This document shows positions 1-64,000 of a stretch of DNA of 64,000 nucleotides, one piece after another. A model generated the notes under the pieces. It saw only the letters and a list, made by a program, of their open reading frames with translations. It was not told where the DNA came from and ran no database searches. The position numbers and the translations under genes were made by a program. Every line of letters begins with the position of its first letter. The stretch's first letter is position 1. The DNA is from an uncultured virus (IMG/VR IMGVR_UViG_2675903165_000002) (Duplodnaviria > Heunggongvirae > Uroviricota > Caudoviricetes). Location: the IMG/VR virus record IMGVR_UViG_2675903165_000002. The stretch is one strand, 5' to 3'.

Positions 1-119
1 CTTATATACCTTATCGCGAATCGGTAGGCATTGGAAAACTCTTTGCAGCTTATGCCGAAAACGCCACCGCCGAAGCAATTAAAATAGTAGGATTTGACGA
101 GCTGACAGGCTGTGTATAT

Positions 120-344
120 ATGGAACTTGAAAACGGTATTTGTATAAATTCTTGTTTAGGTGAATCGGTTCATTATACGACACCTTACCACGAGCAGGAA
201 TTTATAAGTTACAAACAAGCCGTTAAATATAAAGAGTACGCCGAGTATTTGCGCAGTATCCAAGACGGCACACCAGAGGCTGTACAAGATATAAAATTTG
301 AAGATGAAGGCGACAACCCTTATGCTGTAAGTTCCTTGTTTTAA
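120..344 (+). CDS. Hypothetical protein (may begin upstream)
   Basis: 74-aa ORF followed by a terminator-like hairpin; no motif recognised. Confidence 0.45.
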   Translation: MELENGICINSCLGESVHYTTPYHEQEFISYKQAVKYKEYAEYLRSIQDGTPEAVQDIKFEDEGDNPYAVSSLF

Positions 345-377
345 AACCCTTTAAAACCCCTCAAATTTCAATGATAA

Positions 378-418
378 AGCCCTTTACAGCGTTTTTAGAC
401 GTTGGGAGGGCTTTTTTG
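378..418 (+). terminator. Rho-independent terminator-like hairpin
   Basis: aagccct...agggctt stem followed by a T-run. Confidence 0.5.
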
Positions 419-588
419 GGCCGCGCTCGCGTTCTCCTCAGACACCACTATCACAATACTCAAATAAGAAGTCTCATTTGGTATTATGTACTGGCGGCTT
501 CCTCGAAACGCAAAAGGGTTTTTTGCCCATAAACTCAACTACTACACTTGTCCTTTTTTTCTCCTTACACCTTCGCCTATTTGCACAC

Positions 589-912
589 ATGAATCTGCTT
601 ACTCTCAAATTCGTGCTCGACCAAATGGACGTTCCTAAACCTTTTGCCATTACGGTCATTGCAGCAAACCAACAAACGGGTGTTGCTGGGCAACGTATTG
701 TACTCGAAGAGGCTATTTTGGCCAAACACCAACCTTCTAAGGCTGCAAAAATCGCCAGTAAGGTCTATAACAACAGCAAAAAAAAGCGAAACATTAAAAA
801 CGATGCCAACGCTACACGATTGCTTTTCGACAAAAGAGGTAAAAGACTCATTACTATACACATAAGACTTATCACTCATTTTAACGGTATCCCCGTCAGA
901 TACGGTTCTTAA
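589..912 (+). CDS. Prophage hypothetical protein upstream of portal-like gene
   Basis: ATG at 589 follows a promoter-like motif; stop lies 1 nt before the next ATG; basic protein ending IHIRLITHFNG. Confidence 0.6.
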   Translation: MNLLTLKFVLDQMDVPKPFAITVIAANQQTGVAGQRIVLEEAILAKHQPSKAAKIASKVYNNSKKKRNIKNDANATRLLFDKRGKRLITIHIRLITHFNGIPVRYGS

Positions 913-913
913 C

Positions 914-2266
914 ATGGCAGAAAAACACATTTCAAACGACGGCAATTTCGCTTTTCTTGATTCGGTGTATGGCGCCGTTTCTTTCGCTACCGTTGGAGCA
1001 ACAGCAACAAACAGTGCTGGAGCTAAACCCACCGCTCCAACGGTCAAAGAAAAAAGCAACAGCAGTGAACCCATTGCTTACTGGGGAGAAGACAACCAGT
1101 TTCCCCAAAATGTACTCAAGCACGCACGACAAAACTCGCTTGTTTCCTCCACGCTCAACTGGAAAGCCAGAGCATTGTATGCGGGTGGTATTCAATACGG
1201 CACATACGACTACAACGACAATGGCGACGCTATCTTTTTGCCCAACAGCAAAAACAGCACTATCAATAAGTTTCTCAATGAAAGCAAAATTGAGCTGTAT
1301 TTAGCCAGTGCCATCACTGATTTCTACTGGTTTTACAACGTGTTTTCTGAGATGATTTTGTCCAAAGACAAGAAAACGATTGTTTCATTAAGGCCGCAAA
1401 AAGCCGCTTTTTGTCGTTGGGCAAAGCAAAATGCCAAAGGCGCACTTGAGAAGTGTTACATATCTCCTAATTGGGATAGCGGCGCAAAGTACAACTCAAA
1501 GGAAACGCAAACCGTTGATGCCATCGACTTGTACGATTTGCCAGAAGAGGTGCGCAAGAAAAAGTTTTTCAAATTCATTTATCCAAGTTCATATCCTACG
1601 CCCGACCGCGTGTATTATCAATTGGCCGATTGGAATTGCTTACGCACATCAGGCTGGTTGGATTTCGCCAATCACATTCCCGTATTCAAAAAGGCCTTGA
1701 TGAAAAATATCACGGCCATCAAATACCATGTGGCCATATCACAAGACTGGTGGGTGTGGAAATACAAGAATTTCCTCAACATGACCGAACCAGAACGCAG
1801 AGCTTTGATGAGCAAAGAAGTGGATGAGTTTGAAAAGGTCATGTCGGGTTCGGAAAATGCAGGTAAATCCATTTTTACCACCTTCAAAACAGACCCGCAG
1901 ACAGGCAAAAACTACGATGGTTGGGTAATTACTTCGTTGGGCGACAAGATGAAAGATGGCCAGTACATCGAAGACAGCCAAGAGGCCAGCTCTCACTTGC
2001 TCTACGCACTCGGCGTACATGGCTCTTTGATTGGTTCGACACCAGGCAAAGGCATGGGCAGTGGTTCTGGTTCTGATGCACGCGAAGCCTTCAATATTTA
2101 TCAGTCGCTCATTGAAATGGAAAAAGACTTGCTGCTTGGGCCACTTCATTTTATCCGCGATTTTAACGAATGGGGTTCGGACATTGCATTCCGTTTCAAA
2201 CGGCCTATTCTCCAAACGCTTGACAACGTGACCGCCAGCAAGCGAAATACTAATATTCCTCAATAA
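914..2266 (+). CDS. Bacteroidota prophage portal-like protein
   Basis: 450 aa; WGEDNQFP, G+NAGK and GSGSDAREAF motifs resemble Bacteroidota prophage portal-like proteins; lysis genes downstream. Confidence 0.65.
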   Translation: MAEKHISNDGNFAFLDSVYGAVSFATVGATATNSAGAKPTAPTVKEKSNSSEPIAYWGEDNQFPQNVLKHARQNSLVSSTLNWKARALYAGGIQYGTYDYNDNGDAIFLPNSKNSTINKFLNESKIELYLASAITDFYWFYNVFSEMILSKDKKTIVSLRPQKAAFCRWAKQNAKGALEKCYISPNWDSGAKYNSKETQTVDAIDLYDLPEEVRKKKFFKFIYPSSYPTPDRVYYQLADWNCLRTSGWLDFANHIPVFKKALMKNITAIKYHVAISQDWWVWKYKNFLNMTEPERRALMSKEVDEFEKVMSGSENAGKSIFTTFKTDPQTGKNYDGWVITSLGDKMKDGQYIEDSQEASSHLLYALGVHGSLIGSTPGKGMGSGSGSDAREAFNIYQSLIEMEKDLLLGPLHFIRDFNEWGSDIAFRFKRPILQTLDNVTASKRNTNIPQ

Positions 2267-2289
2267 ACCTAAACACGTCTGATAATGCC

Positions 2290-3381
2290 ATGATGGAAAC
2301 CCTATTTGTCGAAAAAAACGACTTTCAGCAATATTTGCCCGTCAATGCCTCGCTTGAGCTAAAGCTCATTCAGAGCCATTTATGGCAGGCGCAACAGCTA
2401 CATTTATTGCCTATTTTAGGCAATAAACTGCTGAATTTGCTCCTGTTGGCCAATGATGAAGTCGCTTATCAGGCTGCTTTTGAGGCGATTATCGCCCAAA
2501 ATACAGCCATTACCGACGAAAATAATAGCAATCCAGAAGCTACCCCGATTCCGCTTATTCCACTCATTCCTACGCACGCCCAAATGCTTTTGCTCATGCC
2601 TTACGCAAAATTGCCTTTGGCGCACTTAGGATTTGAGCGATACATTCCTATCGCTCAACTGGACATCTCCTCCAGTGGCATTCGCCTCAATGTAAGCGAG
2701 GGCAAAAAGACGGCTTTCGGTTGGCAAATCAACGATTTGGAAAAAAGCTGTCGTGCCAGTGGATTTTTGGGGCTTGAGACCTCTTTACAATTCTTGTACG
2801 AGAACAAAGAGGTCTATAATTGGCATCAATCGGAGGCCTATTTACAAGCCCGCCAGTGTTTCGTTAGCTCCGCTGCTGAGTTGCAGACGTTCTTCGCGCT
2901 AAACATCGTTTATCCGCGACTCACTTACCTGAAAATCGCAGGCATTATGTTACGAACTGAGCAGCGAATCAAGCAAGTAACCTGTATTCCGCTTTTCGCA
3001 GAAATCAAGCAACAGCACTTGCAAGGTAACATTAGCCCCGAAAATGCGGCTTTGCTTGAATACATCAAACCCGCCATTGCGCTGCTGGCCATGAGCCGCG
3101 CACTTCTGGAGTCTTCTGTTACACTCGACGATACGGGTATTAGTTTGTTTAACAACAACAATTCCCAAACCGTCAAGGTGCAGCAACCCGCAGAGTTAGA
3201 ACGACTTGACAGCGTCAAAAAAGAGCTGGAGCAAGAAGGCGAAAGCTACTTAACCCAGTTGGATAATTTTCTGCAAAAAAATGCAGAAACCTATCCACTG
3301 TATAAGGATAGCCCCTGTTTTGCAGACCGTCAGACACTCCGATTTGAGCAAGACCCAACCAAACATGTTCATTTATTTTAA
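2290..3381 (+). CDS. Prophage protein (DUF6712-like, putative head-tail adaptor)
   Basis: 363 aa directly after the portal-like gene; internal two-fold similarity (PILG..L / PLFAEI). Confidence 0.55.
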   Translation: MMETLFVEKNDFQQYLPVNASLELKLIQSHLWQAQQLHLLPILGNKLLNLLLLANDEVAYQAAFEAIIAQNTAITDENNSNPEATPIPLIPLIPTHAQMLLLMPYAKLPLAHLGFERYIPIAQLDISSSGIRLNVSEGKKTAFGWQINDLEKSCRASGFLGLETSLQFLYENKEVYNWHQSEAYLQARQCFVSSAAELQTFFALNIVYPRLTYLKIAGIMLRTEQRIKQVTCIPLFAEIKQQHLQGNISPENAALLEYIKPAIALLAMSRALLESSVTLDDTGISLFNNNNSQTVKVQQPAELERLDSVKKELEQEGESYLTQLDNFLQKNAETYPLYKDSPCFADRQTLRFEQDPTKHVHLF

Positions 3382-3401
3382 ACCTAAACCCTTCTTTTTC
3401 A

Positions 3402-3602
3402 ATGGAAAATAACCATCACCACACCAATCCATTAGTCAATATTGCCATTGTTATCTGCAACTTTCTTGCTTGGGCTTTTTCGTTTCAAGGGCTACAACAA
3501 GTACAGCTCATTGCATCGCTGACGCTCACAACCTTGTCTATCGTTTTCGTTTCATGGCAGATTTATGACAAAATAAAGCAGCGAAAGCCGCCCAATCCTT
3601 AA
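3402..3602 (+). CDS. Small two-TM protein, putative holin
   Basis: 66 aa, two hydrophobic stretches, basic C-terminus, upstream of a lysin. Confidence 0.5.
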   Translation: MENNHHHTNPLVNIAIVICNFLAWAFSFQGLQQVQLIASLTLTTLSIVFVSWQIYDKIKQRKPPNP

Positions 3603-3632
3603 CAATTATTTACATTCTAAACCCTTTATCCA

Positions 3633-3995
3633 ATGAAAAATCTATTGCCGCGTTTCTTGCGCTTCTTGGCCTTGTGGCCTGAAATTCTCGGCCTACCAAT
3701 GGCTTTGTTGGTCTTCTTTATTTCTCCGCTCGCGCTACGAAAAACAGACCCAACCGCCATTGTGTACGATGTCGGTATTTTGCAAATCATTCTATTTGCT
3801 CTCATCGCCATGCTCTCCCTCAACAGCCTTGTTTGGTTAGGCATTCGCCTCAATTTCAGAACATTGTTCCACTATTATGTAGAACAATTTCAGTGCGATT
3901 TTATCAACCTAAAACCCGTCCAAAGAATATGCGTTTTACTCTCTGTTTACTTTGGCTTGCTCATAGCCTTTGTGTTGTTGGTCAGGGTGCTATAA
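3633..3995 (+). CDS. Three-TM membrane protein (holin-like)
   Basis: Three hydrophobic segments; overlaps the CHAP gene. Confidence 0.55.
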   Translation: MKNLLPRFLRFLALWPEILGLPMALLVFFISPLALRKTDPTAIVYDVGILQIILFALIAMLSLNSLVWLGIRLNFRTLFHYYVEQFQCDFINLKPVQRICVLLSVYFGLLIAFVLLVRVL

Positions 3996-4456
3996 GAAAC
4001 GACTTAGCGCAAACCTATCTTTCCCAAGTCGGCATTAGAGAAGCCACAGGCCGCAATGACGGAACGCAAGTAGAAATGTACTTGCATTCCGTCAAGGCCA
4101 AACGCGGCCAGTCTTGGTGTGCGGCTTTCGTGTCATGGTGCTTGCAGCAACATGACATACCGCACCCCCAGTCCGCTTGGTCGCCCGCCCTTTTTCCCAA
4201 ACGCCATACCGTCTTTGTCCGTGGCCAGCCTTACACTTACGCCCCGCAGCGTGGCGATGTATTCGGCTTGTACTACACCAATTTAGGCCGCATCGGGCAC
4301 GTAGGCTTTATTGAGCAATGGGATTATGGCGGAAAATTCGTAATCACCGTAGAAGGCAACACCAACGAAGCAGGTAGCCGTCAAGGAGATGGCGTGTACC
4401 GAAAAAAACGACCCAAACGTACCATTTACAAAATCGCTAATTTCATTGACCGATGA
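3929..4456 (+). CDS. CHAP-domain peptidoglycan hydrolase (endolysin)
   Basis: SWCAAFV (Cys), GHVG (His) and EGNTN motifs; N-terminal signal-like segment from ATG 3929. Confidence 0.8.
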   Translation: MRFTLCLLWLAHSLCVVGQGAIRNDLAQTYLSQVGIREATGRNDGTQVEMYLHSVKAKRGQSWCAAFVSWCLQQHDIPHPQSAWSPALFPKRHTVFVRGQPYTYAPQRGDVFGLYYTNLGRIGHVGFIEQWDYGGKFVITVEGNTNEAGSRQGDGVYRKKRPKRTIYKIANFIDR

Positions 4457-5055
4457 AACCTATCCTTTTCTACATACTCTTCTTCGTAGTCTGCTTTGTT
4501 GGTGCTGCCTATTGGCATCACCAGCAAATCGCAGCCCTTGAAGCGGAGCGCGAAAACCTTGTTTTAGCGCATAACAATCAATTGCGCCGCGTGCGCAATG
4601 CACAAGGCCAACAAAGAGCTATCGCTCCCGTCGCTCAGCTCTCAGCCGCTACGCTTCGAGAGCTGAACGCGGCACATATTGCCGCCTTAGAACGCGCTTT
4701 TGATACCAAAATCAAACGCGTTCAGGCTGTAATGCGTTTGTCGGTTACCACATCGGGCAAGGCTTCCATGTCTGCGCGTGATACGCTTGTCATGTCGCCG
4801 CGCGATTCGCTGCCCAAGCAGCTCAAGCAATACCGCTACGCCGACCAATACTTTCAGATGTCCGCAATTGCGGACACTGACAGTCTTTGGGTTACTAATT
4901 ACTCCGTGCGCAATGACATTACAGCCATTGCGCACAAAGGCCGCCGCTCCCCCCGTTGGAAGTTCTGGAAACCCAGACCTATCCAATGCCAAGTGTTCCT
5001 TTTTAACCCTCATTCGGGCATAGATACAATTGAAATTCAAACCCTTAGCAAGTAA
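4453..5055 (+). CDS. Membrane-anchored coiled-coil protein, putative spanin-like
   Basis: N-terminal TM then coiled coil; ATGA overlap with the lysin. Confidence 0.5.
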   Translation: MKPILFYILFFVVCFVGAAYWHHQQIAALEAERENLVLAHNNQLRRVRNAQGQQRAIAPVAQLSAATLRELNAAHIAALERAFDTKIKRVQAVMRLSVTTSGKASMSARDTLVMSPRDSLPKQLKQYRYADQYFQMSAIADTDSLWVTNYSVRNDITAIAHKGRRSPRWKFWKPRPIQCQVFLFNPHSGIDTIEIQTLSK

Positions 5056-5864
5056 TGGAAGACAACGGATTTTATTTAGAAGGTAAATTTTACCCTTGCC
5101 CCAAAAACTACCAAGAACTTACCCGTGACCAGCTCATCAAAATCTATGAGCTTTTGATGAGCGAAGCTCCCTACACCGATGTAGTGGTAGCCATTATCCC
5201 CGTTTTGTTTCGCTTGCACATGAATTTGGAGCTATTGCGCTTCTTCATGACCAAAGTAACGCCTGTTGAATGGGTGGATTTGGCACTATTGACAGACCCT
5301 TTTATTCAAAATCCTGAGTCTTGCATCAACTTACTACCCACCGTTTGCGTGGACGAAAAACAATTCGTAGGCCCCGCTGACACCTTGGCCAACCTATCGT
5401 TTGCCGAGTTCATCAATGCAGACACGCACTTTTTGCGTTTTCTGCAAACCCAAGACGAAAGCCATCTCAACGCCTTGTGCGCTACGCTCTATCGACCGCA
5501 GCGCGAAGACTTCAATCCCGATGCGCCAGATACCAATGGCGACCCGCGCGAAGTCTTCAACGACAATTTAGTGGCGACCCGCGCTCAAACATTTGCTACT
5601 TTGCTCAAGGGCGAAAAGGCCGCTATTCTCTATTTTTTCATGGGTTGCCGCAACGAAATAGAAAAGCAATACCCTTGGATTTTCAAGAAAACCGACGAGG
5701 AAAAAACAGAATCCGAAGGTTGGGTAGGCGTGTGGTTGCAAATGGCAGGCAATAAGTTCGGCGACGCTGAAAAGACGGCCAACACCAATTTACATTGGAT
5801 TTTGACCGAGCTAAATATTATGATGCGTAACTACTTTGAAACCAAATCTAAAACGCAACAATGA
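5055..5864 (+). CDS. Prophage hypothetical protein
   Basis: 269 aa, translationally coupled on both sides. Confidence 0.6.
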   Translation: MEDNGFYLEGKFYPCPKNYQELTRDQLIKIYELLMSEAPYTDVVVAIIPVLFRLHMNLELLRFFMTKVTPVEWVDLALLTDPFIQNPESCINLLPTVCVDEKQFVGPADTLANLSFAEFINADTHFLRFLQTQDESHLNALCATLYRPQREDFNPDAPDTNGDPREVFNDNLVATRAQTFATLLKGEKAAILYFFMGCRNEIEKQYPWIFKKTDEEKTESEGWVGVWLQMAGNKFGDAEKTANTNLHWILTELNIMMRNYFETKSKTQQ

Positions 5865-6355
5865 CACGCCAATCATACGAAGACTATTTCAAAAACGTAG
5901 CCGCCAAGCTGCCCGAAATTCAGCATTCCGAGCAGAACAAACGTTTTGAAATCATGGACATTGAAGAAGTGTTTGGCGAGGTAAAAAAAGACATGGATTT
6001 GGAAGCCTTTTGTCTGTTCTTGGATTACTACGAAGGCTTATTGGATTTGAAAAACATTGACAATCCTTTCAATAATCAATTATGCGCTTTTCAAATAATC
6101 CGAAAATTAGACAGCCGCAGCGATACCGATAGCAAAGTACAGTTGCTTGACCAAGCCGAAGCCATCGCCAAGAAAATCATTGCCAAAATGATACATGACG
6201 CTTACGAGCGTAGCCATTTCAAAAACTTAGAGTTTTCTGAAATTCCGCTCTTAAAGGTAGGGCCTGTTTTTGACAACTGTTATGGCATCAGGGTAGAGTT
6301 TAAACTCTACGCCTCCGAGCGATTAGACTACAATCCAGACGATTGGCTACCATGA
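5861..6355 (+). CDS. Prophage hypothetical protein (tail-completion-like position)
   Basis: 164-aa acidic protein in the coupled operon. Confidence 0.55.
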   Translation: MTRQSYEDYFKNVAAKLPEIQHSEQNKRFEIMDIEEVFGEVKKDMDLEAFCLFLDYYEGLLDLKNIDNPFNNQLCAFQIIRKLDSRSDTDSKVQLLDQAEAIAKKIIAKMIHDAYERSHFKNLEFSEIPLLKVGPVFDNCYGIRVEFKLYASERLDYNPDDWLP

Positions 6356-6747
6356 TAAACCAAGAGCTTTACAACGTCTTTCAGGAATGGGCAAACCGCA
6401 CCGTCGAGGTATTGCGCCAGCAAATCAAATCCAAAAACATCAAAGAAACCGATGCGCTGCTACGCAGCTTATCCACCAAACTAAGCCAGCAAACGGGCGG
6501 GGTAGTTTCGGCGCAATTCTGGTTCAACACCTATGGCCGTTTCGTGGATATGGGCGCAGGCCGTCGGCGAAAAGCAGAGACCCAAGCCACCAACCGAGCC
6601 GTTTGGAAAAGCAGAGGACGAAAACCCAAGAAATGGTATTCGCGCCCCATACACGCCCGAATACATCGGTTACGCGAAATCGTTACCCTTGATGTAGCAG
6701 AAATCGCACTCAAGCAAGTTTTAGAAGAGCTGGACAAGGCCAAATAA
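6343..6747 (+). CDS. Basic prophage neck-type protein
   Basis: T.AL.RS and YGRFVDMGAG motifs, basic C-terminal half; last gene of the module. Confidence 0.55.
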   Translation: MATMINQELYNVFQEWANRTVEVLRQQIKSKNIKETDALLRSLSTKLSQQTGGVVSAQFWFNTYGRFVDMGAGRRRKAETQATNRAVWKSRGRKPKKWYSRPIHARIHRLREIVTLDVAEIALKQVLEELDKAK

Positions 6748-7369
6748 CCTTGTTCAGCTCTTTTTGCTTATAACGGCATTTTTGTTTTTATAAATACCTA
6801 ATAAATAGGTGCTTATAAAATATTTTACACTTTTTCCAAATGCCATGTCACCCTTTTTTCCTTCGGCAAACGTCTTGTATCTATATAGAGATATTTAAAC
6901 CGAAAATTGCCAGCGAAAGCCAAAAATTTTGGGTAGGGGTAGTTTTGTGCCTGCGTATAACTATTTAAAAAATAGAGCTTTATTTTTATTTTTTGCATTT
7001 AAGGCGTTGATTATCAATTGAATGAATTTTGTTTAAAATTCTACTGCCACATCATTTGCCACACTAAGTATATTGATAAATACAATTAGTTGTTTTAGGT
7101 GTAAATAGTCTGTTACTTGATTGAAGTAAATCTTCTGCTCTTTGTTCGGTAGCATAGAGTTACATTCAAATTAAGGAGAATCCTTTTTGTTGACCGCATA
7201 CACTAGCATTTTTGCATGTACTTTCAATAACTGACTTAGTGTTCCACTAGAAAACAAGGTTTTTATATCCGTGCAAAATCATTTATGAAGGTACGATACA
7301 CGAATTATAACCGAAAAAATACATTACTTTGCAGTTTATAAAATAAAGGCATAAGTCTAAATAGAAATA

Positions 7370-8269
7370 ATGAGTGAAATGACTACATCAAAATATATAT
7401 TTTCAGGGCACGATTCATTTCATTGTCGACAACTTTGGCTCAAAAAAGGGTTTGACTTTGTTCAAAGTGGGTTATTATTCAACAGTGAAGATGCTGTTGT
7501 TAAACTGGGTGTAGGTAAAAACATGGTTTCTGCAATCCGTTACTGGTTAAAAGCATTTAATATAATTGATAACAAAGATCATCCTACTGAATTTGGAATA
7601 AGGCTTTTTGATACAGATACGGGATATGATCCTTTTTTAGAGGATGATGCAAGTTTGTGGCTACTACACTATCAGCTTGTTAAAACGGGTATAGCATCTA
7701 TCTATAGTATCATATTTAATGAATTTAGGAAAGAAAAAATAATATTTAATGATGGTTCTTTTTTGAATTATTTGAAGCGAATTCAGGAGATAAACCATGT
7801 ATTAAATTTTAACGAGAATACTGTAGCGAAAGACTTTATGGTTTTTGTAAATACATACAAAAACGATGAAGGCTATAATGACGTTGAAGATAGCTATTCT
7901 GGTATACTTTCTGAAATTGATTTGCTCAAAATCATTCAGATAGAGTATAAAGATGAAAATGGCAAAATAAAAAAAAGGATAGAATATCAAATTGAAAACA
8001 ATGACAGAGATAAATTACTAGCACAGGTTTTATTGTTTTCAATTTTAGATAACCCAAATTATGGGAACTCAATTAGTTTAAATTCGCTTGAGTACGACTA
8101 CAACAGTCCTGGTTCAATCTTTGCATTGAATCGTTCGGGACTGATAAACAAAATTTCTGAAATCGTGGACAAAAACATTACGTTCACAGACCACGCAGGA
8201 ATAAAAGAATTGCAATTCAAGAATAAACCGAACGCATTTTCAATTTTAGACAAATACTATGGCAAATAA
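7370..8269 (+). CDS. sspB: DUF4007 family protein, SspB-like
   Basis: FSGHDSF..R..WLKKG, LGVGKNMV.AIRYW and DPFLED..SLWLLHY are DUF4007 signatures. Confidence 0.85.
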   Translation: MSEMTTSKYIFSGHDSFHCRQLWLKKGFDFVQSGLLFNSEDAVVKLGVGKNMVSAIRYWLKAFNIIDNKDHPTEFGIRLFDTDTGYDPFLEDDASLWLLHYQLVKTGIASIYSIIFNEFRKEKIIFNDGSFLNYLKRIQEINHVLNFNENTVAKDFMVFVNTYKNDEGYNDVEDSYSGILSEIDLLKIIQIEYKDENGKIKKRIEYQIENNDRDKLLAQVLLFSILDNPNYGNSISLNSLEYDYNSPGSIFALNRSGLINKISEIVDKNITFTDHAGIKELQFKNKPNAFSILDKYYGK

Positions 8270-11200
8270 TTTCACAACATCGGTAAATATACTCAGAGAT
8301 ACTGAGAGGGATTTTAATTATATCCCAACGCCAAATGCCAAACAGGTAGTAGGTCAAATTGTGAACGATTTTAAAAAAGGTATTCGCTCGTTCAATATCA
8401 TTGGAACTTACGGAACAGGAAAATCTTCGTTTCTTTTAGCTCTTGAACAAAGTGTGAGAGGGAAAAAACGTTATTTTGAAACAAACTTTCTTGCGAATCC
8501 TATAGTTGATTTTGTAAAAATTGTAGGTTCTTACACTTCGATTGTAGAGCAATTTGCAGATACTTTTGAAGTAACAACAACTAAAAATAAGCACGAAAAT
8601 ATCTTATCTGAAATTTTCAATCGCTATTATTCTCTTGGCAAAAACAACGGCATTTTGTTTTTGCTGTTAGATGAGTTCGGGAAATTTTTGGAGTATGCAA
8701 GCAAACACAATCCCGAAAACGAATTGTATTTCATTCAACAATTAGCGGAGTTTTGCAACAACCCAAAGTACAATGTTGTTCTAATTTCTACGGTTCATCA
8801 AAGTTTTGAATCGTATGCTTACGCTTTAACAAGTACACAAAAGCAAGAATGGACAAAGGTTAAGGGTCGTTTTCGTGAAATTACATTTAACGAACCCGTT
8901 GAACAACTTTTGTATTTGGCTTCGGAATATGTTGCAGAAAACTTTGAAAACAAAGCCCCGAAAGCACAAGTTGAAAAATGCGTGGAATTGTCTGTCGCTT
9001 CAAAAGCGTTCAATTTCAACAAATATTTCTTAGATGAAATTTCTACAAAACTTTTTCCGCTTGATATTCTTTCGGCAAATACGCTTACACTTGCGCTGCA
9101 ACGCTACGGACAAAATGAACGTTCTCTCTTTTCATTCCTTGAATCAACAGATCATACAGGGTTAGCGAAATTCAACAAACGTGAAAATCCGTTTTATAAT
9201 TTGAGTTGTGTTTACGATTATCTCAACTTCAATTTTTATTCGTTTCTCACTTCAAAATACAATCCCGATTTTTCGGCTTGGAGTTCAATCCGTTCTTCGT
9301 TGGAAGAAGTAGAAAGAGCATTTGATGAAAAAATAAACGATTACTCAAATGCCGTTAAAACAATTGGTTTGCTGAATATTTTCTCGGCAAGCGGAGCGAT
9401 TTTAGATAATAACTTTTTGAGTAATTACCTTGAAATCGCCTGCGGTGTTTCCAATGCAAGCACAATCATCAAAAATCTTGAAACGAAAAAAATCATTCGT
9501 TTCCGTTCGCACAGCAAACGCTATATTTTGTTTGAGGGAACGGATTTGGATATTCAAACTGCCTTACTTGAGGCGGGGGAAAAAATTTCGGAAGTTAATG
9601 ACGTTGTTTCATTGTTGAAAAAACATATTTCATTTTCTCATAAATTAGCAAATCAGTATTATTCCAAAAAAGGAACGCCAAGATATTTTGAGTTTATTAT
9701 TTCAGAATCTCCTATAAATAAAATTCCAACGGGCGAAATAGATGGTTTTGTAAATCTTATATTCAACAGCAAATTGACAGTTTCAGAGGTTGAAGAGACT
9801 TCAAAAAATCAAAAAGAAGCTATCGTTTATTGTTATTTCAAAAATTCAACTGAAATTAGAAACTTGTTATTTGAAATAGAGAAAATCCAACAAGTAATTG
9901 AAGAAAACAAAGATGATAGGGTTGCTAAACGAGAATTGGAAAGTATCGTTCAGCACCAAATTACAATTCTTGAACACGAGATAACAAGGAAAGGACTTTT
10001 TACTAACAATAAGAATGTAGTTTGGTATTTTCAAGGAGTAAGAAAAACTATTACCAGTCAAACAGATTTCAATAAATTGCTTACTCAAGTTTGTGGTATT
10101 GTTTATGACGCAACACCGACATTCATAAACGAATTGGTAAACAAACACAAAATTTCACCTTCAATTCACACCGCAAAACGCAACTATTTTAAAGCACTTG
10201 CGAATAATTGGGATAAAGAAAACTTGGGGTTTGAAGATGCAAAATTTCCGCCTGAAAAGACAATTTTCTTATCACTTTTGAAAGAAAACGGAATTTCGCC
10301 AATTCGTGAAAATTCGTTCTCTGTACCAAGTATTGACAAAAATTCAAGTTTCAATGAACTATGGAAAACATCGGAAAAATTCCTTGAAAGTGCAAAATTA
10401 GAACAGCGAAGTATTGATGAATTTGTTTCTATTTTGAGCAAACGACCATTGAAACTGAAACAAGGCTTTATTGATTTTTGGGTTCCGACTTTTCTGTTTT
10501 TGAGAAGAGATGATTTTGCTTTGTTTAATAGAGGTGGCTATCTACCAAATATAACGGATGACAATCTTGAGTTAATTGCCAAAAATCCAGAAAATTATTT
10601 TATTAAAACTTTTGATATAGAAGGCGTGAAGCTCGATATATTTAATAGCTACCGTACATTCTTGAATATTTCAACTGAATCGAAGTTTGATAACAATTCA
10701 TTCATTGAAACGATAAAACCGTTCATTGTTTTTTACAAACAGTTGCATGAATATTCAAAGCAAACAAAACGTCTTTCATCTTCGGCTTTGAAAATTCGCA
10801 CTGCTATTGCAATGAGCAAAGACCCCGAAGATACTTTCTTTGATGCATTCCCAAATGCGTTAGGGACTTCGCTTAGTGCTTTGCAAAAAGATAAATCAAA
10901 ACTGCAAGGCTACACAACAAGTTTGCAAAATGCGGTTCGTGAATTGCGTACTTCTTATGATGAACTAATCAAACGCTTTGAAGAATTTATCTGCAATGAA
11001 TTTGTTGGAAAATCAGTTGAGTTTGACGAATACAAAAAATATTTACAAGACCGTTTTGCAAAGCTGAAAAAGCATTTGCTTTTAGCAAATCAAAAAACGT
11101 TTGTCCAACGAATTGATTCGGGTTTAGAGGATAAAAAGGCTTGGTTAAATTCTATTGCACAAGCCGTAGTTGGAAAAAAGCTTGAAAATTTCAGTGATGA

Positions 11201-11480
11201 GGATGAAATCGCATTGTACGAAAAATTCAAGTCAATGATTTTGGAATTGGATAGCTTGACTAACATTTCAAAAGCCTATATTGATGAGAAATCTGAAGAT
11301 GTAATAGGAATCAAAATTGATACATTTTTCAGTGAAATAAATCCAAAAGTTGTTCGTATTCCTAAAAATAAGTCAGAAGAAATTGAGCAATTGAAGTCTG
11401 CGTTGAAGAAAAAATTGGGAGCCGACAGAACTTCAAATATAGCGGCAGTGTTGAACCTCTTAAAAGAATTATTGCAATGA
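8259..11480 (+). CDS. sspC: Large P-loop ATPase, SspC-like
   Basis: Walker A GTYGTGKSS, Walker B LDEFGKFLE, EW.KV.GRF, YGQNERSLFSFL; lies between DUF4007 and PAPS reductase genes. Confidence 0.8.
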   Translation: MANNFTTSVNILRDTERDFNYIPTPNAKQVVGQIVNDFKKGIRSFNIIGTYGTGKSSFLLALEQSVRGKKRYFETNFLANPIVDFVKIVGSYTSIVEQFADTFEVTTTKNKHENILSEIFNRYYSLGKNNGILFLLLDEFGKFLEYASKHNPENELYFIQQLAEFCNNPKYNVVLISTVHQSFESYAYALTSTQKQEWTKVKGRFREITFNEPVEQLLYLASEYVAENFENKAPKAQVEKCVELSVASKAFNFNKYFLDEISTKLFPLDILSANTLTLALQRYGQNERSLFSFLESTDHTGLAKFNKRENPFYNLSCVYDYLNFNFYSFLTSKYNPDFSAWSSIRSSLEEVERAFDEKINDYSNAVKTIGLLNIFSASGAILDNNFLSNYLEIACGVSNASTIIKNLETKKIIRFRSHSKRYILFEGTDLDIQTALLEAGEKISEVNDVVSLLKKHISFSHKLANQYYSKKGTPRYFEFIISESPINKIPTGEIDGFVNLIFNSKLTVSEVEETSKNQKEAIVYCYFKNSTEIRNLLFEIEKIQQVIEENKDDRVAKRELESIVQHQITILEHEITRKGLFTNNKNVVWYFQGVRKTITSQTDFNKLLTQVCGIVYDATPTFINELVNKHKISPSIHTAKRNYFKALANNWDKENLGFEDAKFPPEKTIFLSLLKENGISPIRENSFSVPSIDKNSSFNELWKTSEKFLESAKLEQRSIDEFVSILSKRPLKLKQGFIDFWVPTFLFLRRDDFALFNRGGYLPNITDDNLELIAKNPENYFIKTFDIEGVKLDIFNSYRTFLNISTESKFDNNSFIETIKPFIVFYKQLHEYSKQTKRLSSSALKIRTAIAMSKDPEDTFFDAFPNALGTSLSALQKDKSKLQGYTTSLQNAVRELRTSYDELIKRFEEFICNEFVGKSVEFDEYKKYLQDRFAKLKKHLLLANQKTFVQRIDSGLEDKKAWLNSIAQAVVGKKLENFSDEDEIALYEKFKSMILELDSLTNISKAYIDEKSEDVIGIKIDTFFSEINPKVVRIPKNKSEEIEQLKSALKKKLGADRTSNIAAVLNLLKELLQ

Positions 11481-12583
11481 GTAAAGTAAGGCATGTTTTA
11501 GGAATTTCAGGAGGCAAAGATAGTGCCGCCTTAGCAATTTATATAAAGACGAAATATCCATCATTAAATTTGGAGTTCTATTCTTGTGATACTGGGAAAG
11601 AATTAGATGAAACATATCAACTTGTTCAAAACCTTGAAGGCTATCTCGGAATTAAAATAAAACTCTTAAAAGGTGCTGAAAATAGTTCGGAAGACCCATT
11701 TGACCACTTTTTAAAGATGTATGGAGGGTACTTGCCTTCTTCTAACTCTCGCTGGTGTACAAAGAAATTAAAACTTGACCCATTTGAAAAATATGTAGGA
11801 ATGGATAATGTTATTTCTTATGTTGGTATTCGTGGAGACGAAGACCGTGAAGGGTATATTTCAACAAAGAAAAATATTCAATCAATTTTTCCTTTCCGAA
11901 AAAACATTTGGAGTGAAGATGTAATTGCTAAGACTTTATCAAATCAAAACATTGAGCAAATCATTTCCTATTCTAAAAACATTGATTTTGGAAAATATCA
12001 AAACAAAGTAGTGCAAATCATTTCCCAAAAAATTGATGCTTCATTTACGCAAATACAAAAATTAAACGTCTTACTTGATACCGATGTGAAAGGCTTTAAT
12101 CAATTAGTTTTTGATTTTTTGAAAACAACTGATTATCCCTTATCAAAAGAAGACTCATTTCCCTTGCTTGACAATGAAGACGTATTGGTTCGTGATGATA
12201 TTTTCAGAATCTTGGAAGAAAGCGGTGTTGGTGTGCCAGCCTATTACAACAAAATTGATTTTGCCATCAATGGTAAAATAGGTCAATATTCAAGAAGCCG
12301 CTCTGGCTGTTACTTTTGCTTTTTTCAGCAGAAAATAGAATGGATTTGGTTGTACGAACAGCACCCCAACTTGTACAAAAAAGCAATGGAGTACGAAAAA
12401 GATGGCTACACTTGGGGGCAGAACGAAAGTTTGGAAGAGTTGATTCATCCAGAAAGAGTAAAGCAGGTGAAGGAAGAGTATGTTAAACGAATGGAACGAA
12501 ATGCAGCTAAAAGCAAATCACCTTACTTGATTGATATTTTAGACGATGAAGAAGGAATTGGTTGTGCGAGTTGTTTTATTTGA
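11477..12583 (+). CDS. sspD: PAPS-reductase family protein, SspD-like
   Basis: SGGKDS, DTG.E, RWCT..LK, RSGC.FCFFQ and C-terminal CxxC. Confidence 0.85.
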   Translation: MSKVRHVLGISGGKDSAALAIYIKTKYPSLNLEFYSCDTGKELDETYQLVQNLEGYLGIKIKLLKGAENSSEDPFDHFLKMYGGYLPSSNSRWCTKKLKLDPFEKYVGMDNVISYVGIRGDEDREGYISTKKNIQSIFPFRKNIWSEDVIAKTLSNQNIEQIISYSKNIDFGKYQNKVVQIISQKIDASFTQIQKLNVLLDTDVKGFNQLVFDFLKTTDYPLSKEDSFPLLDNEDVLVRDDIFRILEESGVGVPAYYNKIDFAINGKIGQYSRSRSGCYFCFFQQKIEWIWLYEQHPNLYKKAMEYEKDGYTWGQNESLEELIHPERVKQVKEEYVKRMERNAAKSKSPYLIDILDDEEGIGCASCFI

Positions 12584-12604
12584 TAGAAAAACATTATTGA
12601 AAAT

Positions 12605-13132
12605 ATGACTGGAAACGCATTTTCATTAGGAGAAGAATTGGAATTAAGGAAAGTTGAATACAAGCTTCATAGAGAATTGTGGAGTAAATTCAATTATCCT
12701 GATTTGAATTTAAACTTTAACCAATGGGTAACAATAAAATACCTAAATGACAATGCTGACAATTTTGATGCAAACATTGAAAATATTCCCAACGACAAAG
12801 GAGGTTTGTATATGTTTTATGTTAAGTGTGAAATCATTACGGGCATAACTGAATATCCACTATATGTTGGACGGGCACAGTTTACAGCAAATCAAAATCT
12901 AAGAAAACGTGTAAAAGAATACTTTCAAAAATATCAACGTAATGATGAAAGACCAAAAATAACAAGAATGTTTAATTATTGGAAAAACGATTTACACTTA
13001 GCATATTTTCCATTAGATGATAACGAAGACACTGTTTGTATTGAAAAGGAGTTTATTAACTCATTACTTTTACCAATGAATACAGAAATTCCAGACGCAG
13101 AAATTAAACAAGCAATAAAAGCATTTCAATAA
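12605..13132 (+). CDS. GIY-YIG-like nuclease
   Basis: GGLYMF...LYVGRA...LRKRV..Y...E..I..L.P.N pattern. Confidence 0.6.
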   Translation: MTGNAFSLGEELELRKVEYKLHRELWSKFNYPDLNLNFNQWVTIKYLNDNADNFDANIENIPNDKGGLYMFYVKCEIITGITEYPLYVGRAQFTANQNLRKRVKEYFQKYQRNDERPKITRMFNYWKNDLHLAYFPLDDNEDTVCIEKEFINSLLLPMNTEIPDAEIKQAIKAFQ

Positions 13133-14367
13133 TGAAAATTCCAGCGTTAAGAGCAAAAATAGGTAATTGGGATTACTACGTAACCACTCTTACTTTTGAA
13201 CAAGTAGATAAATTTGTTTCAAAGGTTGATGAAAATTTACATAAGTCGGAATCATTAAAAGATTTGATTCAGCGAAGCATTACCGACAATTATAAAGGGG
13301 TAAAAGAATACATAATTAATCAACAAGAATTATTCTTTAATTCACTTGTATTAGCTGTTTATGACGATTATCCTGATTGGCAAGAAATTGAGTTTAAATA
13401 TGACGAAACAGAAACTTATCAAATGGGATTACTTGATTTCCCTAGTCAGCATAAGATATTTCCTGTTGATGGACAACATCGTGTTGAAGGAATTAAAGCA
13501 GCATTGAAAGAAAAACCTGAGTTAAAAGACCAGCAAATTGCTGCAATTTTTATCGGACACAAAAACGATGATTCAGGAAAACAAAGAACAAGAAGATTGT
13601 TTACTACACTTAACCGTTATGCGAAACCCGTTTCACCTGATTATGTTATTGCGTTAGAAGAAGACGATGTTGTTGCAATTATGACAAGAAACTTGCTTGA
13701 AGAATATGACTTGTTTACAGGCAAAAGAGTTATTTCTGCAAAACAAAAAGCTATTCCACCTAAGAATAAAGAAGCTATCACATCTATTATTACTTTGTAT
13801 CAAGCCAATCTTGAATTGTTCAAAGTTTTTTATGAAGAAAATTTCAAAAAGAAACCTACTAAAAAGGTCTTAGATAAATATCTAAAATTTAAACCATCAA
13901 ACGAAGAATTTGAAGCCTATAAGTCTTTTTGTATTCGTTTTTGGGATGCTTTCAAAACAAAACTTTCATTCATTTCCGAGTATGTAAACACAGTTGAAAA
14001 TTCAGCAGAAGCTTATCGTAATAATGAAACGGGAGGAAATCTTTTATTCCGTCCTATCGGTATATTGCCTTTTATAAAATCAAGCTTGTTGATTTATCAA
14101 AGAAAACAAATTTCATTTGAGCAAATCTTTGAGCGTTTTAATAATGTCAATTTTGAAATAAATACTAAACCTTGGTTAAATGTAGTTTGGAATCCGATTG
14201 AAAAGAAAATGATAATGAACTCTGATTCGGTAACGCAATCATTGCTTATTTATCTGTACTCTGACAATGTTTTGACTGCCCAAGAAATTAAAAAACTCAA
14301 AGAAGGCTATGCGTCAAAAATTTCATCACAAGACGTAGATAATGTTTTACAAGGAATTGAAAATTGA
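13132..14367 (+). CDS. DGQHR-domain (DndB-like) protein
   Basis: LIQR, FFNSLV, VDGQHR and LFTTLNRYAKPV motifs. Confidence 0.85.
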   Translation: MKIPALRAKIGNWDYYVTTLTFEQVDKFVSKVDENLHKSESLKDLIQRSITDNYKGVKEYIINQQELFFNSLVLAVYDDYPDWQEIEFKYDETETYQMGLLDFPSQHKIFPVDGQHRVEGIKAALKEKPELKDQQIAAIFIGHKNDDSGKQRTRRLFTTLNRYAKPVSPDYVIALEEDDVVAIMTRNLLEEYDLFTGKRVISAKQKAIPPKNKEAITSIITLYQANLELFKVFYEENFKKKPTKKVLDKYLKFKPSNEEFEAYKSFCIRFWDAFKTKLSFISEYVNTVENSAEAYRNNETGGNLLFRPIGILPFIKSSLLIYQRKQISFEQIFERFNNVNFEINTKPWLNVVWNPIEKKMIMNSDSVTQSLLIYLYSDNVLTAQEIKKLKEGYASKISSQDVDNVLQGIEN

Positions 14368-15512
14368 ATTATAAACACAACATATCATACCTCGACTACA
14401 ACGCCACCACTCCAATAGACCCACGAGTGTTGGATGCGATGCTTCCATTTCTAAAAGAAAATTTTGCCAATCCAAGCAGTACGCATCATTTTGGCAAAAC
14501 CATAAATGAAGCCATAAAATCAGCAAGAACGCAAGTCGCAGATTTAATCGGTGCAACGGATAAAGAAATTATTTTCACAAGTGGTTCAACAGAAGCAATC
14601 AACATTGCTTTAAAAGGTGTCGCCGAAAATTATTCAGAAAAGGGTAAACATATCATAACAGTATCAACCGAACACAAAGCCGTTCTTGATACTTGCAATT
14701 ATCTTGAAAATAGAGGTTACGAAGTAACTTATTTGTCTGTTCAAAAAAACGGATTGATTGATTTGGAAGAATTGAAAAAATCTTTGCGTTCAGATACAAT
14801 TTTGGTTTGCGTAATGTTTGTAAACAATGAAACAGGCGTAATTCAACCAATACAAGAAATTGCTTTACTTACTCACGAAGTTGGTGCTTTGTTCATGACT
14901 GATGCAACTCAAGCTATTGGAAAAATAGACATAAATGCTGGAAAAATAGGCATTGATATTTTGTGTTTAAGCGGACATAAAATGTACGCTCCAAAAGGAA
15001 TTGGGGCTTTGTATGTGAAGAAAGGAATTAAACTTCCTGCATACACGCACGGAGGCGGACACGAAAATGGATTGCGAAGTGGAACGTTAAACGTTCCGAG
15101 TATTATTGCACTTGGAAGGGCTTGTGAAATTGCTGAACAAGAAATACAACAAGATGCAGAAAGAATTGTATCGTTGCGAAATGAGTTAGAGAACGAATTG
15201 CTCAAAATTCCCGACACGTTCGTAAACGGAAGTACAGAAAATAGAATTCACAACGTCAGCAACATTTGTTTCAAAGGTTTTGACGCAAATGTTTTAATCG
15301 GAAGAATGAAAAATGTAGCCGTTTCAAATGGTTCTGCTTGTACTTCTGCAATTGTTGAGCCTTCATACGTTTTAACGGCAATGGGATTGAGTGATGATGA
15401 TGCTTTTGCTTCAATTCGTTTTTCGTTGGGAAAGTTTAATACGAAAGAGGAAATAAAATTAGTTGTTAAAATTGTTTCTGAACTAATCAAAACAAGTTTT
15501 AGATATGCTTAA
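14364..15512 (+). CDS. sspA: Cysteine desulfurase (IscS/DndA/SspA family)
   Basis: YLDYNATTP, FTSGSTE, SGHK (PLP lysine) and GSAC (catalytic Cys); TTG start. Confidence 0.9.
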   Translation: MNYKHNISYLDYNATTPIDPRVLDAMLPFLKENFANPSSTHHFGKTINEAIKSARTQVADLIGATDKEIIFTSGSTEAINIALKGVAENYSEKGKHIITVSTEHKAVLDTCNYLENRGYEVTYLSVQKNGLIDLEELKKSLRSDTILVCVMFVNNETGVIQPIQEIALLTHEVGALFMTDATQAIGKIDINAGKIGIDILCLSGHKMYAPKGIGALYVKKGIKLPAYTHGGGHENGLRSGTLNVPSIIALGRACEIAEQEIQQDAERIVSLRNELENELLKIPDTFVNGSTENRIHNVSNICFKGFDANVLIGRMKNVAVSNGSACTSAIVEPSYVLTAMGLSDDDAFASIRFSLGKFNTKEEIKLVVKIVSELIKTSFRYA

Positions 15513-17706
15513 AGATTGCGAATGGTCTATAGATAGGGATTATAAAACAGGTTCGGAAAACGAGCCTATGCAGTTCTATTTGGAAGGTTTGGCAAATAGT
15601 TCCGAATTTCATTTGTTATTGGGCTATTTTAGTTCGGCAGCTATTAATTTGCTTTCGATTGGTTTTGCTACATTTATCAGCAAAGGTGGAAAAATGCGAA
15701 TGGTCATCAATCATTTGCTTTCTGAAAAAGATAAAGCAGTAGTTGAAAAAGGGTTGAATGAAAACCCAAATAAGGTTTTTGATTTAACTGATATTGTTAC
15801 GCTTGGTAGAATACTTGATGAATACGACACGCATTTTTTTGAATGTTTAGCTTATTTAATTGCTGAAAAACGCATTGAAATAAAAGTTGTAAAACCCAAA
15901 AATGGTAGAGGAATAGCACATTATAAGTCTGGTGTTTTTACTGATGGAGAAAACAGTATTGCATACAAAGCTTCCTGCAATTTTACATTGAGAGGGTTAT
16001 CAGAAAATTTAGAAGAATTAGAAGCTTTCTTGAGCTGGGAAAACGGACGGTCAAATAAACTTATTAAAAAGCAAATGAGAATCATTGATAATTATTTTGC
16101 TGAAAATGATGACAGTGTTGAATATTTATCTGCAAGTGATATTGAAATTGCAATCAGAGATAGGTTTGGTAACAAAGATTTGGATGAGCTTATAGTTCAG
16201 GAATCCCAATTATTAAAAAAGAAAGTGAGCTTGATTAACAATGGGCGTTTGAAACAAACTATTCTCAAACTTCACAAAGAAATTGATAAAGTCATTCACA
16301 ATCCAAGATTTCCCAATAATGGGACGCCAAGAACGTATCAGGTAGAAGCCTATCAAAATTGGGTTACAAACGATTATAAAGGAATTTTTGCAATGGCAAC
16401 AGGAACAGGCAAAACAATTACTTCGTTGAATTGCTTGTTAGAAGATTATAAAAAAGAAAACTCATACAAAGCGATTATTTTAGTTCCAACAACAGCATTG
16501 TTGGAGCAATGGAAAAAAGAATGCGCCAAGTTCAATTTCAAAAATGTTATCACAGTAAGCTCAAAAGAAAAGTGGGAAGATAAACTTGCGTTTTTCAATA
16601 CCGCAAGCAAATTGATTGACACTTCATATATCGTAATTGTAACGTACGCTTCGCTTTCGAGAGATAAGTTTCAAAGTTTTTTCAAACAACTTCCAAAGGA
16701 AACCCTATTGATTGCGGACGAAACGCACAATTTAGGTTCACAAGGACTTTTGAAGATTTTGCCGACAATTCATTTAGAAAAAAGAATTGGTTTATCGGCA
16801 ACACCACACCGAAAATTTGACGAAGCAGGAAATACAGCAATTGAAGAATTTTTCAATGACAAATCGCCTTATATTGTTTCCTATTCAATGAAACAAGCAT
16901 TAGAAAATGGTTTTCTCTGCCAATACACATACTTCCCGCATATCGTAAAATTGACTGAAGAGGAAATGAAACGCTATAAAGAAATTTCGCTTCAACTTTT
17001 GCGAATGGGTTTGTTTGATGAGAAAGGAAATTTTAAAAGTTCGCCAGAGATTGAGAAAAAATTGTTGGAAAGAAAACGCATTATCCATAAAGCCACCAAT
17101 AAAATTGACGCGTTTCAAAAGATTTTGAACGATGAATTTAAGCAACGAAAAAACTTGAAATATACTTTGGTTTACGTTCCCGAAGGAGTTGAAGCAAATT
17201 TTGAATACAACGATTTCATTGAAGAAACAGAAGATGAAAACAAATTGATTAACGAGTACACAAGAGTTGTAAGTAATACTGACGATTCTGTAATGGTAAA
17301 ACAATTCACGTCAAATTCCACAAATCGAGAAGGAGTTTTAATCAATTACGAAAAAGGAATTACACACGTTTTAACTTCAATGAAATGTCTAGACGAAGGC
17401 GTGGATGTACCTCGTTCGGAATTGGCGATATTTTGTGCCAGTACAGGAAATCCAAGGCAATTTATTCAAAGACGTGGGCGAGTTTTGCGTTTGCATAAAG
17501 ATAAAATTCACGCAACAATTCACGACTTAGTTGTTATTCCTGAAGTTTCAAATAACGAAAGCACCTTTGAAATGGAAAAGAGCTTAGTAAGAAAAGAATT
17601 AGAACGTGTTGTTGATTTTGCAAATTTGGCAATGAACAAAACAGAAACATACAATTCTTTGAAAGATGTTTTAGACCAATACAATTTAAACTTAAACGAC
17701 ATTTGA
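15505..17706 (+). CDS. PLD-like domain + SF2 helicase (Dnd-associated restriction-enzyme-like)
   Basis: HYK.G...SCNFT (HKD-like), MATGTGKT, DETH, LSATP, CLDEGVDVP, QRRGRVLR. Confidence 0.8.
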   Translation: MLKDCEWSIDRDYKTGSENEPMQFYLEGLANSSEFHLLLGYFSSAAINLLSIGFATFISKGGKMRMVINHLLSEKDKAVVEKGLNENPNKVFDLTDIVTLGRILDEYDTHFFECLAYLIAEKRIEIKVVKPKNGRGIAHYKSGVFTDGENSIAYKASCNFTLRGLSENLEELEAFLSWENGRSNKLIKKQMRIIDNYFAENDDSVEYLSASDIEIAIRDRFGNKDLDELIVQESQLLKKKVSLINNGRLKQTILKLHKEIDKVIHNPRFPNNGTPRTYQVEAYQNWVTNDYKGIFAMATGTGKTITSLNCLLEDYKKENSYKAIILVPTTALLEQWKKECAKFNFKNVITVSSKEKWEDKLAFFNTASKLIDTSYIVIVTYASLSRDKFQSFFKQLPKETLLIADETHNLGSQGLLKILPTIHLEKRIGLSATPHRKFDEAGNTAIEEFFNDKSPYIVSYSMKQALENGFLCQYTYFPHIVKLTEEEMKRYKEISLQLLRMGLFDEKGNFKSSPEIEKKLLERKRIIHKATNKIDAFQKILNDEFKQRKNLKYTLVYVPEGVEANFEYNDFIEETEDENKLINEYTRVVSNTDDSVMVKQFTSNSTNREGVLINYEKGITHVLTSMKCLDEGVDVPRSELAIFCASTGNPRQFIQRRGRVLRLHKDKIHATIHDLVVIPEVSNNESTFEMEKSLVRKELERVVDFANLAMNKTETYNSLKDVLDQYNLNLNDI

Positions 17707-17717
17707 AATATTTTCTT

Positions 17718-17951
17718 ATGGCAAGAAAAGATGAAATTTTAAAAAGTTTTCTGAATCACGAATTACTTACAACAAAGTATGAGTTGCAAGATTCTGAAAT
17801 TCCTGCAACAGTTCGTGAGGCACTCAATTCAGACAAGCTAATTATTAAAGCAATCGCTTTGATAGTTGAAGGTCTTGACGGCACGTCACCCGTAACTGAT
17901 AAAGTTTTAAGAGACCAAGTAACCCAATTTTTAAACACAGTATCAATATGA
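17718..17951 (+). CDS. Small protein between helicase and SMC-like ATPase
   Basis: ATG at 17718; TGA stop overlaps the next ATG. Confidence 0.65.
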   Translation: MARKDEILKSFLNHELLTTKYELQDSEIPATVREALNSDKLIIKAIALIVEGLDGTSPVTDKVLRDQVTQFLNTVSI

Positions 17952-20122
17952 TTATCAAAAAAATATCCATAGAAAACTACCTCTGTTACAGCGGTGTAAA
18001 AGAGTTTGAATTATCAGACGGCTTAAATATTATTTTAGGAGAAAATGGAGAAGGTAAAACAAAGTTTTTTGAAGCCATTGAATGGTTGTTTGATAATAAT
18101 AAATTAGGCTCGTTGTTCGACAATGATAACGACAAACTAAACTCATTAGTTTCTGCAAAAACATTGAACGAAGCGGAAATCGGAGAAGATTTTAGAGTAA
18201 AAGTATCCATTACGGTTGAGCAGTATGAGGAAAAACAAATCATTTCAAAATCTTTTATTGTAAAAAAGACAGCCGATAACGAGTGTTCAACTTCCAATTA
18301 TATGCTGGAGGGCATTGAGGAAAACAAGTTAGGCGAAAGAAATCAAGTTGACGGAGCTGATTTATTAAATAGAATTTTTCCTTTTCAAATCCGAAAGTAT
18401 TCAATGTTTAAAGGAGAATCCCAATTGAATATTTTTGAAAGCGAAGATGCTTTGATTAATTTGATAAACTTGTTTTCCGATGCAAAATATTATGACAAGT
18501 ATTCTGAAAAAGGTGCTTTTCTAAGAGAAAAAGCAGAAAAGGCCGTTGAAGATTCTACAAAATCTAACAAGAAGAACGAAGTATTGTATAAAAATTTGGA
18601 AACCGAAATTCTTCGTCTTGAAAATGAAAAACACAAATATCAAGTTCACTTAAATTCAACTGTTGAAGAAATCAAAAAAATAGAAGGCAATCTTCAATCA
18701 GCAGAAAGCCACGTTAAAAATGCCGATACGCTTGAAACGATAAACAACAGAATCAAAAACATTGAAGAAAAAATTGCAGAGGCAAACAAACGTATTGACG
18801 AAAATTACACAACCTCATTGTTTGATGAAAAATGGATTGCAGTAAACTTTGAGCCAATTCATAAAGAATTTACAGACAAAGTAAAGCAGTTAAGTCATGA
18901 CAGAAGAAAGCAACAATCTGAATTTGACAAGGAGCAAGGAATTAAAGAGGGCGAAAGAAAAGCCAAAGCAGAACTATTGAATAATGCCGTTCCGCTTCCT
19001 GATAATATTCCATCAAAAGTTATTATGGAGGAAATGCTCCACGATGAAATTTGTAAAGTTTGTAATCGAGAAGCTCCAAAAGGTTCAGAGGCGTACAACT
19101 TTATGTTTGAACGCCTGCAAACGTATTTACAAAGCCAAGTCAAAAAGGAAAAGGAAGCCGATGATGAACTTTTGTTCAAGAAAGATTATACGAGCAGACT
19201 TTTAAATTTGAGTGTAAGCCACGAAGACAATTTGAAAAATCTTAGAGAAATCAGAAAAACAATCAAAGATTTGTTTGAATTTAATGCTGATAGAAAAAAA
19301 GATATTGAGTTGCTGAATGAGCAATTAGAGAAAGAAAAAACAGAGAGAGAAAAGGTTTTAGGCGATTCAAGTATTGCAGAAGAAAAACTTGTCAATGTTC
19401 TGAAAAACTACAATTCTTGGCAAAGAGATTTGAAACAGAAAGGCAAAGAACAGATTGATTACGAGGCGAAACTAAAGGATATAGAAGCACAACTAAAAAC
19501 CAAAAAAGATGAAAAAGACAAAATTGATTTAAGCTCTGCCCAATCATTTTTGATAAAAACAAGAACAATTTTGCGAGATATTGAAACGATTTTCAAAGAC
19601 ACGAAAGAGAAAAAGTTTGACGGGTTTATTGAAAAACTTGAAACGAAATCAAACAATATTTTCAAGCAAATTAATATTGATGCTTTCACAGGAACAATTG
19701 TTTTTGAAAAACAAAATAAGAGCAATAAAACGATTGTAAATATTGAATTGCAAGAAGACGGAAGAATTTTTTACAAACCGAACCAATCGTTGCTTACATC
19801 AATGCACATTTCCATCTTGTTTGCCATATCAGAGTTAGCAACGGAAATCCAATCAGAAAAATTTCCAATGATTTTTGATGCACCGACATCTTCGTTTGGC
19901 GAAAACAAAACAGAGAAATTCTTGAATCTGATTTACGAAACGGGCAATCAAAAAATCCTTTTGATAAAAGATTTCCTTTACACAGATAAAAACACAAAAG
20001 TGCTTTCAATCAAAGATGAATTTAAAAGCGTAAAAAGAAACAAAGCGTTTTGGGTAAAATTGGAAAGACCCTTTGACCCGAACAATTTAAAAACAATCAA
20101 TACCCAAGTAATTACTTTGTAA
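17948..20122 (+). CDS. Rad50/SMC-like (DndD-like) ABC ATPase with zinc hook
   Basis: Walker A GENGEGKT, long coiled coils, central CKVC, Walker B IFDAPTS. Confidence 0.8.
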   Translation: MIIKKISIENYLCYSGVKEFELSDGLNIILGENGEGKTKFFEAIEWLFDNNKLGSLFDNDNDKLNSLVSAKTLNEAEIGEDFRVKVSITVEQYEEKQIISKSFIVKKTADNECSTSNYMLEGIEENKLGERNQVDGADLLNRIFPFQIRKYSMFKGESQLNIFESEDALINLINLFSDAKYYDKYSEKGAFLREKAEKAVEDSTKSNKKNEVLYKNLETEILRLENEKHKYQVHLNSTVEEIKKIEGNLQSAESHVKNADTLETINNRIKNIEEKIAEANKRIDENYTTSLFDEKWIAVNFEPIHKEFTDKVKQLSHDRRKQQSEFDKEQGIKEGERKAKAELLNNAVPLPDNIPSKVIMEEMLHDEICKVCNREAPKGSEAYNFMFERLQTYLQSQVKKEKEADDELLFKKDYTSRLLNLSVSHEDNLKNLREIRKTIKDLFEFNADRKKDIELLNEQLEKEKTEREKVLGDSSIAEEKLVNVLKNYNSWQRDLKQKGKEQIDYEAKLKDIEAQLKTKKDEKDKIDLSSAQSFLIKTRTILRDIETIFKDTKEKKFDGFIEKLETKSNNIFKQINIDAFTGTIVFEKQNKSNKTIVNIELQEDGRIFYKPNQSLLTSMHISILFAISELATEIQSEKFPMIFDAPTSSFGENKTEKFLNLIYETGNQKILLIKDFLYTDKNTKVLSIKDEFKSVKRNKAFWVKLERPFDPNNLKTINTQVITL

Positions 20123-20123
20123 T

Positions 20124-20648
20124 ATGGAAAACTTATTTGACAAATGGAAAACCAAAATTCCAAAGTATAGTGAAGTTCACAAGGTGCTTTTTACTTCGCT
20201 TTCACAAAAATTTGGCGCGGAAGGCGAAAAGAAAAATAATCTTGGAAAGTATTTTAGTACCAACTACGAATTGTATATGTATGCCTTTTTTTTGGGTTTA
20301 TATAATGATGAATTTTCGCCAATTCCAAACGGAGAAAAGAAAACAGATTTCAGCCACCACATTCAACATTGGGGCAGTAAGACAACAACTTCTTACAGAA
20401 AAGATTTTACAAGCCTTCAAGAAAATATCTTTATTGCCTTATTTGCAAAAACAGAATTAGATATTCTTGCATTAGAAAAAGGTGAAATTGAAGAAGATGA
20501 AGTTGTAAAACAACTTATTCATACAATGGAATCATATACAAACGGAGGGTTAATTCTAATTAAAGAAAAAATTGATGAAAACCCGAATTACTTTCTTCAA
20601 CCAACATCTTTTTTAGATATGATTTTGAGTAGTAAAATATATAAATAA
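20124..20648 (+). CDS. Hypothetical protein (DndE-like position)
   Basis: Starts 1 nt after the ATPase stop; YELY.YAFFLGL and ESY.NGGL motifs. Confidence 0.6.
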   Translation: MENLFDKWKTKIPKYSEVHKVLFTSLSQKFGAEGEKKNNLGKYFSTNYELYMYAFFLGLYNDEFSPIPNGEKKTDFSHHIQHWGSKTTTSYRKDFTSLQENIFIALFAKTELDILALEKGEIEEDEVVKQLIHTMESYTNGGLILIKEKIDENPNYFLQPTSFLDMILSSKIYK

Positions 20649-20864
20649 AATTACAAGTGGGCTACTTTGGGGATTCAGTCAAATTCAATTAGAATAATTT
20701 ACAGAGTGTTTTATTTAATACAGTAGCATTAGGCACTGGGTAGAGCATTGTAAGTAAAAATATGTTTTTAGTAATTAAGGATTTGAATAGACTTATTTTT
20801 ATTATTGAATAGTAATTTTAAAATACAGTTTATTATTCTTAACCAATCACAGGCACTTCTACTA

Positions 20865-20921
20865 AATCCCCTCCGTCCCCAATCTATTCCAAATCGGAAC
20901 AAAATGGGGACGGAGGGGATT
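20865..20921. terminator. Strong hairpin between convergent genes
   Basis: aatcccctccgtcccca ... tggggacggaggggatt perfect inverted repeat. Confidence 0.75.
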
Positions 20922-20922
20922 G

Positions 20923-21243
20923 CTATTTTCTTGCGGAAAGCCTATGGTTAGCATAGCTTTCTACACTGGCTAACTTACTGCCATTCATATAATTGAGGAG
21001 TTCGCTACGCTTGCAAAACAATCGCTTTCCTACCTTGTAAAACGTGAATGGTGACTGCCGACTGCATGAATACTTGTATAAAGTGCTTTTGGAGATGCCT
21101 AACAGTTGGGCAGCATCGGCCAACTGCATAAAATCACTTTCGGCGGGTGGCACCACTTTTTCAGCTCGCCAATCCTGTAAAGCACTGACCATTCCTTTGA
21201 GTTCTTCCAACTCTTTCAATATTGTTGCAAAGGGATTTTCCAT
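20923..21243 (-). CDS. Helix-turn-helix DNA-binding protein, excisionase-like
   Basis: MENPF start; AAQLLGISKSTLYKY...KVGKRL.C.RSEL. Confidence 0.8.
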   Translation of the reverse strand: MENPFATILKELEELKGMVSALQDWRAEKVVPPAESDFMQLADAAQLLGISKSTLYKYSCSRQSPFTFYKVGKRLFCKRSELLNYMNGSKLASVESYANHRLSARK

Positions 21244-21244
21244 T

Positions 21245-21616
21245 TTAATTAGGGGTGTTTCGTTTTAAAAATTCATTCATGCGCCGCTGCGCTTCTTCTT
21301 TTTCGGCTGCGGCTTTGGCCTCCAACGAAGCCTTATTAAGTTTGAGCAATTGTTGATTGACCTCTACCTCCTGACGGGCTTTTTGCAGTTCATCAAAGGC
21401 TGCTCTTGGATTCATGGCCTCTGTTTCTTGGTTTGGGAGAGGCAACTCTGTTGTTGTGCTGGTAACAGAAGCCTCCCCGAATCTTGCTTCTTTGTTGATA
21501 GGAGGAAGGTAGTTGGACTTTTTAAACATACTCAGCGATACAATAAGCATGAGTACACCGCCAACTATCAACCACATTGTCGTATTTTCACCCAACAACT
21601 CATCAGGCATACTCAT
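21245..21616 (-). CDS. Single-TM coiled-coil protein
   Basis: One hydrophobic segment then an Ala/Glu-rich helix; start codon uncertain. Confidence 0.5.
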   Translation of the reverse strand: MSMPDELLGENTTMWLIVGGVLMLIVSLSMFKKSNYLPPINKEARFGEASVTSTTTELPLPNQETEAMNPRAAFDELQKARQEVEVNQQLLKLNKASLEAKAAAEKEEAQRRMNEFLKRNTPN

Positions 21617-22697
21617 GCTCTTTGGGTTGTTTACCAAGATTGACAAAATCACTGCTAATTTGCTGACGTATCATGTTTGACTCCACCAAACGATAGGCCA
21701 AATCCTGCCGAATCGCTCCGCTATTAGGGCTCGGATTGACCATCTCATCTAATATGGTATTGACCAAATTATTACGAATTTCAACGTTTTTTTGTGCTTG
21801 CAATTGGTTGCTCTTGGCCAAATCCGTATAATCAGTTTTAATAATCATTTTGAGAATAAGGACAGCACTTTCAAAGAAAACCGAGAAGGCAATGACAATT
21901 TTACCCCAGAGGTCGAAGGCGATTTTGTGATATTCGTCGGCCTTATCTTTAGCTTTTTCTAAGGCAGCACTTTGCTCCACCGCCGAATAATGAGGCGTAG
22001 AACTCAACTCAAGAATATCTTGCTTGGCTACGGCCGTGACACTATCCCGCTTAAAACCTGTTTCAGTAGAAGACAATCGCCCTTCTATATCTTGGATTTT
22101 TTGCTCACACAGCGCAATATCATTTTTGATGATGCCCGCAAGTTTACCATCTCCTTCATTTCCACTAACCTTTTGGCTGAAAGAAACACCGCCAATTTCT
22201 TGGGCAAGTTTACTTTCTAAATCAGCTTTTTGGTGTCTCAATTGCGTTAGCTCATCTTGCAGTTCCTTTTTGCTGGCCAAATAATTCCCCACTGCGTTGG
22301 TCATGGGTTCGATGGTTTCAAGTCGTTTTTGCTGGTAATTTTCCTCAATGGTTTGCGTAATTTCTTTGCCGTACACAATGTATTCGTTCACCGTGTGGAG
22401 CATATAGGTTGAACCAAAGACGAAAATTAGCCTAAAAATCATACCCTTATTACTTGCACTGGCATACATGATGCGTTCGACTTGCAACATAATGCCCCCA
22501 TAAATCAAGAACATCAAGACGGCAAGAAGGTAGCTATTGGATACCGTCCAAATCAAATAAGCCATATTAAGAGCTGAGAGTACAATAACGAGCCAGACAC
22601 ATAGTCCTACGGCGCGTTGCGTCATGCGAGAATGATTTGTGCATTGGGATAATAACACTTCATCAGAAAAAGAAGCATACTCTAACATATTTCCCAT
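21603..22697 (-). CDS. Membrane protein with coiled coil (DUF4407-like)
   Basis: Three N-terminal TMs, coiled coil with EIGG...GNEGDGK, C-terminal TM. Confidence 0.6.
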   Translation of the reverse strand: MGNMLEYASFSDEVLLSQCTNHSRMTQRAVGLCVWLVIVLSALNMAYLIWTVSNSYLLAVLMFLIYGGIMLQVERIMYASASNKGMIFRLIFVFGSTYMLHTVNEYIVYGKEITQTIEENYQQKRLETIEPMTNAVGNYLASKKELQDELTQLRHQKADLESKLAQEIGGVSFSQKVSGNEGDGKLAGIIKNDIALCEQKIQDIEGRLSSTETGFKRDSVTAVAKQDILELSSTPHYSAVEQSAALEKAKDKADEYHKIAFDLWGKIVIAFSVFFESAVLILKMIIKTDYTDLAKSNQLQAQKNVEIRNNLVNTILDEMVNPSPNSGAIRQDLAYRLVESNMIRQQISSDFVNLGKQPKEHEYA

Positions 22698-23135
22698 TTT
22701 TGTATCATTTTTAGTTTTAACAATTGATTAAATAATGAATTACTAAAAAAGACGGCACAACCAGTTTTATCGACACACTTACATTTTCCGCTAAAAAGTC
22801 TTGCAATTGCCAGACAAATCCGTATAGATTTTACTGAACAAATCGTTCAACTTCCAAATTTAACCGCGCGGGAGTTTCAGTGTGGTGCTGGCATATTTGT
22901 CAGTACCATTTTTTTGTATTCTAAATCATGGGTAGCTATGCCAATTTTTAGAAAATTCTATCTTTTGAGTACTCGTTTGATGTAGCAATAATATATAAGT
23001 CATTGATTATTGCATAAATAACGTATAACTTGCTACAATGACATGACAAAAGTCGTTATAAAAGGGAGTGTCTATTCGTATTTTCAACCTTTAATAAAAA
23101 GTTGAAAATAGTGTTTACTTTAACCTATTTGAATA

Positions 23136-24242
23136 ATGAAACCATCTATTGTGCATGAATTATATTTTAAACTTAATTGCTTGCGTTCATTTCACGGAGC
23201 AAGTCAGGAGTTTAGTAAAAAGTTAGGGCTACGAATACAAGATAAAGCTTTTGCCAAAGGCTGGTTTACGCACCTACTTAATGATAAAAGTTTTTTTGAG
23301 GGTCATCGTTCTATTTATCTTCCAGAAGCACTGAGTTTGGCTGATGAACTCTTGGCCAAATACAGAAAAAAGACAGAAGATGAGGCGATTATATCGTTTA
23401 AAGTTAGCGACTTACAGGAGACAATCACGCATTTAGACCAAGAGTTTGAGAAAGGCAATGTAGATTATTCTCTTTGGTATTACGATATGCTCACGCAAAA
23501 AATACGCAGCCCTCAGGTTTTGGCTCGTAACCCAGAAGTATATAGAAATCTGCATTTTAGCATTGCTAAATGTCTGATGCAACGCGGCGAAGCGTACCGT
23601 GACTTTAAGCCACTCGAAAGTATTAATTATGTGTTAGAAATCAATCAGTATTTACCGCCCAATCCACTTCTTTATATGCGAATGCTGAATTTGAAAGGCC
23701 ATATTCATCGACAACATTCGCCTATTAAAATAGCGATTGATTATTATGATACACTTTCTAAAGAAGCCAATTTTTTTTCTTTGGGAACACAAAAGTCTTA
23801 TTGGAATGCGTTACTTGAGCATCAATTAGCGATTACATTAGCTCATAATAAATCATATTTAAAGCAAAAAGACATATCACTCAAAGCGTTGGAATTATTA
23901 TCAAAAAGTAATCAATATTTTGATGACAATACAGATGAAAAATGGTCTTTATTTACCAGAATTAGAGAAGCAGAAATTCAATTATTGGTAGGAAATAAAG
24001 ATAAAGGAGGCGCATTTTTGGATATGTTGGAGCATCGGCCAGATTTATTGATGAGGCTTCCTTTATCGCACCAATCTATTTATTTGAGAGCAAATACTCT
24101 TCGTTATGCCGTAACTGAAAATAAAGAAAATGCACTTAAATATTTATCTTCTGTACAGGAATTTAATCAAAAACATCAGTATTTGGGACAGTTAAATTTG
24201 ATAGAAAAATATAAAAATGAACTTTTAAACCAATTAAAATAA
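23136..24242 (+). CDS. Hypothetical helical-repeat (TPR-like) protein
   Basis: 368-aa open frame with a helical pattern; divergent from the DUF4407-like gene. Confidence 0.6.
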   Translation: MKPSIVHELYFKLNCLRSFHGASQEFSKKLGLRIQDKAFAKGWFTHLLNDKSFFEGHRSIYLPEALSLADELLAKYRKKTEDEAIISFKVSDLQETITHLDQEFEKGNVDYSLWYYDMLTQKIRSPQVLARNPEVYRNLHFSIAKCLMQRGEAYRDFKPLESINYVLEINQYLPPNPLLYMRMLNLKGHIHRQHSPIKIAIDYYDTLSKEANFFSLGTQKSYWNALLEHQLAITLAHNKSYLKQKDISLKALELLSKSNQYFDDNTDEKWSLFTRIREAEIQLLVGNKDKGGAFLDMLEHRPDLLMRLPLSHQSIYLRANTLRYAVTENKENALKYLSSVQEFNQKHQYLGQLNLIEKYKNELLNQLK

Positions 24243-24309
24243 GGTCTTTACTCAGAAAAAAAAGGAAAATAACTACACCCAGTGTATTTACTTCCTAAAT
24301 AAGAGAAAA

Positions 24310-25170
24310 ATGTTAAACTGGTTTAAAAGAAAAACACCAATTAGTTACTATGGCTGAAAGCAGCAAATGGCGAATAAAATAGCCAAAGCAATCCCTGCTC
24401 ATCAACTTTATTGTGAACCCTTTTTTGGGGGTTGAGCCGTGTACTTTGCAAAGGAACCTTCAGAAATAGAGGTAATTGGGGATAAAAATGAAGTAGTGGC
24501 GAACTTCTACCAAGTGGCACAAGACGAGGATTTGTTTCCTTTGTTGCAACAGTTGGTTGTTGCCACGCCCTATGCCCGTCGCGAATGGGCAATTGCTCGC
24601 AACGTTTGGCGCAATGCCGATTGCTTTTCAGAGCTAAAGAAAGCATGGGCGTTTTGGGTTTTGAGTGCCACGTGTTTTAGTTCAAGCATTGGTAGTGGCT
24701 TTGCTTTTGACAGAAATCATAATACAGTCGCCAAACGTTTCAATAACAAAAAGAAAAACTTTGGGTCGCGAATCAAGGAACGTTTGGCGAAAACTTGTAT
24801 TGAAAACATAGGAGCTTTGGATTTGATAGCCGCCCGCGACACAGAAAATGCCTTCTTTTATATCGACCCGCCTTATATATCTGAGCGTATGGGCAGCAAA
24901 TCAGGCAAAAATAAAGTTGACCAAGGCCATTATTCTGGCTACACGGTACAGGATTATGACGATTTACTGACGCTATTGGGTGGGCTGAAAGGCAAATTTA
25001 TTCTGTCCAATTACCCTTCAGATTTGCTGGATAAACACGTGCAGGCCAACGGACGAAAAGTGCGAAGCGAAACCAAGGCATTACAAGCAGGCTCTAAGGT
25101 AAAAGGCAAAGTATCGAGCTTGAAAACGGAGGTATTGGTGGCCAATTTTGATTTAGTTGTAGAAGTATAA
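24310..25170 (+). CDS. DNA adenine methyltransferase (Dam/D12 class), intact if TGA=Gly
   Basis: From ATG 24310: PISYYG[TGA]KQ and EPFFGG[TGA]AVYF restore the YxGGK and FxGGG SAM-binding motifs; DPPY catalytic motif. Confidence 0.85.
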
Positions 25171-25318
25171 TCTAATGAATAACCGTATTTTGCAAGACCC
25201 CGAAAGCAGCTCGTTAGTAGCTTTACGAATCCAACTTTGTATTGAAATAATCGGGAGTTCGCTAATGTAAAAGAAAGTGATTTTGCTCTTGCGCTGACAA
25301 AGCAATTGGATATAATTG

Positions 25319-25339
25319 GGCGGTGAAAGCCGCCTTTTT
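25319..25339 (+). terminator. Rho-independent terminator
   Basis: ggcgg-tgaaag-ccgcc followed by a T-run. Confidence 0.6.
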
Positions 25340-25362
25340 CTTTATCTTTTTTTCTGATTTTC

Positions 25363-27033
25363 ATGGTTAATGTAGTAATTTATTGTCGTGTTTCCTCTGA
25401 CCTTCAGGTACAAAATGGGGCTTGATTGGACGGCCAAGAAATAGCATGTCGTCAATTTGCACAAGCCAAAGGCTGGACGGTCATGCAGGTATTTAAGGAA
25501 GAAGGGGTTTCGGGTTGAATCCTTGAAAGGCCAGCATTATTGAATTTATACCAGTTTGTGTCTTCGTATAATGCCAAAAATCCGACCAAAATCATGTATT
25601 TTTTATGTGATGACATAGACCGTATTGCGCGTGATATAGTGGTTCACATGCAAATCAAACAAGAATTGGAGAGGTTGGGCTTGTCTTTTGTTACCGTAAA
25701 AATGACGTTTGAGAACACGGCTACGGGTAGGTTTTCGGAAGGGATTATGGCCTTACAAGCGGAATTTTTCCGCAGGCAAAACGCCGAGAGAGTTTTTTCG
25801 CGCCAACACGCCCGTTTGATGGACGGTTATTGGCCATGGTTTCCGCCATTGGGTTATCAGCAAGTCAAATCGGCTCACGGCTGAAAAATCTTGTTACCCA
25901 AAGAACCCGAAGCAAGTTTGTTAAAAGAGGGTTTAGAGGCTTATGCTTCGGGCAAAATAATATCTGTTAGAGAATTAAGAGACTTTTGGAATAAAAAGGG
26001 TTTGCGTTCTCAGACAGGCGAATCGAAGGGCTCGGCCAAAGGAATGAGCGTGAGTAATGTGGGTCGTATATTGAATCAGTTGGTATATGCGGGCTATATA
26101 GCATATCAAAAAACGACGAAAGATGCCAATGGAGCAATGCTTTGGCATTGGAATGTTCCGTTTCGTAAAGGGAAGCATGAAGGGCTTATTTCGCTGGAAA
26201 CGTATAATATTATTCAAGAGAAATTAAATAATAAAAAGCCCGTGATGGGGAATTTTTCCAGTCTTTATGATGAGCATTTTCCGTTAAAATGAATGTTAGC
26301 CGATGAGGAAGGGAATTTATTGTTTGCGGGTTGGAGCAAGGGTAGAAATCAATCTTATCCTTATTATAGGTTTAGTAGTGGCTCAGCCTATAAGGGCAAA
26401 TCCATTAGAGCGGAGAAGGTACACAAACGATTAGAGTTGTATTTTAGAGGTATTACACTCAGCCCCAAAGACAAGGAAGCCTTTAAAAAACTGCTGATAG
26501 AACACGTAAATGGACTAAAGAGCCAAGTGCATCAGAGAGATACAAGCCGTGAATTGAAGATTCAAGAGCTTGAAAAAGAATACAATAGCTTAATGGATAA
26601 GATTATTCATTATAGCAACCCGACGCTTATTCAAAAAATAGAATCGCAGTTGTCGAGTTTGGAACTGACGATACGTGGCTTAAAAGAAAGTAATGTGACT
26701 GCCTCAACCGATAAACGATTGGAGGAGGAGGTTTTGGAGGCAACGGTCAGGTTGATATTGAGTCCACGACAGGCGTGGGAACAGGCTAATCACCTTCAAA
26801 AGAAGAAATTTATTGAAATGTGGTTCAAAGAGCCGTTAAAAGTGAGCCCTGTAAAAAATGGTGTTTTGAACCGCCCACAAAGTGCTTTGCGAGAGGCGTT
26901 TCAGGTGTTTGATAATAGGAAAAATAGTCATTTGGAGATGACGGATACAGATTTGAACCACTTTTGAACGGTATTATACAGCGAAATACTGGCATGGTCG
27001 CAGTATAAGGAATGGGGTGGGGTTTCTGTGTAA
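25363..27033 (+). CDS. Large serine recombinase, intact if TGA=Gly
   Basis: YCRVSS catalytic motif, DRIAR, PPLGY, GKHE.LIS; five in-frame TGA (25423, 25516, 25882, 26290, 26965), e.g. EGVSG*, FPLK*ML; single frame to TAA at 27031. Confidence 0.85.
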
Positions 27034-27176
27034 AGGAGGTATAAAATTTAACACTGCCTAATCTATGACTCATTGCTATAAAATACTGCCTTAGTTTATA
27101 CTAAAAAATCAATTGAATTTTTGCAACTAAACATTATATGTGATTTGAGGATATTTATTCTTTTCTCACCTGTTTG

Positions 27177-28193
27177 ATGTATAAATCTTTTGCAAAAAAC
27201 TCAAAGGGATTGCTTTTATTTATTGCTATTTTGGTTATAGCTGGGTGTTCTTATCAGAAATCTAGTATCACTGATGTAGAAACAACTACAAAAAAAGAGA
27301 TTGTCTTAGGAGATATTGGTTGGGCTGGTCTTGCTCCTCTTTATGTCGCAAAAGAAAAAGGTCTATTTTGACCAAGTATTAGTGTTAAAATTGTAAAAAT
27401 AGGTGGTATAGGTGACGCAAGGTTAGCTATGAAAGCCTGAAATATTGATATATACCAATGAACATATGATATGTATTTAAATACTGATGGTCAAGAAGCT
27501 CCTGGTATTGGTTTTATGCTCGGAGACGAGTCAAATGGAGCAGATGGATTATTGGTTAAAAATGGAGTCAAATCTTTGGCTGATTTAAGTGGTAAAACTA
27601 TTGCCTTAGAAAAAGAAACACCGGCATACATTCTCCTCAAATACGCTGCAAAACAAAATAATATTGATTTCAAAACACTTAAAATTAAGTATATGCCAGC
27701 CGCAGATGCAGCCACTGCCTTTATTGCAGGTCAGGTTGATGCTGCTTGAACATATGAGCCATATATTACTAATTCACTCAATATAATATCAGGCGCAAAA
27801 TTACTATATAGTTCAAAAGATTTTCCTGGTCTATTTCCTGCAATCTACTTTGCAAAAAGTGAACTTTTCTCTGGGACAAATACTAATTATCTAAAAGATT
27901 TCCTTCAATGATGGGTAGCGTCACTAGATTATATAAATAATAACCCTACTGAGTCATATGAAATTATGTCAAAAGCTTTTGAGATGCCTACTGGCGATAT
28001 GCTGGACTTAAAAAAGGTCATTATATGGCATACTCTATCTGACAATAAAGACATGTTCAATAAAAACTATACTAGTAATGTATGGACTATGTACAATACT
28101 GTTGCAGATCTTATGAAAACAAATGGAGACAGCATTGCACCTAACAAATCTGTTGATGCATTGACTAATTCTATCTTAGATATGATTCCTTAG
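27177..28193 (+). CDS. NitT/TauT-type ABC substrate-binding lipoprotein, intact if TGA=Gly
   Basis: Lipobox IAGC; W.G.APLYVAKEKGLF, DESNGADG, VDAA*TYEP; five in-frame TGA; ends TAG. Confidence 0.85.
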
Positions 28194-28217
28194 ATTAATA
28201 ATTATTCTTGTATATTT

Positions 28218-28985
28218 ATGATTATATCCTACATTTGTATAAAATATGAAAAAACACTAATGCCGTTAATAAGTATTGGCTTTGCTATACTTTTGTGGCT
28301 TGTTTTAGGAATGAGTGGTGAGCACTCATTCTTTTTCCCTTCATTTCAAAAGTTGTTTGATACCGCATTGACCATGTTTTGAGAAGGCTGATTTATGGTA
28401 GATGTCATATACTCATTTACTAGGGTTTTTATTGCATTTACTATTTCACTTACTCTTGCCTTTGTTGTTGGAGGTATATTTTATACATTTCCTTATATAC
28501 AAAAACTACTAACCCCTTACATTACATTCATGAGATATATACCAATAGAGGGGATATTACCACTAATTTTACTTTCTTTATGATTAGGAGAAAGTGCAAA
28601 AATTGGGCTACTTATTATAGGTACTTTTTTCCCTCTTTTAGGTACGATCATGAATGGACTTCATCATATTCCTTGAGAATTACAAGACCTTATAACGATT
28701 TTACACTTCTGAAAAACTAAAAGAATACTTATGTACTTCCGTTATATTTTACCGCAAGTATATGATAATGTTCGCGTACTCATAGGTCTGTGTCGATGAT
28801 ATGTTGTTTTAGCTGAAATGATCGCAGCAGAGCATGGTATTGGTTATAATATACGAATGGCTCAAAAGTATGCAAATATCCCAAAAGTGTATATTTCTAT
28901 TTTGACTATTTGAACTCTTTGATTTCTGGTAGACTATTTGATGAAACTATCGAGAAAACATATATTCCCTTACCTGTATAAGTAA
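28218..28985 (+). CDS. NitT/TauT-type ABC permease, intact if TGA=Gly and CGA=Trp
   Basis: RYIP, L*LGE.AKI, RVLIGLC[CGA][TGA]YVVLAEM...GIGY; eight in-frame TGA; ends TAA 1 nt before the next ATG; start could be 28260. Confidence 0.85.
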
Positions 28986-28986
28986 C

Positions 28987-29715
28987 ATGGCAAACTATAA
29001 AATAGTTGTAGAAGGCGTAAGTAAGCACTTCAAAAACACCAAGGTCTTTTCGGACATATCTTTTAACATTAAAAAGGGGGAAATATTTTGTATTCTTGGT
29101 CGTAGTGGTTGCGGTAAGACAACCTTATTAAGAATGTTTTCAGGACTAGATACAAACTATCACGGAGATATACTCATTAATTGATTGAATCCAAAAACCT
29201 ATCTCAAAGAAAACAATATTGGATTTATTACTCAAAAATATAGCAATTTCCCGCGAATGACTGTTTCTGAAAATATTATTCAAGGCACGCATTCAATAGA
29301 TAAAGATAAACTAGACGCACTACTAACACACTTTGATATGTATAACCAAAAAGATAAATATCCTGACCAACTGTCATGAGGAATGAACCAAAAGGTAGCA
29401 ATTATGAGAGCAATTATGCAAAATGCTGACATTATTTGTGCAGATGAACCATTTTGATCTCTTGATTTTGTTAATAGAACCAATGCTCAGCGTTACTTTC
29501 GTAACATCATCCATGAAAACCATAAAACTTCTATTGTCGTGACACACGATATAGACGAAGCATTAACAATTGCAGATACTATTTGTGTTATGTCTCATAA
29601 AGGAATGTCTATTATCTCTAACCCACTAGCCTGATACGATATATCCTGAGAAATAAGCGACGATAATACTCATATGCTACTTGCTAGTAAGATGGAGATT
29701 ATCAAAATGTTCTAA
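28987..29715 (+). CDS. ABC ATP-binding protein, intact if TGA=Gly and CGA=Trp
   Basis: GRSGCGKT; FP[CGA]MTV; signature LS[TGA]GMNQK; DEPF[TGA]SLD; VTHDIDEA; ends TAA. Confidence 0.9.
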
Positions 29716-29722
29716 CTCAATA

Positions 29723-29769
29723 TTTTCTCACAAAAAAATCTCTCATTTCGAGAGTTTTTTGTAAGAAAA
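29723..29769. terminator. Hairpin after the recoded ABC operon
   Basis: ttttctcacaaaaaaatctc...gagttttttgtaagaaaa inverted repeat. Confidence 0.6.
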
Positions 29770-30387
29770 TTGTTGTTGTATGTCTGTATAATAGCATATT
29801 TTTGAAAAAATGTAGTTAAGCAAATGTTAAACCACTTTTGAAAGCCGAAATGTTTGCATAGTTACAGTGTAAGAGCCTTACTTGAATTAACTTTTGTTGG
29901 CGGTATTTGTGATTATCATAATAACTAAAAACGCATTCGCATTTCAAGTATTCTTCTTGTAATCCTTTGATAGTCTAAGATTAATGTTTGCCTAAGTAAT
30001 AAATCTTTCCAAAAATCGCGTGAGTAGTGGTTTTAGATTTTTTAGCGAATTGCGAGAATAATGTCCATGTTCACCCATGACTTGCCAAAATGCTCTGCCG
30101 AAAGTATTATCCGCATACACTTTCTCTATCTTATCTAGCAAGCAACATATTAACCCATGATTTAACTCGCGATTGTTTTATATCCGTAGTTTTATCATAA
30201 CAATTCTCAACACAAGCAATACTTTGGGCTATATTGCTTGTGTAGTCCTGTATCTACTAATAGCTCAATTTTGCAACCCAATCCCTCTATAAAGACAATA
30301 ATACATGGTTTTTCATTTGCAAGGAAAATCACGATATACATACTCAACCATTTTTGCATATGTAAAAGATGCCTTGTACTATCGCTT

Positions 30388-30765
30388 TTAATTGCTATTT
30401 GCATTTTCTTCGAAAACAGCTTTCTTAATAGCTGCGAATTTATCTTGTACACAATCATCAATAAGTATTTCAAAAACTTCTTTGAACTTGCCTGGATGAT
30501 TTGAAAATTCTTTATTTTTAAATTTTGAATAAAATGCTTCAACTGTCTGACTATGATATAACAAATAATCATTCTCTTCATCGATTTCAAACTCAGGATT
30601 TTTAAAATCAAGATGAATATATACCTGATCGTTAAGTATCTGTTGGATTGGCTGATCTATAGAAATATTCAGTAGGTCGGCAACCCTTCTTTTTGCATTT
30701 CCTTCTCCTCTGCCAAAACAGACACCTGCTGAATCTCTGTTTGTTGAAATAAATATTTTACTCAT
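30388..30765 (-). CDS. Hypothetical protein
   Basis: ATG overlaps the TGA stop of the kinase-like gene (ATGA). Confidence 0.6.
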   Translation of the reverse strand: MSKIFISTNRDSAGVCFGRGEGNAKRRVADLLNISIDQPIQQILNDQVYIHLDFKNPEFEIDEENDYLLYHSQTVEAFYSKFKNKEFSNHPGKFKEVFEILIDDCVQDKFAAIKKAVFEENANSN

Positions 30766-33700
30766 ACCTTATTTGGTTTACGTGATGACATAATAATTTG
30801 ATGTAAATAATATTTGCTTCTGAAATCTATAACTGAAGCAAGTAAAGGTGAAAGATTTACAAAATGAATATTAGGTGGGAGATTCTTTATCTTTCCTCTA
30901 CCTGATGTTACAATTATATTTGACAATGACGAATAATGATTTAGCCATTTGTGAACAGCAGTTTCTTTATTTTGCGCCTTATTAAAAAAGCGTTCAATAA
31001 TACTGTAATGAATAACCAAATAATTTTCCATTGATAGAAAGGGTATTATAAAATTTTCTATTTCCTTCTTTACTATATCCATATTATTTGCCCCCAGATC
31101 AATTGTCTTTTCAGGAACAAAAATTCTGCTATGATGATAATATTCGGCAAAACTATGCCCTTCATAAAATAAATTATTTGCAGCATACTGAACCCTTTCA
31201 TCAAGAATAATTATATTTGTCTTAGCAGCTTCTGTGATTGAGAAATAAAGTTCAGGATAAAGCAACTTATCATTTATCTCATCCTTAATACATGATTGAT
31301 ACTTAGTTAAGGGTGACGTTGATGTACCCGCGGTAAATTTAAAAAATGATGGTAATTTTTGCTGACCGTTACTCGATAGGGCTTCAATGTAGTTATTGTT
31401 ACATTTGTCGTTAAACCATTTTTCAAAGAATTTTTTTTGGCATTCTGACAATGTATTTTTACCGTGATTTAAAATATGTATTTCCTGACTTTCGGAGTTT
31501 TCAGGAACTGCTGTACTTATACATAAATCATAGCAGTTCACTTGTTTGGCCCACTGTTCCCAAAAAAGTTTCATTACATTTTCTGCACTTGAGGGAAAAC
31601 CTTCTAAGGATTTAATTTCCATTATTCGCTTTGGAAGTAGTGTCTTATATTTTGCTACTTTTATTGCGGTATCGTTAATATCAATTACTGTTTCGGTTTC
31701 GTTTATCAAGTTTTTTGTGTTATCATCTTCATACACCAAAAATTGGTGATTGAATACTTTACCTTTTTTTATTTCCTTTTGAAAATCTTCAAAAGATAGC
31801 TGTTGAAAGCCATTATTCTCAAACTCAGACGAAAGCTGATAATCGCCGATTAAAAGTACCTCAGTGGGTTTAAGTACAAAAAAACGATACCCTAAATAAA
31901 ATCTTTCTGCTTCATTTTCCTGTTGTGTTTTGGCTTTAATCTTGAGAGCTTTTAGAATATTAAAATTGTCTTTGCTGTTAAATATATTTTCATTGTACTC
32001 TATATTATAATCATCATCTTCTAAATTAGAAACATCTAAATGTCTTAAATAGCAAGCAGATGCCTCCATTTCAATTAAACCTAAACTGGAGGAGCGAAGC
32101 GTATTGTCATCCTTTTTTAAAATGCTGTCATTAAGCTTTTTATTTTGATTATAAACTAAATAGTCTATAGTAGATATTTGAGCTTGGTTGTCGGTTTGGG
32201 TTTTATCATAGTACTCATCTTTCTCTTCTTTTGAAAGTTTATCTGCACTGCCTGATACAACAACATTATCATAAATATTTACTTCATAAAGCAAATTAGC
32301 TTGATGAAGTAAATGTTCTTTGAATCCATTTGTGTTTATAGGTTTTAACTCAATGGTAAATATTATGCTATTATTGTTTGGGTTATCAACGTTTATTTTA
32401 TCGCTATGCTTAGCAGTATTACGAATGACGTTCTCTATGATATTATAAAATGCTTGACAACCCAAAATATCATTGGGCATTGCTACAACTGGGTCTATTT
32501 CAAATTCGTTTTCACTCCTCTTTATTCGAGAATCAATATTAATTGAATAATGAAAATCTGATAAACCAGAAATGTTTTCTAAAAGTAATCGTACATCATC
32601 TAAATCTGATAGCACTTCCGAATGCAATCGTTTATTTACACGCATTGCAGGAATACCAAAGGTAATATCAGATAGATAGTCCATTCGACATTTGATGTAG
32701 TTGTTAAATTTAGAAAGCTGGTCTAATATATTTTCATTTTTTAGCACTTTATTAGTATAAATGCTGTCATAACTTTTAAAGTCTTCCAATCTTAATTGAG
32801 AAATATCTCCTGTTAGTTTATTTAGTACATGGCTTCCAATATTGTGACTTGAGTTACGAGCCATCACTTGGGAAATAGCGGCTTTTGTAGAAGGAATAAT
32901 AAGCTCTTTCTTAAGAACATTCTTTAGGTAATCCTCTTGAATAATTTTCTCTGCAAATATCTTTACAATTTCTTTTGTTAGTTGAAATCCATCAGCAGAA
33001 TCATTATCTTCATCAAACACACCATCTTGAAGTAATAAGTAGCGAGTTTTAATATACAAAACCAACAATAAAGGAGAATAGATTTCCAATTCAACGCCGT
33101 TCACACATGAGGTTTTTAGGATAGGTTTATTTTTTTCGGTATATAGTGGAAACACAAAAAGATCATGAAAGATAACTTCTTGATTTTCGCTGTCGAAAAT
33201 TAAAAGTGAAGCTTCTATATCGAATCTCGATATATGCTTTAATATTTTAAATTTCTCTTCTTTCAAATTAAAAGAACCATCAATACTCTCTTGAATAAAT
33301 TCATTAATCAAACCATCAACTATTCCTTCAAAGAGTTTATATGTCTGCTCCTTCCATTTATCATTCTTAACATTTTCATTTACTATGGAGTATATCTTAG
33401 TTCTTTGTTCTATTTCACATGCTTTATTCCAGTTTTCTAAAGGAATATGCAATTTTTCATGTAATTTATTTTGGCCAATTTTTTGTTCAATACTCAAGGC
33501 AAATTTTATCAAATAAGTAAAAACGAGATGTTCTTTATCTTTTTTATAATAACTACTTAAACTCGTCTTATTTAAATAACAATAGGCAAATTGATAGAAT
33601 ATAATTTCGTCAAATAATACAACATAATAGTCCGTTTTTTCCCTGATTTGACAGGGAATAAAGCAGTTGAGGCATTTATCTGAAATTAGTTCAGTTGTTT

Positions 33701-34136
33701 CATTTCCTTTTCGTTGAATAGGCAGATGTTGGTATAATTTGGGTGCTTCTTTTATTGATTTAAATTTTGCCTGAGAATTAGTAAACAATTTCGACACCAG
33801 ATTGGTATATGTATTACTACCTTTATCACTACAGTAGAAATATGGAATATAAGGTGCTTGAAATTCATTAGTCCTATCGTTGTGTAATACATTAGGAATA
33901 TCTAAGAAATATTTCATTTCCTGACTGTATGGATCATACTCAGAAAAATATCCATATATTACACCCAAATCTTTTAAAGTGTTTTCAAACAAAATTTGCC
34001 ATTTTGTTTTGCCATTTTCATCACGATTTTGATCAGCCCAAATTTCAACTATTTGAAGTTCTTTACAAACACCTAAAAAGATGTTTGTAAACTTTAATTT
34101 AAGATCATTGCTTGCTTTTTGTACATCGTTGCACAT
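30762..34136 (-). CDS. Large GHKL/histidine-kinase-like protein with C-terminal receiver-like region
   Basis: H-box-like ARNSSHNIGSHVL, N-box FYNIIENVIRNTAKH, IYDN, LGL.EM; C-terminal IIILDERVQ...IIVTSGRG. Confidence 0.65.
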   Translation of the reverse strand: MCNDVQKASNDLKLKFTNIFLGVCKELQIVEIWADQNRDENGKTKWQILFENTLKDLGVIYGYFSEYDPYSQEMKYFLDIPNVLHNDRTNEFQAPYIPYFYCSDKGSNTYTNLVSKLFTNSQAKFKSIKEAPKLYQHLPIQRKGNETTELISDKCLNCFIPCQIREKTDYYVVLFDEIIFYQFAYCYLNKTSLSSYYKKDKEHLVFTYLIKFALSIEQKIGQNKLHEKLHIPLENWNKACEIEQRTKIYSIVNENVKNDKWKEQTYKLFEGIVDGLINEFIQESIDGSFNLKEEKFKILKHISRFDIEASLLIFDSENQEVIFHDLFVFPLYTEKNKPILKTSCVNGVELEIYSPLLLVLYIKTRYLLLQDGVFDEDNDSADGFQLTKEIVKIFAEKIIQEDYLKNVLKKELIIPSTKAAISQVMARNSSHNIGSHVLNKLTGDISQLRLEDFKSYDSIYTNKVLKNENILDQLSKFNNYIKCRMDYLSDITFGIPAMRVNKRLHSEVLSDLDDVRLLLENISGLSDFHYSINIDSRIKRSENEFEIDPVVAMPNDILGCQAFYNIIENVIRNTAKHSDKINVDNPNNNSIIFTIELKPINTNGFKEHLLHQANLLYEVNIYDNVVVSGSADKLSKEEKDEYYDKTQTDNQAQISTIDYLVYNQNKKLNDSILKKDDNTLRSSSLGLIEMEASACYLRHLDVSNLEDDDYNIEYNENIFNSKDNFNILKALKIKAKTQQENEAERFYLGYRFFVLKPTEVLLIGDYQLSSEFENNGFQQLSFEDFQKEIKKGKVFNHQFLVYEDDNTKNLINETETVIDINDTAIKVAKYKTLLPKRIMEIKSLEGFPSSAENVMKLFWEQWAKQVNCYDLCISTAVPENSESQEIHILNHGKNTLSECQKKFFEKWFNDKCNNNYIEALSSNGQQKLPSFFKFTAGTSTSPLTKYQSCIKDEINDKLLYPELYFSITEAAKTNIIILDERVQYAANNLFYEGHSFAEYYHHSRIFVPEKTIDLGANNMDIVKKEIENFIIPFLSMENYLVIHYSIIERFFNKAQNKETAVHKWLNHYSSLSNIIVTSGRGKIKNLPPNIHFVNLSPLLASVIDFRSKYYLHQIIMSSRKPNKV

Positions 34137-34867
34137 TATAATATAGACATCATTTGATTATAAACTTCTTTGAATAATAAGGAGCTTGTAAAGCTATCAT
34201 CTCTATCGGAGCTATTGGCTAGATTAGTAACATTTATTTGTTTTGATATAACAGTTGGTGGTGGGGAGAAAGCAATTATTCTATCTGATAAAACAATTGT
34301 TTCTTCATAATCATGGCTAATAAAAATAGCTGTTACTTCGTTTTTTTTTATATAGTTACGCAACTTCAAAAGCAATTTATGTCGTATTGTCTTTTCAATC
34401 CCTACCATTGCTTCATCAAAGCAAAGTATGTCTGATTTTATTGCCAATCCTCTTGCTAAAGCAGTTCGTCTGGACATACCGCCAGAAAGCATACTTGGTA
34501 ACTTTTGAGAGTGATTTGACATATTAACCAACTCTAATACCTCAGCTGATGAAAGTGAGGTATTAGCAGTATTTTTTGACCAAATTTCAATATTTTCTTT
34601 TACTGAAAGCCAAGGTAGTAGGTCATTATCTTGTGGTACATAAGAAATTGGTGATTTAAATTCTGCGGCTTCTACCCCTCCAATAGTAACACTGCCACTT
34701 TTTGGAGTATTAATTCCTAAAACCAGTTTCATTATAGAACTTTTTCCACAACCCGAAGGCCCGAAAAAAGTAACTATCTCACCCTTGTTTATTGACAAGT
34801 TGAATGATTCAACTATTACATTGTTGCCAAATGCAAGGTCAATATCATTAAACTTTATTTGTTCCAT
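34136..34867 (-). CDS. ABC transporter ATP-binding protein (NitT/TauT), standard code
   Basis: GPSGCGKS, LLPWLSV.EN, LSGGMSRR, FDEA, ISHD. Confidence 0.9.
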   Translation of the reverse strand: MEQIKFNDIDLAFGNNVIVESFNLSINKGEIVTFFGPSGCGKSSIMKLVLGINTPKSGSVTIGGVEAAEFKSPISYVPQDNDLLPWLSVKENIEIWSKNTANTSLSSAEVLELVNMSNHSQKLPSMLSGGMSRRTALARGLAIKSDILCFDEAMVGIEKTIRHKLLLKLRNYIKKNEVTAIFISHDYEETIVLSDRIIAFSPPPTVISKQINVTNLANSSDRDDSFTSSLLFKEVYNQMMSIL

Positions 34868-35604
34868 GGAAATAGTTTTTTTCTCATTAAAACCAATGAC
34901 CTGTCGGTAAGAATACCAATCAAGCCGATTACAATGATGTAAGCAAATATTTTGTCTGTTGCTAAGTATCGCTGTGCTCTAATCATGGCATAGCCAATGC
35001 CGTATTCAGCTCCAACAATTTCAGCTACTATTAAATATGTCCATGCCCAGCCCAAACAAATTCTTGAATTGTCTAAGATGCTTGGGGCACTTCCTTTAGC
35101 AATTACATTCTCAATGTATTTTAGCTTCGACCATTTTAATGCAAAATTGAAAGATGAATATTTTTTTTCTATTGCAGTCGCTGAATCGTAAAACATAGGA
35201 ATCATTTGAGCAAATGTTCCTAATACAATAATAATGATTTTACTCATATCCTCAATGCCAAACCACAAAATTATGATTGGGATAAAAACTGGAACTGGCA
35301 GGTAGCGAAAGAACTCAATAAAATAAAAAATAGTATCTTTAAGTTTGTTATTTAACAAAGAAGCAAAAGAAATAGGATAGGCTATTAAAAATGAAATTAA
35401 AAAGCCTACAAAAACTCTATACCAACTGCTTAAAAGATCCTGCCAAAACTCTACTTGCTGCAACATACTCCAAAGAGAAAAAAGAGTATGTTGTGGGCTT
35501 GGCAGAAAGATTGTTTTTACTCCATAAATATTTGAGAAAAAACACCAAACCCCTACTAATATAATTAGCAGGGATAGAGGATAAATTGCGTTAGAAACCT
35601 TCAT
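34855..35604 (-). CDS. ABC transporter permease (NitT/TauT), standard code
   Basis: LPSP, RYLP, WFGI, GWAWTYLIVAE...GIGY. Confidence 0.9.
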   Translation of the reverse strand: MKVSNAIYPLSLLIILVGVWCFFSNIYGVKTIFLPSPQHTLFSLWSMLQQVEFWQDLLSSWYRVFVGFLISFLIAYPISFASLLNNKLKDTIFYFIEFFRYLPVPVFIPIIILWFGIEDMSKIIIIVLGTFAQMIPMFYDSATAIEKKYSSFNFALKWSKLKYIENVIAKGSAPSILDNSRICLGWAWTYLIVAEIVGAEYGIGYAMIRAQRYLATDKIFAYIIVIGLIGILTDRSLVLMRKKLFPWNK

Positions 35605-35605
35605 T

Positions 35606-36592
35606 CTATTTTTGTATGAGGCTGGTATTGACCATGCTTTCCGTATTTAAATCTTTATTAATAAATCCATTCTCTTTCCAGAACACATTAATATTTGAAA
35701 GTAAGTCAAATAAATTATTTGGAGTTGTCTTGTCAATTAGTTTTTTATTCAAATCTTTTGTTTGAATATCTACTACCGAAAGAATATCTCTCACATCTTG
35801 AATCTTCATCCCCATGCCTTCCGAAATTATTTTTTGAGATTCTTCTTTATGAGAATAGTAGTAGTCTGCACTTTTGAACCATGCTCTTAAAAATTTTTCA
35901 TAATGCTCTTTGTTAACCCCCATAACTTTATCTCTGTTGATAATCAAAAGCCCAGGAATAAGAGTTGGATACTTCTTGGTATCGATCAAAACATGTAATC
36001 CTTTTTCTTTTCCAGCTTGTGAAAGCCAAGGCTCGTAAGTTACAGCTGCATCCACTTGTCTTGCGATAATTGCATTACCTGCAATTTGAGGATCTGCAAC
36101 TGGTTTGAAATGCACACTTTTTAAATCAATATTATTTGCTTTCAAAATATATCTTAAAAAGAAATCGCTGGGAGATGCTTCTGCGTAAGCAATTGTTTTC
36201 CCTTTTAACTGTTGTAGGTCAGTTATAGAATCACTTGAAACTAATCCGTCACCTCCATCTGACTCGTCAGTAATTCCAATGACTTGTGCAGGGAAACCAG
36301 TTTCATTATAAATCAATAACTGGTCAAGTGTGCTGGCTACATCCACATCAATCTGCCCTGAAATCAATGATGCTCTTTTGGTATCAAAGTTTTCAATTTT
36401 CTTAATATCAATCTCAACTCCTTCTTCCTTGAAGAAACCCATTTTGTCGCCTATGTAAACCATTCCACCACCAGGCCAAGAATGTACTCCAACTGTAATC
36501 TTGTTGGTTGATGTTTTCTGCATTTTGAAATAAGCAACTGTCCCTCCAATAACCACAAATGCTGCGATTAGAATTACGATATATTTTTTCAT
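35606..36592 (-). CDS. ABC substrate-binding protein (NitT/TauT/SsuA-like), standard code
   Basis: N-terminal anchor; WPG, GFFKEEG, DESDGGDG, VDAAVTYEPW. Confidence 0.9.
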   Translation of the reverse strand: MKKYIVILIAAFVVIGGTVAYFKMQKTSTNKITVGVHSWPGGGMVYIGDKMGFFKEEGVEIDIKKIENFDTKRASLISGQIDVDVASTLDQLLIYNETGFPAQVIGITDESDGGDGLVSSDSITDLQQLKGKTIAYAEASPSDFFLRYILKANNIDLKSVHFKPVADPQIAGNAIIARQVDAAVTYEPWLSQAGKEKGLHVLIDTKKYPTLIPGLLIINRDKVMGVNKEHYEKFLRAWFKSADYYYSHKEESQKIISEGMGMKIQDVRDILSVVDIQTKDLNKKLIDKTTPNNLFDLLSNINVFWKENGFINKDLNTESMVNTSLIQK

Positions 36593-36613
36593 TTTTAATT
36601 ATTTAGATATAAT

Positions 36614-37225
36614 TTAACTGCTTTTGAGAATTGATAAAACCTTTTGTTGCATTTCATTTGAATTATCAAGTTTAAATTTGCTTAATGCTACATGGATGTC
36701 GGTTTTGTTTCCTATTGCCTTTAATCCCAAAATATAAATCCATTTTTTTGAATTGGGAAATTTTTTATCATAAAATCTCTTTTCAGAGAAACTTACAAGG
36801 TTTGCTGAACCCCCTGCGAACTTGGTGTAATCCAATTTCCATTTTTCCCAATTATCAGTTACAAACTCAAATATTTCTTTGTGCATTTTTTCTGTAAGTT
36901 GGCTATTGTTAAGCAATGGCCACATCAAGAAATATCTTCTTTCATAATCATCAGTATTATTCCAAAATGTAATGAGATACTTTTTAATTAATTCAAGGTG
37001 TAGCACTCTATTTACTAAGTTTAGCCCTAAATAGCATAGATTTATGTCCTCAGATTTAATCAAAGAAATAATCACTTCCACATCTGAATCAATTACTTGT
37101 TCTCTCAAATAGTCAACTAATGGAAAGCTATTCATATCATCTAACATTGAATTAGAGAATGAAGATTTATTCCTAACATCATTAAGAATTTTTTCTGCCA
37201 AATAATTTAGAGTATCTGTTTCCAT
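36614..37225 (-). CDS. Hypothetical helical protein
   Basis: 203-aa ORF in the operon with short spacers. Confidence 0.6.
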   Translation of the reverse strand: METDTLNYLAEKILNDVRNKSSFSNSMLDDMNSFPLVDYLREQVIDSDVEVIISLIKSEDINLCYLGLNLVNRVLHLELIKKYLITFWNNTDDYERRYFLMWPLLNNSQLTEKMHKEIFEFVTDNWEKWKLDYTKFAGGSANLVSFSEKRFYDKKFPNSKKWIYILGLKAIGNKTDIHVALSKFKLDNSNEMQQKVLSILKSS

Positions 37226-37231
37226 TTTTAA

Positions 37232-38050
37232 TCAGCTATTTACCATAACATTATCTCTTATTACTATTAAAGAACCATTAGGGTCGGGAACTACATTGAC
37301 TTCAATTTTTTTAGGCTCAATGGTGGTATATTTCCCCCTGTTATTATACCAGCACTTTTGAAATTCGTCCATGAAATCGGGGCCACTTTTGAGATTGCTG
37401 ATTGTTACCCATCTCCACAATTCATTGAAGTCAGTTTCAATGTAAACATTCATTGCGTAATCAAGTAATTCATTGAACTCATTACCTGCTCTTAAAAATG
37501 CAAACTTTGCATAACGAAAAGCTTCAATTTCAAATTGAAGAAAGTCTTCTTTATAATTGCCTCCGAATTTGTTTCTATATTCTGTCAAAATAAAATTCAA
37601 ATCAAGCGGCTTTGGATAATTAAGAAAGTCTGTAATCTTTTTATACTTCTCGTGTTCCATCCTTTGCACTAAATGACCGTAAATGTGTCCGATACTTAAA
37701 TAAATGCTTAGAAAGTCAATATTTCTTGGGTTTACACAGATGTTGTTTCCTTGTAACTCTGCAACAGGAAGGTATCTCCAATTTTGACCTTCGTTACGTT
37801 CCCATTGTTTTTCTTCGTCATACACCCTGTCAGTGAATGTTACATGGATGTTTCGTTCTTTCAAGTAGCTAATCACATTCCGCAACATATCCAATTTGTC
37901 TTCTATGGTAAGCCCTAATTCCTTCTCATATTCAAAAACTGGTGTGAATTTGAGTTCATAGAATTCAGGGATATTAAGTGGATTATATCCGAGCGTACTG
38001 TTTTTCTCTATTAAGTCATATGTTAAACATAAATAATTTTTCATTATCAT
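37232..38050 (-). CDS. Hypothetical protein with zincin-like HxxxH...E motif
   Basis: SIGHIYGHLVQ and downstream FEIEA; first gene of the operon. Confidence 0.55.
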   Translation of the reverse strand: MIMKNYLCLTYDLIEKNSTLGYNPLNIPEFYELKFTPVFEYEKELGLTIEDKLDMLRNVISYLKERNIHVTFTDRVYDEEKQWERNEGQNWRYLPVAELQGNNICVNPRNIDFLSIYLSIGHIYGHLVQRMEHEKYKKITDFLNYPKPLDLNFILTEYRNKFGGNYKEDFLQFEIEAFRYAKFAFLRAGNEFNELLDYAMNVYIETDFNELWRWVTISNLKSGPDFMDEFQKCWYNNRGKYTTIEPKKIEVNVVPDPNGSLIVIRDNVMVNS

Positions 38051-38169
38051 TTAATTTATTAGTTTGAATTTGTTACTATATAATTAAGGAATAGGAACAT
38101 CTATAAAATTAGTGAAAGTTGCTTTAATGCAAAATAATAGTGATAGTAAAACGGCCTACGGCCTATCCC

Positions 38170-38672
38170 AATCCAGCTAAAGCTGGGGGCTTTTACTCCG
38201 CCATTGGCGGAATTTTTCATCGTTCTTCTATACATTCTTTCATTAACTTCTCACACAGTACAGATGAAGTATCATCTTACTCGCTTTCAAGACAACTATT
38301 TTCGATAAAACTTTTTGATGTATTACTTATGTTCTTCCATATCTCAGGGTTTCTTTGAAGTAGCTCATTTTATTTTTGTACCACATCAGGAAAATGTCAT
38401 GGTTGTAACAGAATGGATATATATACATGATATCTTTCCATTCAAATTCTTATCACCTTCACAAATATCCTTGATCATTTCTTCAAGCAACGGTTCTAAT
38501 TTCTTATGTATCCATCTCTTTCTGTACTTCGTCACCCGAACCAAATGATATCTACAATCATATACTGTATCTCATCAACTTCTAATAGTATGGCATTACG
38601 CTTCTTTTACAGACTTGATCCTTCTCATATTAAGGACTAAGTCTTTCTTGTCCAGCTGAAGCTGGGGGCACC
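38170..38672 (-). mobile_element. tnpA: Degenerate IS200/IS605-family element (tnpA remnant) in the recoded code
   Basis: Minus strand reads VYDCRYHLV[CGG]VTKYRK, KIK[TGA]ATS and R[TGA]YFICTV[TGA]EVNE, with frameshifts/deletions; flanked by two ccagct(a/g)aagctgg hairpins at 38173 and 38652. Confidence 0.75.
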
Positions 38673-38959
38673 CATCCCACGATGTGGAAATAAAATTATG
38701 ATGAATCATTATTAACCTTTTCAAAAATAATAAATAAATTAGAATTATCCTTAAATATAGTTTCACCTTTAAAGTTAAATTCGTATAGACTTGCGGGTGA
38801 TGTTTGTGCTTACTAATAATATATTTATATAAAATATTATTGTAAAGGCTAAAACTGGGTACTAATTTAGTAAAAAAAGAGAGCTTAATCTAAATATTTG
38901 TTCTTATTTTTATTTACTTATTGTATATCAATTTGGTGCTTGAGCAGATACTGATAGGG

Positions 38960-39620
38960 AACTAATACCAGCATGTGCCCTCTTTAAAAATTATAAAAAT
39001 GTCTAAACTGCTGCAATATTTTTCGTGCCTGCCGCAAATAATTCATTTCAAACCACTGAAAAACAATACTTTCCATGACGGGATGATAGGCTTCAATATA
39101 CAGATGCTGTGGCGTAGGTTTGATAAATTCTTGTTTGGCTTGCTTCTGGCGGAAATACTTTTATACTCCATGTAGAACTAAATTGGCTGACATTGGAACT
39201 TTTGACATAAATCTTTTTTTGAAAAAGTACTTGTAACACCAAGAATCACGACCTCTTTACTTAGTGTTACAAGTACAATATTGACCAAATTTTATTTTAA
39301 ATTTATATTCAGTCCTGTCAAGAACTGCATTCTCGCTGATTAGTAATATATTTTATTTAAAAACCCTGATAGTAAAAGGGAACTCAGGTTTAGAAAATCA
39401 AGTCTTTAGCCCAAGTACAGGGGCACGCTTGAAACTAATTGCGTACTCGCTTCGGATTATTTCACTCTGTTCTCCTAATTTATAAACCGAGTGCTTGCCC
39501 ATTTTAAAACCTAATTCATCCAGAAGATAAATATATGATTTATAGTAATCATAGTCCAAAAAGTGCTTGGCAAACAAGACTTGTAATTTATCGAGCAAAT
39601 CTTGAACTGTTTTTGGCCAC
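38960..39620 (-). pseudogene. IS3-family transposase remnants
   Basis: Fragments FLDYDYYK...MGKHSVYKL (HTH-like) and QEFIKPTP...IEAYH...FYN (integrase-core C-terminus-like). Confidence 0.45.
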
Positions 39621-39776
39621 TATTGCAGTCAGAACTACTCACATGGCCGCGGCATAAGGAATGTAAGAATATTTTTGTATGAATTATTTAGCTTCTTTCT
39701 TTTATATCACTACCCGCACCTACCTCAGAGAAATCCCCAACCTATCTTATTGGACAAATTGGGGAGGATATGTTGT

Positions 39777-40088
39777 TTAGTATTCTTCTGGTGTGAGGAT
39801 AGTAAAATGGTGATATTCTAAGTTGCCCATTAACTTATTTTCCTGTAAACAACTGCGAGGTGTAGCATCTATCACCCATATTTTTTGCTGACTTTCGGGC
39901 TGATAAAATACCTGCAAATAATCTATACCACCTTGCGCTTTGGCCAAGTCTTGCAACTCTGCTATGATGCTTTGTAGTGCTTGTGGATTGAGTAATGCTT
40001 GTGCTCAAGGAGTGACAAAGGGTGTGCCATCAAAGAAGAAATCGCCAGTGGCTAATTCAGGTGTTTTTCTGGTTCGTGTGTTGTTCAT
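39777..40088 (-). CDS. Small mobile-element protein ending TILTPEEY, intact if TGA=Gly (absent from the ORF track)
   Basis: MNNT[CGA]TRK...FVTP[TGA]AQALL...GIDYLQVF...KIWVID...FTILTPEEY-TAA, 103 aa. Confidence 0.7.
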
Positions 40089-40757
40089 GGAAAGATAGAT
40101 TGAAGGAGTAAAACGTAGCTATTTAAGAGCTACGGCCTGCTGTCAATCGCCAGCCCTCAAGGTCAAAGACCTATCGATGCGGGGAAGAACCGATTTTTGG
40201 GCAAGGTCTCCTCGAAGCCCAAAAACGAGTTCGATACCAGTGTAGGATATGGTCTTGACGGCGAGTAAGGCGCAGCGATTATACTCAAGGCAGTGCGATA
40301 AGAACTTCTTGTTTTGTACCATATACTAATCTTTGGCTATTCTTCCTTTATTCATATTCAATAATTCTTACCTATTCCCCAATCCTTAACGTATTAACCC
40401 CTGTCGGGCAGATGAATGCGATGTTAGTAAAGCCCTCAGCCAAGAGGAATGTGATGAAAGAAAGGCCGCGCCAACGACTCACCTTCCCACAAGAAAAAAA
40501 ACTAAAAAGATAAAGATAAACAAAAAAAAGCCCCGAACGCGGAGGGAACGGAGAGCCGCCGCAACGTAAGCCTCCTTATTGGCTGGAGTGAGGAGGAACG
40601 TAGAGAGGGAGAAGTGAGGGGAATTGAATGTAATAAGTGGTGTAAAATATTGTTTATAAGTGTATTGTGTGCTGTTTGGGGTAACCTTTAAGATGTATCA
40701 AAAATGTACTCATAAATGTAACTAAAAAGGTAGGGTAAATGTAGCGTAAATGTAATA

Positions 40758-41666
40758 TTACGTTCCATAGAGCCTTAGTAACTCATTTGTCCAGTGGGTG
40801 AAGTTCTCCAACATTTTGGTATTGAAAATAAGCGGCTTTGGGCTGTGTTGTGGTGTGGCAAATGTTCCAAACTTTTCTACCCAATAAGCATAGTTGGCCA
40901 GTTGTTCAGCGGAAGCGGCACAAGGGAACAAAAAGAAAATATCCTTGTCTTGTGCTAAAGCCTTATTCTTGGGATTTTGCAAAATGTCAGTGAGCCTTTC
41001 CATCGAAATACGGTTTCGTTTATAGAGTGTTTGGGCTCGTTGCACCCGTTCACTGACCGATAATTTTGCCTTTAAAATCATACGGACATAGGCACGTGCT
41101 GCCTCACTTTCTCCTCATAATTCATGGTCAGGCGCAGGTTCTGCATGGGGCATTTTCTCCATGACCATCACTTTTAAAATATCTTTTAATAACTGTTGTT
41201 GTTGGGCTTGGTTGGGGCAATATTGTAGCTCAGGCAGGAAAGATTCCTGCACCTGATAGGCAAAACCTCGTTTGCGTTTTGCTACCATTTCGGGATTATT
41301 TTCCTCTGGCCACTGCTTGGCCAAAAGGGCAAAGGTGTCCTTGGCCTTCGCCGCATTTTGCAACACCTTGTCCAAAGACGGCAAGCCAATATCATAAGTT
41401 TTGGGGCTGCGTTCTCGACCATTTTTGCTACGTTGATAGGGTTCAAATACAACTTTTCCGTCAAGCTGAATCTTGAGCGTAAAATCCGTATCAAAAAACT
41501 TTCCTGTTGCCCAAAGGCTGACTTCTTGGGACATTCGCAAGGTTAGCGGCTCGGTCTCAATCCCTGTATTGGTGGCTATCAAAGGGGCTACGAGAGGTTG
41601 CAAGGCTTTTCGATAAAAGTCTTGTGTAAAATCCTTTATTGCCTGATAAATAGTATATTGTGCCAT
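40758..41666 (-). CDS. Hypothetical protein, one ORF if TGA=Gly
   Basis: Track ORFs 41115-41666 and 40758-41081 share a frame and are separated only by one TGA. Confidence 0.65.
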
Positions 41667-41695
41667 AAAGTAAGGTGCCTGAAAAGGATAAAGAA

Positions 41696-43765
41696 TTAAC
41701 TAACAGGGGCAAGAGCATCAAGTTTGGCATCAAGTTCTTGGTCTAAATCCTGTTGTTTTTGAGCCTCATAAAAGGCTTGTACTTTGGGCGGTCGGAAGTA
41801 ATAATCATGCTCCGTAATGGGTACATTGCTGCTAACTTTTTGCAATCGCTCGTGATAATGGGTTACATCTTCGTTTCTAAGAGTCAGTTTTCCGTTCATC
41901 AAATGGCCAGTGGCGAACATTTCCATAAACTCAGTTTGTGCGCCTAATTGGGTGCTTGCCAGCGTTGGTACTTTGTAAGAGTCTGCGGGTCAGGCTACCA
42001 CATCTTGTTTGAAATCGCCCTGCAAACGTGTAAAATACTTGGAAAACAAAGGGTCTTTTACTGCCCTTTTTTTATTCAAATCACTTTCTTTGAGTTGTTT
42101 GAGTTGGTCTTGTGCTTCTGCAATTTTAGTGCGACTCCTGACACTCAAAAGCGGATTGGCAAACACACGCATATAATCAATTGCAGCCCTTTCTTCGGGT
42201 ATACTTCCCGTCAAAACCTGTGGATTTTCGCGGTCTCGGTGTTTGAGTTGATTTCCAAAATCATAATTGGCCGCTACCTTTTCCACTTGAATTTGCTTCT
42301 GAACAAACTCGTTTAACACACTGGCATTAAACGTGGGCAATTGTTGAGTAAGTTCTTGGGTTTTTTGTCGGTATAAGTCTTGATAAAGCGTTTGGGCAAG
42401 TGCGACAATATCTTCGGGTTTAGATAATTCTTTGTTTTTAATCTCTTGCTGAAGGGATTGACTGTATTGTTTATTAAAATCTTTAGATTGTATAATTTGC
42501 TGAAATTCATTGAGTTTGGGGGTGGCATAAGGCAATGGACGATAGCCTGAAGTTAAAGTTCCAGTCAAGTCATCGTATTGTAATAAATCGGGAAACATCG
42601 CTGCTCCATCAGGCTTAAACACTAAAGAACTTTGTATAGAATCGAACTGCAAAGGGATTTCGACTTGTCCGTTTGGGTCTGCCTGAAGATTTTTAAGGAC
42701 AAATGCGCTGCTGTGATTGAGTTGAGCATTATTGCGCATTCCGTCGGCAATGGTACGAACAAACCCCGCCGTTGGCAACACATTGAGTATTTGGTGCATA
42801 CTGCCTTTAATCGCGTCAAGGGTTTCTGGGTCTAACAGTGGTTTTTGGTCTTGGGTTTGGGCTTCTTTTAAAGAATCTAATTGTTGATTAAATGCCTCTT
42901 GATGAGTACTTTGTGTGGGGATATGGGTATTTTGTTGCAAAGCGGCAACCATGGCGGCAGGCTGCTGCAATAGGTCGGTGGCCGATGCGCTGTTGCTGAG
43001 TTTTCTGGCAGTTTCTCTGGCGAGTGCATCGGGCTTTTTCAGTTCAATTTTGGGCAAAGTATAAGCCTGAGCCAACTGATTATAACTTTGCGAAAGGGAG
43101 TGAATACTTTCTCGGTTTTGTGCCATAAAATCAGCCACTTCAGGTTGTTCTTGTTGTGTTTGCAACTGTTGCAACAAATAAGAGGCTTTGAGTATAAGCA
43201 TTTGTTTGTCAGGACTATCTTTGAATGTTTCCGTGATTTGTGGGAATTGGGTTTGCGCTGTTGTGAGGTCAAAATCAGCTAAAAGATTAGCCATCATTGG
43301 CTGACTTGATAATTGGTTCAGTTGGTCGGCTATTTCTGCCAAAGCAGCATCTCTAAGGGCAAGATTTTCTGCGTTTTGTGCTTTATTTTGTGCGTCTTGC
43401 CTGTCATTTTCACTGATTACCTGTTTTTCTGCGGATATTTCATTTTGATTGTTTATTTCTCTTTTGTCATTTTCATATTGCAAGAGCAAGGAACTTTTAA
43501 TAGCTGCCCCCAAATCGGATTGTGCATCAGGCAAAGGGCTTGGTAAAAAATGGGCAGCAATAACGGCTTGTAAGGTTTTGAACATAGCCGTTTGGTTCAA
43601 ATCAGGAATTTTATCCGCGTCTAAAAATTGTAATAATGCTTGCGCTTGTTGTTTTTCGCTGGGGTCTGCAAACTGCTCTTGAAGGTTTTGACTGACCAAA
43701 ATATCAGTCTTTGGCAGATGCTGTTCTAGACTGTCTTGCGGAATAATTCAGGTTTCTAATCCCAT
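41696..43765 (-). CDS. Large Gln-rich helical protein, one ORF if TGA=Gly
   Basis: ATG 43765 MGLET[TGA]IIPQ runs into track ORF 41990-43699, whose TGA reads in frame into 41696-41926; ends TAA. Confidence 0.65.
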
Positions 43766-43826
43766 TACGATATTGGCAGTAAGTGAAACATTATCAGTAT
43801 ATTGACCGCTTGGTAGAATACAAAAT

Positions 43827-43855
43827 AAGGAGATGGCTAACAAGCACATCTCCTT
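43827..43855 (-). terminator. Hairpin downstream of the secreted-protein gene
   Basis: aaggagatg...catctcctt inverted repeat. Confidence 0.5.
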
Positions 43856-43890
43856 GACATTTACGGTGTTTGGTTTCTGGTGAGAATATT

Positions 43891-44256
43891 TTATTTGTTT
43901 ACTTTTGTAAGTTGGGCAGCAATACCTTGGGCAATTTTTGCTTGCTTTGCAGACAATTCAGCTTGTTGAGCGGACTTCTCCGCTTGTTTGGCAGATTCTT
44001 CGGATTTTTGCTTGGTAAGAGCGAGTTCTTTAGCAGACTTTTCTGCTTTCGCTTTTGAAGCGGCAATCAAGCTGTCGAGTTTGGCGATTACGATGTTTTT
44101 AGGAGGGTTTGTACCTGCTGCAAGAGCAGTGTTATCTCCCTTGATGGGAGAATTAGAAGCAGTAACGGGGGCGGCCGTGTGGTTTTGGGTTTGACCCAAA
44201 GCCTCATTGCCCATCAGAGCAAGGACAGCCAACGGAATAATGAAATAAGTTTTCAT
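43891..44256 (-). CDS. Secreted Ala/Lys-rich helical protein
   Basis: Signal peptide MKTYFIIPLAVLALMG; heptad repeats SAKQAEK/SAQQAEL/SAKQAKI. Confidence 0.6.
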   Translation of the reverse strand: MKTYFIIPLAVLALMGNEALGQTQNHTAAPVTASNSPIKGDNTALAAGTNPPKNIVIAKLDSLIAASKAKAEKSAKELALTKQKSEESAKQAEKSAQQAELSAKQAKIAQGIAAQLTKVNK

Positions 44257-44494
44257 TTTTTTGTGAAGTTGATAAATTGAGTATGAACCAAGTAATGCAA
44301 ATACATTCAACTTCCTTTTGAATTATTTGCAATGTTTATAATGATTTTTGATAAAATATCAAGTGCAAATTGCAAAAAAGTAGTGATTATCAACTATCAA
44401 AACCTTGTAAGATACAAGGTGCGAACTTGTATTTTACAAGGTTTGTTTTTATGAAAAAAAACGATTATTTTTAAGTCAAAATATCATCAAAACT

Positions 44495-44851
44495 ATGCAG
44501 AAAGTAGGCGAAAGAATCAGAAAGTTACGCGAACTTCGTAATTATACACAAGAATATATTGCAGATAAATTAGAAATCAGTCAGCAACAGTATTCTAATA
44601 TAGAAAAGGGATTATTTGACATTTCCTTAAAGAAATTATATAAAATTTCTGAAGTTTTGGAAGTTTCTCCTGCTACTATTTTGGAATTTGACGCACAAGT
44701 TATTTTCAATAACTATGCAGAGAAATCTCATCAAAATAATAAACCTATTTACTATTCAATTGATGAAAAAATAGAAAATCTTTATAAAGATAAAATTAAA
44801 TTGCTTGAAGAAAAGATATTGTGGTTAGAAAAGCAAAATAAGGGACAATAA
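44495..44851 (+). CDS. XRE-family HTH transcriptional regulator
   Basis: GERIRKLRELRNYTQEYIADKLEISQQQYSNIEKG. Confidence 0.9.
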   Translation: MQKVGERIRKLRELRNYTQEYIADKLEISQQQYSNIEKGLFDISLKKLYKISEVLEVSPATILEFDAQVIFNNYAEKSHQNNKPIYYSIDEKIENLYKDKIKLLEEKILWLEKQNKGQ

Positions 44852-44861
44852 AAGAAACCCA

Positions 44862-46574
44862 ATGGTTACTCGGTCGGATATTTTGGCGATTACCTATCGA
44901 GTATCGCAGCTTCCTGATAGCGATGCTGCCACTACTTTGCCCATTGGGCAAACCATTCCTGCGGAGTTTTTTGAAGTTATCCAAACTGCTTTTCTGTTGC
45001 ATACCCAAAGCATTGATAAACAGTTATCTAATAAGAATATCAGCACCACAAAACGCTATCAGCTGCTTGCATACAGGGGTTTTAATTATCAAGAATTTTT
45101 GACATTATGGGATAAATCTATTCCTGTGGAAAACACCAAACTTCACCCTATTTTTGAGGTTTTGATGTTGGCTACACAAGCCCAACGAAAAGCGTTTATC
45201 TCTTCTTATCAACCTGATGAAATTTCCTACATTCAAGCACTTATTCAGCTCCATTCGCCGATTATTCCCCTCTTTTTTTATCCTTTGCCTGCTCGTTTGT
45301 TAGTAGGCAATTTAATGAAACATACCTATATTTCTGGACAAAGTGGTTCGGGTAAATCCGAAATAATGAAGCTGATTTGGTACGGATTACAAACAAAAAG
45401 CAGCGGAAAAGAAAACGGAAAATATAGTTTGGTTTTTATTGACCCACACGGTGATATTTCTCGTGAATTATTGGCACTACATTTGAATTTAGAAGAAAAA
45501 GAAAGGCTTATTTTTTTTGACCCTTTTTTGAGTAATGATAAATTTCCTGTATTAAATCCCTTAGAAACCAATAATAAAAGTCTTTCTTTTGTCGATACTT
45601 TGGCGCAAAGTATTAGTAGTGCTTTACAGGAACTTTGGCCTTCTGCCGAAATGACTTTGCAAATGCAAACGCTTTTAATTCCTTGCATTGCAACTCTTTT
45701 ATTAGACGAAAATAGAAGCCTGAAAGACCTACAAAATTTCATGCAAAATGACCCTGCTTTGTTGGCCTTAGGCAAACAAAGTCCCTTTCCCGCGCATCGC
45801 CAATTCTTTGAAACGGCCTTTTTGAACAAAAGTTATGAGCATACCAAAGCAGGGATTTATACCAGAATCCAATCTTTGCTCAATAACGCGGGATTTTATC
45901 GCGCTACCACAGGCCGCAGTACGGTTCATCTGGAAAAAGCCATCAATGAAGGGAAAATAATCATTGTGCGTTTTACCAAAGACAAGGGCGAGGAGGCCAG
46001 TCGTGCTTTCAATAAACTGCTGATTGCCAGACTTCAAAGCATTGTGCTGAGTAGATCCGACCAAGTCAAAGAACAGAGAAAATCGTGTTTTCTATTCATT
46101 GATGAGTTCCAAAATTACCTGAGTCCGAGTATTGGGCTGATTTTGGAAGAAAGCAGAAAGTTTGGGTTGCATTTAGTGATTGCCAACCAAAATTTAGGAC
46201 AAATCAGTGATACCAGACTTTTGCGCACCATTTTATCCAACACGTTTACCAAGATAGTGGGGGCAAACGGATTTAAGGATTTAAAGGATTTTTCTGCTGA
46301 AATTGGGGTGAAAGTAACGCAGTTACAGCAATTGCCGCCATACAAATTTTATTGTAAGTCAGGTACTAACCCCGCTTTTGTGTTTGACCCTGCGGCCTTT
46401 TTGGTCGGTCATCAACCACCGTTCTTTTTGGACAAAAAACAGACGACTCAACTCAAAGAATACTTGGTTCATCAATCGGGGCAATACCAAAAACAAGAAG
46501 AAGTGGAGCGTTCCAAGGCAGCTGCGCCAAACACGCCTCCCAAGAAAAAATTAGAACCTAAATACAAATTTTAG
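44862..46574 (+). CDS. VirD4/TraD-like type IV coupling ATPase (HerA/FtsK superfamily)
   Basis: HTYISGQSGSGKS, IDPHGD, LFIDEFQNY, ESRKFGL.LVIANQ. Confidence 0.8.
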   Translation: MVTRSDILAITYRVSQLPDSDAATTLPIGQTIPAEFFEVIQTAFLLHTQSIDKQLSNKNISTTKRYQLLAYRGFNYQEFLTLWDKSIPVENTKLHPIFEVLMLATQAQRKAFISSYQPDEISYIQALIQLHSPIIPLFFYPLPARLLVGNLMKHTYISGQSGSGKSEIMKLIWYGLQTKSSGKENGKYSLVFIDPHGDISRELLALHLNLEEKERLIFFDPFLSNDKFPVLNPLETNNKSLSFVDTLAQSISSALQELWPSAEMTLQMQTLLIPCIATLLLDENRSLKDLQNFMQNDPALLALGKQSPFPAHRQFFETAFLNKSYEHTKAGIYTRIQSLLNNAGFYRATTGRSTVHLEKAINEGKIIIVRFTKDKGEEASRAFNKLLIARLQSIVLSRSDQVKEQRKSCFLFIDEFQNYLSPSIGLILEESRKFGLHLVIANQNLGQISDTRLLRTILSNTFTKIVGANGFKDLKDFSAEIGVKVTQLQQLPPYKFYCKSGTNPAFVFDPAAFLVGHQPPFFLDKKQTTQLKEYLVHQSGQYQKQEEVERSKAAAPNTPPKKKLEPKYKF

Positions 46575-46588
46575 TTGCTGTTTAACTC

Positions 46589-47407
46589 ATGGAAATTAAA
46601 GCCTCTCAACAAACGATTTTGGAATTTTTGGCTCAATGCAAGTTTTTGACTGTCTCGCAAATGATGGCTTTGGGAATCAAAAAGGACAGAGCCAACCTGA
46701 ACCGCGAACTCAAAGCCATGCGCCATTGGAACAAACCGCCGATAGCACACAAAAACTTTGGGGCAGACCCAGTGGCAGGCAAATTGGAGTCGGTGCATTA
46801 CCTGACGGCTGCGGGTGAAAAACTATTGCAGGAACATACGGATATAGTTCAAATCAGAAGGCCGATGGGAGACAGCACCCTTTTTTACAAGGACTATAAA
46901 CACCGCAAGCATACCATTGATATTCAGGTATCTTTGCTTCAGCAGCAGTTGCAAGGCAAAGGCAATTTGCTGTTGTTCGATACTTATTTTGACCAAGAGG
47001 GCAACAACAGAACGCAGGCTAATGCCCGCAGTAAGACCAAGTTGGTACTTTCGGACAACTCATTTTTGATTGCCGATGCGGTAATTGTTTGGGATAATAA
47101 TACTGATTATCAGGTATATGCCTTAGAAATGTATAATGGAAAAGATACGGGAAGAGTGGAAAGGGCTTTGTGGCAACACGCTCAGGCTTTATCGGAGGGG
47201 GTGTTGGTGGATTTGCTCCTACCGCGTTTTCCGCACATTAAAGGTTACCAAATTTTGTGCGTATTTGAACATGCCAGTTGCCAACAAGCCACTTGGGAAA
47301 GACTCTCCCAAAATCCAGCATATGAAAATCTAAGAGGCTATTTTTTAGCCAAAAGCCTTCAAGAAATTCAAGCCAATGGTTTTTTCGGGAACTGGCAGTC
47401 TTTTTAG
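46589..47407 (+). CDS. Replication-relaxation family protein (putative relaxase)
   Basis: N-terminal wHTH (FLTVSQ, HYLT..G), H...H, ADA...ALE (PD-D/ExK-like); follows the coupling protein. Confidence 0.65.
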   Translation: MEIKASQQTILEFLAQCKFLTVSQMMALGIKKDRANLNRELKAMRHWNKPPIAHKNFGADPVAGKLESVHYLTAAGEKLLQEHTDIVQIRRPMGDSTLFYKDYKHRKHTIDIQVSLLQQQLQGKGNLLLFDTYFDQEGNNRTQANARSKTKLVLSDNSFLIADAVIVWDNNTDYQVYALEMYNGKDTGRVERALWQHAQALSEGVLVDLLLPRFPHIKGYQILCVFEHASCQQATWERLSQNPAYENLRGYFLAKSLQEIQANGFFGNWQSF

Positions 47408-47829
47408 TGCAATTGTCCCCCGTCTCCCAAACTAACATATTCGAGGGTGCGGCCTTCGATTCTGGGAATTTGTAGCGTAAAATGGGGTCGGTCGGTGGCG
47501 CGTACCATTAACCATTGTTCTGAAATGGATTCAATGAGCATGAGATAAGGTTTGGCTTCTCAGGCGACTTTCACCAACAGAAAAGTTCCGATAGAGAGGT
47601 GTTTTTGCTTGGCGGCCATAATGGGGCAACAACAATAAAAGCGGGTCATGAATACCCAAGCCGCCAAGCCCTTTTCTCTCTTTTCACAGAAAAAAAGTAT
47701 CCATGCCCGCTTTTACTTTCTGTAAAAACGACGCGGAGAAAAGGTTGGCGGAATAATTGTTTATGCTTATTTCAGGTGCGTTTTGCAATAGAAAAATTGC
47801 TCACCTGAAAACAGGGAGCAATTAGGATT

Positions 47830-48249
47830 TTAACTGAGTTCTTCCACCGTGATAATGGTGTGATGTTTGTTGCTACGGTGCCACTGTCCCGAACGGCTCA
47901 AATCCGAACCGTAGATTTCCTCGCGGCTGTTGCTGTCTTTGACTACAACGCGTAAACGGCCATTTTTAAAATACAAGGTGTCCGTTTTGAGGCCGCGTTC
48001 TGCACTTACTTTTGCAAATACGGCTTTGATGATATTGGCCACATCTTCGATAGGAATCTTTTTGAATACCTCGCGGCTGATGTGCATATCTCCATCAAAA
48101 TCATAATGGAAATACTGTTCTTCCTGTTGCCAAGTGTTAGGGGTTGGATTGTCCTGCAACTCTTCGGACACAGGTGTTTGCACCGATTCTTCGGCATTGG
48201 GAAGGTTCGTAGCTGCTACGCCCTCTTCCTCGTCTTTTCTTTTTGTCAT
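47830..48249 (-). CDS. Hypothetical protein
   Basis: 139-aa ORF downstream of ardC on the same strand. Confidence 0.55.
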   Translation of the reverse strand: MTKRKDEEEGVAATNLPNAEESVQTPVSEELQDNPTPNTWQQEEQYFHYDFDGDMHISREVFKKIPIEDVANIIKAVFAKVSAERGLKTDTLYFKNGRLRVVVKDSNSREEIYGSDLSRSGQWHRSNKHHTIITVEELS

Positions 48250-48333
48250 GGATTTTAATTGATTGATGAGAAGCGAATGATTCGCCTGTTGTTTGTACTG
48301 AAGTATGGTAGATTTTCTGTTTAAAGGTGGTCT

Positions 48334-49233
48334 TTATTCATCGTTTTGCTGCCCTAAGAGATAATCCACGGCTTTTTGTGCTCTGGCAGAGGCATTGATT
48401 AAGAGCCTTTTATCTTCTTTGATGGCTTTGAGCCAACTTTCCAAATAGGCCACCGAATTGTCCAAGACCTGAGGTAGAATTTGGGCATGATAGCACAGAA
48501 AACTTGCTCCCATTTCGGCGGTTAGTTCTTCCACGCCGTAGCTGTATGAACCAAAGGAACTGGTTTCGACCACTTCTTTACGACAAAGCCGCTTGGCGTG
48601 TCCTGTGGCATGTATGCACTCATGGAACAGAGTAGCATAATAGCTTTCAGGCTTAATGAAGTGTTGTTTTTCAGGGATTTGTATGTAATCCATGGGGGGT
48701 GTATAATAGGCCGAAGAGCCGCCCACGCGAATAGGTGGCAACTGTGGTTGCATAAAATGCAATAAGCGTTCAGCGGTTTGAATGGAAAGATTGGCACCAA
48801 GAGGTTGCACTTGGGGCAGTTGCCACTTTATCCCCTCTATCTGACTGATATTAAATACATTGTAATATCGTAGTAGCGGGACTTTTTCTAAAAGGGGCAA
48901 TTGCTGGGGTGCAGGATTAGGGACGGACTTTTGAGTGATAGGGTCAATGTAAAGCCAATTCCAATACACCACGGGTAGGGCTTTACTGTTTTTTATCACT
49001 TTCCCGCCCAAATCGCTGGCCTGTTGGAAGGTAAGGAAATAGGGTTCTTGGAAATTAAAGAGGTTCAGCAAGAAGCAGTTAATGCCACGGTAGGGCTTTT
49101 TGCTGAGGTAGTTTTGAGGCAAAGTGTTTTGCCAAGGTTGCTGCCAAGGGGCAACGCCTTGTTCTAAGCGTGCCATAATCAGTTGGTTTACTCTTTGGTA
49201 AACATCAGGGGTCGAATTGTTTTTGGATTCCAT
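48334..49233 (-). CDS. ardC: ArdC antirestriction / ssDNA-binding protein with zincin-like domain
   Basis: G..PW..PW, YRGIN, TFQQA, LRYYNVFN, HECIHATGH..RL.R, EEL.AE.GA. Confidence 0.9.
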   Translation of the reverse strand: MESKNNSTPDVYQRVNQLIMARLEQGVAPWQQPWQNTLPQNYLSKKPYRGINCFLLNLFNFQEPYFLTFQQASDLGGKVIKNSKALPVVYWNWLYIDPITQKSVPNPAPQQLPLLEKVPLLRYYNVFNISQIEGIKWQLPQVQPLGANLSIQTAERLLHFMQPQLPPIRVGGSSAYYTPPMDYIQIPEKQHFIKPESYYATLFHECIHATGHAKRLCRKEVVETSSFGSYSYGVEELTAEMGASFLCYHAQILPQVLDNSVAYLESWLKAIKEDKRLLINASARAQKAVDYLLGQQNDE

Positions 49234-49512
49234 CGTGAAATTTTGTTTTATTTTGATTTCACGAGCAGCATAAGAACGCAGCTAATTCTTTCTGTTTAAA
49301 TCATCAAGCGGCCATTCCTAAGTCTTCAATAGGGGCATCGTCGAAAACTTAGGCTATAATAATACCGCAAAATGTGGATAACTTTTTTGTTTGTAATTTA
49401 TTGATAACAAGATACTTGAAAAATATTTTCATTTTTTTGAAAAGTGCTTGTCACCCATTTGCCCTTCGAGATTCGTCTTTATATACAGTTACCCTTCCCG
49501 TGTGCTTTACTT

Positions 49513-49551
49513 CCCCTGAATTTTAGACTGCTGTACCTCTGAAATTCAGGG
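49513..49551. terminator. Hairpin
   Basis: cccctgaattt...aaattcagggg inverted repeat. Confidence 0.5.
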
Positions 49552-49783
49552 GATTGGGGTCGGTTTGTATCTTTAATTAATTGCACTAAAAATATATTAA
49601 AAATAATTTTTTACATAATTCACAGATGCTACCTTTGTAAAAGAATGGCGGGCAAGGTGCTTGTCGAAACAATAAAGGCATTGGTAAGTAAATCAGATGT
49701 TAAGCGTAATAGGCTTGATTTTATATCTGATAAACGAGAGTAGGTTTCGTTTATACAGATTTTAGTAGCAATGCAAAACGAGT

Positions 49784-50527
49784 ATGGAAACAGAAGAAAT
49801 AATCCCAGAAGTAAATATTTACGCAGACGGAGGTGCTGAACCAAATCCAGGAAAAGGTGGATTTGGTGTAATAATGACATATAAAGAACACAAAAAAGAA
49901 TTTAGCCAAGGTTACTTGCTAACGACAAATAACCGTATGGAACTAATGGGTGTTATATTCGCTTTGGAAAGGTTGAAAAAACCTTCAATTGTAAATGTTT
50001 ACACAGACTCTCAATATGTTGTGAACGGAATTGAAAAAGGTTGGGCGGAAAAATGGAAATCAAACAATTGGTACAGGAAAAGGAATGCGAAAGCCATCAA
50101 CTATGACTTATGGGATAAATTATTAAACTTGATTTCAAACAACCAAAAGGTAACTTTTAATTGGGTAAAAGGTCATGCAGGGCATAAAGAAAATGAGAGA
50201 TGTGATGAATTGGCTAATTGGGCATTGAATAGCAAAAATTTGTTAGAAGATGTTGGGTATGAATCAGAGAAAGAGGAAGTTTATATTCCCACTCACTCAG
50301 AGCAAGAAAAGCATCAAAATCGCAAAAGAAAAGTTCTAAATGAAGGCGATAATTGCAGAAAATGTAATACCCAAGTAATAAAAAAGGATACCAAAAGGAA
50401 AGAGCTAAAACCAAACCAAGAATATTACTTTGACTATTATTTGTTGTGTCCAACTTGTAAGACAATGTATATGGTCGAAGAAGCAAAAAAGTTTGTAAAC
50501 GACAATAAAAGCAGATTGTTTACATAA
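49784..50527 (+). CDS. rnhA: Ribonuclease HI with C-terminal zinc-ribbon extension
   Basis: YADG...NPG.GG, TTNNRMEL, TDSQY, WVKGHAG..ENERCD; C-terminal CRKC...CPTC. Confidence 0.9.
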   Translation: METEEIIPEVNIYADGGAEPNPGKGGFGVIMTYKEHKKEFSQGYLLTTNNRMELMGVIFALERLKKPSIVNVYTDSQYVVNGIEKGWAEKWKSNNWYRKRNAKAINYDLWDKLLNLISNNQKVTFNWVKGHAGHKENERCDELANWALNSKNLLEDVGYESEKEEVYIPTHSEQEKHQNRKRKVLNEGDNCRKCNTQVIKKDTKRKELKPNQEYYFDYYLLCPTCKTMYMVEEAKKFVNDNKSRLFT

Positions 50528-50534
50528 ACTCACT

Positions 50535-50648
50535 GCCACTAACATTGCATTTGTGCAACCCGAACTAAGGTATTAAAATAAACTTTTGTGCTTTTTGGGG
50601 GCAATAGTGTTATCAAATCCCGTCCTGCACAAATACTTTTTCGTTAAT
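50535..50648 (+). repeat. attC-like imperfect palindrome after the RNase H gene
   Basis: gccactaac ... atttgtgca ... tgcacaaat ... gttaat (R''-L''-L'-R' layout). Confidence 0.5.
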
Positions 50649-50912
50649 CTACCCCTCCATTGGCGGCTTTTCTTTTGTCTTTTTTCCCCTATTCGCCTCA
50701 CATAACTTGCAAGCAAAACAAGCAATATGGTACGCGAGTAGAAAACCAGATAACCTTCATGGTGGACGGCAAACAAGCTATCAATGAACTCGAAATAAAT
50801 GTACTATGGTAGTAACAATGGCATTGTTTTATAATGACGTTTATTGTTTGTTAAGACACTTTTATCCAACTTGCCCCTAAGTTTTAATCACGCCATCATT
50901 TTACAACCCAAT

Positions 50913-53900
50913 ATGTCGTCTAAATTCTTCACTAATAGCAAAGACAGAAATCTCTTTGATAAGTTTAAAGGTATCATAGAACACATGAAAGATTTATATG
51001 CCTTTCATGCAGTGGTAGGCTATTTTAGGTCGTCGGGATATTTTGCATTAGAACCTTATTTGCAGAATATTACAGATATAAAAATATTGGTTGGTATCAA
51101 TGTAGATGCGATGTTTGCCGAATCTCAACGTAAAGGATTATTGTATTTTGGCGATGAGCAAAGAACCAAAGATGAGTTTTTGAAGTGGTTTGTTCAAGAC
51201 ATAAGAGAAGCAAAATATTCCTCAGAAGTTGAAAAAGGTATTTTAAAGTTTGTGAATGACCTCATTGATGGAAAAATTGAGGTGCGAGCGCATAATTCCA
51301 GTGCTATACACGCCAAATTTTATTTGTTTCTGCCAGAAAATCATTCGGTACACTCTGACGGCTGGGTAATTATGGGGTCTTCCAACCTGACAGAAGCAGG
51401 GCTTGGAATAAAGAAATCGCCTAATTATGAGCTAAATATCGCGCTGAAAGACTACGATGACGTAGCGTTTACCAAACAAGAGTTCCTTACACTTTGGGAG
51501 CAATCTACTCCTATCTTACCCGCAGATATACACAGCTTTAAACAAAAAACACACGTAGGACAAAAATTTTCGCCCTATGAACTGTACATAAAGTTTCTGA
51601 TAGAATACTTTGATAAAAATATAGATTACGACCCCGACACTGTAGGCGATTTGCCTCGAAATTACAAGAAATTATCGTATCAGGTTGATGCAGTAAATGA
51701 AGGTTTTCAGATGCTTATGGAGCATAACGGGTTTTTCTTGTCCGACGTTGTGGGCTTAGGAAAAACCGTGATTGCTGCTATGATTGCCAAGCGATTTTTA
51801 ATTGCCAACGGCTCACTAAATACCAAGATTCTTGTAGTATATCCACCAGCACTAGAAAAAAACTGGAAAAATACATTCGGCTTATTTAAACTTGACAAAC
51901 ATACCAAATTTATTACGAACGGAAGACTTGAAAAAATAGCAGAAGGCAACGACATTAATTATTGGGCAAAGGAAGATTACGACTTAGTTTTGGTAGATGA
52001 AGCACATCGCTACCGAAATCATACCTCACAAGCATTTGCTATGCTCCAAAGAATTTGTAAGGCTCCAAGAAACGGGGAAGGTCTTGTAACTGGCAATAAG
52101 AAAAAGGTAATTCTCATCTCAGCAACACCGCTCAATAACAGACCGCAAGATTTATATTATCAATTGCTTTTATTCCAAGATGCAAGGCGCAGCACGTTGC
52201 CCATAACAAATTTACAAGGCTTTTTTGCCCCAATTATTCGGGAGTTTTGGAAAATTATGCAGCATGACAAACCTGATATTGAAAGAATACGAGAGTTGTA
52301 TTCAGAAATACGCGAAAAGATAATTTCGCAGATTACCGTAAGGCGTACTCGCAAGCACCTAGAAAAGTACCCTAAATACATAGAGGACTTAACCGAGCAG
52401 GGAATTAAGTTTCCCGACATAGCTGCCCCTAAACCCAAAATTTATACCCTAGATGCCAAGTTAAGTAAGCTATTTTATCATACAATTTTTTACTTGACAG
52501 ACGAAGATAAAATTCAGTTTTATAGATACCAAGCCATACGGTTTTTATCCGATGAACAGTTGGAAATTTGTGGCTACACGCAAGCTGAAAGATTTTCAAA
52601 ATCTTTGGCTGGTATTATAAAAACGCTTCTGATAAAAAGACTAGAAAGCAGCTTCACTGCGTTTAAGAAAACGCTTAATAATCTCCTCATCTCCACAGGG
52701 CGAATGATTGAGATGTTTGAAAATGATAAAGTGTTCATTGCGCCAGACTTAGGAGTCAATGAATTACAGGACAAAGGTTTAACCGAAAGTCAAATTGAAT
52801 CTATCATTTTAGACTACAGTATTATCAATCCCAAAAACAATGTCTTTAATAAAAAAGATTTTGTTGAAAGGCAAATCAGTAAAAAAAATCCTGTATTTGT
52901 CGAGATTTTAGATGGCTTGAAAAAAGACTATGCCTTATTGCAAGAATTAGTAAAGGCATGGAGCAAGGTAGATACTGACCCAAAACTTGACACTTTTCTT
53001 GCAACGTTAAAAGACGAACTACTTGATAAACAGATAAACCCGACAGGAAAGCTGGTGATTTTTACCGAAAGTACCGACACTGCCAACTACCTGACAGAAA
53101 AGGTAGAAGCGTTTTTAGGGACTAAAATCTTGAATGTGTCGAGTAATAATCGGAACAAAATTTTTGAGATAATACTCGAAAATTTTGATGCCAATTATAT
53201 TGGGGAGAGAAAAGACGACTACGACATTATCATCACTACCGATGTGCTGGCCGAAGGTGTAAACCTACACCGCGCCAATGTGATTGTTAATTACGATACC
53301 CCTTGGAACGCCACAAGGCTCATGCAGCGTATTGGGCGAGTAAACAGAATTGGTAGTGTTGCGGGCGTTATCTACAATTACAATTTCTACCCATCGCAGC
53401 AAGGTGACGAGGAAATAAAATTGTATAGGAATGCGCTCGTAAAGTTGCAAGGTTTTCATACTGCCTTTGGCGAAGACGCACAAATTTATACGCACGAAGA
53501 ATTGCTCGAACAATTTGAGTTATTTAAGGAAGGTTTGCCCGACGACGAAGACAAAAGGCTTTATTATTTGCGCGTTATCAGAGAGTTTAAAGACAAAAAC
53601 CCAAAAGAATTTAAACGAATAAAGGCATTCCCGCTTAAAGCCAGAACAGCCCGAAAAGAAGAGTATGCACAAAAAAGTCAGGCACAACAATCTACTGTAG
53701 TATTCCTTAAATCGGTTTACAAAACAGAATTTTACCAAATAAACGACAAAGCACAAGTAAAACCACTTACTTTTTTGGAGGCTGCACAAATTTTTGAAGC
53801 CAAGACCTCAGAGCCAGCTTTCGACCTGCCAGAAAGCCACTATAAACACGTACAAGCCGCTTTACTCTCTTTTGAACAAGATTTTCTGAGTGCAAGCACA

Positions 53901-54251
53901 GAAAAAGTAACTTCTACCGACAAAGCTGATGCCAACACCAAACAAGCACTCAAATTTTTGCGTGATTTTAAAGGCATTACACACCAAGCTACTGTAAAAG
54001 AAGTTTGTCAAACCTTGCAACCAATAGTAGAGGCTGGCACTTATACGCCATTGGCTAACGAACTGAAAAAAATCAGTCAAAAATTGTTTAACAAACGAGA
54101 AATTACTACATCGCAGGCTGATAATTTGCTCATTGCTCTCGCTCAAAAATACGATGCACTCAACACCGACGAAGAAAATAATGCGCAAACAAGCATTGTA
54201 GAAGCCAATATTTCACCAGAAATTGTACTATCAGAAACCTTTATTGATTAA
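50913..54251 (+). CDS. PLD-domain + SNF2-type helicase associated with a type IIG R-M gene
   Basis: HAKFY...GSSNLT, DVVGLGKT, DEAH, SATP.NN, EGVNL, QRIGRVNRIG; ATG 50913 preferred. Confidence 0.85.
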   Translation: MSSKFFTNSKDRNLFDKFKGIIEHMKDLYAFHAVVGYFRSSGYFALEPYLQNITDIKILVGINVDAMFAESQRKGLLYFGDEQRTKDEFLKWFVQDIREAKYSSEVEKGILKFVNDLIDGKIEVRAHNSSAIHAKFYLFLPENHSVHSDGWVIMGSSNLTEAGLGIKKSPNYELNIALKDYDDVAFTKQEFLTLWEQSTPILPADIHSFKQKTHVGQKFSPYELYIKFLIEYFDKNIDYDPDTVGDLPRNYKKLSYQVDAVNEGFQMLMEHNGFFLSDVVGLGKTVIAAMIAKRFLIANGSLNTKILVVYPPALEKNWKNTFGLFKLDKHTKFITNGRLEKIAEGNDINYWAKEDYDLVLVDEAHRYRNHTSQAFAMLQRICKAPRNGEGLVTGNKKKVILISATPLNNRPQDLYYQLLLFQDARRSTLPITNLQGFFAPIIREFWKIMQHDKPDIERIRELYSEIREKIISQITVRRTRKHLEKYPKYIEDLTEQGIKFPDIAAPKPKIYTLDAKLSKLFYHTIFYLTDEDKIQFYRYQAIRFLSDEQLEICGYTQAERFSKSLAGIIKTLLIKRLESSFTAFKKTLNNLLISTGRMIEMFENDKVFIAPDLGVNELQDKGLTESQIESIILDYSIINPKNNVFNKKDFVERQISKKNPVFVEILDGLKKDYALLQELVKAWSKVDTDPKLDTFLATLKDELLDKQINPTGKLVIFTESTDTANYLTEKVEAFLGTKILNVSSNNRNKIFEIILENFDANYIGERKDDYDIIITTDVLAEGVNLHRANVIVNYDTPWNATRLMQRIGRVNRIGSVAGVIYNYNFYPSQQGDEEIKLYRNALVKLQGFHTAFGEDAQIYTHEELLEQFELFKEGLPDDEDKRLYYLRVIREFKDKNPKEFKRIKAFPLKARTARKEEYAQKSQAQQSTVVFLKSVYKTEFYQINDKAQVKPLTFLEAAQIFEAKTSEPAFDLPESHYKHVQAALLSFEQDFLSASTEKVTSTDKADANTKQALKFLRDFKGITHQATVKEVCQTLQPIVEAGTYTPLANELKKISQKLFNKREITTSQADNLLIALAQKYDALNTDEENNAQTSIVEANISPEIVLSETFID

Positions 54252-54254
54252 AAC

Positions 54255-55307
54255 ATGAATAAACTTAAAAGTGAGAATACTGAATTTAAGCAAGTTGTTC
54301 TACTGATAGAAGAAGCCAGAAACAGAGCTTTCCATAAAGTAAATGAAGAACTTATATTACTTTATTTCAGGGTAGGTAAACTGGTGTCCGAAAAAGTTTC
54401 TGCTGGAATATGGGGCGAAAATACAGTGGAAGCACTCGCAGGTTTTATTCAGGAAAAATGCCCAGAGTTGAGAGGATTCAACCGCAGGGGACTTTATAGA
54501 ATGAAGCAATTTTATGAAGCATACACAGCACCTGAATTTGTGTCAACACTGATGACACATTTACAAAAATCTGAAAATGAAGCTATTAAAATTGTAAAAA
54601 CACTACTAACTCAATTGCAATGGTCGGCACATCTCCTCCTTTTGAGCAAAACCAAAACACCCGATGAAAAGCTGTTTTACCTGCATTTGGCCATACAAGA
54701 AAAACTTTCTGTAAGGGAACTGGAGAGACAGCTCAACTCCGCAGTATTTGAAAGAACGGCACTTTCTAACCAACAATTGAAAACGACATTTACACAATTG
54801 CCTCAAAACTTTTTTAAAGACCCCTACATTTTCGAGTTTTTGGAACTGCCAGAAGGTCATTCAGAAAAAGACCTTGAAAAAGCACTCATAAGCAATCTGC
54901 AAAAATTTATTCTTGAAATAGGAAAAGGGTTTACCTACATGGGAAATCAATACCGATTACAAGTAGGCAATAAAGACTATTACACCGACTTACTTTTCTA
55001 CCATCGCGATTTGCAATGCTTAGTATTATTTGAACTGAAAATTCAAGAGTTTGAACCCGAATTTTTGGGTAAACTGAACTTCTATTTAGAAGCATTAGAC
55101 CGCGACGTAAAACGCCCTTTTGAAAATAATAGTATTGGTATTTTGCTTTGCAAAGGCAAAGAAACCGAAGTAGTTGAATATGCGATGGCTCGAAATACAT
55201 CGCCTGCCATGATTGCCGATTACGAAACCAAACTAATATCCAAAACCTTGTTGGCAAACAAGTTACATCAACTTGTGCTACAACTTTCTAATAAAGATAT
55301 TGACTAA
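54255..55307 (+). CDS. YhcG/DUF1016 PD-(D/E)xK nuclease-domain protein
   Basis: WG, L.WS, SVRELERQ, KDPYIFEFL, DLLFYHR.L.CLV.FELK. Confidence 0.9.
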   Translation: MNKLKSENTEFKQVVLLIEEARNRAFHKVNEELILLYFRVGKLVSEKVSAGIWGENTVEALAGFIQEKCPELRGFNRRGLYRMKQFYEAYTAPEFVSTLMTHLQKSENEAIKIVKTLLTQLQWSAHLLLLSKTKTPDEKLFYLHLAIQEKLSVRELERQLNSAVFERTALSNQQLKTTFTQLPQNFFKDPYIFEFLELPEGHSEKDLEKALISNLQKFILEIGKGFTYMGNQYRLQVGNKDYYTDLLFYHRDLQCLVLFELKIQEFEPEFLGKLNFYLEALDRDVKRPFENNSIGILLCKGKETEVVEYAMARNTSPAMIADYETKLISKTLLANKLHQLVLQLSNKDID

Positions 55308-58300
55308 TGGAAAAGAAAATACTTCAAAATATATTATCGAAGCCCTTTGTGCTTTCCGACTGGCTGACTTTATTGACAGATGTTTTCGGTGTAAAAAACT
55401 TTCTTCAAAACCCTGCTGAAATCCCTTTACCAAGCAACAACAAAGCCGAAGCTGCTTTTGAGTTGGGTAGTTTCAGTACGGCTGACGATAGAATTATTGG
55501 GTTGTATTTGGTAAAGGTAAAACCCGAAGTTTGGTTGGAGCGCAACAAAGTGGGTTTAAGGGAATTACTACGTTCTGTTTACAAAAATGAGGTGGACGGT
55601 GCTTTAATTGTATTCGAGCAAGCTGATAAATGGCGTTTGAGTTTTGTAAGCGAAATTCGTACTTTGGACGAGTATGGGCAAATTGTTGAAAACCAAACGC
55701 AACCCAAACGATACACCTATCTTTTAGGCAGTGGTCAAAAAGTAAAAACCCCCACCGACAGACTATGTGCCATTGCAGGTAAAAAAGCAAAACTTGAGGA
55801 TATTAGAAGTTTATTTTCTGTTTCAACGCTCACCAAAGAGTTTTACAACGAACTCTTTAAATGGTACGAATGGGCATTGTCGGAGGAAATAGGTATTACC
55901 TTTCCTAAAAATACAAGTACCGCAGACGACGACCGCGAAAAGTTGGAAGAACAAATTATTCGCCTCATTACTCGTTTGCTTTTTGTATGGTTCATCAAAC
56001 AAAAACAGTTAGTGCCACACAATTTATTCGACAAAGAACAACTAAAATCCATACTAAAAGACTTTAATCCAAACGACAACAATAACGGGAGCTATTACAA
56101 TGCTATCTTGCAAAACCTGTTTTTTGCCACACTCAATAAATCCGTTACTGAACGTGCTTTTGCCAAAGACGAAAATAACAGAGATGTAAAAACATTGTAT
56201 CGCTATGCAGAAATGTTTGATATTGAAGAAGCGGAAGTTTTAAATCTATTCTGCAAAATTCCTTTTTTGAATGGCGGTTTATTTGAATGTTTGGACAAAG
56301 AAGCATCAACCGACGGCGTAAAATATCATTTAGACGGCTTTAGTCGAAACGATAGGAAAGTAAGAGGGCAATTCAGCCACCGTGCATACATTCCCAACTG
56401 CGTTTTCTTCGACGAAAACAAGGGCATTATTCCACTATTGGAACGCTACAATTTTACCGTAGAAGAAAATGCGCCCGAAGATGTGCAAGTGGCTCTTGAC
56501 CCCGAACTCTTGGGTAATGTATTTGAAAACCTTTTGGGTGCATACAACAGCGAAACCAAAGAATCTGCCCGTAAGCAAAGCGGAAGTTTTTACACACCCC
56601 GCGAGATTGTGGATTTTATGGTAAGCGAAAGTTTGCAGACCTATTTGAACGAAAAAATTGGCGATGTTGATTTGAACGGACAACTGACCGATGAACAAAA
56701 AAAGAAAATTTACAATACCTTACTCAAAGTAAAAATCCTTGACCCAGCCTGCGGTTCTGGTGCTTTTCCAATGGGAATTTTGAACGGCATCATTGCCTTG
56801 CTCGAAAAAATTGGCGTGGCACAACACTTGGATATGTACCAGCTAAAACTACACCTGATTGAAAACTGTATTTATGGTGTGGATTTACAAACCATAGCGG
56901 CACAAATAAGCAAATTGCGTTTCTTTATTTCGCTTATTGTGGAACAAGGGGAAATGGATTTGAGCAAAGAAAATTACGGTGTCATTACTTTACCTAACTT
57001 GGAAACCAAATTTGTAGCGGCAAACACCTTACTTGGGCTGCCTAAAAGGCAAGCTCAGATTGATTTGTTTGAAGACCCAGCCATAGAAACAACTAAACAG
57101 GAAATTTTTGCAGTGCGCCACGAACATTTTTACGCCAGAACAGCCAAAGAAAAGCGGCAACTACGCGATAAAGACGAAAAATTGCGTAAGAAGTTAGTGC
57201 AGTTGTTAGAAAACAACCATTCACTTAACCATGAAGATGCAAAAAAAATAGCTGAATGGAATCCTTATGACCAAAACTCAAGTTCTGATTTTTTTGATGT
57301 AGAATGGATGTTTCTTTTAAAGGATGGCTTTGACATTGTAATTGGAAATCCACCTTATTTTTCACTATCAACAGATAGCATCTACTTAGATGATAAAACA
57401 GGGAAAAGGATAAAACACAACAGAATTTATGAACCTCAGGGCTTCAAAGTTTTTTCTAATTCTGGCGACATCTATTCTCTCTTTTATGAAAAAGGTTGGC
57501 AAGTGATAAAAGAAAAAGGCCACTTGTGTTTTATTACTTCCAACAAATGGATGCGGGCAGGCTATGGCGAAAGTACACGAAAGTTTTTTGCTGAAAATAC
57601 CAACCCCGTATTACTGATTGATTTTGCAGGGCAAAAAATATTTGAAAGTGCCACAGTTGATGTAAATATTTTACTGTTTAGCAAAAGTAAAAATCAACAA
57701 AAGACACTTGCTTGCATTGTTAAAGAAAAGGTGTTAAATAATTTGAGCGTTTTTGTTAGACAACAAGGCTCAGAATGTGGTTTTTTAGGAAAAGAAAGCT
57801 GGACAATTCTTAGCCCAATTGAGCAAAGTATTAAACAAAAAATAGAAGCTGTTGGCACACCCCTCAAAGATTGGGATATAAATATTTATCGTGGAATTTT
57901 GACGGGCTACAACGAAGCATTTATAATTGACGGAAGCACTAAAGACAAACTGGTAAAAGAAGACCCAAAATCTATCGAAATTATAAGACCGATTTTACGT
58001 GGGCGCGATATTAAGCGTTACGGCTATGAGTATGCAGACCTTTACCTGATTGCTACTTTTCCAAGCCTTAAAATTGATATAGAACAGTATCCTGCCGTAA
58101 AAAAGCATCTGCTTTCGTTTGGAATGGAACGTTTAGAGCAAACAGGAAAAGAGTACAAAGTAAATGGCGAAACTATAAAAGCTCGCAAAAAAACCAACAA
58201 TAAATGGTTTGAAACGCAAGATAGCATAAGTTATTGGGACGATTTTAATAGGCAGAAAATCGTGTGGAAACGTGTTGGTTCAATTTTGCGATTTTCATAC

Positions 58301-58645
58301 GATGAAGCGGGAACAATGGCTTTGGATAGTACTTGTTTTGCAACGGGAAAATATATCAAGTTTTTGGTTGGTGTTCTCAACTCTAAAATGGGACATTATT
58401 TGATGAAAGATGCGCCACAAACAGGAACAGGAGATTTATTGATAAGCGTCCAAGCTATTGAGCCACTCAAGATTCCTATTCCTGATACAAATACAGAGCA
58501 GTCCATTAGTAAACTAATAGAAGAAATCTTGCATAATAAAAAACATGGATTAAGTTCGTATGAGTTAGAGCATAGACTTGATAATGTAGTATACGCTTTA
58601 TATAACCTTGAAAAAACAGAGATTGATTTTGTTAATATTCTGTAA
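55307..58645 (+). CDS. Type IIG (Eco57I-like) restriction-modification protein with C-terminal target-recognition domain
   Basis: FLNGGLF, GSFYTPREIV, LDPACGSGAF, GNPPY, ITSNKW, ILRGRDIKRY. Confidence 0.9.
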   Translation: MEKKILQNILSKPFVLSDWLTLLTDVFGVKNFLQNPAEIPLPSNNKAEAAFELGSFSTADDRIIGLYLVKVKPEVWLERNKVGLRELLRSVYKNEVDGALIVFEQADKWRLSFVSEIRTLDEYGQIVENQTQPKRYTYLLGSGQKVKTPTDRLCAIAGKKAKLEDIRSLFSVSTLTKEFYNELFKWYEWALSEEIGITFPKNTSTADDDREKLEEQIIRLITRLLFVWFIKQKQLVPHNLFDKEQLKSILKDFNPNDNNNGSYYNAILQNLFFATLNKSVTERAFAKDENNRDVKTLYRYAEMFDIEEAEVLNLFCKIPFLNGGLFECLDKEASTDGVKYHLDGFSRNDRKVRGQFSHRAYIPNCVFFDENKGIIPLLERYNFTVEENAPEDVQVALDPELLGNVFENLLGAYNSETKESARKQSGSFYTPREIVDFMVSESLQTYLNEKIGDVDLNGQLTDEQKKKIYNTLLKVKILDPACGSGAFPMGILNGIIALLEKIGVAQHLDMYQLKLHLIENCIYGVDLQTIAAQISKLRFFISLIVEQGEMDLSKENYGVITLPNLETKFVAANTLLGLPKRQAQIDLFEDPAIETTKQEIFAVRHEHFYARTAKEKRQLRDKDEKLRKKLVQLLENNHSLNHEDAKKIAEWNPYDQNSSSDFFDVEWMFLLKDGFDIVIGNPPYFSLSTDSIYLDDKTGKRIKHNRIYEPQGFKVFSNSGDIYSLFYEKGWQVIKEKGHLCFITSNKWMRAGYGESTRKFFAENTNPVLLIDFAGQKIFESATVDVNILLFSKSKNQQKTLACIVKEKVLNNLSVFVRQQGSECGFLGKESWTILSPIEQSIKQKIEAVGTPLKDWDINIYRGILTGYNEAFIIDGSTKDKLVKEDPKSIEIIRPILRGRDIKRYGYEYADLYLIATFPSLKIDIEQYPAVKKHLLSFGMERLEQTGKEYKVNGETIKARKKTNNKWFETQDSISYWDDFNRQKIVWKRVGSILRFSYDEAGTMALDSTCFATGKYIKFLVGVLNSKMGHYLMKDAPQTGTGDLLISVQAIEPLKIPIPDTNTEQSISKLIEEILHNKKHGLSSYELEHRLDNVVYALYNLEKTEIDFVNIL
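57745..57763 (+). repeat. Left 19-bp inverted repeat (putative inversion site)
   Basis: gagcgtttttgttagacaa; exact reverse complement at 60409-60427. Confidence 0.85.
57977..58260 (+). repeat. 284-bp inverted repeat within the target-recognition region
   Basis: Matches the reverse complement of 59912-60195; the ORF track shows identical 61-aa ORFs on opposite strands. Confidence 0.9.
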
Positions 58646-58880
58646 TTCTGCTCAATATGTTTTTTATAGAGTTTTCAATCTCATCTATTTCTTCGTTGGT
58701 AAAAAGCATCATTTCATAAACCCATTTATTTACATAAAAAGCATCTATTTTTTTAGACAAAATGTTTTGGGTTTCTTTTAATCTTTTTTCATTAGGTAAT
58801 GGCAATGGAATATTTTGAAAATAGTCGGTAAAAATTTTAAATCCTGTTTCATCAAAGGAATAAATGTAATATCGAAATAA

Positions 58881-59742
58881 GAGTATGTTTAAAAATTAAG
58901 TATTGTGATTATCTAAAACGATTGAGTATAATTTGGATATTAGTCCACAAAATCCAGTTTTGGGAACTTTTCGCTGTTTTTTCATAATCTTTAGCAAGCC
59001 TACGAAAGAAATTATGCCAAGCAAAAGTTCTTTCCACTGCCCACCGCCACTTGACGGGAACAAATCCTTTCCTGCTGGGCGGTACAGCACTACACTCTAC
59101 TGCTAAACCAAGTATATTAGCTTCTACCCATTGCATAAATCCTTTTTTGTAGGCCGCATCCACCAGTATTTTTTGCATCCTATCTAAATAACCCAAACAG
59201 TGTTCTACCAGTAAATGAGCCTTTTGACTGTCATGGCTGTCTGCTCCATGAACAACCACCCCCCAAACTAAACCAAGCGTATCTACTATCACGTGTCTTT
59301 TTCGACCATTGATACACTTATTCCCATCAACACCTTTGTCTTTACTGACAAAAGGAGATACTTTTATAGATTGACTATCAATACTGAATAAACTCGGGAT
59401 AGCCTTTTTCCCTTGCCGTTGGCGTTCGAGTTTATTCAGTTCGCTATTGATTCTTTCTAAGGTGCCATCTTTGCCCCATTTGGCAAAATAATAGTAAACC
59501 AATGGCCATGGGGGATAACAAGTTTCCAAATTACGCCATTGCGTCCCTTTCCGAAGAATGCTCAAAATACCATTGACAACCGCACGCAAAGAATATTTGC
59601 GCTTTCTTTGCTGATTCAATATTTTACTGATAATTTCCCACGCGGTATCGGATAAATCTTTAAAACAGGTTTGCATTTTACTTTCATGTTTGGTCACTAA
59701 AAGTAAATTATCCGATACCCTTTTTTAAATTTAAACATACTC
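58881..59742 (-). mobile_element. IS5-family insertion sequence (IS1031-like), 862 bp
   Basis: 13-bp terminal inverted repeats gagtatgtttaaa; TAA duplicated on both sides. Confidence 0.9.
58909..59697 (-). CDS. IS5-family transposase
   Basis: G.QWR.L, IDSQS, GRKRH..VDTLG, DAAY, RWAVERTFAW...RRL.KDYE. Confidence 0.9.
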   Translation of the reverse strand: MTKHESKMQTCFKDLSDTAWEIISKILNQQRKRKYSLRAVVNGILSILRKGTQWRNLETCYPPWPLVYYYFAKWGKDGTLERINSELNKLERQRQGKKAIPSLFSIDSQSIKVSPFVSKDKGVDGNKCINGRKRHVIVDTLGLVWGVVVHGADSHDSQKAHLLVEHCLGYLDRMQKILVDAAYKKGFMQWVEANILGLAVECSAVPPSRKGFVPVKWRWAVERTFAWHNFFRRLAKDYEKTAKSSQNWILWTNIQIILNRFR

Positions 59743-60408
59743 TAAATACCCCAAAAGGGTAGAGTTTAAAAGTAACCAAAGATATTCTAAATCTTTACCA
59801 ACTAAAAAATAGCAATCATTGCCAAAGAAAAAGTTCTTATCGTTATCTAATGCAAAACGGGGGAAATTATTTTCGTTGCTTTTAGCAATTCTCATAATTC
59901 CTGGATAGATAATTTTCTGCCTATTAAAATCGTCCCAATAACTTATGCTATCTTGCGTTTCAAACCATTTATTGTTGGTTTTTTTGCGAGCTTTTATAGT
60001 TTCGCCATTTACTTTGTACTCTTTTCCTGTTTGCTCTAAACGTTCCATTCCAAACGAAAGCAGATGCTTTTTTACGGCAGGATACTGTTCTATATCAATT
60101 TTAAGGCTTGGAAAAGTAGCAATCAGGTAAAGGTCTGCATACTCATAGCCGTAACGCTTAATATCGCGCCCACGTAAAATCGGTCTTATAATTTCTTCAC
60201 TTTTGGGGTCTTGCGCAATGAGTTCTTTTCGCTTTGAGCCATCAATGATGAAAGCCTCATTAAAACCTGTTTTTATTCCATAATTGATTTGAATATCCCA
60301 GTCCTTTAACGGTGTTCCTATTCTCTCAATTTTTTCTTTTATGCGTTGTTCAATGTCAGAAAGAATAACCCAGCTATCGGCATTATTGAAACTACCCAGA
60401 TTTCCTGC

Positions 60409-60427
60409 TTGTCTAACAAAAACGCTC
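60409..60427 (-). repeat. Right 19-bp inverted repeat (putative inversion site)
   Basis: ttgtctaacaaaaacgctc, about 100 bp upstream of the invertase gene. Confidence 0.85.
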
Positions 60428-60524
60428 TTTTAGTTGTATAAAATAATTGTCTAAGTTTTTTCTATACAATTTTGGTTTAAATTAAGCAGTTGAATGTAAT
60501 ATTAAGTTAAACAAGAAAAACATT

Positions 60525-61121
60525 ATGATTTACGGTTACATTCGGGTAAGCACCGACAAACAAACAGTAGAAAACCAACGCTACGAAATCAATCAATTTT
60601 GCCAAAACAATGTATATGTAGTAGATAAATGGATTGAAGAAACCATTTCGGGAGCTAAAAATCTACAAGACCGAAAACTTGGCAAACTTTTAAAACGAAT
60701 GAAAAAGGGCGACATTCTTATCTGCTCCGAGCTTTCACGTTTGGGCAGAAATTTGTTAATGATTATGGGCATACTTAACGAATGTATGAACCGCGACATT
60801 CAGGTTTGGACGATAAAGGATAATTATCGTTTGGGTAGCGACATCAACTCAAAAGTATTGGCCTTTGCCTTTGGTCTTTCAGCAGAAATAGAGCGCAACT
60901 TAATTTCGCAAAGAACAAAAGAAGCCTTGGCGCGAAAAAAAGCGGAAGGCGTAATTCTTGGCCGTCCCAAAGGACGAAAATCATCGAAAACCAAACTTAC
61001 AGGACAGGAAAAAAAGATAAAGGACTTATTGGATAAAAAAGTTTCTTATTCAGCCATCGGCAGGATATTGGGTGTACACAGGCTTACGGTCAGTAGTTTT
61101 GTGAAAGCACAAACAGAATAG
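60525..61121 (+). CDS. Serine DNA invertase (Mpi-like)
   Basis: YIRVSTDKQ, SELSRLGR, AEIER.LISQRTKEAL, GRPKG, C-terminal HTH. Confidence 0.9.
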   Translation: MIYGYIRVSTDKQTVENQRYEINQFCQNNVYVVDKWIEETISGAKNLQDRKLGKLLKRMKKGDILICSELSRLGRNLLMIMGILNECMNRDIQVWTIKDNYRLGSDINSKVLAFAFGLSAEIERNLISQRTKEALARKKAEGVILGRPKGRKSSKTKLTGQEKKIKDLLDKKVSYSAIGRILGVHRLTVSSFVKAQTE

Positions 61122-61228
61122 GTAATCAAATTGAATGAAGGCAAAATTCTTTTCCCAAGAAAGTAGAAGCAGCCAACAGATTTTTAGAAGGTGCAACATT
61201 CAAAACCCCATTGAAATCAAAACCACTC

Positions 61229-61259
61229 ACCGCCAGCGCAACCCGTTGGCGGTTTTTTT
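61229..61259. terminator. Terminator between invertase and integrase
   Basis: accgcca...tggcggt followed by a T-run. Confidence 0.65.
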
Positions 61260-61298
61260 ATGTCCTTTTTCTCCTTCTATTTCCCTTTAGCTTGCACC

Positions 61299-62537
61299 TT
61301 ACAATCCTAACAACCTGTTACTCATTTCTTTTCGGGTATCGTCCTCAAAACTGGCCAAATAGACTTCTGTGATGGTGGTATTGGTATGTCCCAAACTTTC
61401 ACTAATGTATTCTATGCTTGCCCCTGACCGCTTCAATACTGTTGAGAAACTATGCCGCGCCGTGTAGGTAGTAATATGCTTACTGATACCTAATTCTTGC
61501 CCAACCTGCTTCATAAATCTATTGATGGTGGAGACGATATTGTGGGTTTTAACTGCCCTCTTCAATGGTGATTGTTGGTCATTATAAAAAGGAAAAATAT
61601 AAGTATTGGGTAAGCAGGGTTTCTGTCCCCAACGGGCAATAATATCTTGGGCAATGGCTGGCAAATGAGCCTGAATTAAGCGTGGGTTGCTACGGAGCTT
61701 ATTAGCTGTTTTTTGTCTCATAAAGGTTAGCCTATCGCCATCTATATTGCTATATTTGAGGTTGCATATATCTTTTACGTTTATCCCATTGCACAGATAA
61801 GAAAAGACCCACAAGTCTCGGGCTAAAGCCTCTTTTCCTTGTGGGTCTTGTGGGGTGTAATGTATAATTTTCATAATATCAGCGAAGGGCAAGGCTTTTT
61901 TGATATTGACGGATGTTAAGGGTTGGTATTTTTTTCTTCCAAAGGGGTAGAAATCTTTTGAAACAATACCGTCTGCCATGGCAGCATTAAAGACGGTACG
62001 AATAGAGGTTGTATAAAATCCAATAGACCCCGCTTTGAGTCCTTTTATGAGTAGAGCCTCTTCGTATTTTTTCAAGAAGGCGGGAGTGATGTCCTCAAAA
62101 TATAGATTTGTGCCAGCGTATTGCCGCAGGGAGTTGAGAGCGCAAGCAAATCCCCATGCAGATTTAATACGGCCTTCAGCAAATAGATTATCAATAAAAG
62201 ATTGGAAGTAGTTTATGACCTTACGCGATACGACAGCATTGTTACTTTTTCCATTGTATAGTTCCGTGAATCGCCTAAAAGTAAATACTCCCATAGACTT
62301 AAGTATGAGTTGTGCTTTATGCTCTATGGCCGTTATTTTAATTTTGAGCTCTTTAAGTTGTCCGCCGCGCACGGAGGTGGTTTTGAGCTTGTCCCAATCA
62401 GCTACTGAAACATATTCTGCAATGCTGATATATTGTCTTTCTTTTCGATAAGTAATGCGTAATTTAAGAGGGAAAGTTCCATCGACTTTTTGCCTTCTTC
62501 TGTCGATAACGACGGCAATTGTTGCAGTGTTTTCCAT
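61299..62537 (-). CDS. Tyrosine integrase, Bacteroidota type
   Basis: N-terminal arm-binding FPLKLRITY; FSYLCNGIN..D, R.KT, YTARHSFST, LGH...TEVYL. Confidence 0.9.
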   Translation of the reverse strand: MENTATIAVVIDRRRQKVDGTFPLKLRITYRKERQYISIAEYVSVADWDKLKTTSVRGGQLKELKIKITAIEHKAQLILKSMGVFTFRRFTELYNGKSNNAVVSRKVINYFQSFIDNLFAEGRIKSAWGFACALNSLRQYAGTNLYFEDITPAFLKKYEEALLIKGLKAGSIGFYTTSIRTVFNAAMADGIVSKDFYPFGRKKYQPLTSVNIKKALPFADIMKIIHYTPQDPQGKEALARDLWVFSYLCNGINVKDICNLKYSNIDGDRLTFMRQKTANKLRSNPRLIQAHLPAIAQDIIARWGQKPCLPNTYIFPFYNDQQSPLKRAVKTHNIVSTINRFMKQVGQELGISKHITTYTARHSFSTVLKRSGASIEYISESLGHTNTTITEVYLASFEDDTRKEMSNRLLGL

Positions 62538-63141
62538 GATATTTACGATAAAATGTAAGATTTGTGTAATGCGTAAATATACAAATAGTACAATAAAATA
62601 TCAAAGAAAAACGGAATAATTATTATAATAAATAGCTATAAATCAGATGATTAGTAAATTTGTGCAAACAATGAAAAAATAAGTAAAATTACATTTTGCC
62701 CAAATGGGTGATTGCTCTAAAAATGTATAAATAAATCTAAATAAGCATGTGTACGGAGAGTATTTAAAACTGCTCAGTATAAAGCTTTGTTAGACACGAG
62801 TAATATGATATTTTGAGTAAAAACTTTTCTTTGACGTAAAAAATCGTATTACTTTTGATACACTATTTGATACATGGTGTAGTAAAATAGCGCAAAAAAG
62901 TAATAATGTAGAGGAAAGAAAAATTCGTTATTGCATTGTAAATCAATGTATTATGATAGTATTGTAAAATAGCGAAAATATAACTATCCCTTCTTAAAAA
63001 TAAAATATAAAAATATTTGCAAATATTCTATCTGTTTAAGATTTTGCGTGAGAATGGCAGGCAAGGTGCTTGCAGAATGGAAAAGATAAACGCAATAAGG
63101 TGTGTTTATACAAATGTTGTGCATAATTAAACGAAACAGAA

Positions 63142-63879
63142 ATGTCAGATAACAAAGAAAATAAAGCTAACTGGAAGCCCACAGATAAAAGATTTGTAGC
63201 ATTTTTAGATATATTGGGTTTTAAAGACTTGGTTATGAGAAATACCCATGATGAAATATATCAAATATTAAATCAAATATCAAAAAGCAAAAAATTAATA
63301 GAAGAAGCCACAAAGTTTGAAGAAATTTCAAAGGTATTTGGTGATGTTGAAGTTTATGTAGTAAGCTTTTCAGATTCTATTGTAATCTTTTCAAAAAACG
63401 ATAGTATTGAAAATTTCAAATATTTTCTATTAGCGACTAGGTGGTTTTTTACAGGTGCATTTAATAAACAAATACCTATAAAAGGAGCAATGGCACACGG
63501 TGAAATTAGTTTGAATAAGAAGGAACAGATTTATTTTGGGCAACCAATAATTGATGCTTATTTAATGGAAGAAGATGTGAATTATATGGGCATTGTCGCT
63601 CATAATAGTATTGACAATTATATTTCAAAAATTGAAGAAGAATCAGTTCTAAAGAGTATTGAGAGATTGTTGTTTGAAGAAAAAACTCCACTAAAATGTG
63701 GTAGCTTGACTCATACAAATCTCAATTGGTTCAAGATAATTAAGAAAACCGATGAAGAGTTTAATATTCAGTATTTAAAATCTAAGATTAATTTATTCAA
63801 AAAAACGACATCTGGTACTGCAAGAAAATATATTGATAATACTTTTAATATCTTAGAAAAAATAGAGGGTAGTTTATAA
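63142..63879 (+). CDS. Class III nucleotide-cyclase-like protein
   Basis: FVAFLDILGFK, SFSDSIVI, IKGAMAHG, FGQPIIDAYLME. Confidence 0.65.
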   Translation: MSDNKENKANWKPTDKRFVAFLDILGFKDLVMRNTHDEIYQILNQISKSKKLIEEATKFEEISKVFGDVEVYVVSFSDSIVIFSKNDSIENFKYFLLATRWFFTGAFNKQIPIKGAMAHGEISLNKKEQIYFGQPIIDAYLMEEDVNYMGIVAHNSIDNYISKIEEESVLKSIERLLFEEKTPLKCGSLTHTNLNWFKIIKKTDEEFNIQYLKSKINLFKKTTSGTARKYIDNTFNILEKIEGSL

Positions 63880-63885
63880 ATTAAC

Positions 63886-64000
63886 TATGCACAACACACA
63901 ATATAGCCAATAAGGGTTTCAGTGGTATGCGAAGGTTTGTAGCCCCCTTCAATTTTTCGTGTACCATGATAGGAAATCGCCCGCAATCCCTTACTGGCCA
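63886..64000 (+). repeat. attC-like imperfect palindrome, truncated by the window end
   Basis: tatgcacaac mirrors gttgtgcata upstream of the gene; gccaataaggg pairs with cccttactggc. Confidence 0.5.

Follow-up and report, generated by a model that had tools for sequence, protein, structure and literature searches.

The window, a stretch of 64,000 nucleotides from an IMG/VR virus record (IMGVR_UViG_2675903165_000002), raises the question of how a run of genes written with TGA as glycine came to lie in a Bacteroidota genome, and by what means such genes are ever read. With translation table 11, positions 24310–29715 fragment into short ORFs; re-called with table 25, they form five intact, successive ORFs on the plus strand (Table 1), the last three of which (27177–29715) make up a NitT/TauT-type set of binding protein, permease and ATPase. 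A codon-by-codon recount agreed with the preliminary description: there are 2, 5, 5, 8 and 5 in-frame TGA codons (25 in all), no internal TAA or TAG, no frameshifts, and a final TAA or TAG in every gene. Alternative, longer upstream starts would add two TGA to the recombinase and one to the binding protein. All five table 25 translations have Pfam matches above the curated cut-offs. In a mechanical genome-wide scan, heavily TGA-interrupted ORFs were confined to this region and to contig C30, apart from three doubtful ones with no Pfam match; chance is therefore a very poor account of the pattern in this genome.

Table 1. Positions of features in the window
Feature	Position	Strand	Details
Hairpin, left module end	20865..20921		Inverted repeat with 26-nt arms and 5-nt loop; directly 3' of HTH_17 gene
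Discrete 6.2-kb module	20868..27037		HTH_17, 135-aa, DUF4407, 368-aa, Dam, large serine recombinase
HTH_17 gene, excisionase-type helix-turn-helix	20923..21243	-	PF12728; no in-frame TGA; stop TAG
135-aa ORF	21245..21652	-	No in-frame TGA; stop TAA
DUF4407 gene	21603..22697	-	PF14362; terminal TGA (TGATGA), TGA retained in C38 copy
368-aa gene, no known family	23136..24242	+	No in-frame TGA; stop TAA
Dam-type N6-adenine DNA methyltransferase	24310..25170	+	TGA codons 16, 42; stop TAA; PF02086
Large serine recombinase	25363..27033	+	ATG 25363; TGA codons 21, 52, 174, 310, 535; stop TAA; PF00239 + PF07508
Last 42 bases of recombinase gene, likely attachment site	26992..27033	+	Near-identical in otherwise ~71% alike sister copies
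ABC substrate-binding lipoprotein, NMT1/SsuA-like	27177..28193	+	ATG 27177; 5 TGA; stop TAG; PF09084
ABC permease	28218..28985	+	8 TGA; stop TAA; PF00528
ABC ATPase	28987..29715	+	5 TGA; stop TAA; PF00005
Decayed recombinase 3'-end copy, closes ABC cassette	29822..29873	+	nhmmer E = 0.03, alignment; weak match
Second cassette, standard code	29880..39574		125-aa and 1124-aa genes; second NitT/TauT ABC operon 34136-36592 (-)
Possible 478-aa gene in second cassette	36614-38050	-	One in-frame TGA
Recombinase 3'-end copy, C30/C8 type	39575..39684	+	blastn; nhmmer E = 9e-27; alignment
Conserved backbone common to C8 and C30	39772..47407		Includes HTH_3 gene
Backbone 302-aa ORF	40758-41666	-	1 TGA
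Backbone 717-aa ORF	41696-43849	-	TGA, retained in C8 copy
Coupling protein	44862-46574		Backbone gene
Replic_Relax protein	46589-47407		Backbone gene
ArdC-type antirestriction gene	48334..49233	-	Pfam; three genome copies, as module; 74%/73% nucleotide matches on C34/C36
Tyrosine integrase, Bacteroidota type, standard code	61299..62537	-	Pfam; three genome copies; 83% matches on C34, C36

Aligned codons show that TGA means glycine in all five genes. Among six copies of the Dam gene, TGA exchanges with GGN at glycine columns; it occurs in ten columns, and the partner codon is GGN in all except one (GCC). The Dam motifs singled out earlier, YYG*KQ and FFGG*AV (the asterisk marks TGA), both have a GGN glycine at that position in the two sister copies, and LS*GM in the ATPase falls on the LSGGQ signature when aligned with solved ABC ATPases, with codon 131 at the first glycine. 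A further motif put forward as a conserved glycine, DEPF*SLD, is not supported as one – the aligned residue is serine in the best solved chain and valine in the island's standard-code paralogue. Against homologue alignments, the TGA columns are mostly glycine in Dam, in the recombinase (4/5 in columns at least 70% glycine) and in the binding protein (3/5), with 3/8 in the permease.

That these codons stand for tryptophan (code 4) or selenocysteine, or that the host passes them by leaky programmed readthrough, is extremely improbable. TGA codon 535 of the recombinase aligns to TGG-Trp in sister copies, and gene callers have called the TGA of relatives as Trp, but the partner codons of TGA in the paralogues are GGN, and no TGA column is conserved as Trp or Cys in the alignments checked; at permease column 194, 11 of 12 relatives have Thr. 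Rfam matched no RNA family, SECIS included, in the window, C30, C8 and the remainder of C10. The base after the 25 TGA codons (10 A, 9 T, 5 G, 1 C) indicates no leaky context. Readthrough rates are too low to pass eight TGA in one 255-codon gene, as leakage would have to do in the permease.

Substitution patterns further show purifying selection acting through the TGA-bearing frames, with an estimated dN/dS of ~0.03. The Dam genes of the window and of contig C38 differ with pN 0.058 and pS 0.71, while those of C38 and C9 have dN 0.006 and dS 0.21 (ratio 0.028) and a single TGA/GGC switch. Near-identical copies from two other samples (runs X2 and X3) differ from the window at 167 positions, and of the 40 listed, 36 are coding, 26 of these at third codon positions and 25 synonymous (binomial P = 2e-6).

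The genome around the locus (G000), by contrast with code 25 genomes, has prfB and keeps RF2, and no anticodon UCA was present among its 45 tRNAs found at default settings or 429 candidates at a relaxed threshold. The expectation that this host would truncate the five proteins is thus borne out. Flanking genes do stop at TGA, as described earlier: this is so for 12 of the 46 other tabulated ORFs of the window, and the 4-base overlaps at 5861–5864, 11477–11480 and 30762–30765 are consistent with the ORF coordinates. By its predicted genes and tRNAs, then, the host is a Bacteroidota genome using the standard code, with TGA as a stop. Since its machinery ends translation at UGA, the five genes would be silent as the genome stands, and TGA-as-glycine DNA must be read by another genetic code somewhere, or have been so at some time. 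There were zero tRNAs in 17 element loci, no UGA-reading tRNA among the 30 tRNAs of related genome G003 or the 69 tRNAs of the G574 arrays, and the results tie these hosts to no tRNA of this kind on a phage or plasmid.

A mis-join, which the preliminary description had left as an alternative, is very unlikely. An assembly chimera or contamination would have joined code-25 reads to Bacteroidota contigs; the window contig is a G+C mosaic (0.29–0.52 per kb), and assembly does break at the repeated module, with C38, C9, C42, C30 and C8 all ending inside it. Against this, a single 39,423-base Logan contig of run X1 (depth 186) spans 19501–39500 with 0 differences, although X1 is the probable source of the DNA, making the contig an additional assembly rather than evidence from another sample. 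Three other X1 contigs compared have depths of 179–189, and the run holds 1704 contigs and 4.27 million letters, about one genome, which suggests a data set from a single organism. The same mixture of codes recurs in all copies, three here (the other two diverged Dam/recombinase copies also with TGA at glycine) and three in another genome, and the module is also found in two other studies (X2 and X3).

The region is made up of two units, a 6.2-kb module that ends at the recombinase stop codon and a separate 2.8-kb ABC cassette. The X2 and X3 contigs, 95–99% alike to the window, start at 20868 and end at 27033–27037, beyond which they are unlike it, and the copy with which contig C38 ends is homologous to the window from 20873 onward. 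In that copy the left-end hairpin is retained with changed letters, and the HTH_17 protein has 69% identity and no internal stop. The true start of the 135-aa ORF is probably further in. The conserved stretch past the DUF4407 TGA is due to the overlap of the 135-aa frame.

Codon counts suggest two decoding regimes on this one module, with TGA-free and TGA-bearing genes side by side. The four left genes use TGA for 0 of 39 glycine codons in the window and 0 of 48 in the C38 copy, while Dam and recombinase use it for 7 of 59 (Fisher P = 0.025); within the GGA/TGA class alone, the counts are 0/12 versus 7/12 (P = 0.002). The TGA positions in Dam have turned over between the same two copies. GC3 of Dam and recombinase is 0.43–0.53, against 0.45 for the host, and their codon usage correlates with that of host genes at 0.60–0.67 (0.65 for the coupling and relaxase genes); in G003, with a background GC3 of 0.49, the module copies have 0.38–0.47, this tracking of host GC3 being based on three genomes. 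A search for Dam in 401 genomes of the order gave any homologue in 26, and TGA-bearing copies in G000 (three), G003 (three), G574 (one) and G718 (one), all Bacteroidota.

The 42-base 3' end of the recombinase gene is likely a recombination (attachment) site; three other X1 contigs match 26992/26994–27033 with one or two differences. The ABC genes form an AT-rich cassette at this site, and sister copies carry defence cassettes in the same place – pAgo, a Hachiman-like system and a recoded R-M pair. The recoded cassettes have a GC3 of 0.25 and a codon-usage correlation with host genes of 0.14–0.20, and among their glycine codons TGA makes up 18 of 67 in the ABC cassette; for the Dcm/REase pair of C30 the count is 21 of 51. 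The decayed 3'-end copy behind the ABC genes, itself a weak match, has a TGA variant in common with the window recombinase allele. The copy at 39575–39684 marks where the cassettes give way to the conserved backbone. The standard-code tyrosine integrase would be the one that serves the island in this host. In-frame TGA is found in 5–8 of about 21–24 island genes (20.9–47.4 kb). The gene sets do not separate fully, since three backbone or cassette ORFs have one TGA each, a point that counts against a decoder supplied in trans.

The region had been taken for DNA of a recoded CPR bacterium carrying its own recombinase. What survives of this is a link of the ABC cassette to TGA-recoded DNA; a single CPR piece is too simple an account of the two units. 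The closest permease relative (48% identity) has Trp at 4 of 8 conserved glycine columns and the closest recombinase relative (36% identity) at 6 of 19, with a weak signature of 1 in 14 in the binding-protein relative; Trp at such columns is what a reading of TGA as Trp leaves behind. On contigs of 34.6 and 46.1 kb, where TGA was called as sense, the nearest relatives of the ABC genes stand side by side. The expected CPR best hits for Dam failed to appear: the best 80 of 523 relatives (one genome per species) include no CPR genome, and the nearest standard-code ones are Bacteroidota. The recoded Dam clade comprises three clusters among 5.8 billion proteins, all on contigs of 1.1–3.2 kb. A one-way import, in which recent dead-end arrivals from code-25 organisms or elements have neither reader nor function here and are intact through the short time elapsed, is improbable. 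It would suit a host unable to translate these genes and the AT-rich cassettes unlike that host, but two genomes would have to have received at least six independent recent arrivals, all free of frameshifts and of TAA or TAG, and it leaves unexplained the TGA-free left genes in two copies near synonymous saturation (pS about 0.7), the turnover of TGA positions in Dam of those copies, and the host-like codon usage of Dam and recombinase.

A doubtful but serious possibility is that the island, or the 6.2-kb module alone, shuttles between standard-code Bacteroidota and co-living code-25 Patescibacteria (Absconditabacteria/Gracilibacteria). The recombinase, Dam and recoded cassettes would work only in the code-25 cell, where cassettes would be captured, and the TGA-free genes in both. 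No cells other than code-25 bacteria are known to decode UGA as glycine, and shares of TGA among glycine codons as high as those of the two recoded cassettes are typical of their genomes. The Trp-for-Gly signature of the relatives, the 35–46-kb contigs with TGA called as sense, the absence of tRNA(UCA) from the hosts, which is expected under such alternation, and the gene-set split, which suits life in both codes, also speak for it, as do the Bacteroidetes spacers that match five of nine predicted Gracilibacteria phages in Liu et al. (2023; PMC10746230). Against it stand the lack of CPR genomes among the best Dam relatives, the few and short contigs of the recoded Dam clade, and codon usage in Dam and recombinase that is host-like and not AT-rich. 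The low dN/dS demands either short silent stays in Bacteroidota or frequent code-25 filtering of every lineage, yet three copies are present in each of two Bacteroidota genomes, and no route is known by which the DNA would pass back from CPR cells into Bacteroidota.

A UGA-to-glycine decoder brought in trans is tentatively favoured over such alternation, although it falls short of an even chance. The module would be a long-term resident of these Bacteroidota islands, heading a mobilisable island whose life in the host would run on TGA-free genes: the tyrosine integrase, the coupling protein, the relaxase-like protein and the four left module genes. Dam, the recombinase and some cassettes would be made only when the decoder is supplied, most plausibly as the tRNA-Gly(UCA) of an invading code-25 element, from which the active recombinase could also capture recoded cassettes. 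No decoder was seen, and we infer the trans-decoder step as a whole. Host-like codon usage and the occurrence of TGA-bearing Dam copies only in Bacteroidota count for residence in such hosts. Selection through the TGA codons, the contrast between the left genes and the Dam–recombinase pair, and the partial recoding of the island also speak for this reading. The absence of a UGA-reading tRNA from every tRNA set searched counts against a trans decoder, and the ABC relatives on contigs with TGA as sense are no less compatible with genuine code-25 organisms than with helper elements. Stop-codon gating of an ABC importer would also be odd, and counts against the trans decoder.

Genetic code 25 was reportedly first described by Campbell et al. 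and by Rinke et al., both in 2013. As in that code, TGA here lies in frame at conserved glycines, interchanges with GGN, and leaves the recoded genes to end in TAA or TAG only, while the small recoded share of the island, in addition to the host's RF2, TGA stops and lack of tRNA-Gly(UCA), is unlike code 25 genomes. One source equates the code-25 group, Absconditabacteria/SR1 and Gracilibacteria/BD1-5, with GTDB class JAEDAM01 (PMC13092985). In the preprint of Borges et al. (10.1101/2021.08.26.457843), recoded phages in standard-code hosts have 26–71% of their genes recoded and code-25 phages of code-25 hosts about 90%, and the share in the island fits the former better. Like the phages and prophages described there, the island is a mobile element with partial recoding in a standard-code, Bacteroidota-type host, and its gene-set split suggests two decoding states. 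In those phages TGA is decoded as Trp or TAG as Gln, and many carry suppressor tRNAs; here TGA is glycine, no suppressor tRNA was found, and instead of a phage there is a recombinase module within a mobilisable island. From CRISPR spacer matches, Liu et al. (2023) describe phages expected to interact with code-25 CPR as well as standard-code bacteria, nine Gracilibacteria phages matched by spacers from outside three CPR groups being compatible with both codes (PMC10746230). Like those phages, the present locus suggests that mobile DNA passes between code-25 bacteria and Bacteroidota, but here code-25-only genes are integrated in a standard-code genome.

In the SCC elements of staphylococci, large serine recombinases (CcrAB/CcrC) place tandem cassettes at the rlmH 3' end. 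The island resembles them in its large serine recombinase and in tandem cassettes at a gene's 3' end, each bounded by a direct repeat of that end; unlike rlmH in SCC, the predicted target is the 3' end of the recombinase gene itself, and the recombinase matches the Ccr model at 94.6 bits against a cut-off of 900. Integrons combine a tyrosine recombinase, attI/attC sites and small promoterless cassettes. The likeness to them is a cassette platform with varied cargo beside the recombinase gene that serves it, and the difference is a serine recombinase with cassettes of 2–10 kb that hold whole operons.

Inspection codon by codon bore out the 25 in-frame TGA codons counted in the preliminary description – 2 in the Dam methylase gene, 5 in the large serine recombinase gene, and 5, 8 and 5 in the binding protein, permease and ATPase genes of an ABC operon. 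Re-calling with translation table 25, in which UGA is glycine, gave five consecutive genes on the plus strand, while table 11 gives only short ORFs between 24310 and 29715. None of the five has an internal TAA or TAG, and they end in TAA (Dam, recombinase, permease, ATPase) or TAG (binding protein). TGA accounts for 2 of the 20 glycine-type codons in Dam, 5 of 39 in the recombinase, 5 of 28 in the binding protein, 8 of 23 in the permease and 5 of 16 in the ATPase. Nothing special was found in the sequence context of the 25 TGA codons. A Shine-Dalgarno motif is absent upstream of all recoded and standard genes checked, and a literature search gave no code-25 bacterial usage for comparison. Rfam gave no matches at gathering scores in the window, in the rest of its contig (C10), or in C30 and C8, two other contigs of the same Bacteroidota genome (G000). 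A first scan of the genome for recoded ORFs, with 668 matches, was swamped by off-frame ORFs; after the scan was refined, C10, C30 and three doubtful ORFs remained. These three have no Pfam match, appear non-coding, and were rejected as recoded genes.

All five table 25 translations matched Pfam families above the curated cut-offs. Dam matched PF02086 (75 bits, cut-off 22), making it a D12-class N6-adenine methyltransferase, and its translation contains a DPPY motif (FFYIDPPY) and an FxGxG motif (FFGG(TGA)AV); with the NCBIfam dam model it scored 71, below the cut-off of 114.85. The recombinase has an N-terminal resolvase domain (PF00239, E = 6e-23), a catalytic serine motif (YCRVSS) that aligns with its relatives, and a recombinase domain (PF07508, 34.4 bits, cut-off 21.1). 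Pfam reported no zinc ribbon (PF13408) for it, although this domain is precomputed for most relatives; in the alignment, the zinc-ribbon cysteines kept by the relatives are substituted in both the window recombinase and a sister copy. By Pfam, the ABC genes encode an NMT1/SsuA-like substrate-binding lipoprotein, a BPD_transp_1 permease and an ABC_tran ATPase, which together make a NitT/TauT-type importer. Every NCBIfam equivalog was below its cut-off for these genes, and no substrate was assigned.

Many of the TGA codons fall at glycine positions of homologues, as the preliminary description had proposed, and the best evidence for this reading comes from copies inside the genome itself. Two further Dam copies (92% protein identity and 74-79% DNA identity to the window copy) lie at the ends of contigs C38 and C9, and C42, C30 and C8 carry parts of further recombinase copies. 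Both Dam TGAs of the window are GGN in both sister copies; at columns 130 and 224, TGA stands in the sister copies and GGC or GGT in the window. Across six Dam copies, including three from another Bacteroidota genome, of the same family as the host (G003), TGA occurs in ten columns, and the partner codon is GGN except for one GCC. At recombinase TGAs 1-4 the C42 copy has GGN and the columns are glycine in distant relatives; opposite the fifth stands TGG. Columns that are at least 70% glycine among relatives hold 4 of the 5 TGAs of the recombinase, 3 of the 5 of the binding protein and 3 of the 8 of the permease. In the ATPase, the TGA at codon 131 is the first glycine of the LSGGQ signature, and the one at codon 66 aligns opposite a glycine of a paralogue. 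Other TGAs fall in variable columns; at permease column 194, 11 of 12 relatives have Thr and the closest has Trp. That TGA has a meaning other than glycine is, on these alignments, practically excluded.

One position in Dam holds a TGA again and again. Seven of nine TGA-bearing copies – the window copy, three in G003, those of the Bacteroidota genomes G574 and G718, and the database protein P0396 – have a TGA inside the GGG of the FxGGG S-adenosylmethionine motif, at column 41 or 42. This is a recurrent position, not a shared ancestral one.

Substitution rates (Nei-Gojobori, table 25) show purifying selection on these genes across their TGAs. For Dam, pN was 0.058 and pS 0.71 between the window and C38 (ratio about 0.03), and dN was 0.006 and dS 0.21 between C38 and C9 (ratio 0.028); for the C-terminal part of the recombinase, window against C30, dN was 0.459 and dS 3.04 (ratio 0.15). 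Contigs of two public sequencing runs, X2 (a leaf-litter metatranscriptome) and X3 (a wastewater metagenome), contain copies, 95-99% identical, of the 6.2-kb module that includes Dam and the recombinase. Of the 167 differences to these copies, 40 were listed and classified. Thirty-six of the 40 lie in Dam or the recombinase, with 26 at the third codon position and 25 synonymous (binomial P = 2e-6); all seven of the listed Dam differences are synonymous. The synonymous bias and the low dN/dS indicate that the DNA downstream of the TGAs was read as protein in the recent past. Presence of the module in the RNA library X2 shows neither translation nor even transcription, and the X2 and X3 contigs, which do not cover the ABC genes, show presence only.

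The preliminary description had also offered a mis-join as an explanation, and this did not hold. A contig of 39,423 bases (depth 186) from the probable source run, X1, covers 19501-39500 with zero differences, as a second assembly rather than a second sample. Three other X1 contigs that were compared have depths of 179-189, and the run has 1704 contigs in all, with a total of 4.27 million letters, or about one genome. Mixed codes recur at three places in G000 and at three in G003. On the evidence of these contigs the region is not a mis-join, and an assembly chimera is very nearly excluded.

The host does not read UGA as sense. Its genome (4.25 Mb in 48 contigs, 99.84% complete by marker genes) carries prfB on C17 (457.9 bits, NCBIfam cut-off 370), so RF2 has not been lost, and prfA on C23. 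TGA is the stop codon of 121 of 1802 mechanical ORFs of at least 300 codons outside the island contigs. Flanking genes do stop at TGA, as described earlier: among the other ORFs of the window, 12 of 46 end in it, and several of these overlap the following start by 4 bases. The tRNA-Gly(UCA) that the preliminary description had suggested seeking in the rest of the genome was not found among 45 tRNAs (ARAGORN default) and 429 relaxed-threshold candidates; Rfam gives 46 tRNA matches. ARAGORN found no tRNA at all in the window, and there is none in 17 related loci. The tRNA arrays of G574 (12 loci, L103-L114, with 69 tRNAs) include none reading UGA, and 24 loci of G003 have 30 tRNAs and no UCA anticodon. 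An odd 120-base tRNA-like match in G003 was rejected as a UGA reader because its anticodon reads GUC, not UCA. G574, a 9.8 Mb genome of the same order, has 119 tRNA matches, including eight tandem tRNA-Lys(UUU) genes and a 12-gene mixed array. Since suppressor tRNAs are reported in only 35-40% of recoded phages by Borges et al. (10.1101/2021.08.26.457843), the missing element-borne suppressor tRNA does not exclude an element of the recoded kind.

A search of one genome per species (185,579 species) gave at least 523 relatives of Dam. The origin in a recoded CPR bacterium that had been proposed is not borne out by the best 80 of these: none is from CPR, and the standard-code ones are from Bacteroidota and Treponema. 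Seventy-six of the best 80 have no internal stop. Two have 3-4 TGA each and adjoin recombinases with 7-10 TGA; by coordinates they are two of the places in G003, and were counted once. Another, from a Microscillaceae MAG (order Cytophagales), aligns like the G718 copy. Among sampled genomes of the order, one per species, 26 of 401 have Dam homologues, and in-frame TGA is found in those of G000 (3 copies), G003 (3 copies), G574 (2 TGA) and G718 (1 TGA), the last two having it at glycines of FxGGG and DQGHY. For the recombinase, 400 sampled genomes of the phylum gave no match but one of 30% identity. In 5.8 billion proteins, the recoded Dam clade consists of three clusters (83%, 91% and 63% identity) on contigs of 1.1-3.2 kb, and the next relatives have at most 46% identity. 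Nothing was found by metagenome scans with Dam and with the permease pair alignment, or by viral-contig scans with the recombinase and with the Dam alignment.

Sequence signals of origin point two ways: toward the host for Dam and the recombinase, and toward TGA-recoded DNA for the cassettes and the closest relatives. Dam and the recombinase have a GC3 of 0.43-0.53 (host 0.45), a codon-usage correlation with host genes of 0.60-0.67, and the host's preference for GGC and GGT; in G003, too, the copies have a GC3 close to that of the genome. Both the recoded cassettes (GC3 0.25) and the adjacent standard-code cassettes are AT-rich, with a correlation of 0.86 between the two sets. The closest outside relative of the permease, P0241 (48%), has Trp at 4 of 8 conserved glycine columns, and that of the recombinase, P0002 (36%), at 6 of 19. 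Other relatives have no Trp at such columns, except P0244 (2 of 8) and P0121 (1 of 14). These Trp residues indicate that the relatives' gene caller took TGA for Trp where TGA is glycine. These relatives of the binding protein and permease lie together, as the pairs P0121/P0395 and P0393/P0241, on contigs of 34.6 and 46.1 kb; P0002 is on a contig of 34.7 kb.

The module containing Dam and the recombinase has four other genes to their left: HTH_17, a 135-aa ORF, DUF4407 and a 368-aa gene. The C38 copy is homologous from 20873 onward; the match to the X2 and X3 contigs starts at 20868 and ends at 27033-27037, after which they diverge from the window. The right end is the stop codon of the recombinase, and the left end has a hairpin with 26-nt arms that is kept in the C38 copy. 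No shared words were found between the left end and the recombinase 3' repeat. Reading DUF4407 through its TGA under code 25 was considered and rejected – both copies retain the first TGA, and what is conserved behind it is the overlapping 135-aa frame.

The last 42 bases of the recombinase gene, a probable attachment site, are near-identical in sister copies that are otherwise about 71% alike, and direct repeats of the gene's 3' end (~100 bases) stand at cassette borders. The ABC operon is followed by a short inverted repeat and a T run, and directly after it stands a weak repeat, at 29.8 kb, that carries the TGA variant of the window's recombinase allele. By the position of this repeat, the three ABC genes form a cassette of 2.8 kb that reaches from the recombinase stop to the repeat. 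The recombinase, whose activity is predicted, seems to maintain a site for cassettes in the 3' end of its own gene. This resembles SCC elements, which sit at rlmH. Here too, direct repeats of a target gene's 3' end border cassettes, but the target is the recombinase gene itself, and the CcrB model gives this recombinase 94.6 bits against a cut-off of 900.

The second cassette, which follows the first, is in the standard code and carries a second NitT/TauT ABC operon (binding protein, permease, ATPase). This operon is 4.4 kb away from the recoded one and has the same AT-rich codon usage; the idea that the two are translations of each other between codes was rejected, as the proteins are only 29-32% identical. 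After the second cassette comes a conserved backbone encoding a coupling protein and a Replic_Relax protein, and further right ArdC and a tyrosine integrase, of which the genome has three copies each. C8 carries a standard-code short pAgo and its Aga REase-type partner at the cassette site. The site on C30 has a Hachiman-like helicase, also in the standard code, adjoined upstream by a 235-aa gene of no known family, and a type II pair made up of a cytosine methyltransferase with 11 in-frame TGA and a restriction enzyme with 10. The restriction enzyme matches a PADLOC model end to end (E = 1e-64).

Coordinates of features in the window and on related contigs of the genome
Feature	Location	Strand	Remark
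Dam	24310-25170	+	recoded
FxGGG glycines of Dam	24430-24435		columns 41 and 42
Large serine recombinase	25363-27033	+	recoded
Substituted zinc-ribbon cysteines	~26290-26420		from alignment
ABC binding protein, permease, ATPase	27177-29715	+	recoded; starts 27177, 28218, 28987
Module	20868-27037		6.2 kb
Recombinase 3'-end repeat	26929-27044
Recombinase 3'-end repeat	29822-29873		weak, E = 0.03
Recombinase 3'-end repeat	39575-39684
Recombinase 3'-end repeat	C30 575-712
Recombinase 3'-end repeat	C30 2582-2720
Recombinase 3'-end repeat	C8 10372-10510
Second cassette	about 29.9-39.6 kb
Second ABC operon	34136-36592	-
Cassette site, C8	C8 7254-10137
Cassette site, C30	C30 2858-7959
302-aa backbone ORF	40758-41666	-	one TGA
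717-aa backbone ORF	41696-43849	-	TGA at codon 620
AT-rich operon	7370-20648		left of module
Restriction-modification gene	55307-58645		Eco57I/TaqI_C type
516-base inverted repeat	57745-58260
516-base inverted repeat	59912-60427
Small resolvase/invertase gene	60525-61121
Ends shared with C4	3-356; C10 70513-70694
Tandem repeat	C30 8555-8908

Within the module, the four left genes have no TGA among their 39 glycine codons in the window, nor among the 48 of the C38 copy; in Dam and the recombinase, TGA makes up 7 of 59 (P = 0.025 vs the left genes). When only GGA-or-TGA codons are considered, TGA makes up 0 of 12 in the left genes and 7 of 12 in Dam and the recombinase (P = 0.002). Synonymous sites between the window and C38 copies are near saturation (pS about 0.7), and the Dam TGA positions have turned over. 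The glycine-codon counts imply that TGA is tolerated in Dam and the recombinase and kept out of the left genes, within one mobile unit. In the island as a whole, 5-8 of about 21-24 genes have in-frame TGA, a partial recoding that is split by gene set. The split is imperfect, with three further backbone or cassette ORFs that have one TGA each.

The 302-aa backbone ORF is split by its one TGA; its homologue on C8 is uninterrupted and has Phe there. In the 717-aa ORF, of no known family, the TGA is kept in the C8 copy (74% DNA identity), and the next 97 residues are conserved in frame before any Met, so that from the alignment it looks like a conserved read-through or a sense TGA. A possible 478-aa gene also has one in-frame TGA.

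Every live model needs some place in which UGA is read as glycine. The reading tentatively preferred here, at rather less than even confidence, is that a decoder is brought in trans into these Bacteroidota. It fits a composition like that of the host, TGA-bearing copies confined to Bacteroidota genomes, a low dN/dS, the split by gene set, and the partial recoding of the island. In Borges et al. (10.1101/2021.08.26.457843), 26-71% of genes are recoded in recoded phages of standard-code hosts, and about 90% in code-25 phages of code-25 hosts. As in recoded phages in standard-code hosts, only part of the genes is recoded here, split by gene set; the difference is that no suppressor tRNA was found on the window or the 17 related loci, and the weakness of a decoder in trans is that none was found there, elsewhere in G000, in the G574 arrays or at the G003 loci. 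The missing tRNA(UCA), together with the relatives on TGA-sense contigs, would fit an alternation between these hosts and code-25 bacteria, which is possible at a lower confidence: it struggles with the composition and distribution, and requires a return path. An import in one direction only, into a dead end, is improbable, as it fails on both the split between TGA-free and TGA-bearing genes and the existence of six intact copies.

A further proposal, speculative and on balance unlikely, is that an invader's genetic code is sensed through the in-frame TGAs, which would act as a switch. The island would be silent until a phage or other element bringing UGA-to-glycine decoding entered the cell, and the recombinase and Dam would be made only after this, along with otherwise silent cassettes that would include the recoded type II restriction-modification pair of the sister copy. 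If true, a code change in the cell would set off both defence and an exchange of cassettes or the module's escape.

A difference in genetic code is usually regarded as a wall against gene flow. Here, a bacterium that ends translation at UGA carries, in its chromosome-linked islands, several copies of genes that make sense only with UGA as glycine and that evolve under strong purifying selection; a literature search found no description of such genes integrated in a standard-code bacterial genome. Either mobile DNA routinely crosses the code wall both ways, or standard-code cells are sometimes made to read UGA as glycine. Either answer would alter the annotation of recoded genes in ordinary genomes, which are now called pseudogenes or split ORFs, and the inference of host ranges for code-25 elements. 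The apparent recombinase platform is also of interest, with complete defence systems (short pAgo, Hachiman-like, restriction-modification) as well as transport operons stacked at the 3' end of its own gene.

Several other features of these contigs were observed. Just left of the module is an AT-rich operon (GC 0.30-0.36) encoding DUF4007, a 1073-aa protein, PAPS-reductase-like, DndB-like, cysteine desulfurase, helicase and AAA_15 proteins, which by its gene content looks like a DNA phosphorothioation-type defence system. Toward the right end of the window, two 516-base inverted repeats, 83% alike, flank an IS4/5 transposase and adjoin the small resolvase/invertase gene. One arm is in the 3' part of the Eco57I/TaqI_C-type restriction-modification gene, and the repeats may mark an invertible specificity segment. 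C10 and the 17.6-kb contig C4 have near-identical ends (96% and 99%) and interiors that are about 70-74% alike or unrelated; judged from this alignment, they are two related elements between like borders. Just past the cassettes of C30, a tandem repeat reads as GITGIAGR-like units in one frame.

Follow-up and report, generated by a model that had tools for sequence, protein, structure and literature searches.

The 3' end of a large serine recombinase gene and an SsuABC-like operon, which make up the originally flagged part of the window (the whole stretch of 64,000 nucleotides analysed here), were probably written in, and selected under, a genetic code that reads UGA as glycine and both CGA and CGG as tryptophan. 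This code points to an Absconditabacteria-like source, and the genes are presumably silent in their present cell and read elsewhere. They belong to a recoded module that has a D12 methyltransferase, the recombinase, a slot for variable cargo and another three to four uncharacterised genes, and this module sits in an integrated mobile element together with a coupling protein, ArdC and a tyrosine integrase, all in the standard code. About three diverged copies of the element are present in the T9SS-bearing Bacteroidota genome that carries the window (G000); a relative from a different genus (G003) has a further three.

Organization of the recoded element

As the original prediction had anticipated, the two codes alternate in blocks: the stretches at 24.3-29.7 and 38.1-43.9 kb are recoded, and the 30.4-38.05 kb block and the genes for the type IV coupling protein (T4CP) and ArdC follow the standard code (Table 1). 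Recoded and standard-code genes keep their synteny in both genera.

Table 1. Features of the recoded stretches and of their standard-code neighbours, with positions in the window
Feature	Position	Strand	Family match or copies	In-frame codons
hyp368, standard-code left neighbour	23136..24242	+	kept beside methyltransferase copy on C38	TGA 0
D12-class N6-adenine DNA methyltransferase, recoded	24310..25170	+	Pfam PF02086, E 1e-20	TGA 2, CGA 3, TGG 5
Large serine recombinase, recoded	25363..27033	+	Pfam Resolvase and Recombinase	TGA 5, CGA 4, counted from the start at 25363
Terminal 42 bases of recombinase gene, left border of variable cargo region	26992..27033	+		
SsuA/NMT1-family substrate-binding lipoprotein, recoded	27177..28193	+	Pfam NMT1	TGA 5, CGA/CGG 0
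ABC permease, recoded	28260..28985	+	Pfam BPD_transp_1	TGA 8; CGA at 28794 and 28854
ABC ATPase, recoded	28987..29715	+	Pfam ABC_tran	TGA 5 (first Gly of LSGG included); CGA at 29254; TGG 0
Standard-code cargo block, seven ORFs including paralogous binding-protein/permease/ATPase operon (34136-36592)	30388..38050	-		
IS200/Y1-transposase remnant, decayed, recoded	38101..38604	-	PF01797	CGG at 38538-38536; CGA at 38304-38302 and 38283-38281
Degenerate copy of recombinase 3' end, right side of cargo region	39575..39663	+		
hyp103, recoded backbone gene	39777..40088	-	copies on C30 (83% aa) and C8 (79%)	
hyp302, recoded backbone gene	40758..41666	-	copy on C8 (59% aa)	
hyp717, recoded backbone gene	41696..43849	-	copy on C8 (69% aa)	TGG 0, CGA 5
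Type IV coupling protein (T4CP), standard code	44862..46574	+	Pfam TrwB_AAD_bind	

The Pfam matches of the operon at 27-29.7 kb, all above the cut-offs, identify a NitT/TauT (SsuABC-like) ABC importer. Its binding protein shares 32% identity with a standard-code paralogue at 35606-36592 and reaches 103 bits in the NCBIfam family SsuA_fam, under the cut-off of 163.5 bits, and the substrate was therefore left uncalled. In the nearest relative of the ATPase (P0035, 52% identity) the LSGG motif appears as LSWGM, the TGA at this codon having been called as W. Searches of NCBIfam and PHROGs assigned no function to hyp103, hyp302, hyp717, hyp368 or a 1124-aa protein, and hyp103 matched none of their families and none in Pfam. 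Among 401 genomes sampled across the phylum, hyp717 occurred in one, G000 itself, and it is present in G003 too; a tblastn search of plasmids and phages returned no match for it.

The cargo slot lies between repeats of the recombinase 3' end. The 42-base repeat recurs at 95-97.5% identity at C30 651-690, C30 2665-2706 and C8 10395-10436, at the cargo borders of other copies, and the right-side repeat is 79-84% alike to C30 583-671, C8 10415-10502 and C30 2620-2686. Contigs from the runs X2 and X3 track the window up to 27033/27037, diverge and rejoin it at 39710, an X3 contig departing from the window upstream of 24223; the cargo at 27038-39709 is uncovered in both runs, an observation that carries meaning only in combination with the loose contig ends at its borders. 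The idea that the recoded part is a simple nested insertion, extending from the methyltransferase as far as hyp139, was rejected, because in the G003 copies a T4CP separates the recombinase from hyp717 and because protein similarity to the other copies extends to both sides.

The mobilizable or conjugative features of the window comprise the serine recombinase, the tyrosine integrase, T4CP and ArdC; no relaxase and no mating-pore/T4SS gene was recognised within it. No tRNA or Rfam family and no phage structural genes were found in the element, and the phage families gave one weak scaffold-like match in the backbone (E 8e-4).

Codon assignment in the recoded genes

Alignments with homologues, and between copies, indicate that CGA and CGG are tryptophan codons and TGA a glycine codon in these genes. 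The recoded frames are open under NCBI table 25 (UGA=Gly), and a Codetta-like vote taken over four window genes assigned TGA to glycine (+15.8, next best -27, over 20 columns, 11 of which have G as top residue). For the ten CGA codons in the same vote, W scored +3.9 and R -10.6, placing W ahead by 14.5 nats, and AGA, AGG, CGT and CGC all voted for Arg. Moreover, three of these ten CGA codons fall at columns in which W is the top residue, a class making up 20 of 1277 columns overall (binomial P=4e-4), as compared to none of the 48 AGA/AGG/CGT/CGC codons (Fisher p=0.004 versus CGA). Five of the ten fall at variable or polar columns, a poor fit to Trp and Arg alike.

The individual sites named in the original prediction were confirmed. 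In the ATPase, codon 90 (FP-CGA-MTV, 29254) occupies a column holding H100 W17 F1 S1 N1 among the 120 matches listed, and W in 14 of the 17 similar-length matches picked out of these 120. Permease codons 193-194 (GLC-CGA-TGA-YVVLAE, 28794-28799) place CGA at a column with W27 L3 I1 in 31 homologues. Arginine was found at neither column (R0 of 120 listed and R0 of 31), and the standard-code paralogues (34136-35604, minus strand) have LLPWLSV and GWAWTYLIVAE in the corresponding positions, as had been noted. The second permease CGA (28854) falls at a column with M24 L4 T3, from which W and R are both absent. On the minus strand, the IS200 remnant reads YHLV-CGG-VTKYR (38538-38536); in three different transposases of solved structure (2a6m/2vhg, 2fyx and 2f4f), the aligned chains have W, that of YHxVW, opposite this CGG. 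Two Y1 transposases of the host carry the W of FAWQxGY opposite the remnant's CGA at 38304-38302. Compared with solved structures, the C-terminal part of the remnant, too short a query for this purpose, gave chance matches only.

Similar results were obtained for the backbone genes. The two TGA columns of the methyltransferase hold G109/113 and G77/124, and its CGA at 25054 falls at a W109/123 column. In the recombinase, CGA 26767, which lies within the range originally singled out, occupies a column with W45 Y26 L16 of 118 and CGA 26890 one with F73 I23 L10; the G003 recombinase copies carry CGG or CGA at columns with W99/119 and W106/118. These sites also bear out the earlier argument that a UGA suppressor by itself would leave these genes misread in the host, with Arg remaining at conserved Trp sites.

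Interchange of TGG, CGA and CGG between diverged copies

Across six methyltransferase copies, three in G000 and three in G003, TGG, CGA and CGG interchange at five columns that are 61-90% Trp in homologues (W102/124, W76/124 and W109/121 among them), and CGG occupies the W102/124 and W76/124 columns in four of the copies. In recombinase, hyp717 and hyp302, CGA or CGG stands opposite TGG at 11 columns between copies. The recombinase columns include pairs of TGG with CGG; hyp717 has CGA/TGG at column 552 against the C8 copy and CGA, CGG, CGA and TGG at column 717 over four copies; and hyp302, compared with its C8 copy, pairs CGA with TGG at one column and with AGA at another. TGA stands opposite GGN at 10 columns between copies and is retained at one hyp103 column in three of three copies. 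In the recoded genes, CGA stood opposite an unambiguous Arg codon at 6 columns. The synonymy of the three codons over diverged copies provides independent support for CGA/CGG=Trp, previously a prediction only. The ABC operon taken alone, with three CGA and no CGG codons, is a thin basis for the assignment, and the backbone genes and their copies carry the weight.

Source of the foreign code

For Absconditabacteria, reassignment of CGA and CGG to Trp has been predicted on top of UGA=Gly, and for some Gracilibacteria CGG=Trp, in the main text of Shulgina & Eddy 2021 (PMC8629427), which the original prediction had cited accurately. UGA=Gly combined with CGA/CGG=Trp has so far been predicted for Absconditabacteria only, which makes an Absconditabacteria-like source the most plausible interpretation. 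The earlier naming of Absconditabacteria as the donor thus stands as a match of code that makes this group a candidate donor; a one-time import is too simple a picture for a conserved multi-copy module under purifying selection. We propose that the recoded genes would most likely be translated in an Absconditabacteria-like organism, or in the pool of its elements, that the low-GC recoded cargo may derive from such a genome, and that the host lineage would swap DNA repeatedly with this source.

The recoded cargo resembles the Absconditabacteria described in the main text of PMC8629427, having low GC (0.323), rare CGA (34 per 10,000), no CGG, and AGA as 25 of 38 unambiguous Arg codons; the GC of the published genomes is 0.26-0.38, with CGA below 37 per 10,000 in aligned Pfam domains. 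The backbone genes differ from that description, with a GC of 0.44 and with CGA at 64-89 and CGG at 15-46 per 10,000 raw codons, a measure differing from the published Pfam-domain count. In the G003 copies, CGA and CGG together number 43 versus 14 for TGG, and TGG reaches only 36 per 10,000 codons in the G003 backbone unless CGA/CGG supply extra Trp.

Another lineage or element pool sharing UGA=Gly and CGA/CGG=Trp could be the source, although we regard this as rather unlikely. Examples would be unsampled Gracilibacteria or a lineage of mobile elements having codon habits of its own. A backbone GC of 0.44 with CGA plus CGG at least as frequent as TGG matches no genome described in the main text of PMC8629427, CGG=Trp is predicted there for some Gracilibacteria, and the sole named CPR match of the recombinase, at 35% identity, is a Peregrinibacteria recombinase; against this, that text reports CGA=Trp with UGA=Gly only for Absconditabacteria, and the composition of the recoded cargo fits its description of this group. 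The best recombinase matches have 35% identity and are mostly unnamed, no permease match exceeds 30% identity (the best-scoring has 27%), and no named Absconditabacteria homologue occurs among the permease, ATPase and recombinase matches. Pattern scans with the binding protein and the recombinase, which did not reach Absconditabacteria genomes, confirmed no relative in a species genome collection. With the alignment of the six methyltransferase copies, a scan of metagenomes recovered 80 loci at 37-45% identity and none closer, in a search whose two Gly-Gly patterns cannot match TGA-coded copies, and the same alignment found nothing among viral contigs.

More tentatively, the element may be bilingual by design, commuting between its Bacteroidota host and an Absconditabacteria-like partner, for example an epibiont taking up host DNA or mating with the host. 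The coupling protein, ArdC and tyrosine integrase would then be kept in standard code for the Bacteroidota side, and an establishment module composed of methyltransferase, serine recombinase, hyp103, hyp302, hyp717 and some cargo would be expressed only on the partner side, both gene sets being selected because each would be read in one of the two cells.

Decoding capacity of the host and selection on the recoded genes

The host reads the standard code, with TGA serving as stop. Its genome (completeness 99.84%, contamination 0.08%, 121 T9SS sorting-domain matches) encodes 45 tRNAs, among which Arg-ACG, Arg-CCG and Trp-CCA are present and no anticodon UCA or UCG was found. Since the set has neither anticodon, the recoded genes would be expected to end at their first UGA and to be silent in the host cell.

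As judged from codon substitutions, the recoded genes are well kept and under purifying selection. Between copies, dN/dS is 0.015-0.18 (hyp302 0.18) with synonymous sites saturated, and of the 36 coding differences listed against the 97-98% identical X2 and X3 contigs, which come from leaf-litter and wastewater data sets, 25 are synonymous and 11 non-synonymous. The methyltransferase differs from these contigs by seven synonymous changes and no non-synonymous one. From the intact frames and low dN/dS we infer that the genes are therefore translated somewhere other than this host.

A chance piece of Absconditabacteria DNA, non-functional since its arrival and decaying, would agree with a host without the needed tRNAs, with the IS200 remnant, in which the PF01797 match encloses six TGA, one TAG and one TAA and the translated frames are shifted, and with one G003 copy in which T4CP is split and the hyp717 homologue is shortened and contains a TAA. 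Such a single dead import is improbable and already disfavoured by the approximately three plus three copies, whose synonymous sites are saturated and whose frames remain open under the foreign code at low dN/dS, by the purely synonymous methyltransferase differences, and by the synteny with standard-code genes kept in both genera.

Comparison with known systems

A differing genetic code is commonly regarded as a barrier to gene exchange. The presence of foreign-code genes in good repair in standard-code Bacteroidota elements, in several copies, two genera and two further environmental data sets, shows DNA traffic over a code boundary that involves sense codons. Stop-codon-recoded phages of standard-code hosts reportedly use TAG=Gln or TGA=Trp and carry suppressor tRNAs, unlike the present element, which combines TGA=Gly with a sense-codon change and in which no tRNA was found. 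The element resembles such phages (preprint 10.1101/2021.08.26.457843) in being mobile, in a standard-code host, with some genes in another code.

Phages tied to both code-25 CPR and standard-code bacteria have also been described, five putative Gracilibacteria phages matching Bacteroidetes spacers (Liu et al. 2023, PMC10746230, main text). Both cases concern mobile DNA that meets the two codes; those phages, however, mostly avoid in-frame TGA and read alike in either code according to that text, whereas the present element, in which no structural genes were found and which is not a phage, brings together genes that make sense only in the foreign code and others that do so only in the standard code. 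With integrative mobilizable or conjugative elements it shares a recombinase located at one end, a coupling protein, ArdC and cargo between repeats of the recombinase 3' end; it differs from them in that neither a relaxase nor mating-pore genes were recognised in the window and in that the host would be unable to make the recombinase. The element also differs from the Absconditabacteria of PMC8629427, as described in the main text, in that the code is found in genes integrated into a standard-code Bacteroidota genome. We found no description of foreign-code modules integrated in Bacteroidota elements in the main texts of the literature searched.

The foreign-code block hints at a hidden partner organism able to read it, and such modules in a host genome are a possible search key for partners of Absconditabacteria-like organisms. 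If the element is indeed read in two cells, elements of this kind would tie partners to their hosts in a group for which few hosts have been identified. Annotation pipelines will label such regions gene-poor or pseudogene-rich unless codes are tested region by region.

Standard-code neighbours and continuity of the contigs

The standard-code neighbours behave in the opposite way. The cargo block at 30388..38050 has no in-frame TGA in 2544 codons, versus 104 GGN, uses TGA as stop in two of its seven genes and holds TGG at Trp columns. As previously claimed for the standard-code genes, CGA in the paralogous ATPase falls at conserved Arg (R120/120 and R118/120), and the CGA and CGG of ArdC pair with CGT and AGA in the G003 ArdC. 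In the T4CP copies of G000 and G003, CGA/CGG stand opposite AGG, CGT and CGC at all-Arg columns.

That CGA and CGG still mean Arg in the recoded genes, their matches to Trp columns being due to chance or dead-gene decay, is close to refuted: the presence of only three CGA codons in the ABC operon, the five of ten voted CGA codons favouring neither residue and the CGA/AGA column of hyp302 would allow it, but the lead of W over R, the 3/10 against 0/48 contrast, the six-copy interchange at W-conserved columns and the behaviour of the neighbours argue strongly against it. An assembly chimera or contamination, in which recoded DNA of another organism was misjoined to host contigs, is scarcely credible, since in both G000 and G003 the contigs that hold the recoded genes have standard-code genes to either side of them, the contamination estimate is low, such ORF deserts occur only in C10 and C30, and an X2 contig, from an independent run of another study, spans 23438-24389 and thus bridges the 24242-24310 junction at which the code changes from hyp368 to methyltransferase, even though assemblies contaminated by UGA-recoding Absconditabacteria contigs are on record (PMC8629427, main text) and the best DNA match, run X1, may be the source data itself. 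Between copies of hyp368, the aligned codon pairs are CGA/CGC, CGG/CGC and CGA/AAA.

Recoded genes in a standard-code genome

The window comprises the first 64 kb of the 71-kb contig C10 in a 4.25-Mb host genome (48 contigs, GC 0.424), whose 121 matches to T9SS sorting domains mark it as belonging to the Bacteroidota. Under the standard code (table 11), coding was dense throughout this genome except for a few ORF deserts, and recoded genes, in which UGA is read as Gly and CGA/CGG as Trp, were found in three of these (C10 26968–30206, C10 38051–41114 and C30 5875–7593). With UGA translated as Gly (table 25), the first desert together with the region to its left yielded five intact plus-strand genes, all devoid of in-frame TAA and TAG (24310–29715), whose TGA codons occupy textbook glycine positions, e.g. 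the leading Gly of LSGG and that of DEPFG.

Features of the window and of related loci (G000, host genome; G003, relative in the same family, other genus; G574, another family of the same order)
Feature	Position	Strand	Content
Phage-like block	1-6747		DUF6712, CHAP, DUF6549; diverged second copy on contig C4 (33-96% aa identity)
DNA phosphorothioation-type cluster, standard code	7370-20648		DUF4007, PAPS-reductase-like, DndB, class-V aminotransferase, SNF2/ResIII helicase, AAA/SMC ATPase, weak dnd-associated match
D12 adenine methyltransferase, recoded	24310-25170	+	2 TGA
Large serine recombinase, recoded	25363-27033	+	5 TGA counted from 25363 start
SsuA/NMT1-type binding protein, permease, ATPase, recoded	27177-29715	+	5+8+5 TGA
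Standard-code block	30388-38050	-	7 genes
Paralogous ABC operon, standard code	34136-36592	-	29-32% identical to recoded operon
ORF pair in otherwise standard-code block	36614-38050	-	272 and 203 aa in one frame, single TGA and two further codons between; one 478-aa protein under table 25
Degenerate border repeat	39575-39663		
Coupling protein, standard code	44862-46574		
Defence-like genes, standard code, right side of element	50844-58645		PLD-SNF2 helicase, YhcG nuclease, Eco57I/MmeI-like type IIG enzyme; beyond them IS4/5 transposase, small resolvase, Bacteroidota-type tyrosine integrase
Recoded HpaII-type restriction-modification pair (L010), cargo of another element copy	G000 C30 5878-7959		GC 0.31; C5 methyltransferase with 11-12 TGA, 1 CGA, no TGG; RE_HpaII endonuclease with 10 TGA
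Tandem repeat of 21-base units	G000 C30 8437-8941		several open frames (PAIPVIL...); at contig end, adjoins hyp103 copy
tRNA-Leu(GAG), Aragorn	G000 C27 193443-193519		anticodon at unusual position 29; within 1.8-kb stretch without long ORFs
Diadenylate cyclase gene (L027), standard code, element-copy cargo	G003 13345-14733		DisA-type domain, DACNH/DACNG sensor domains
ORF cluster (L123, L124), 9.8-Mb genome	G574 C125 177495-184588		2-6 in-frame TGA each, including coupling-protein homologue; ~10 kb from tRNA cluster

Codon assignment by homologue columns

The original prediction placed CGA or CGG at tryptophan positions of the ATPase, the permease and the IS200 remnant. All three sites are present in the sequence, and the standard-code paralogous operon carries TGG at both corresponding Trp sites. 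As the recoded ABC operon contains only three CGA codons and no CGG, it is by itself suggestive, but short of conclusive. Among single sites, methyltransferase codon 249 gives the strongest signal (CGA 25054; W in 109/123 homologues), and a recombinase CGA just within the predicted range (26767) falls in a column of W45 Y26 L16 (n=118). Five CGA codons lie in variable or polar columns that speak for neither Trp nor Arg; one of these, in the recombinase, sits where R is most frequent (22/117).

Homologue columns at CGA/CGG codons
Codon or codons	Homologue column
ATPase CGA 29254	H100 W17 F1 S1 N1, R0 (120 listed matches); W in 14/17 similar-length matches hand-picked from those 120
Permease CGA 28794	W27 L3 I1 (n=31)
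ABC operon, third CGA 28854	M24 L4 T3
IS200 remnant CGG 38538-38536 (-)	Trp of the YHxVW motif (chains from three distinct transposase structures)
Methyltransferase, six copies: TGG TGG TGG CGG CGG TGG	W102/124
Methyltransferase, six copies: TGG CGG CGG CGA TGG TGG	W76 F24 Y20
Methyltransferase, six copies: CGA x5, TGG	W109/121
Methyltransferase, six copies: TGG x3, CGA x3	Y57 L29 F9 W7
Methyltransferase, six copies: TGG x5, CGA	Y42 H42 F21

In a Codetta-like vote, run on four window genes with their homologues (120 for the ATPase, 31 for the permease, 119 for the recombinase and 124 for the methyltransferase), TGA was assigned to Gly (+15.8, next best -27; 20 columns) and CGA to Trp (+3.9 versus -7.0 for His and -10.6 for Arg; 10 columns), while Arg won for AGA, AGG, CGT and CGC, and Trp for TGG. 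Columns topped by W, which make up 20 of the 1277 overall, hold three of the ten CGA codons (P=4e-4) and none of the 48 other Arg codons.

Exchange of codons between copies and standard-code controls

The comparison of gene copies is the decisive test of the code. The host genome holds further diverged methyltransferase copies (C38 and C9; 92% aa), recombinase pieces (C42, C30 and C8) and copies of hyp103, hyp302, hyp717 and hyp139 (C8 and C30), and three more sets of these genes occur in G003. In a codon alignment of six methyltransferase copies, TGG, CGA and CGG replace one another within single columns. Across the recombinase and the hypothetical backbone genes hyp717 and hyp302, CGA/CGG stand opposite TGG at 11 columns and opposite unambiguous Arg codons at six; copies within the host genome show TGA opposite GGN at 10 columns. 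Moreover, hyp717 contains five CGA and no TGG, and the G003 backbone genes use CGA and CGG at 111 per 10,000 codons, with TGG at only 36.

Standard-code genes of the same element behave in the opposite way. The standard-code block has no in-frame TGA versus 104 GGN in 2544 codons, ends two of its seven genes with TGA and places CGA at R120/120 and R118/120 columns. In the coupling protein and ArdC, CGA/CGG face AGG, CGT, CGC and AGA at all-Arg columns, and copies of hyp368, the left neighbour of the methyltransferase, pair CGA/CGC, CGG/CGC and CGA/AAA. Votes, copies and these controls thus confirm the predicted code; two codes are interspersed in the window, block by block as had been expected.

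A conserved module with exchangeable cargo

Protein similarity to other copies extends beyond the recoded part in both directions, to HTH_17, DUF4407 and hyp368 on the left and to HTH_3, the coupling protein, ArdC and a tyrosine integrase on the right, and in G003 a standard-code coupling protein sits between recombinase and hyp717. The flanking similarity and this gene order indicate that the recoded genes form a conserved module within a larger integrated element whose transfer genes use the standard code. hyp717 was found in one of 401 genomes sampled across the phylum, the host itself, and recombinase matches with internal TGA only in the host and G003 among 41 genomes. A coupling-protein homologue with four in-frame TGA occurs in a different family of the order (one genome).

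Contigs from two independent sequencing runs, X2 (a leaf-litter RNA library, whose match is no proof of transcription) and X3 (a wastewater metagenome), match the backbone at ~97–98% identity; a third run, X1, contains all parts, but could be the source data itself. X2 covers 23000–27037 and 39710–42999, X3 24223–27033 and 39710–42999, and both carry different sequence in between, their loose ends falling precisely at 27033/27037 and 39710. The 42-base 3' end of the recombinase gene is repeated at cargo borders of other copies, and a degenerate copy lies in the window. These breaks and repeats indicate that the ABC operon, the standard-code block and the IS200 remnant, itself decaying, constitute exchangeable cargo.

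The recoded genes are a kept module rather than a stray fragment. A chimeric assembly is argued against by the X2 contig crossing the change of code at 24242–24310, by a genome contamination of 0.08% and by the embedding of recoded genes within contigs of two genomes.

Host reading capacity and selection

The host tRNA set is standard, with Arg-ACG, Arg-CCG and Trp-CCA; neither UCA nor UCG anticodons occur among its 45 genes, and no tRNA or Rfam family was detected in the element of the window or in those of G003. Translation of recoded genes in the host is expected to end at the first TGA, since no host or element tRNA reads it; for the methyltransferase this should be codon 16.

Between copies, for which synonymous sites are near saturation, dN/dS was 0.015–0.026 for the methyltransferase, 0.09 for hyp103, 0.16 for hyp717 and 0.18 for hyp302, and 0.13 for the standard-code coupling protein and hyp368. 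Forty of the 232 differences to X2/X3 are listed and classed; among these, the 36 coding ones comprise 25 synonymous and 11 non-synonymous changes, with 7 and 0 in the methyltransferase. As dead genes would not show such dN/dS values and synonymous excess, the recoded genes appear to be translated in some place that uses the foreign code, both recently and on repeated occasions. One G003 copy is decaying. The module may be constantly re-imported, or the element may be at home in two cells that use different codes.

Source of the code

Shulgina & Eddy 2021 (PMC8629427) computationally predict CGA and CGG as Trp on top of UGA as Gly in Absconditabacteria, and CGG as Trp in some Gracilibacteria; the described genomes have a GC content of 0.26–0.38, fewer than 37 CGA per 10,000 (aligned Pfam domains) and Arg encoded chiefly by AGA. 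The recoded cargo fits this Absconditabacteria picture (GC 0.323, CGG absent, CGA at 34 per 10,000 raw codons), and one third of its Gly codons are TGA. In contrast, the backbone is unlike it, with a GC content of 0.44 and 64–89 CGA and 15–46 CGG per 10,000.

Absconditabacteria had been proposed as the donor. The code match stands; searches with the permease, ATPase and recombinase returned no named Absconditabacteria homologue, and 'donor' is too weak a term for a module that is kept. Judged by the code, an Absconditabacteria source is the reading that fits best, since this pair of changes has been reported for no other group. LSWGM in the ATPase's nearest relative (52% identity) shows that this protein, too, comes from DNA in which TGA stands at the Gly codon in question.
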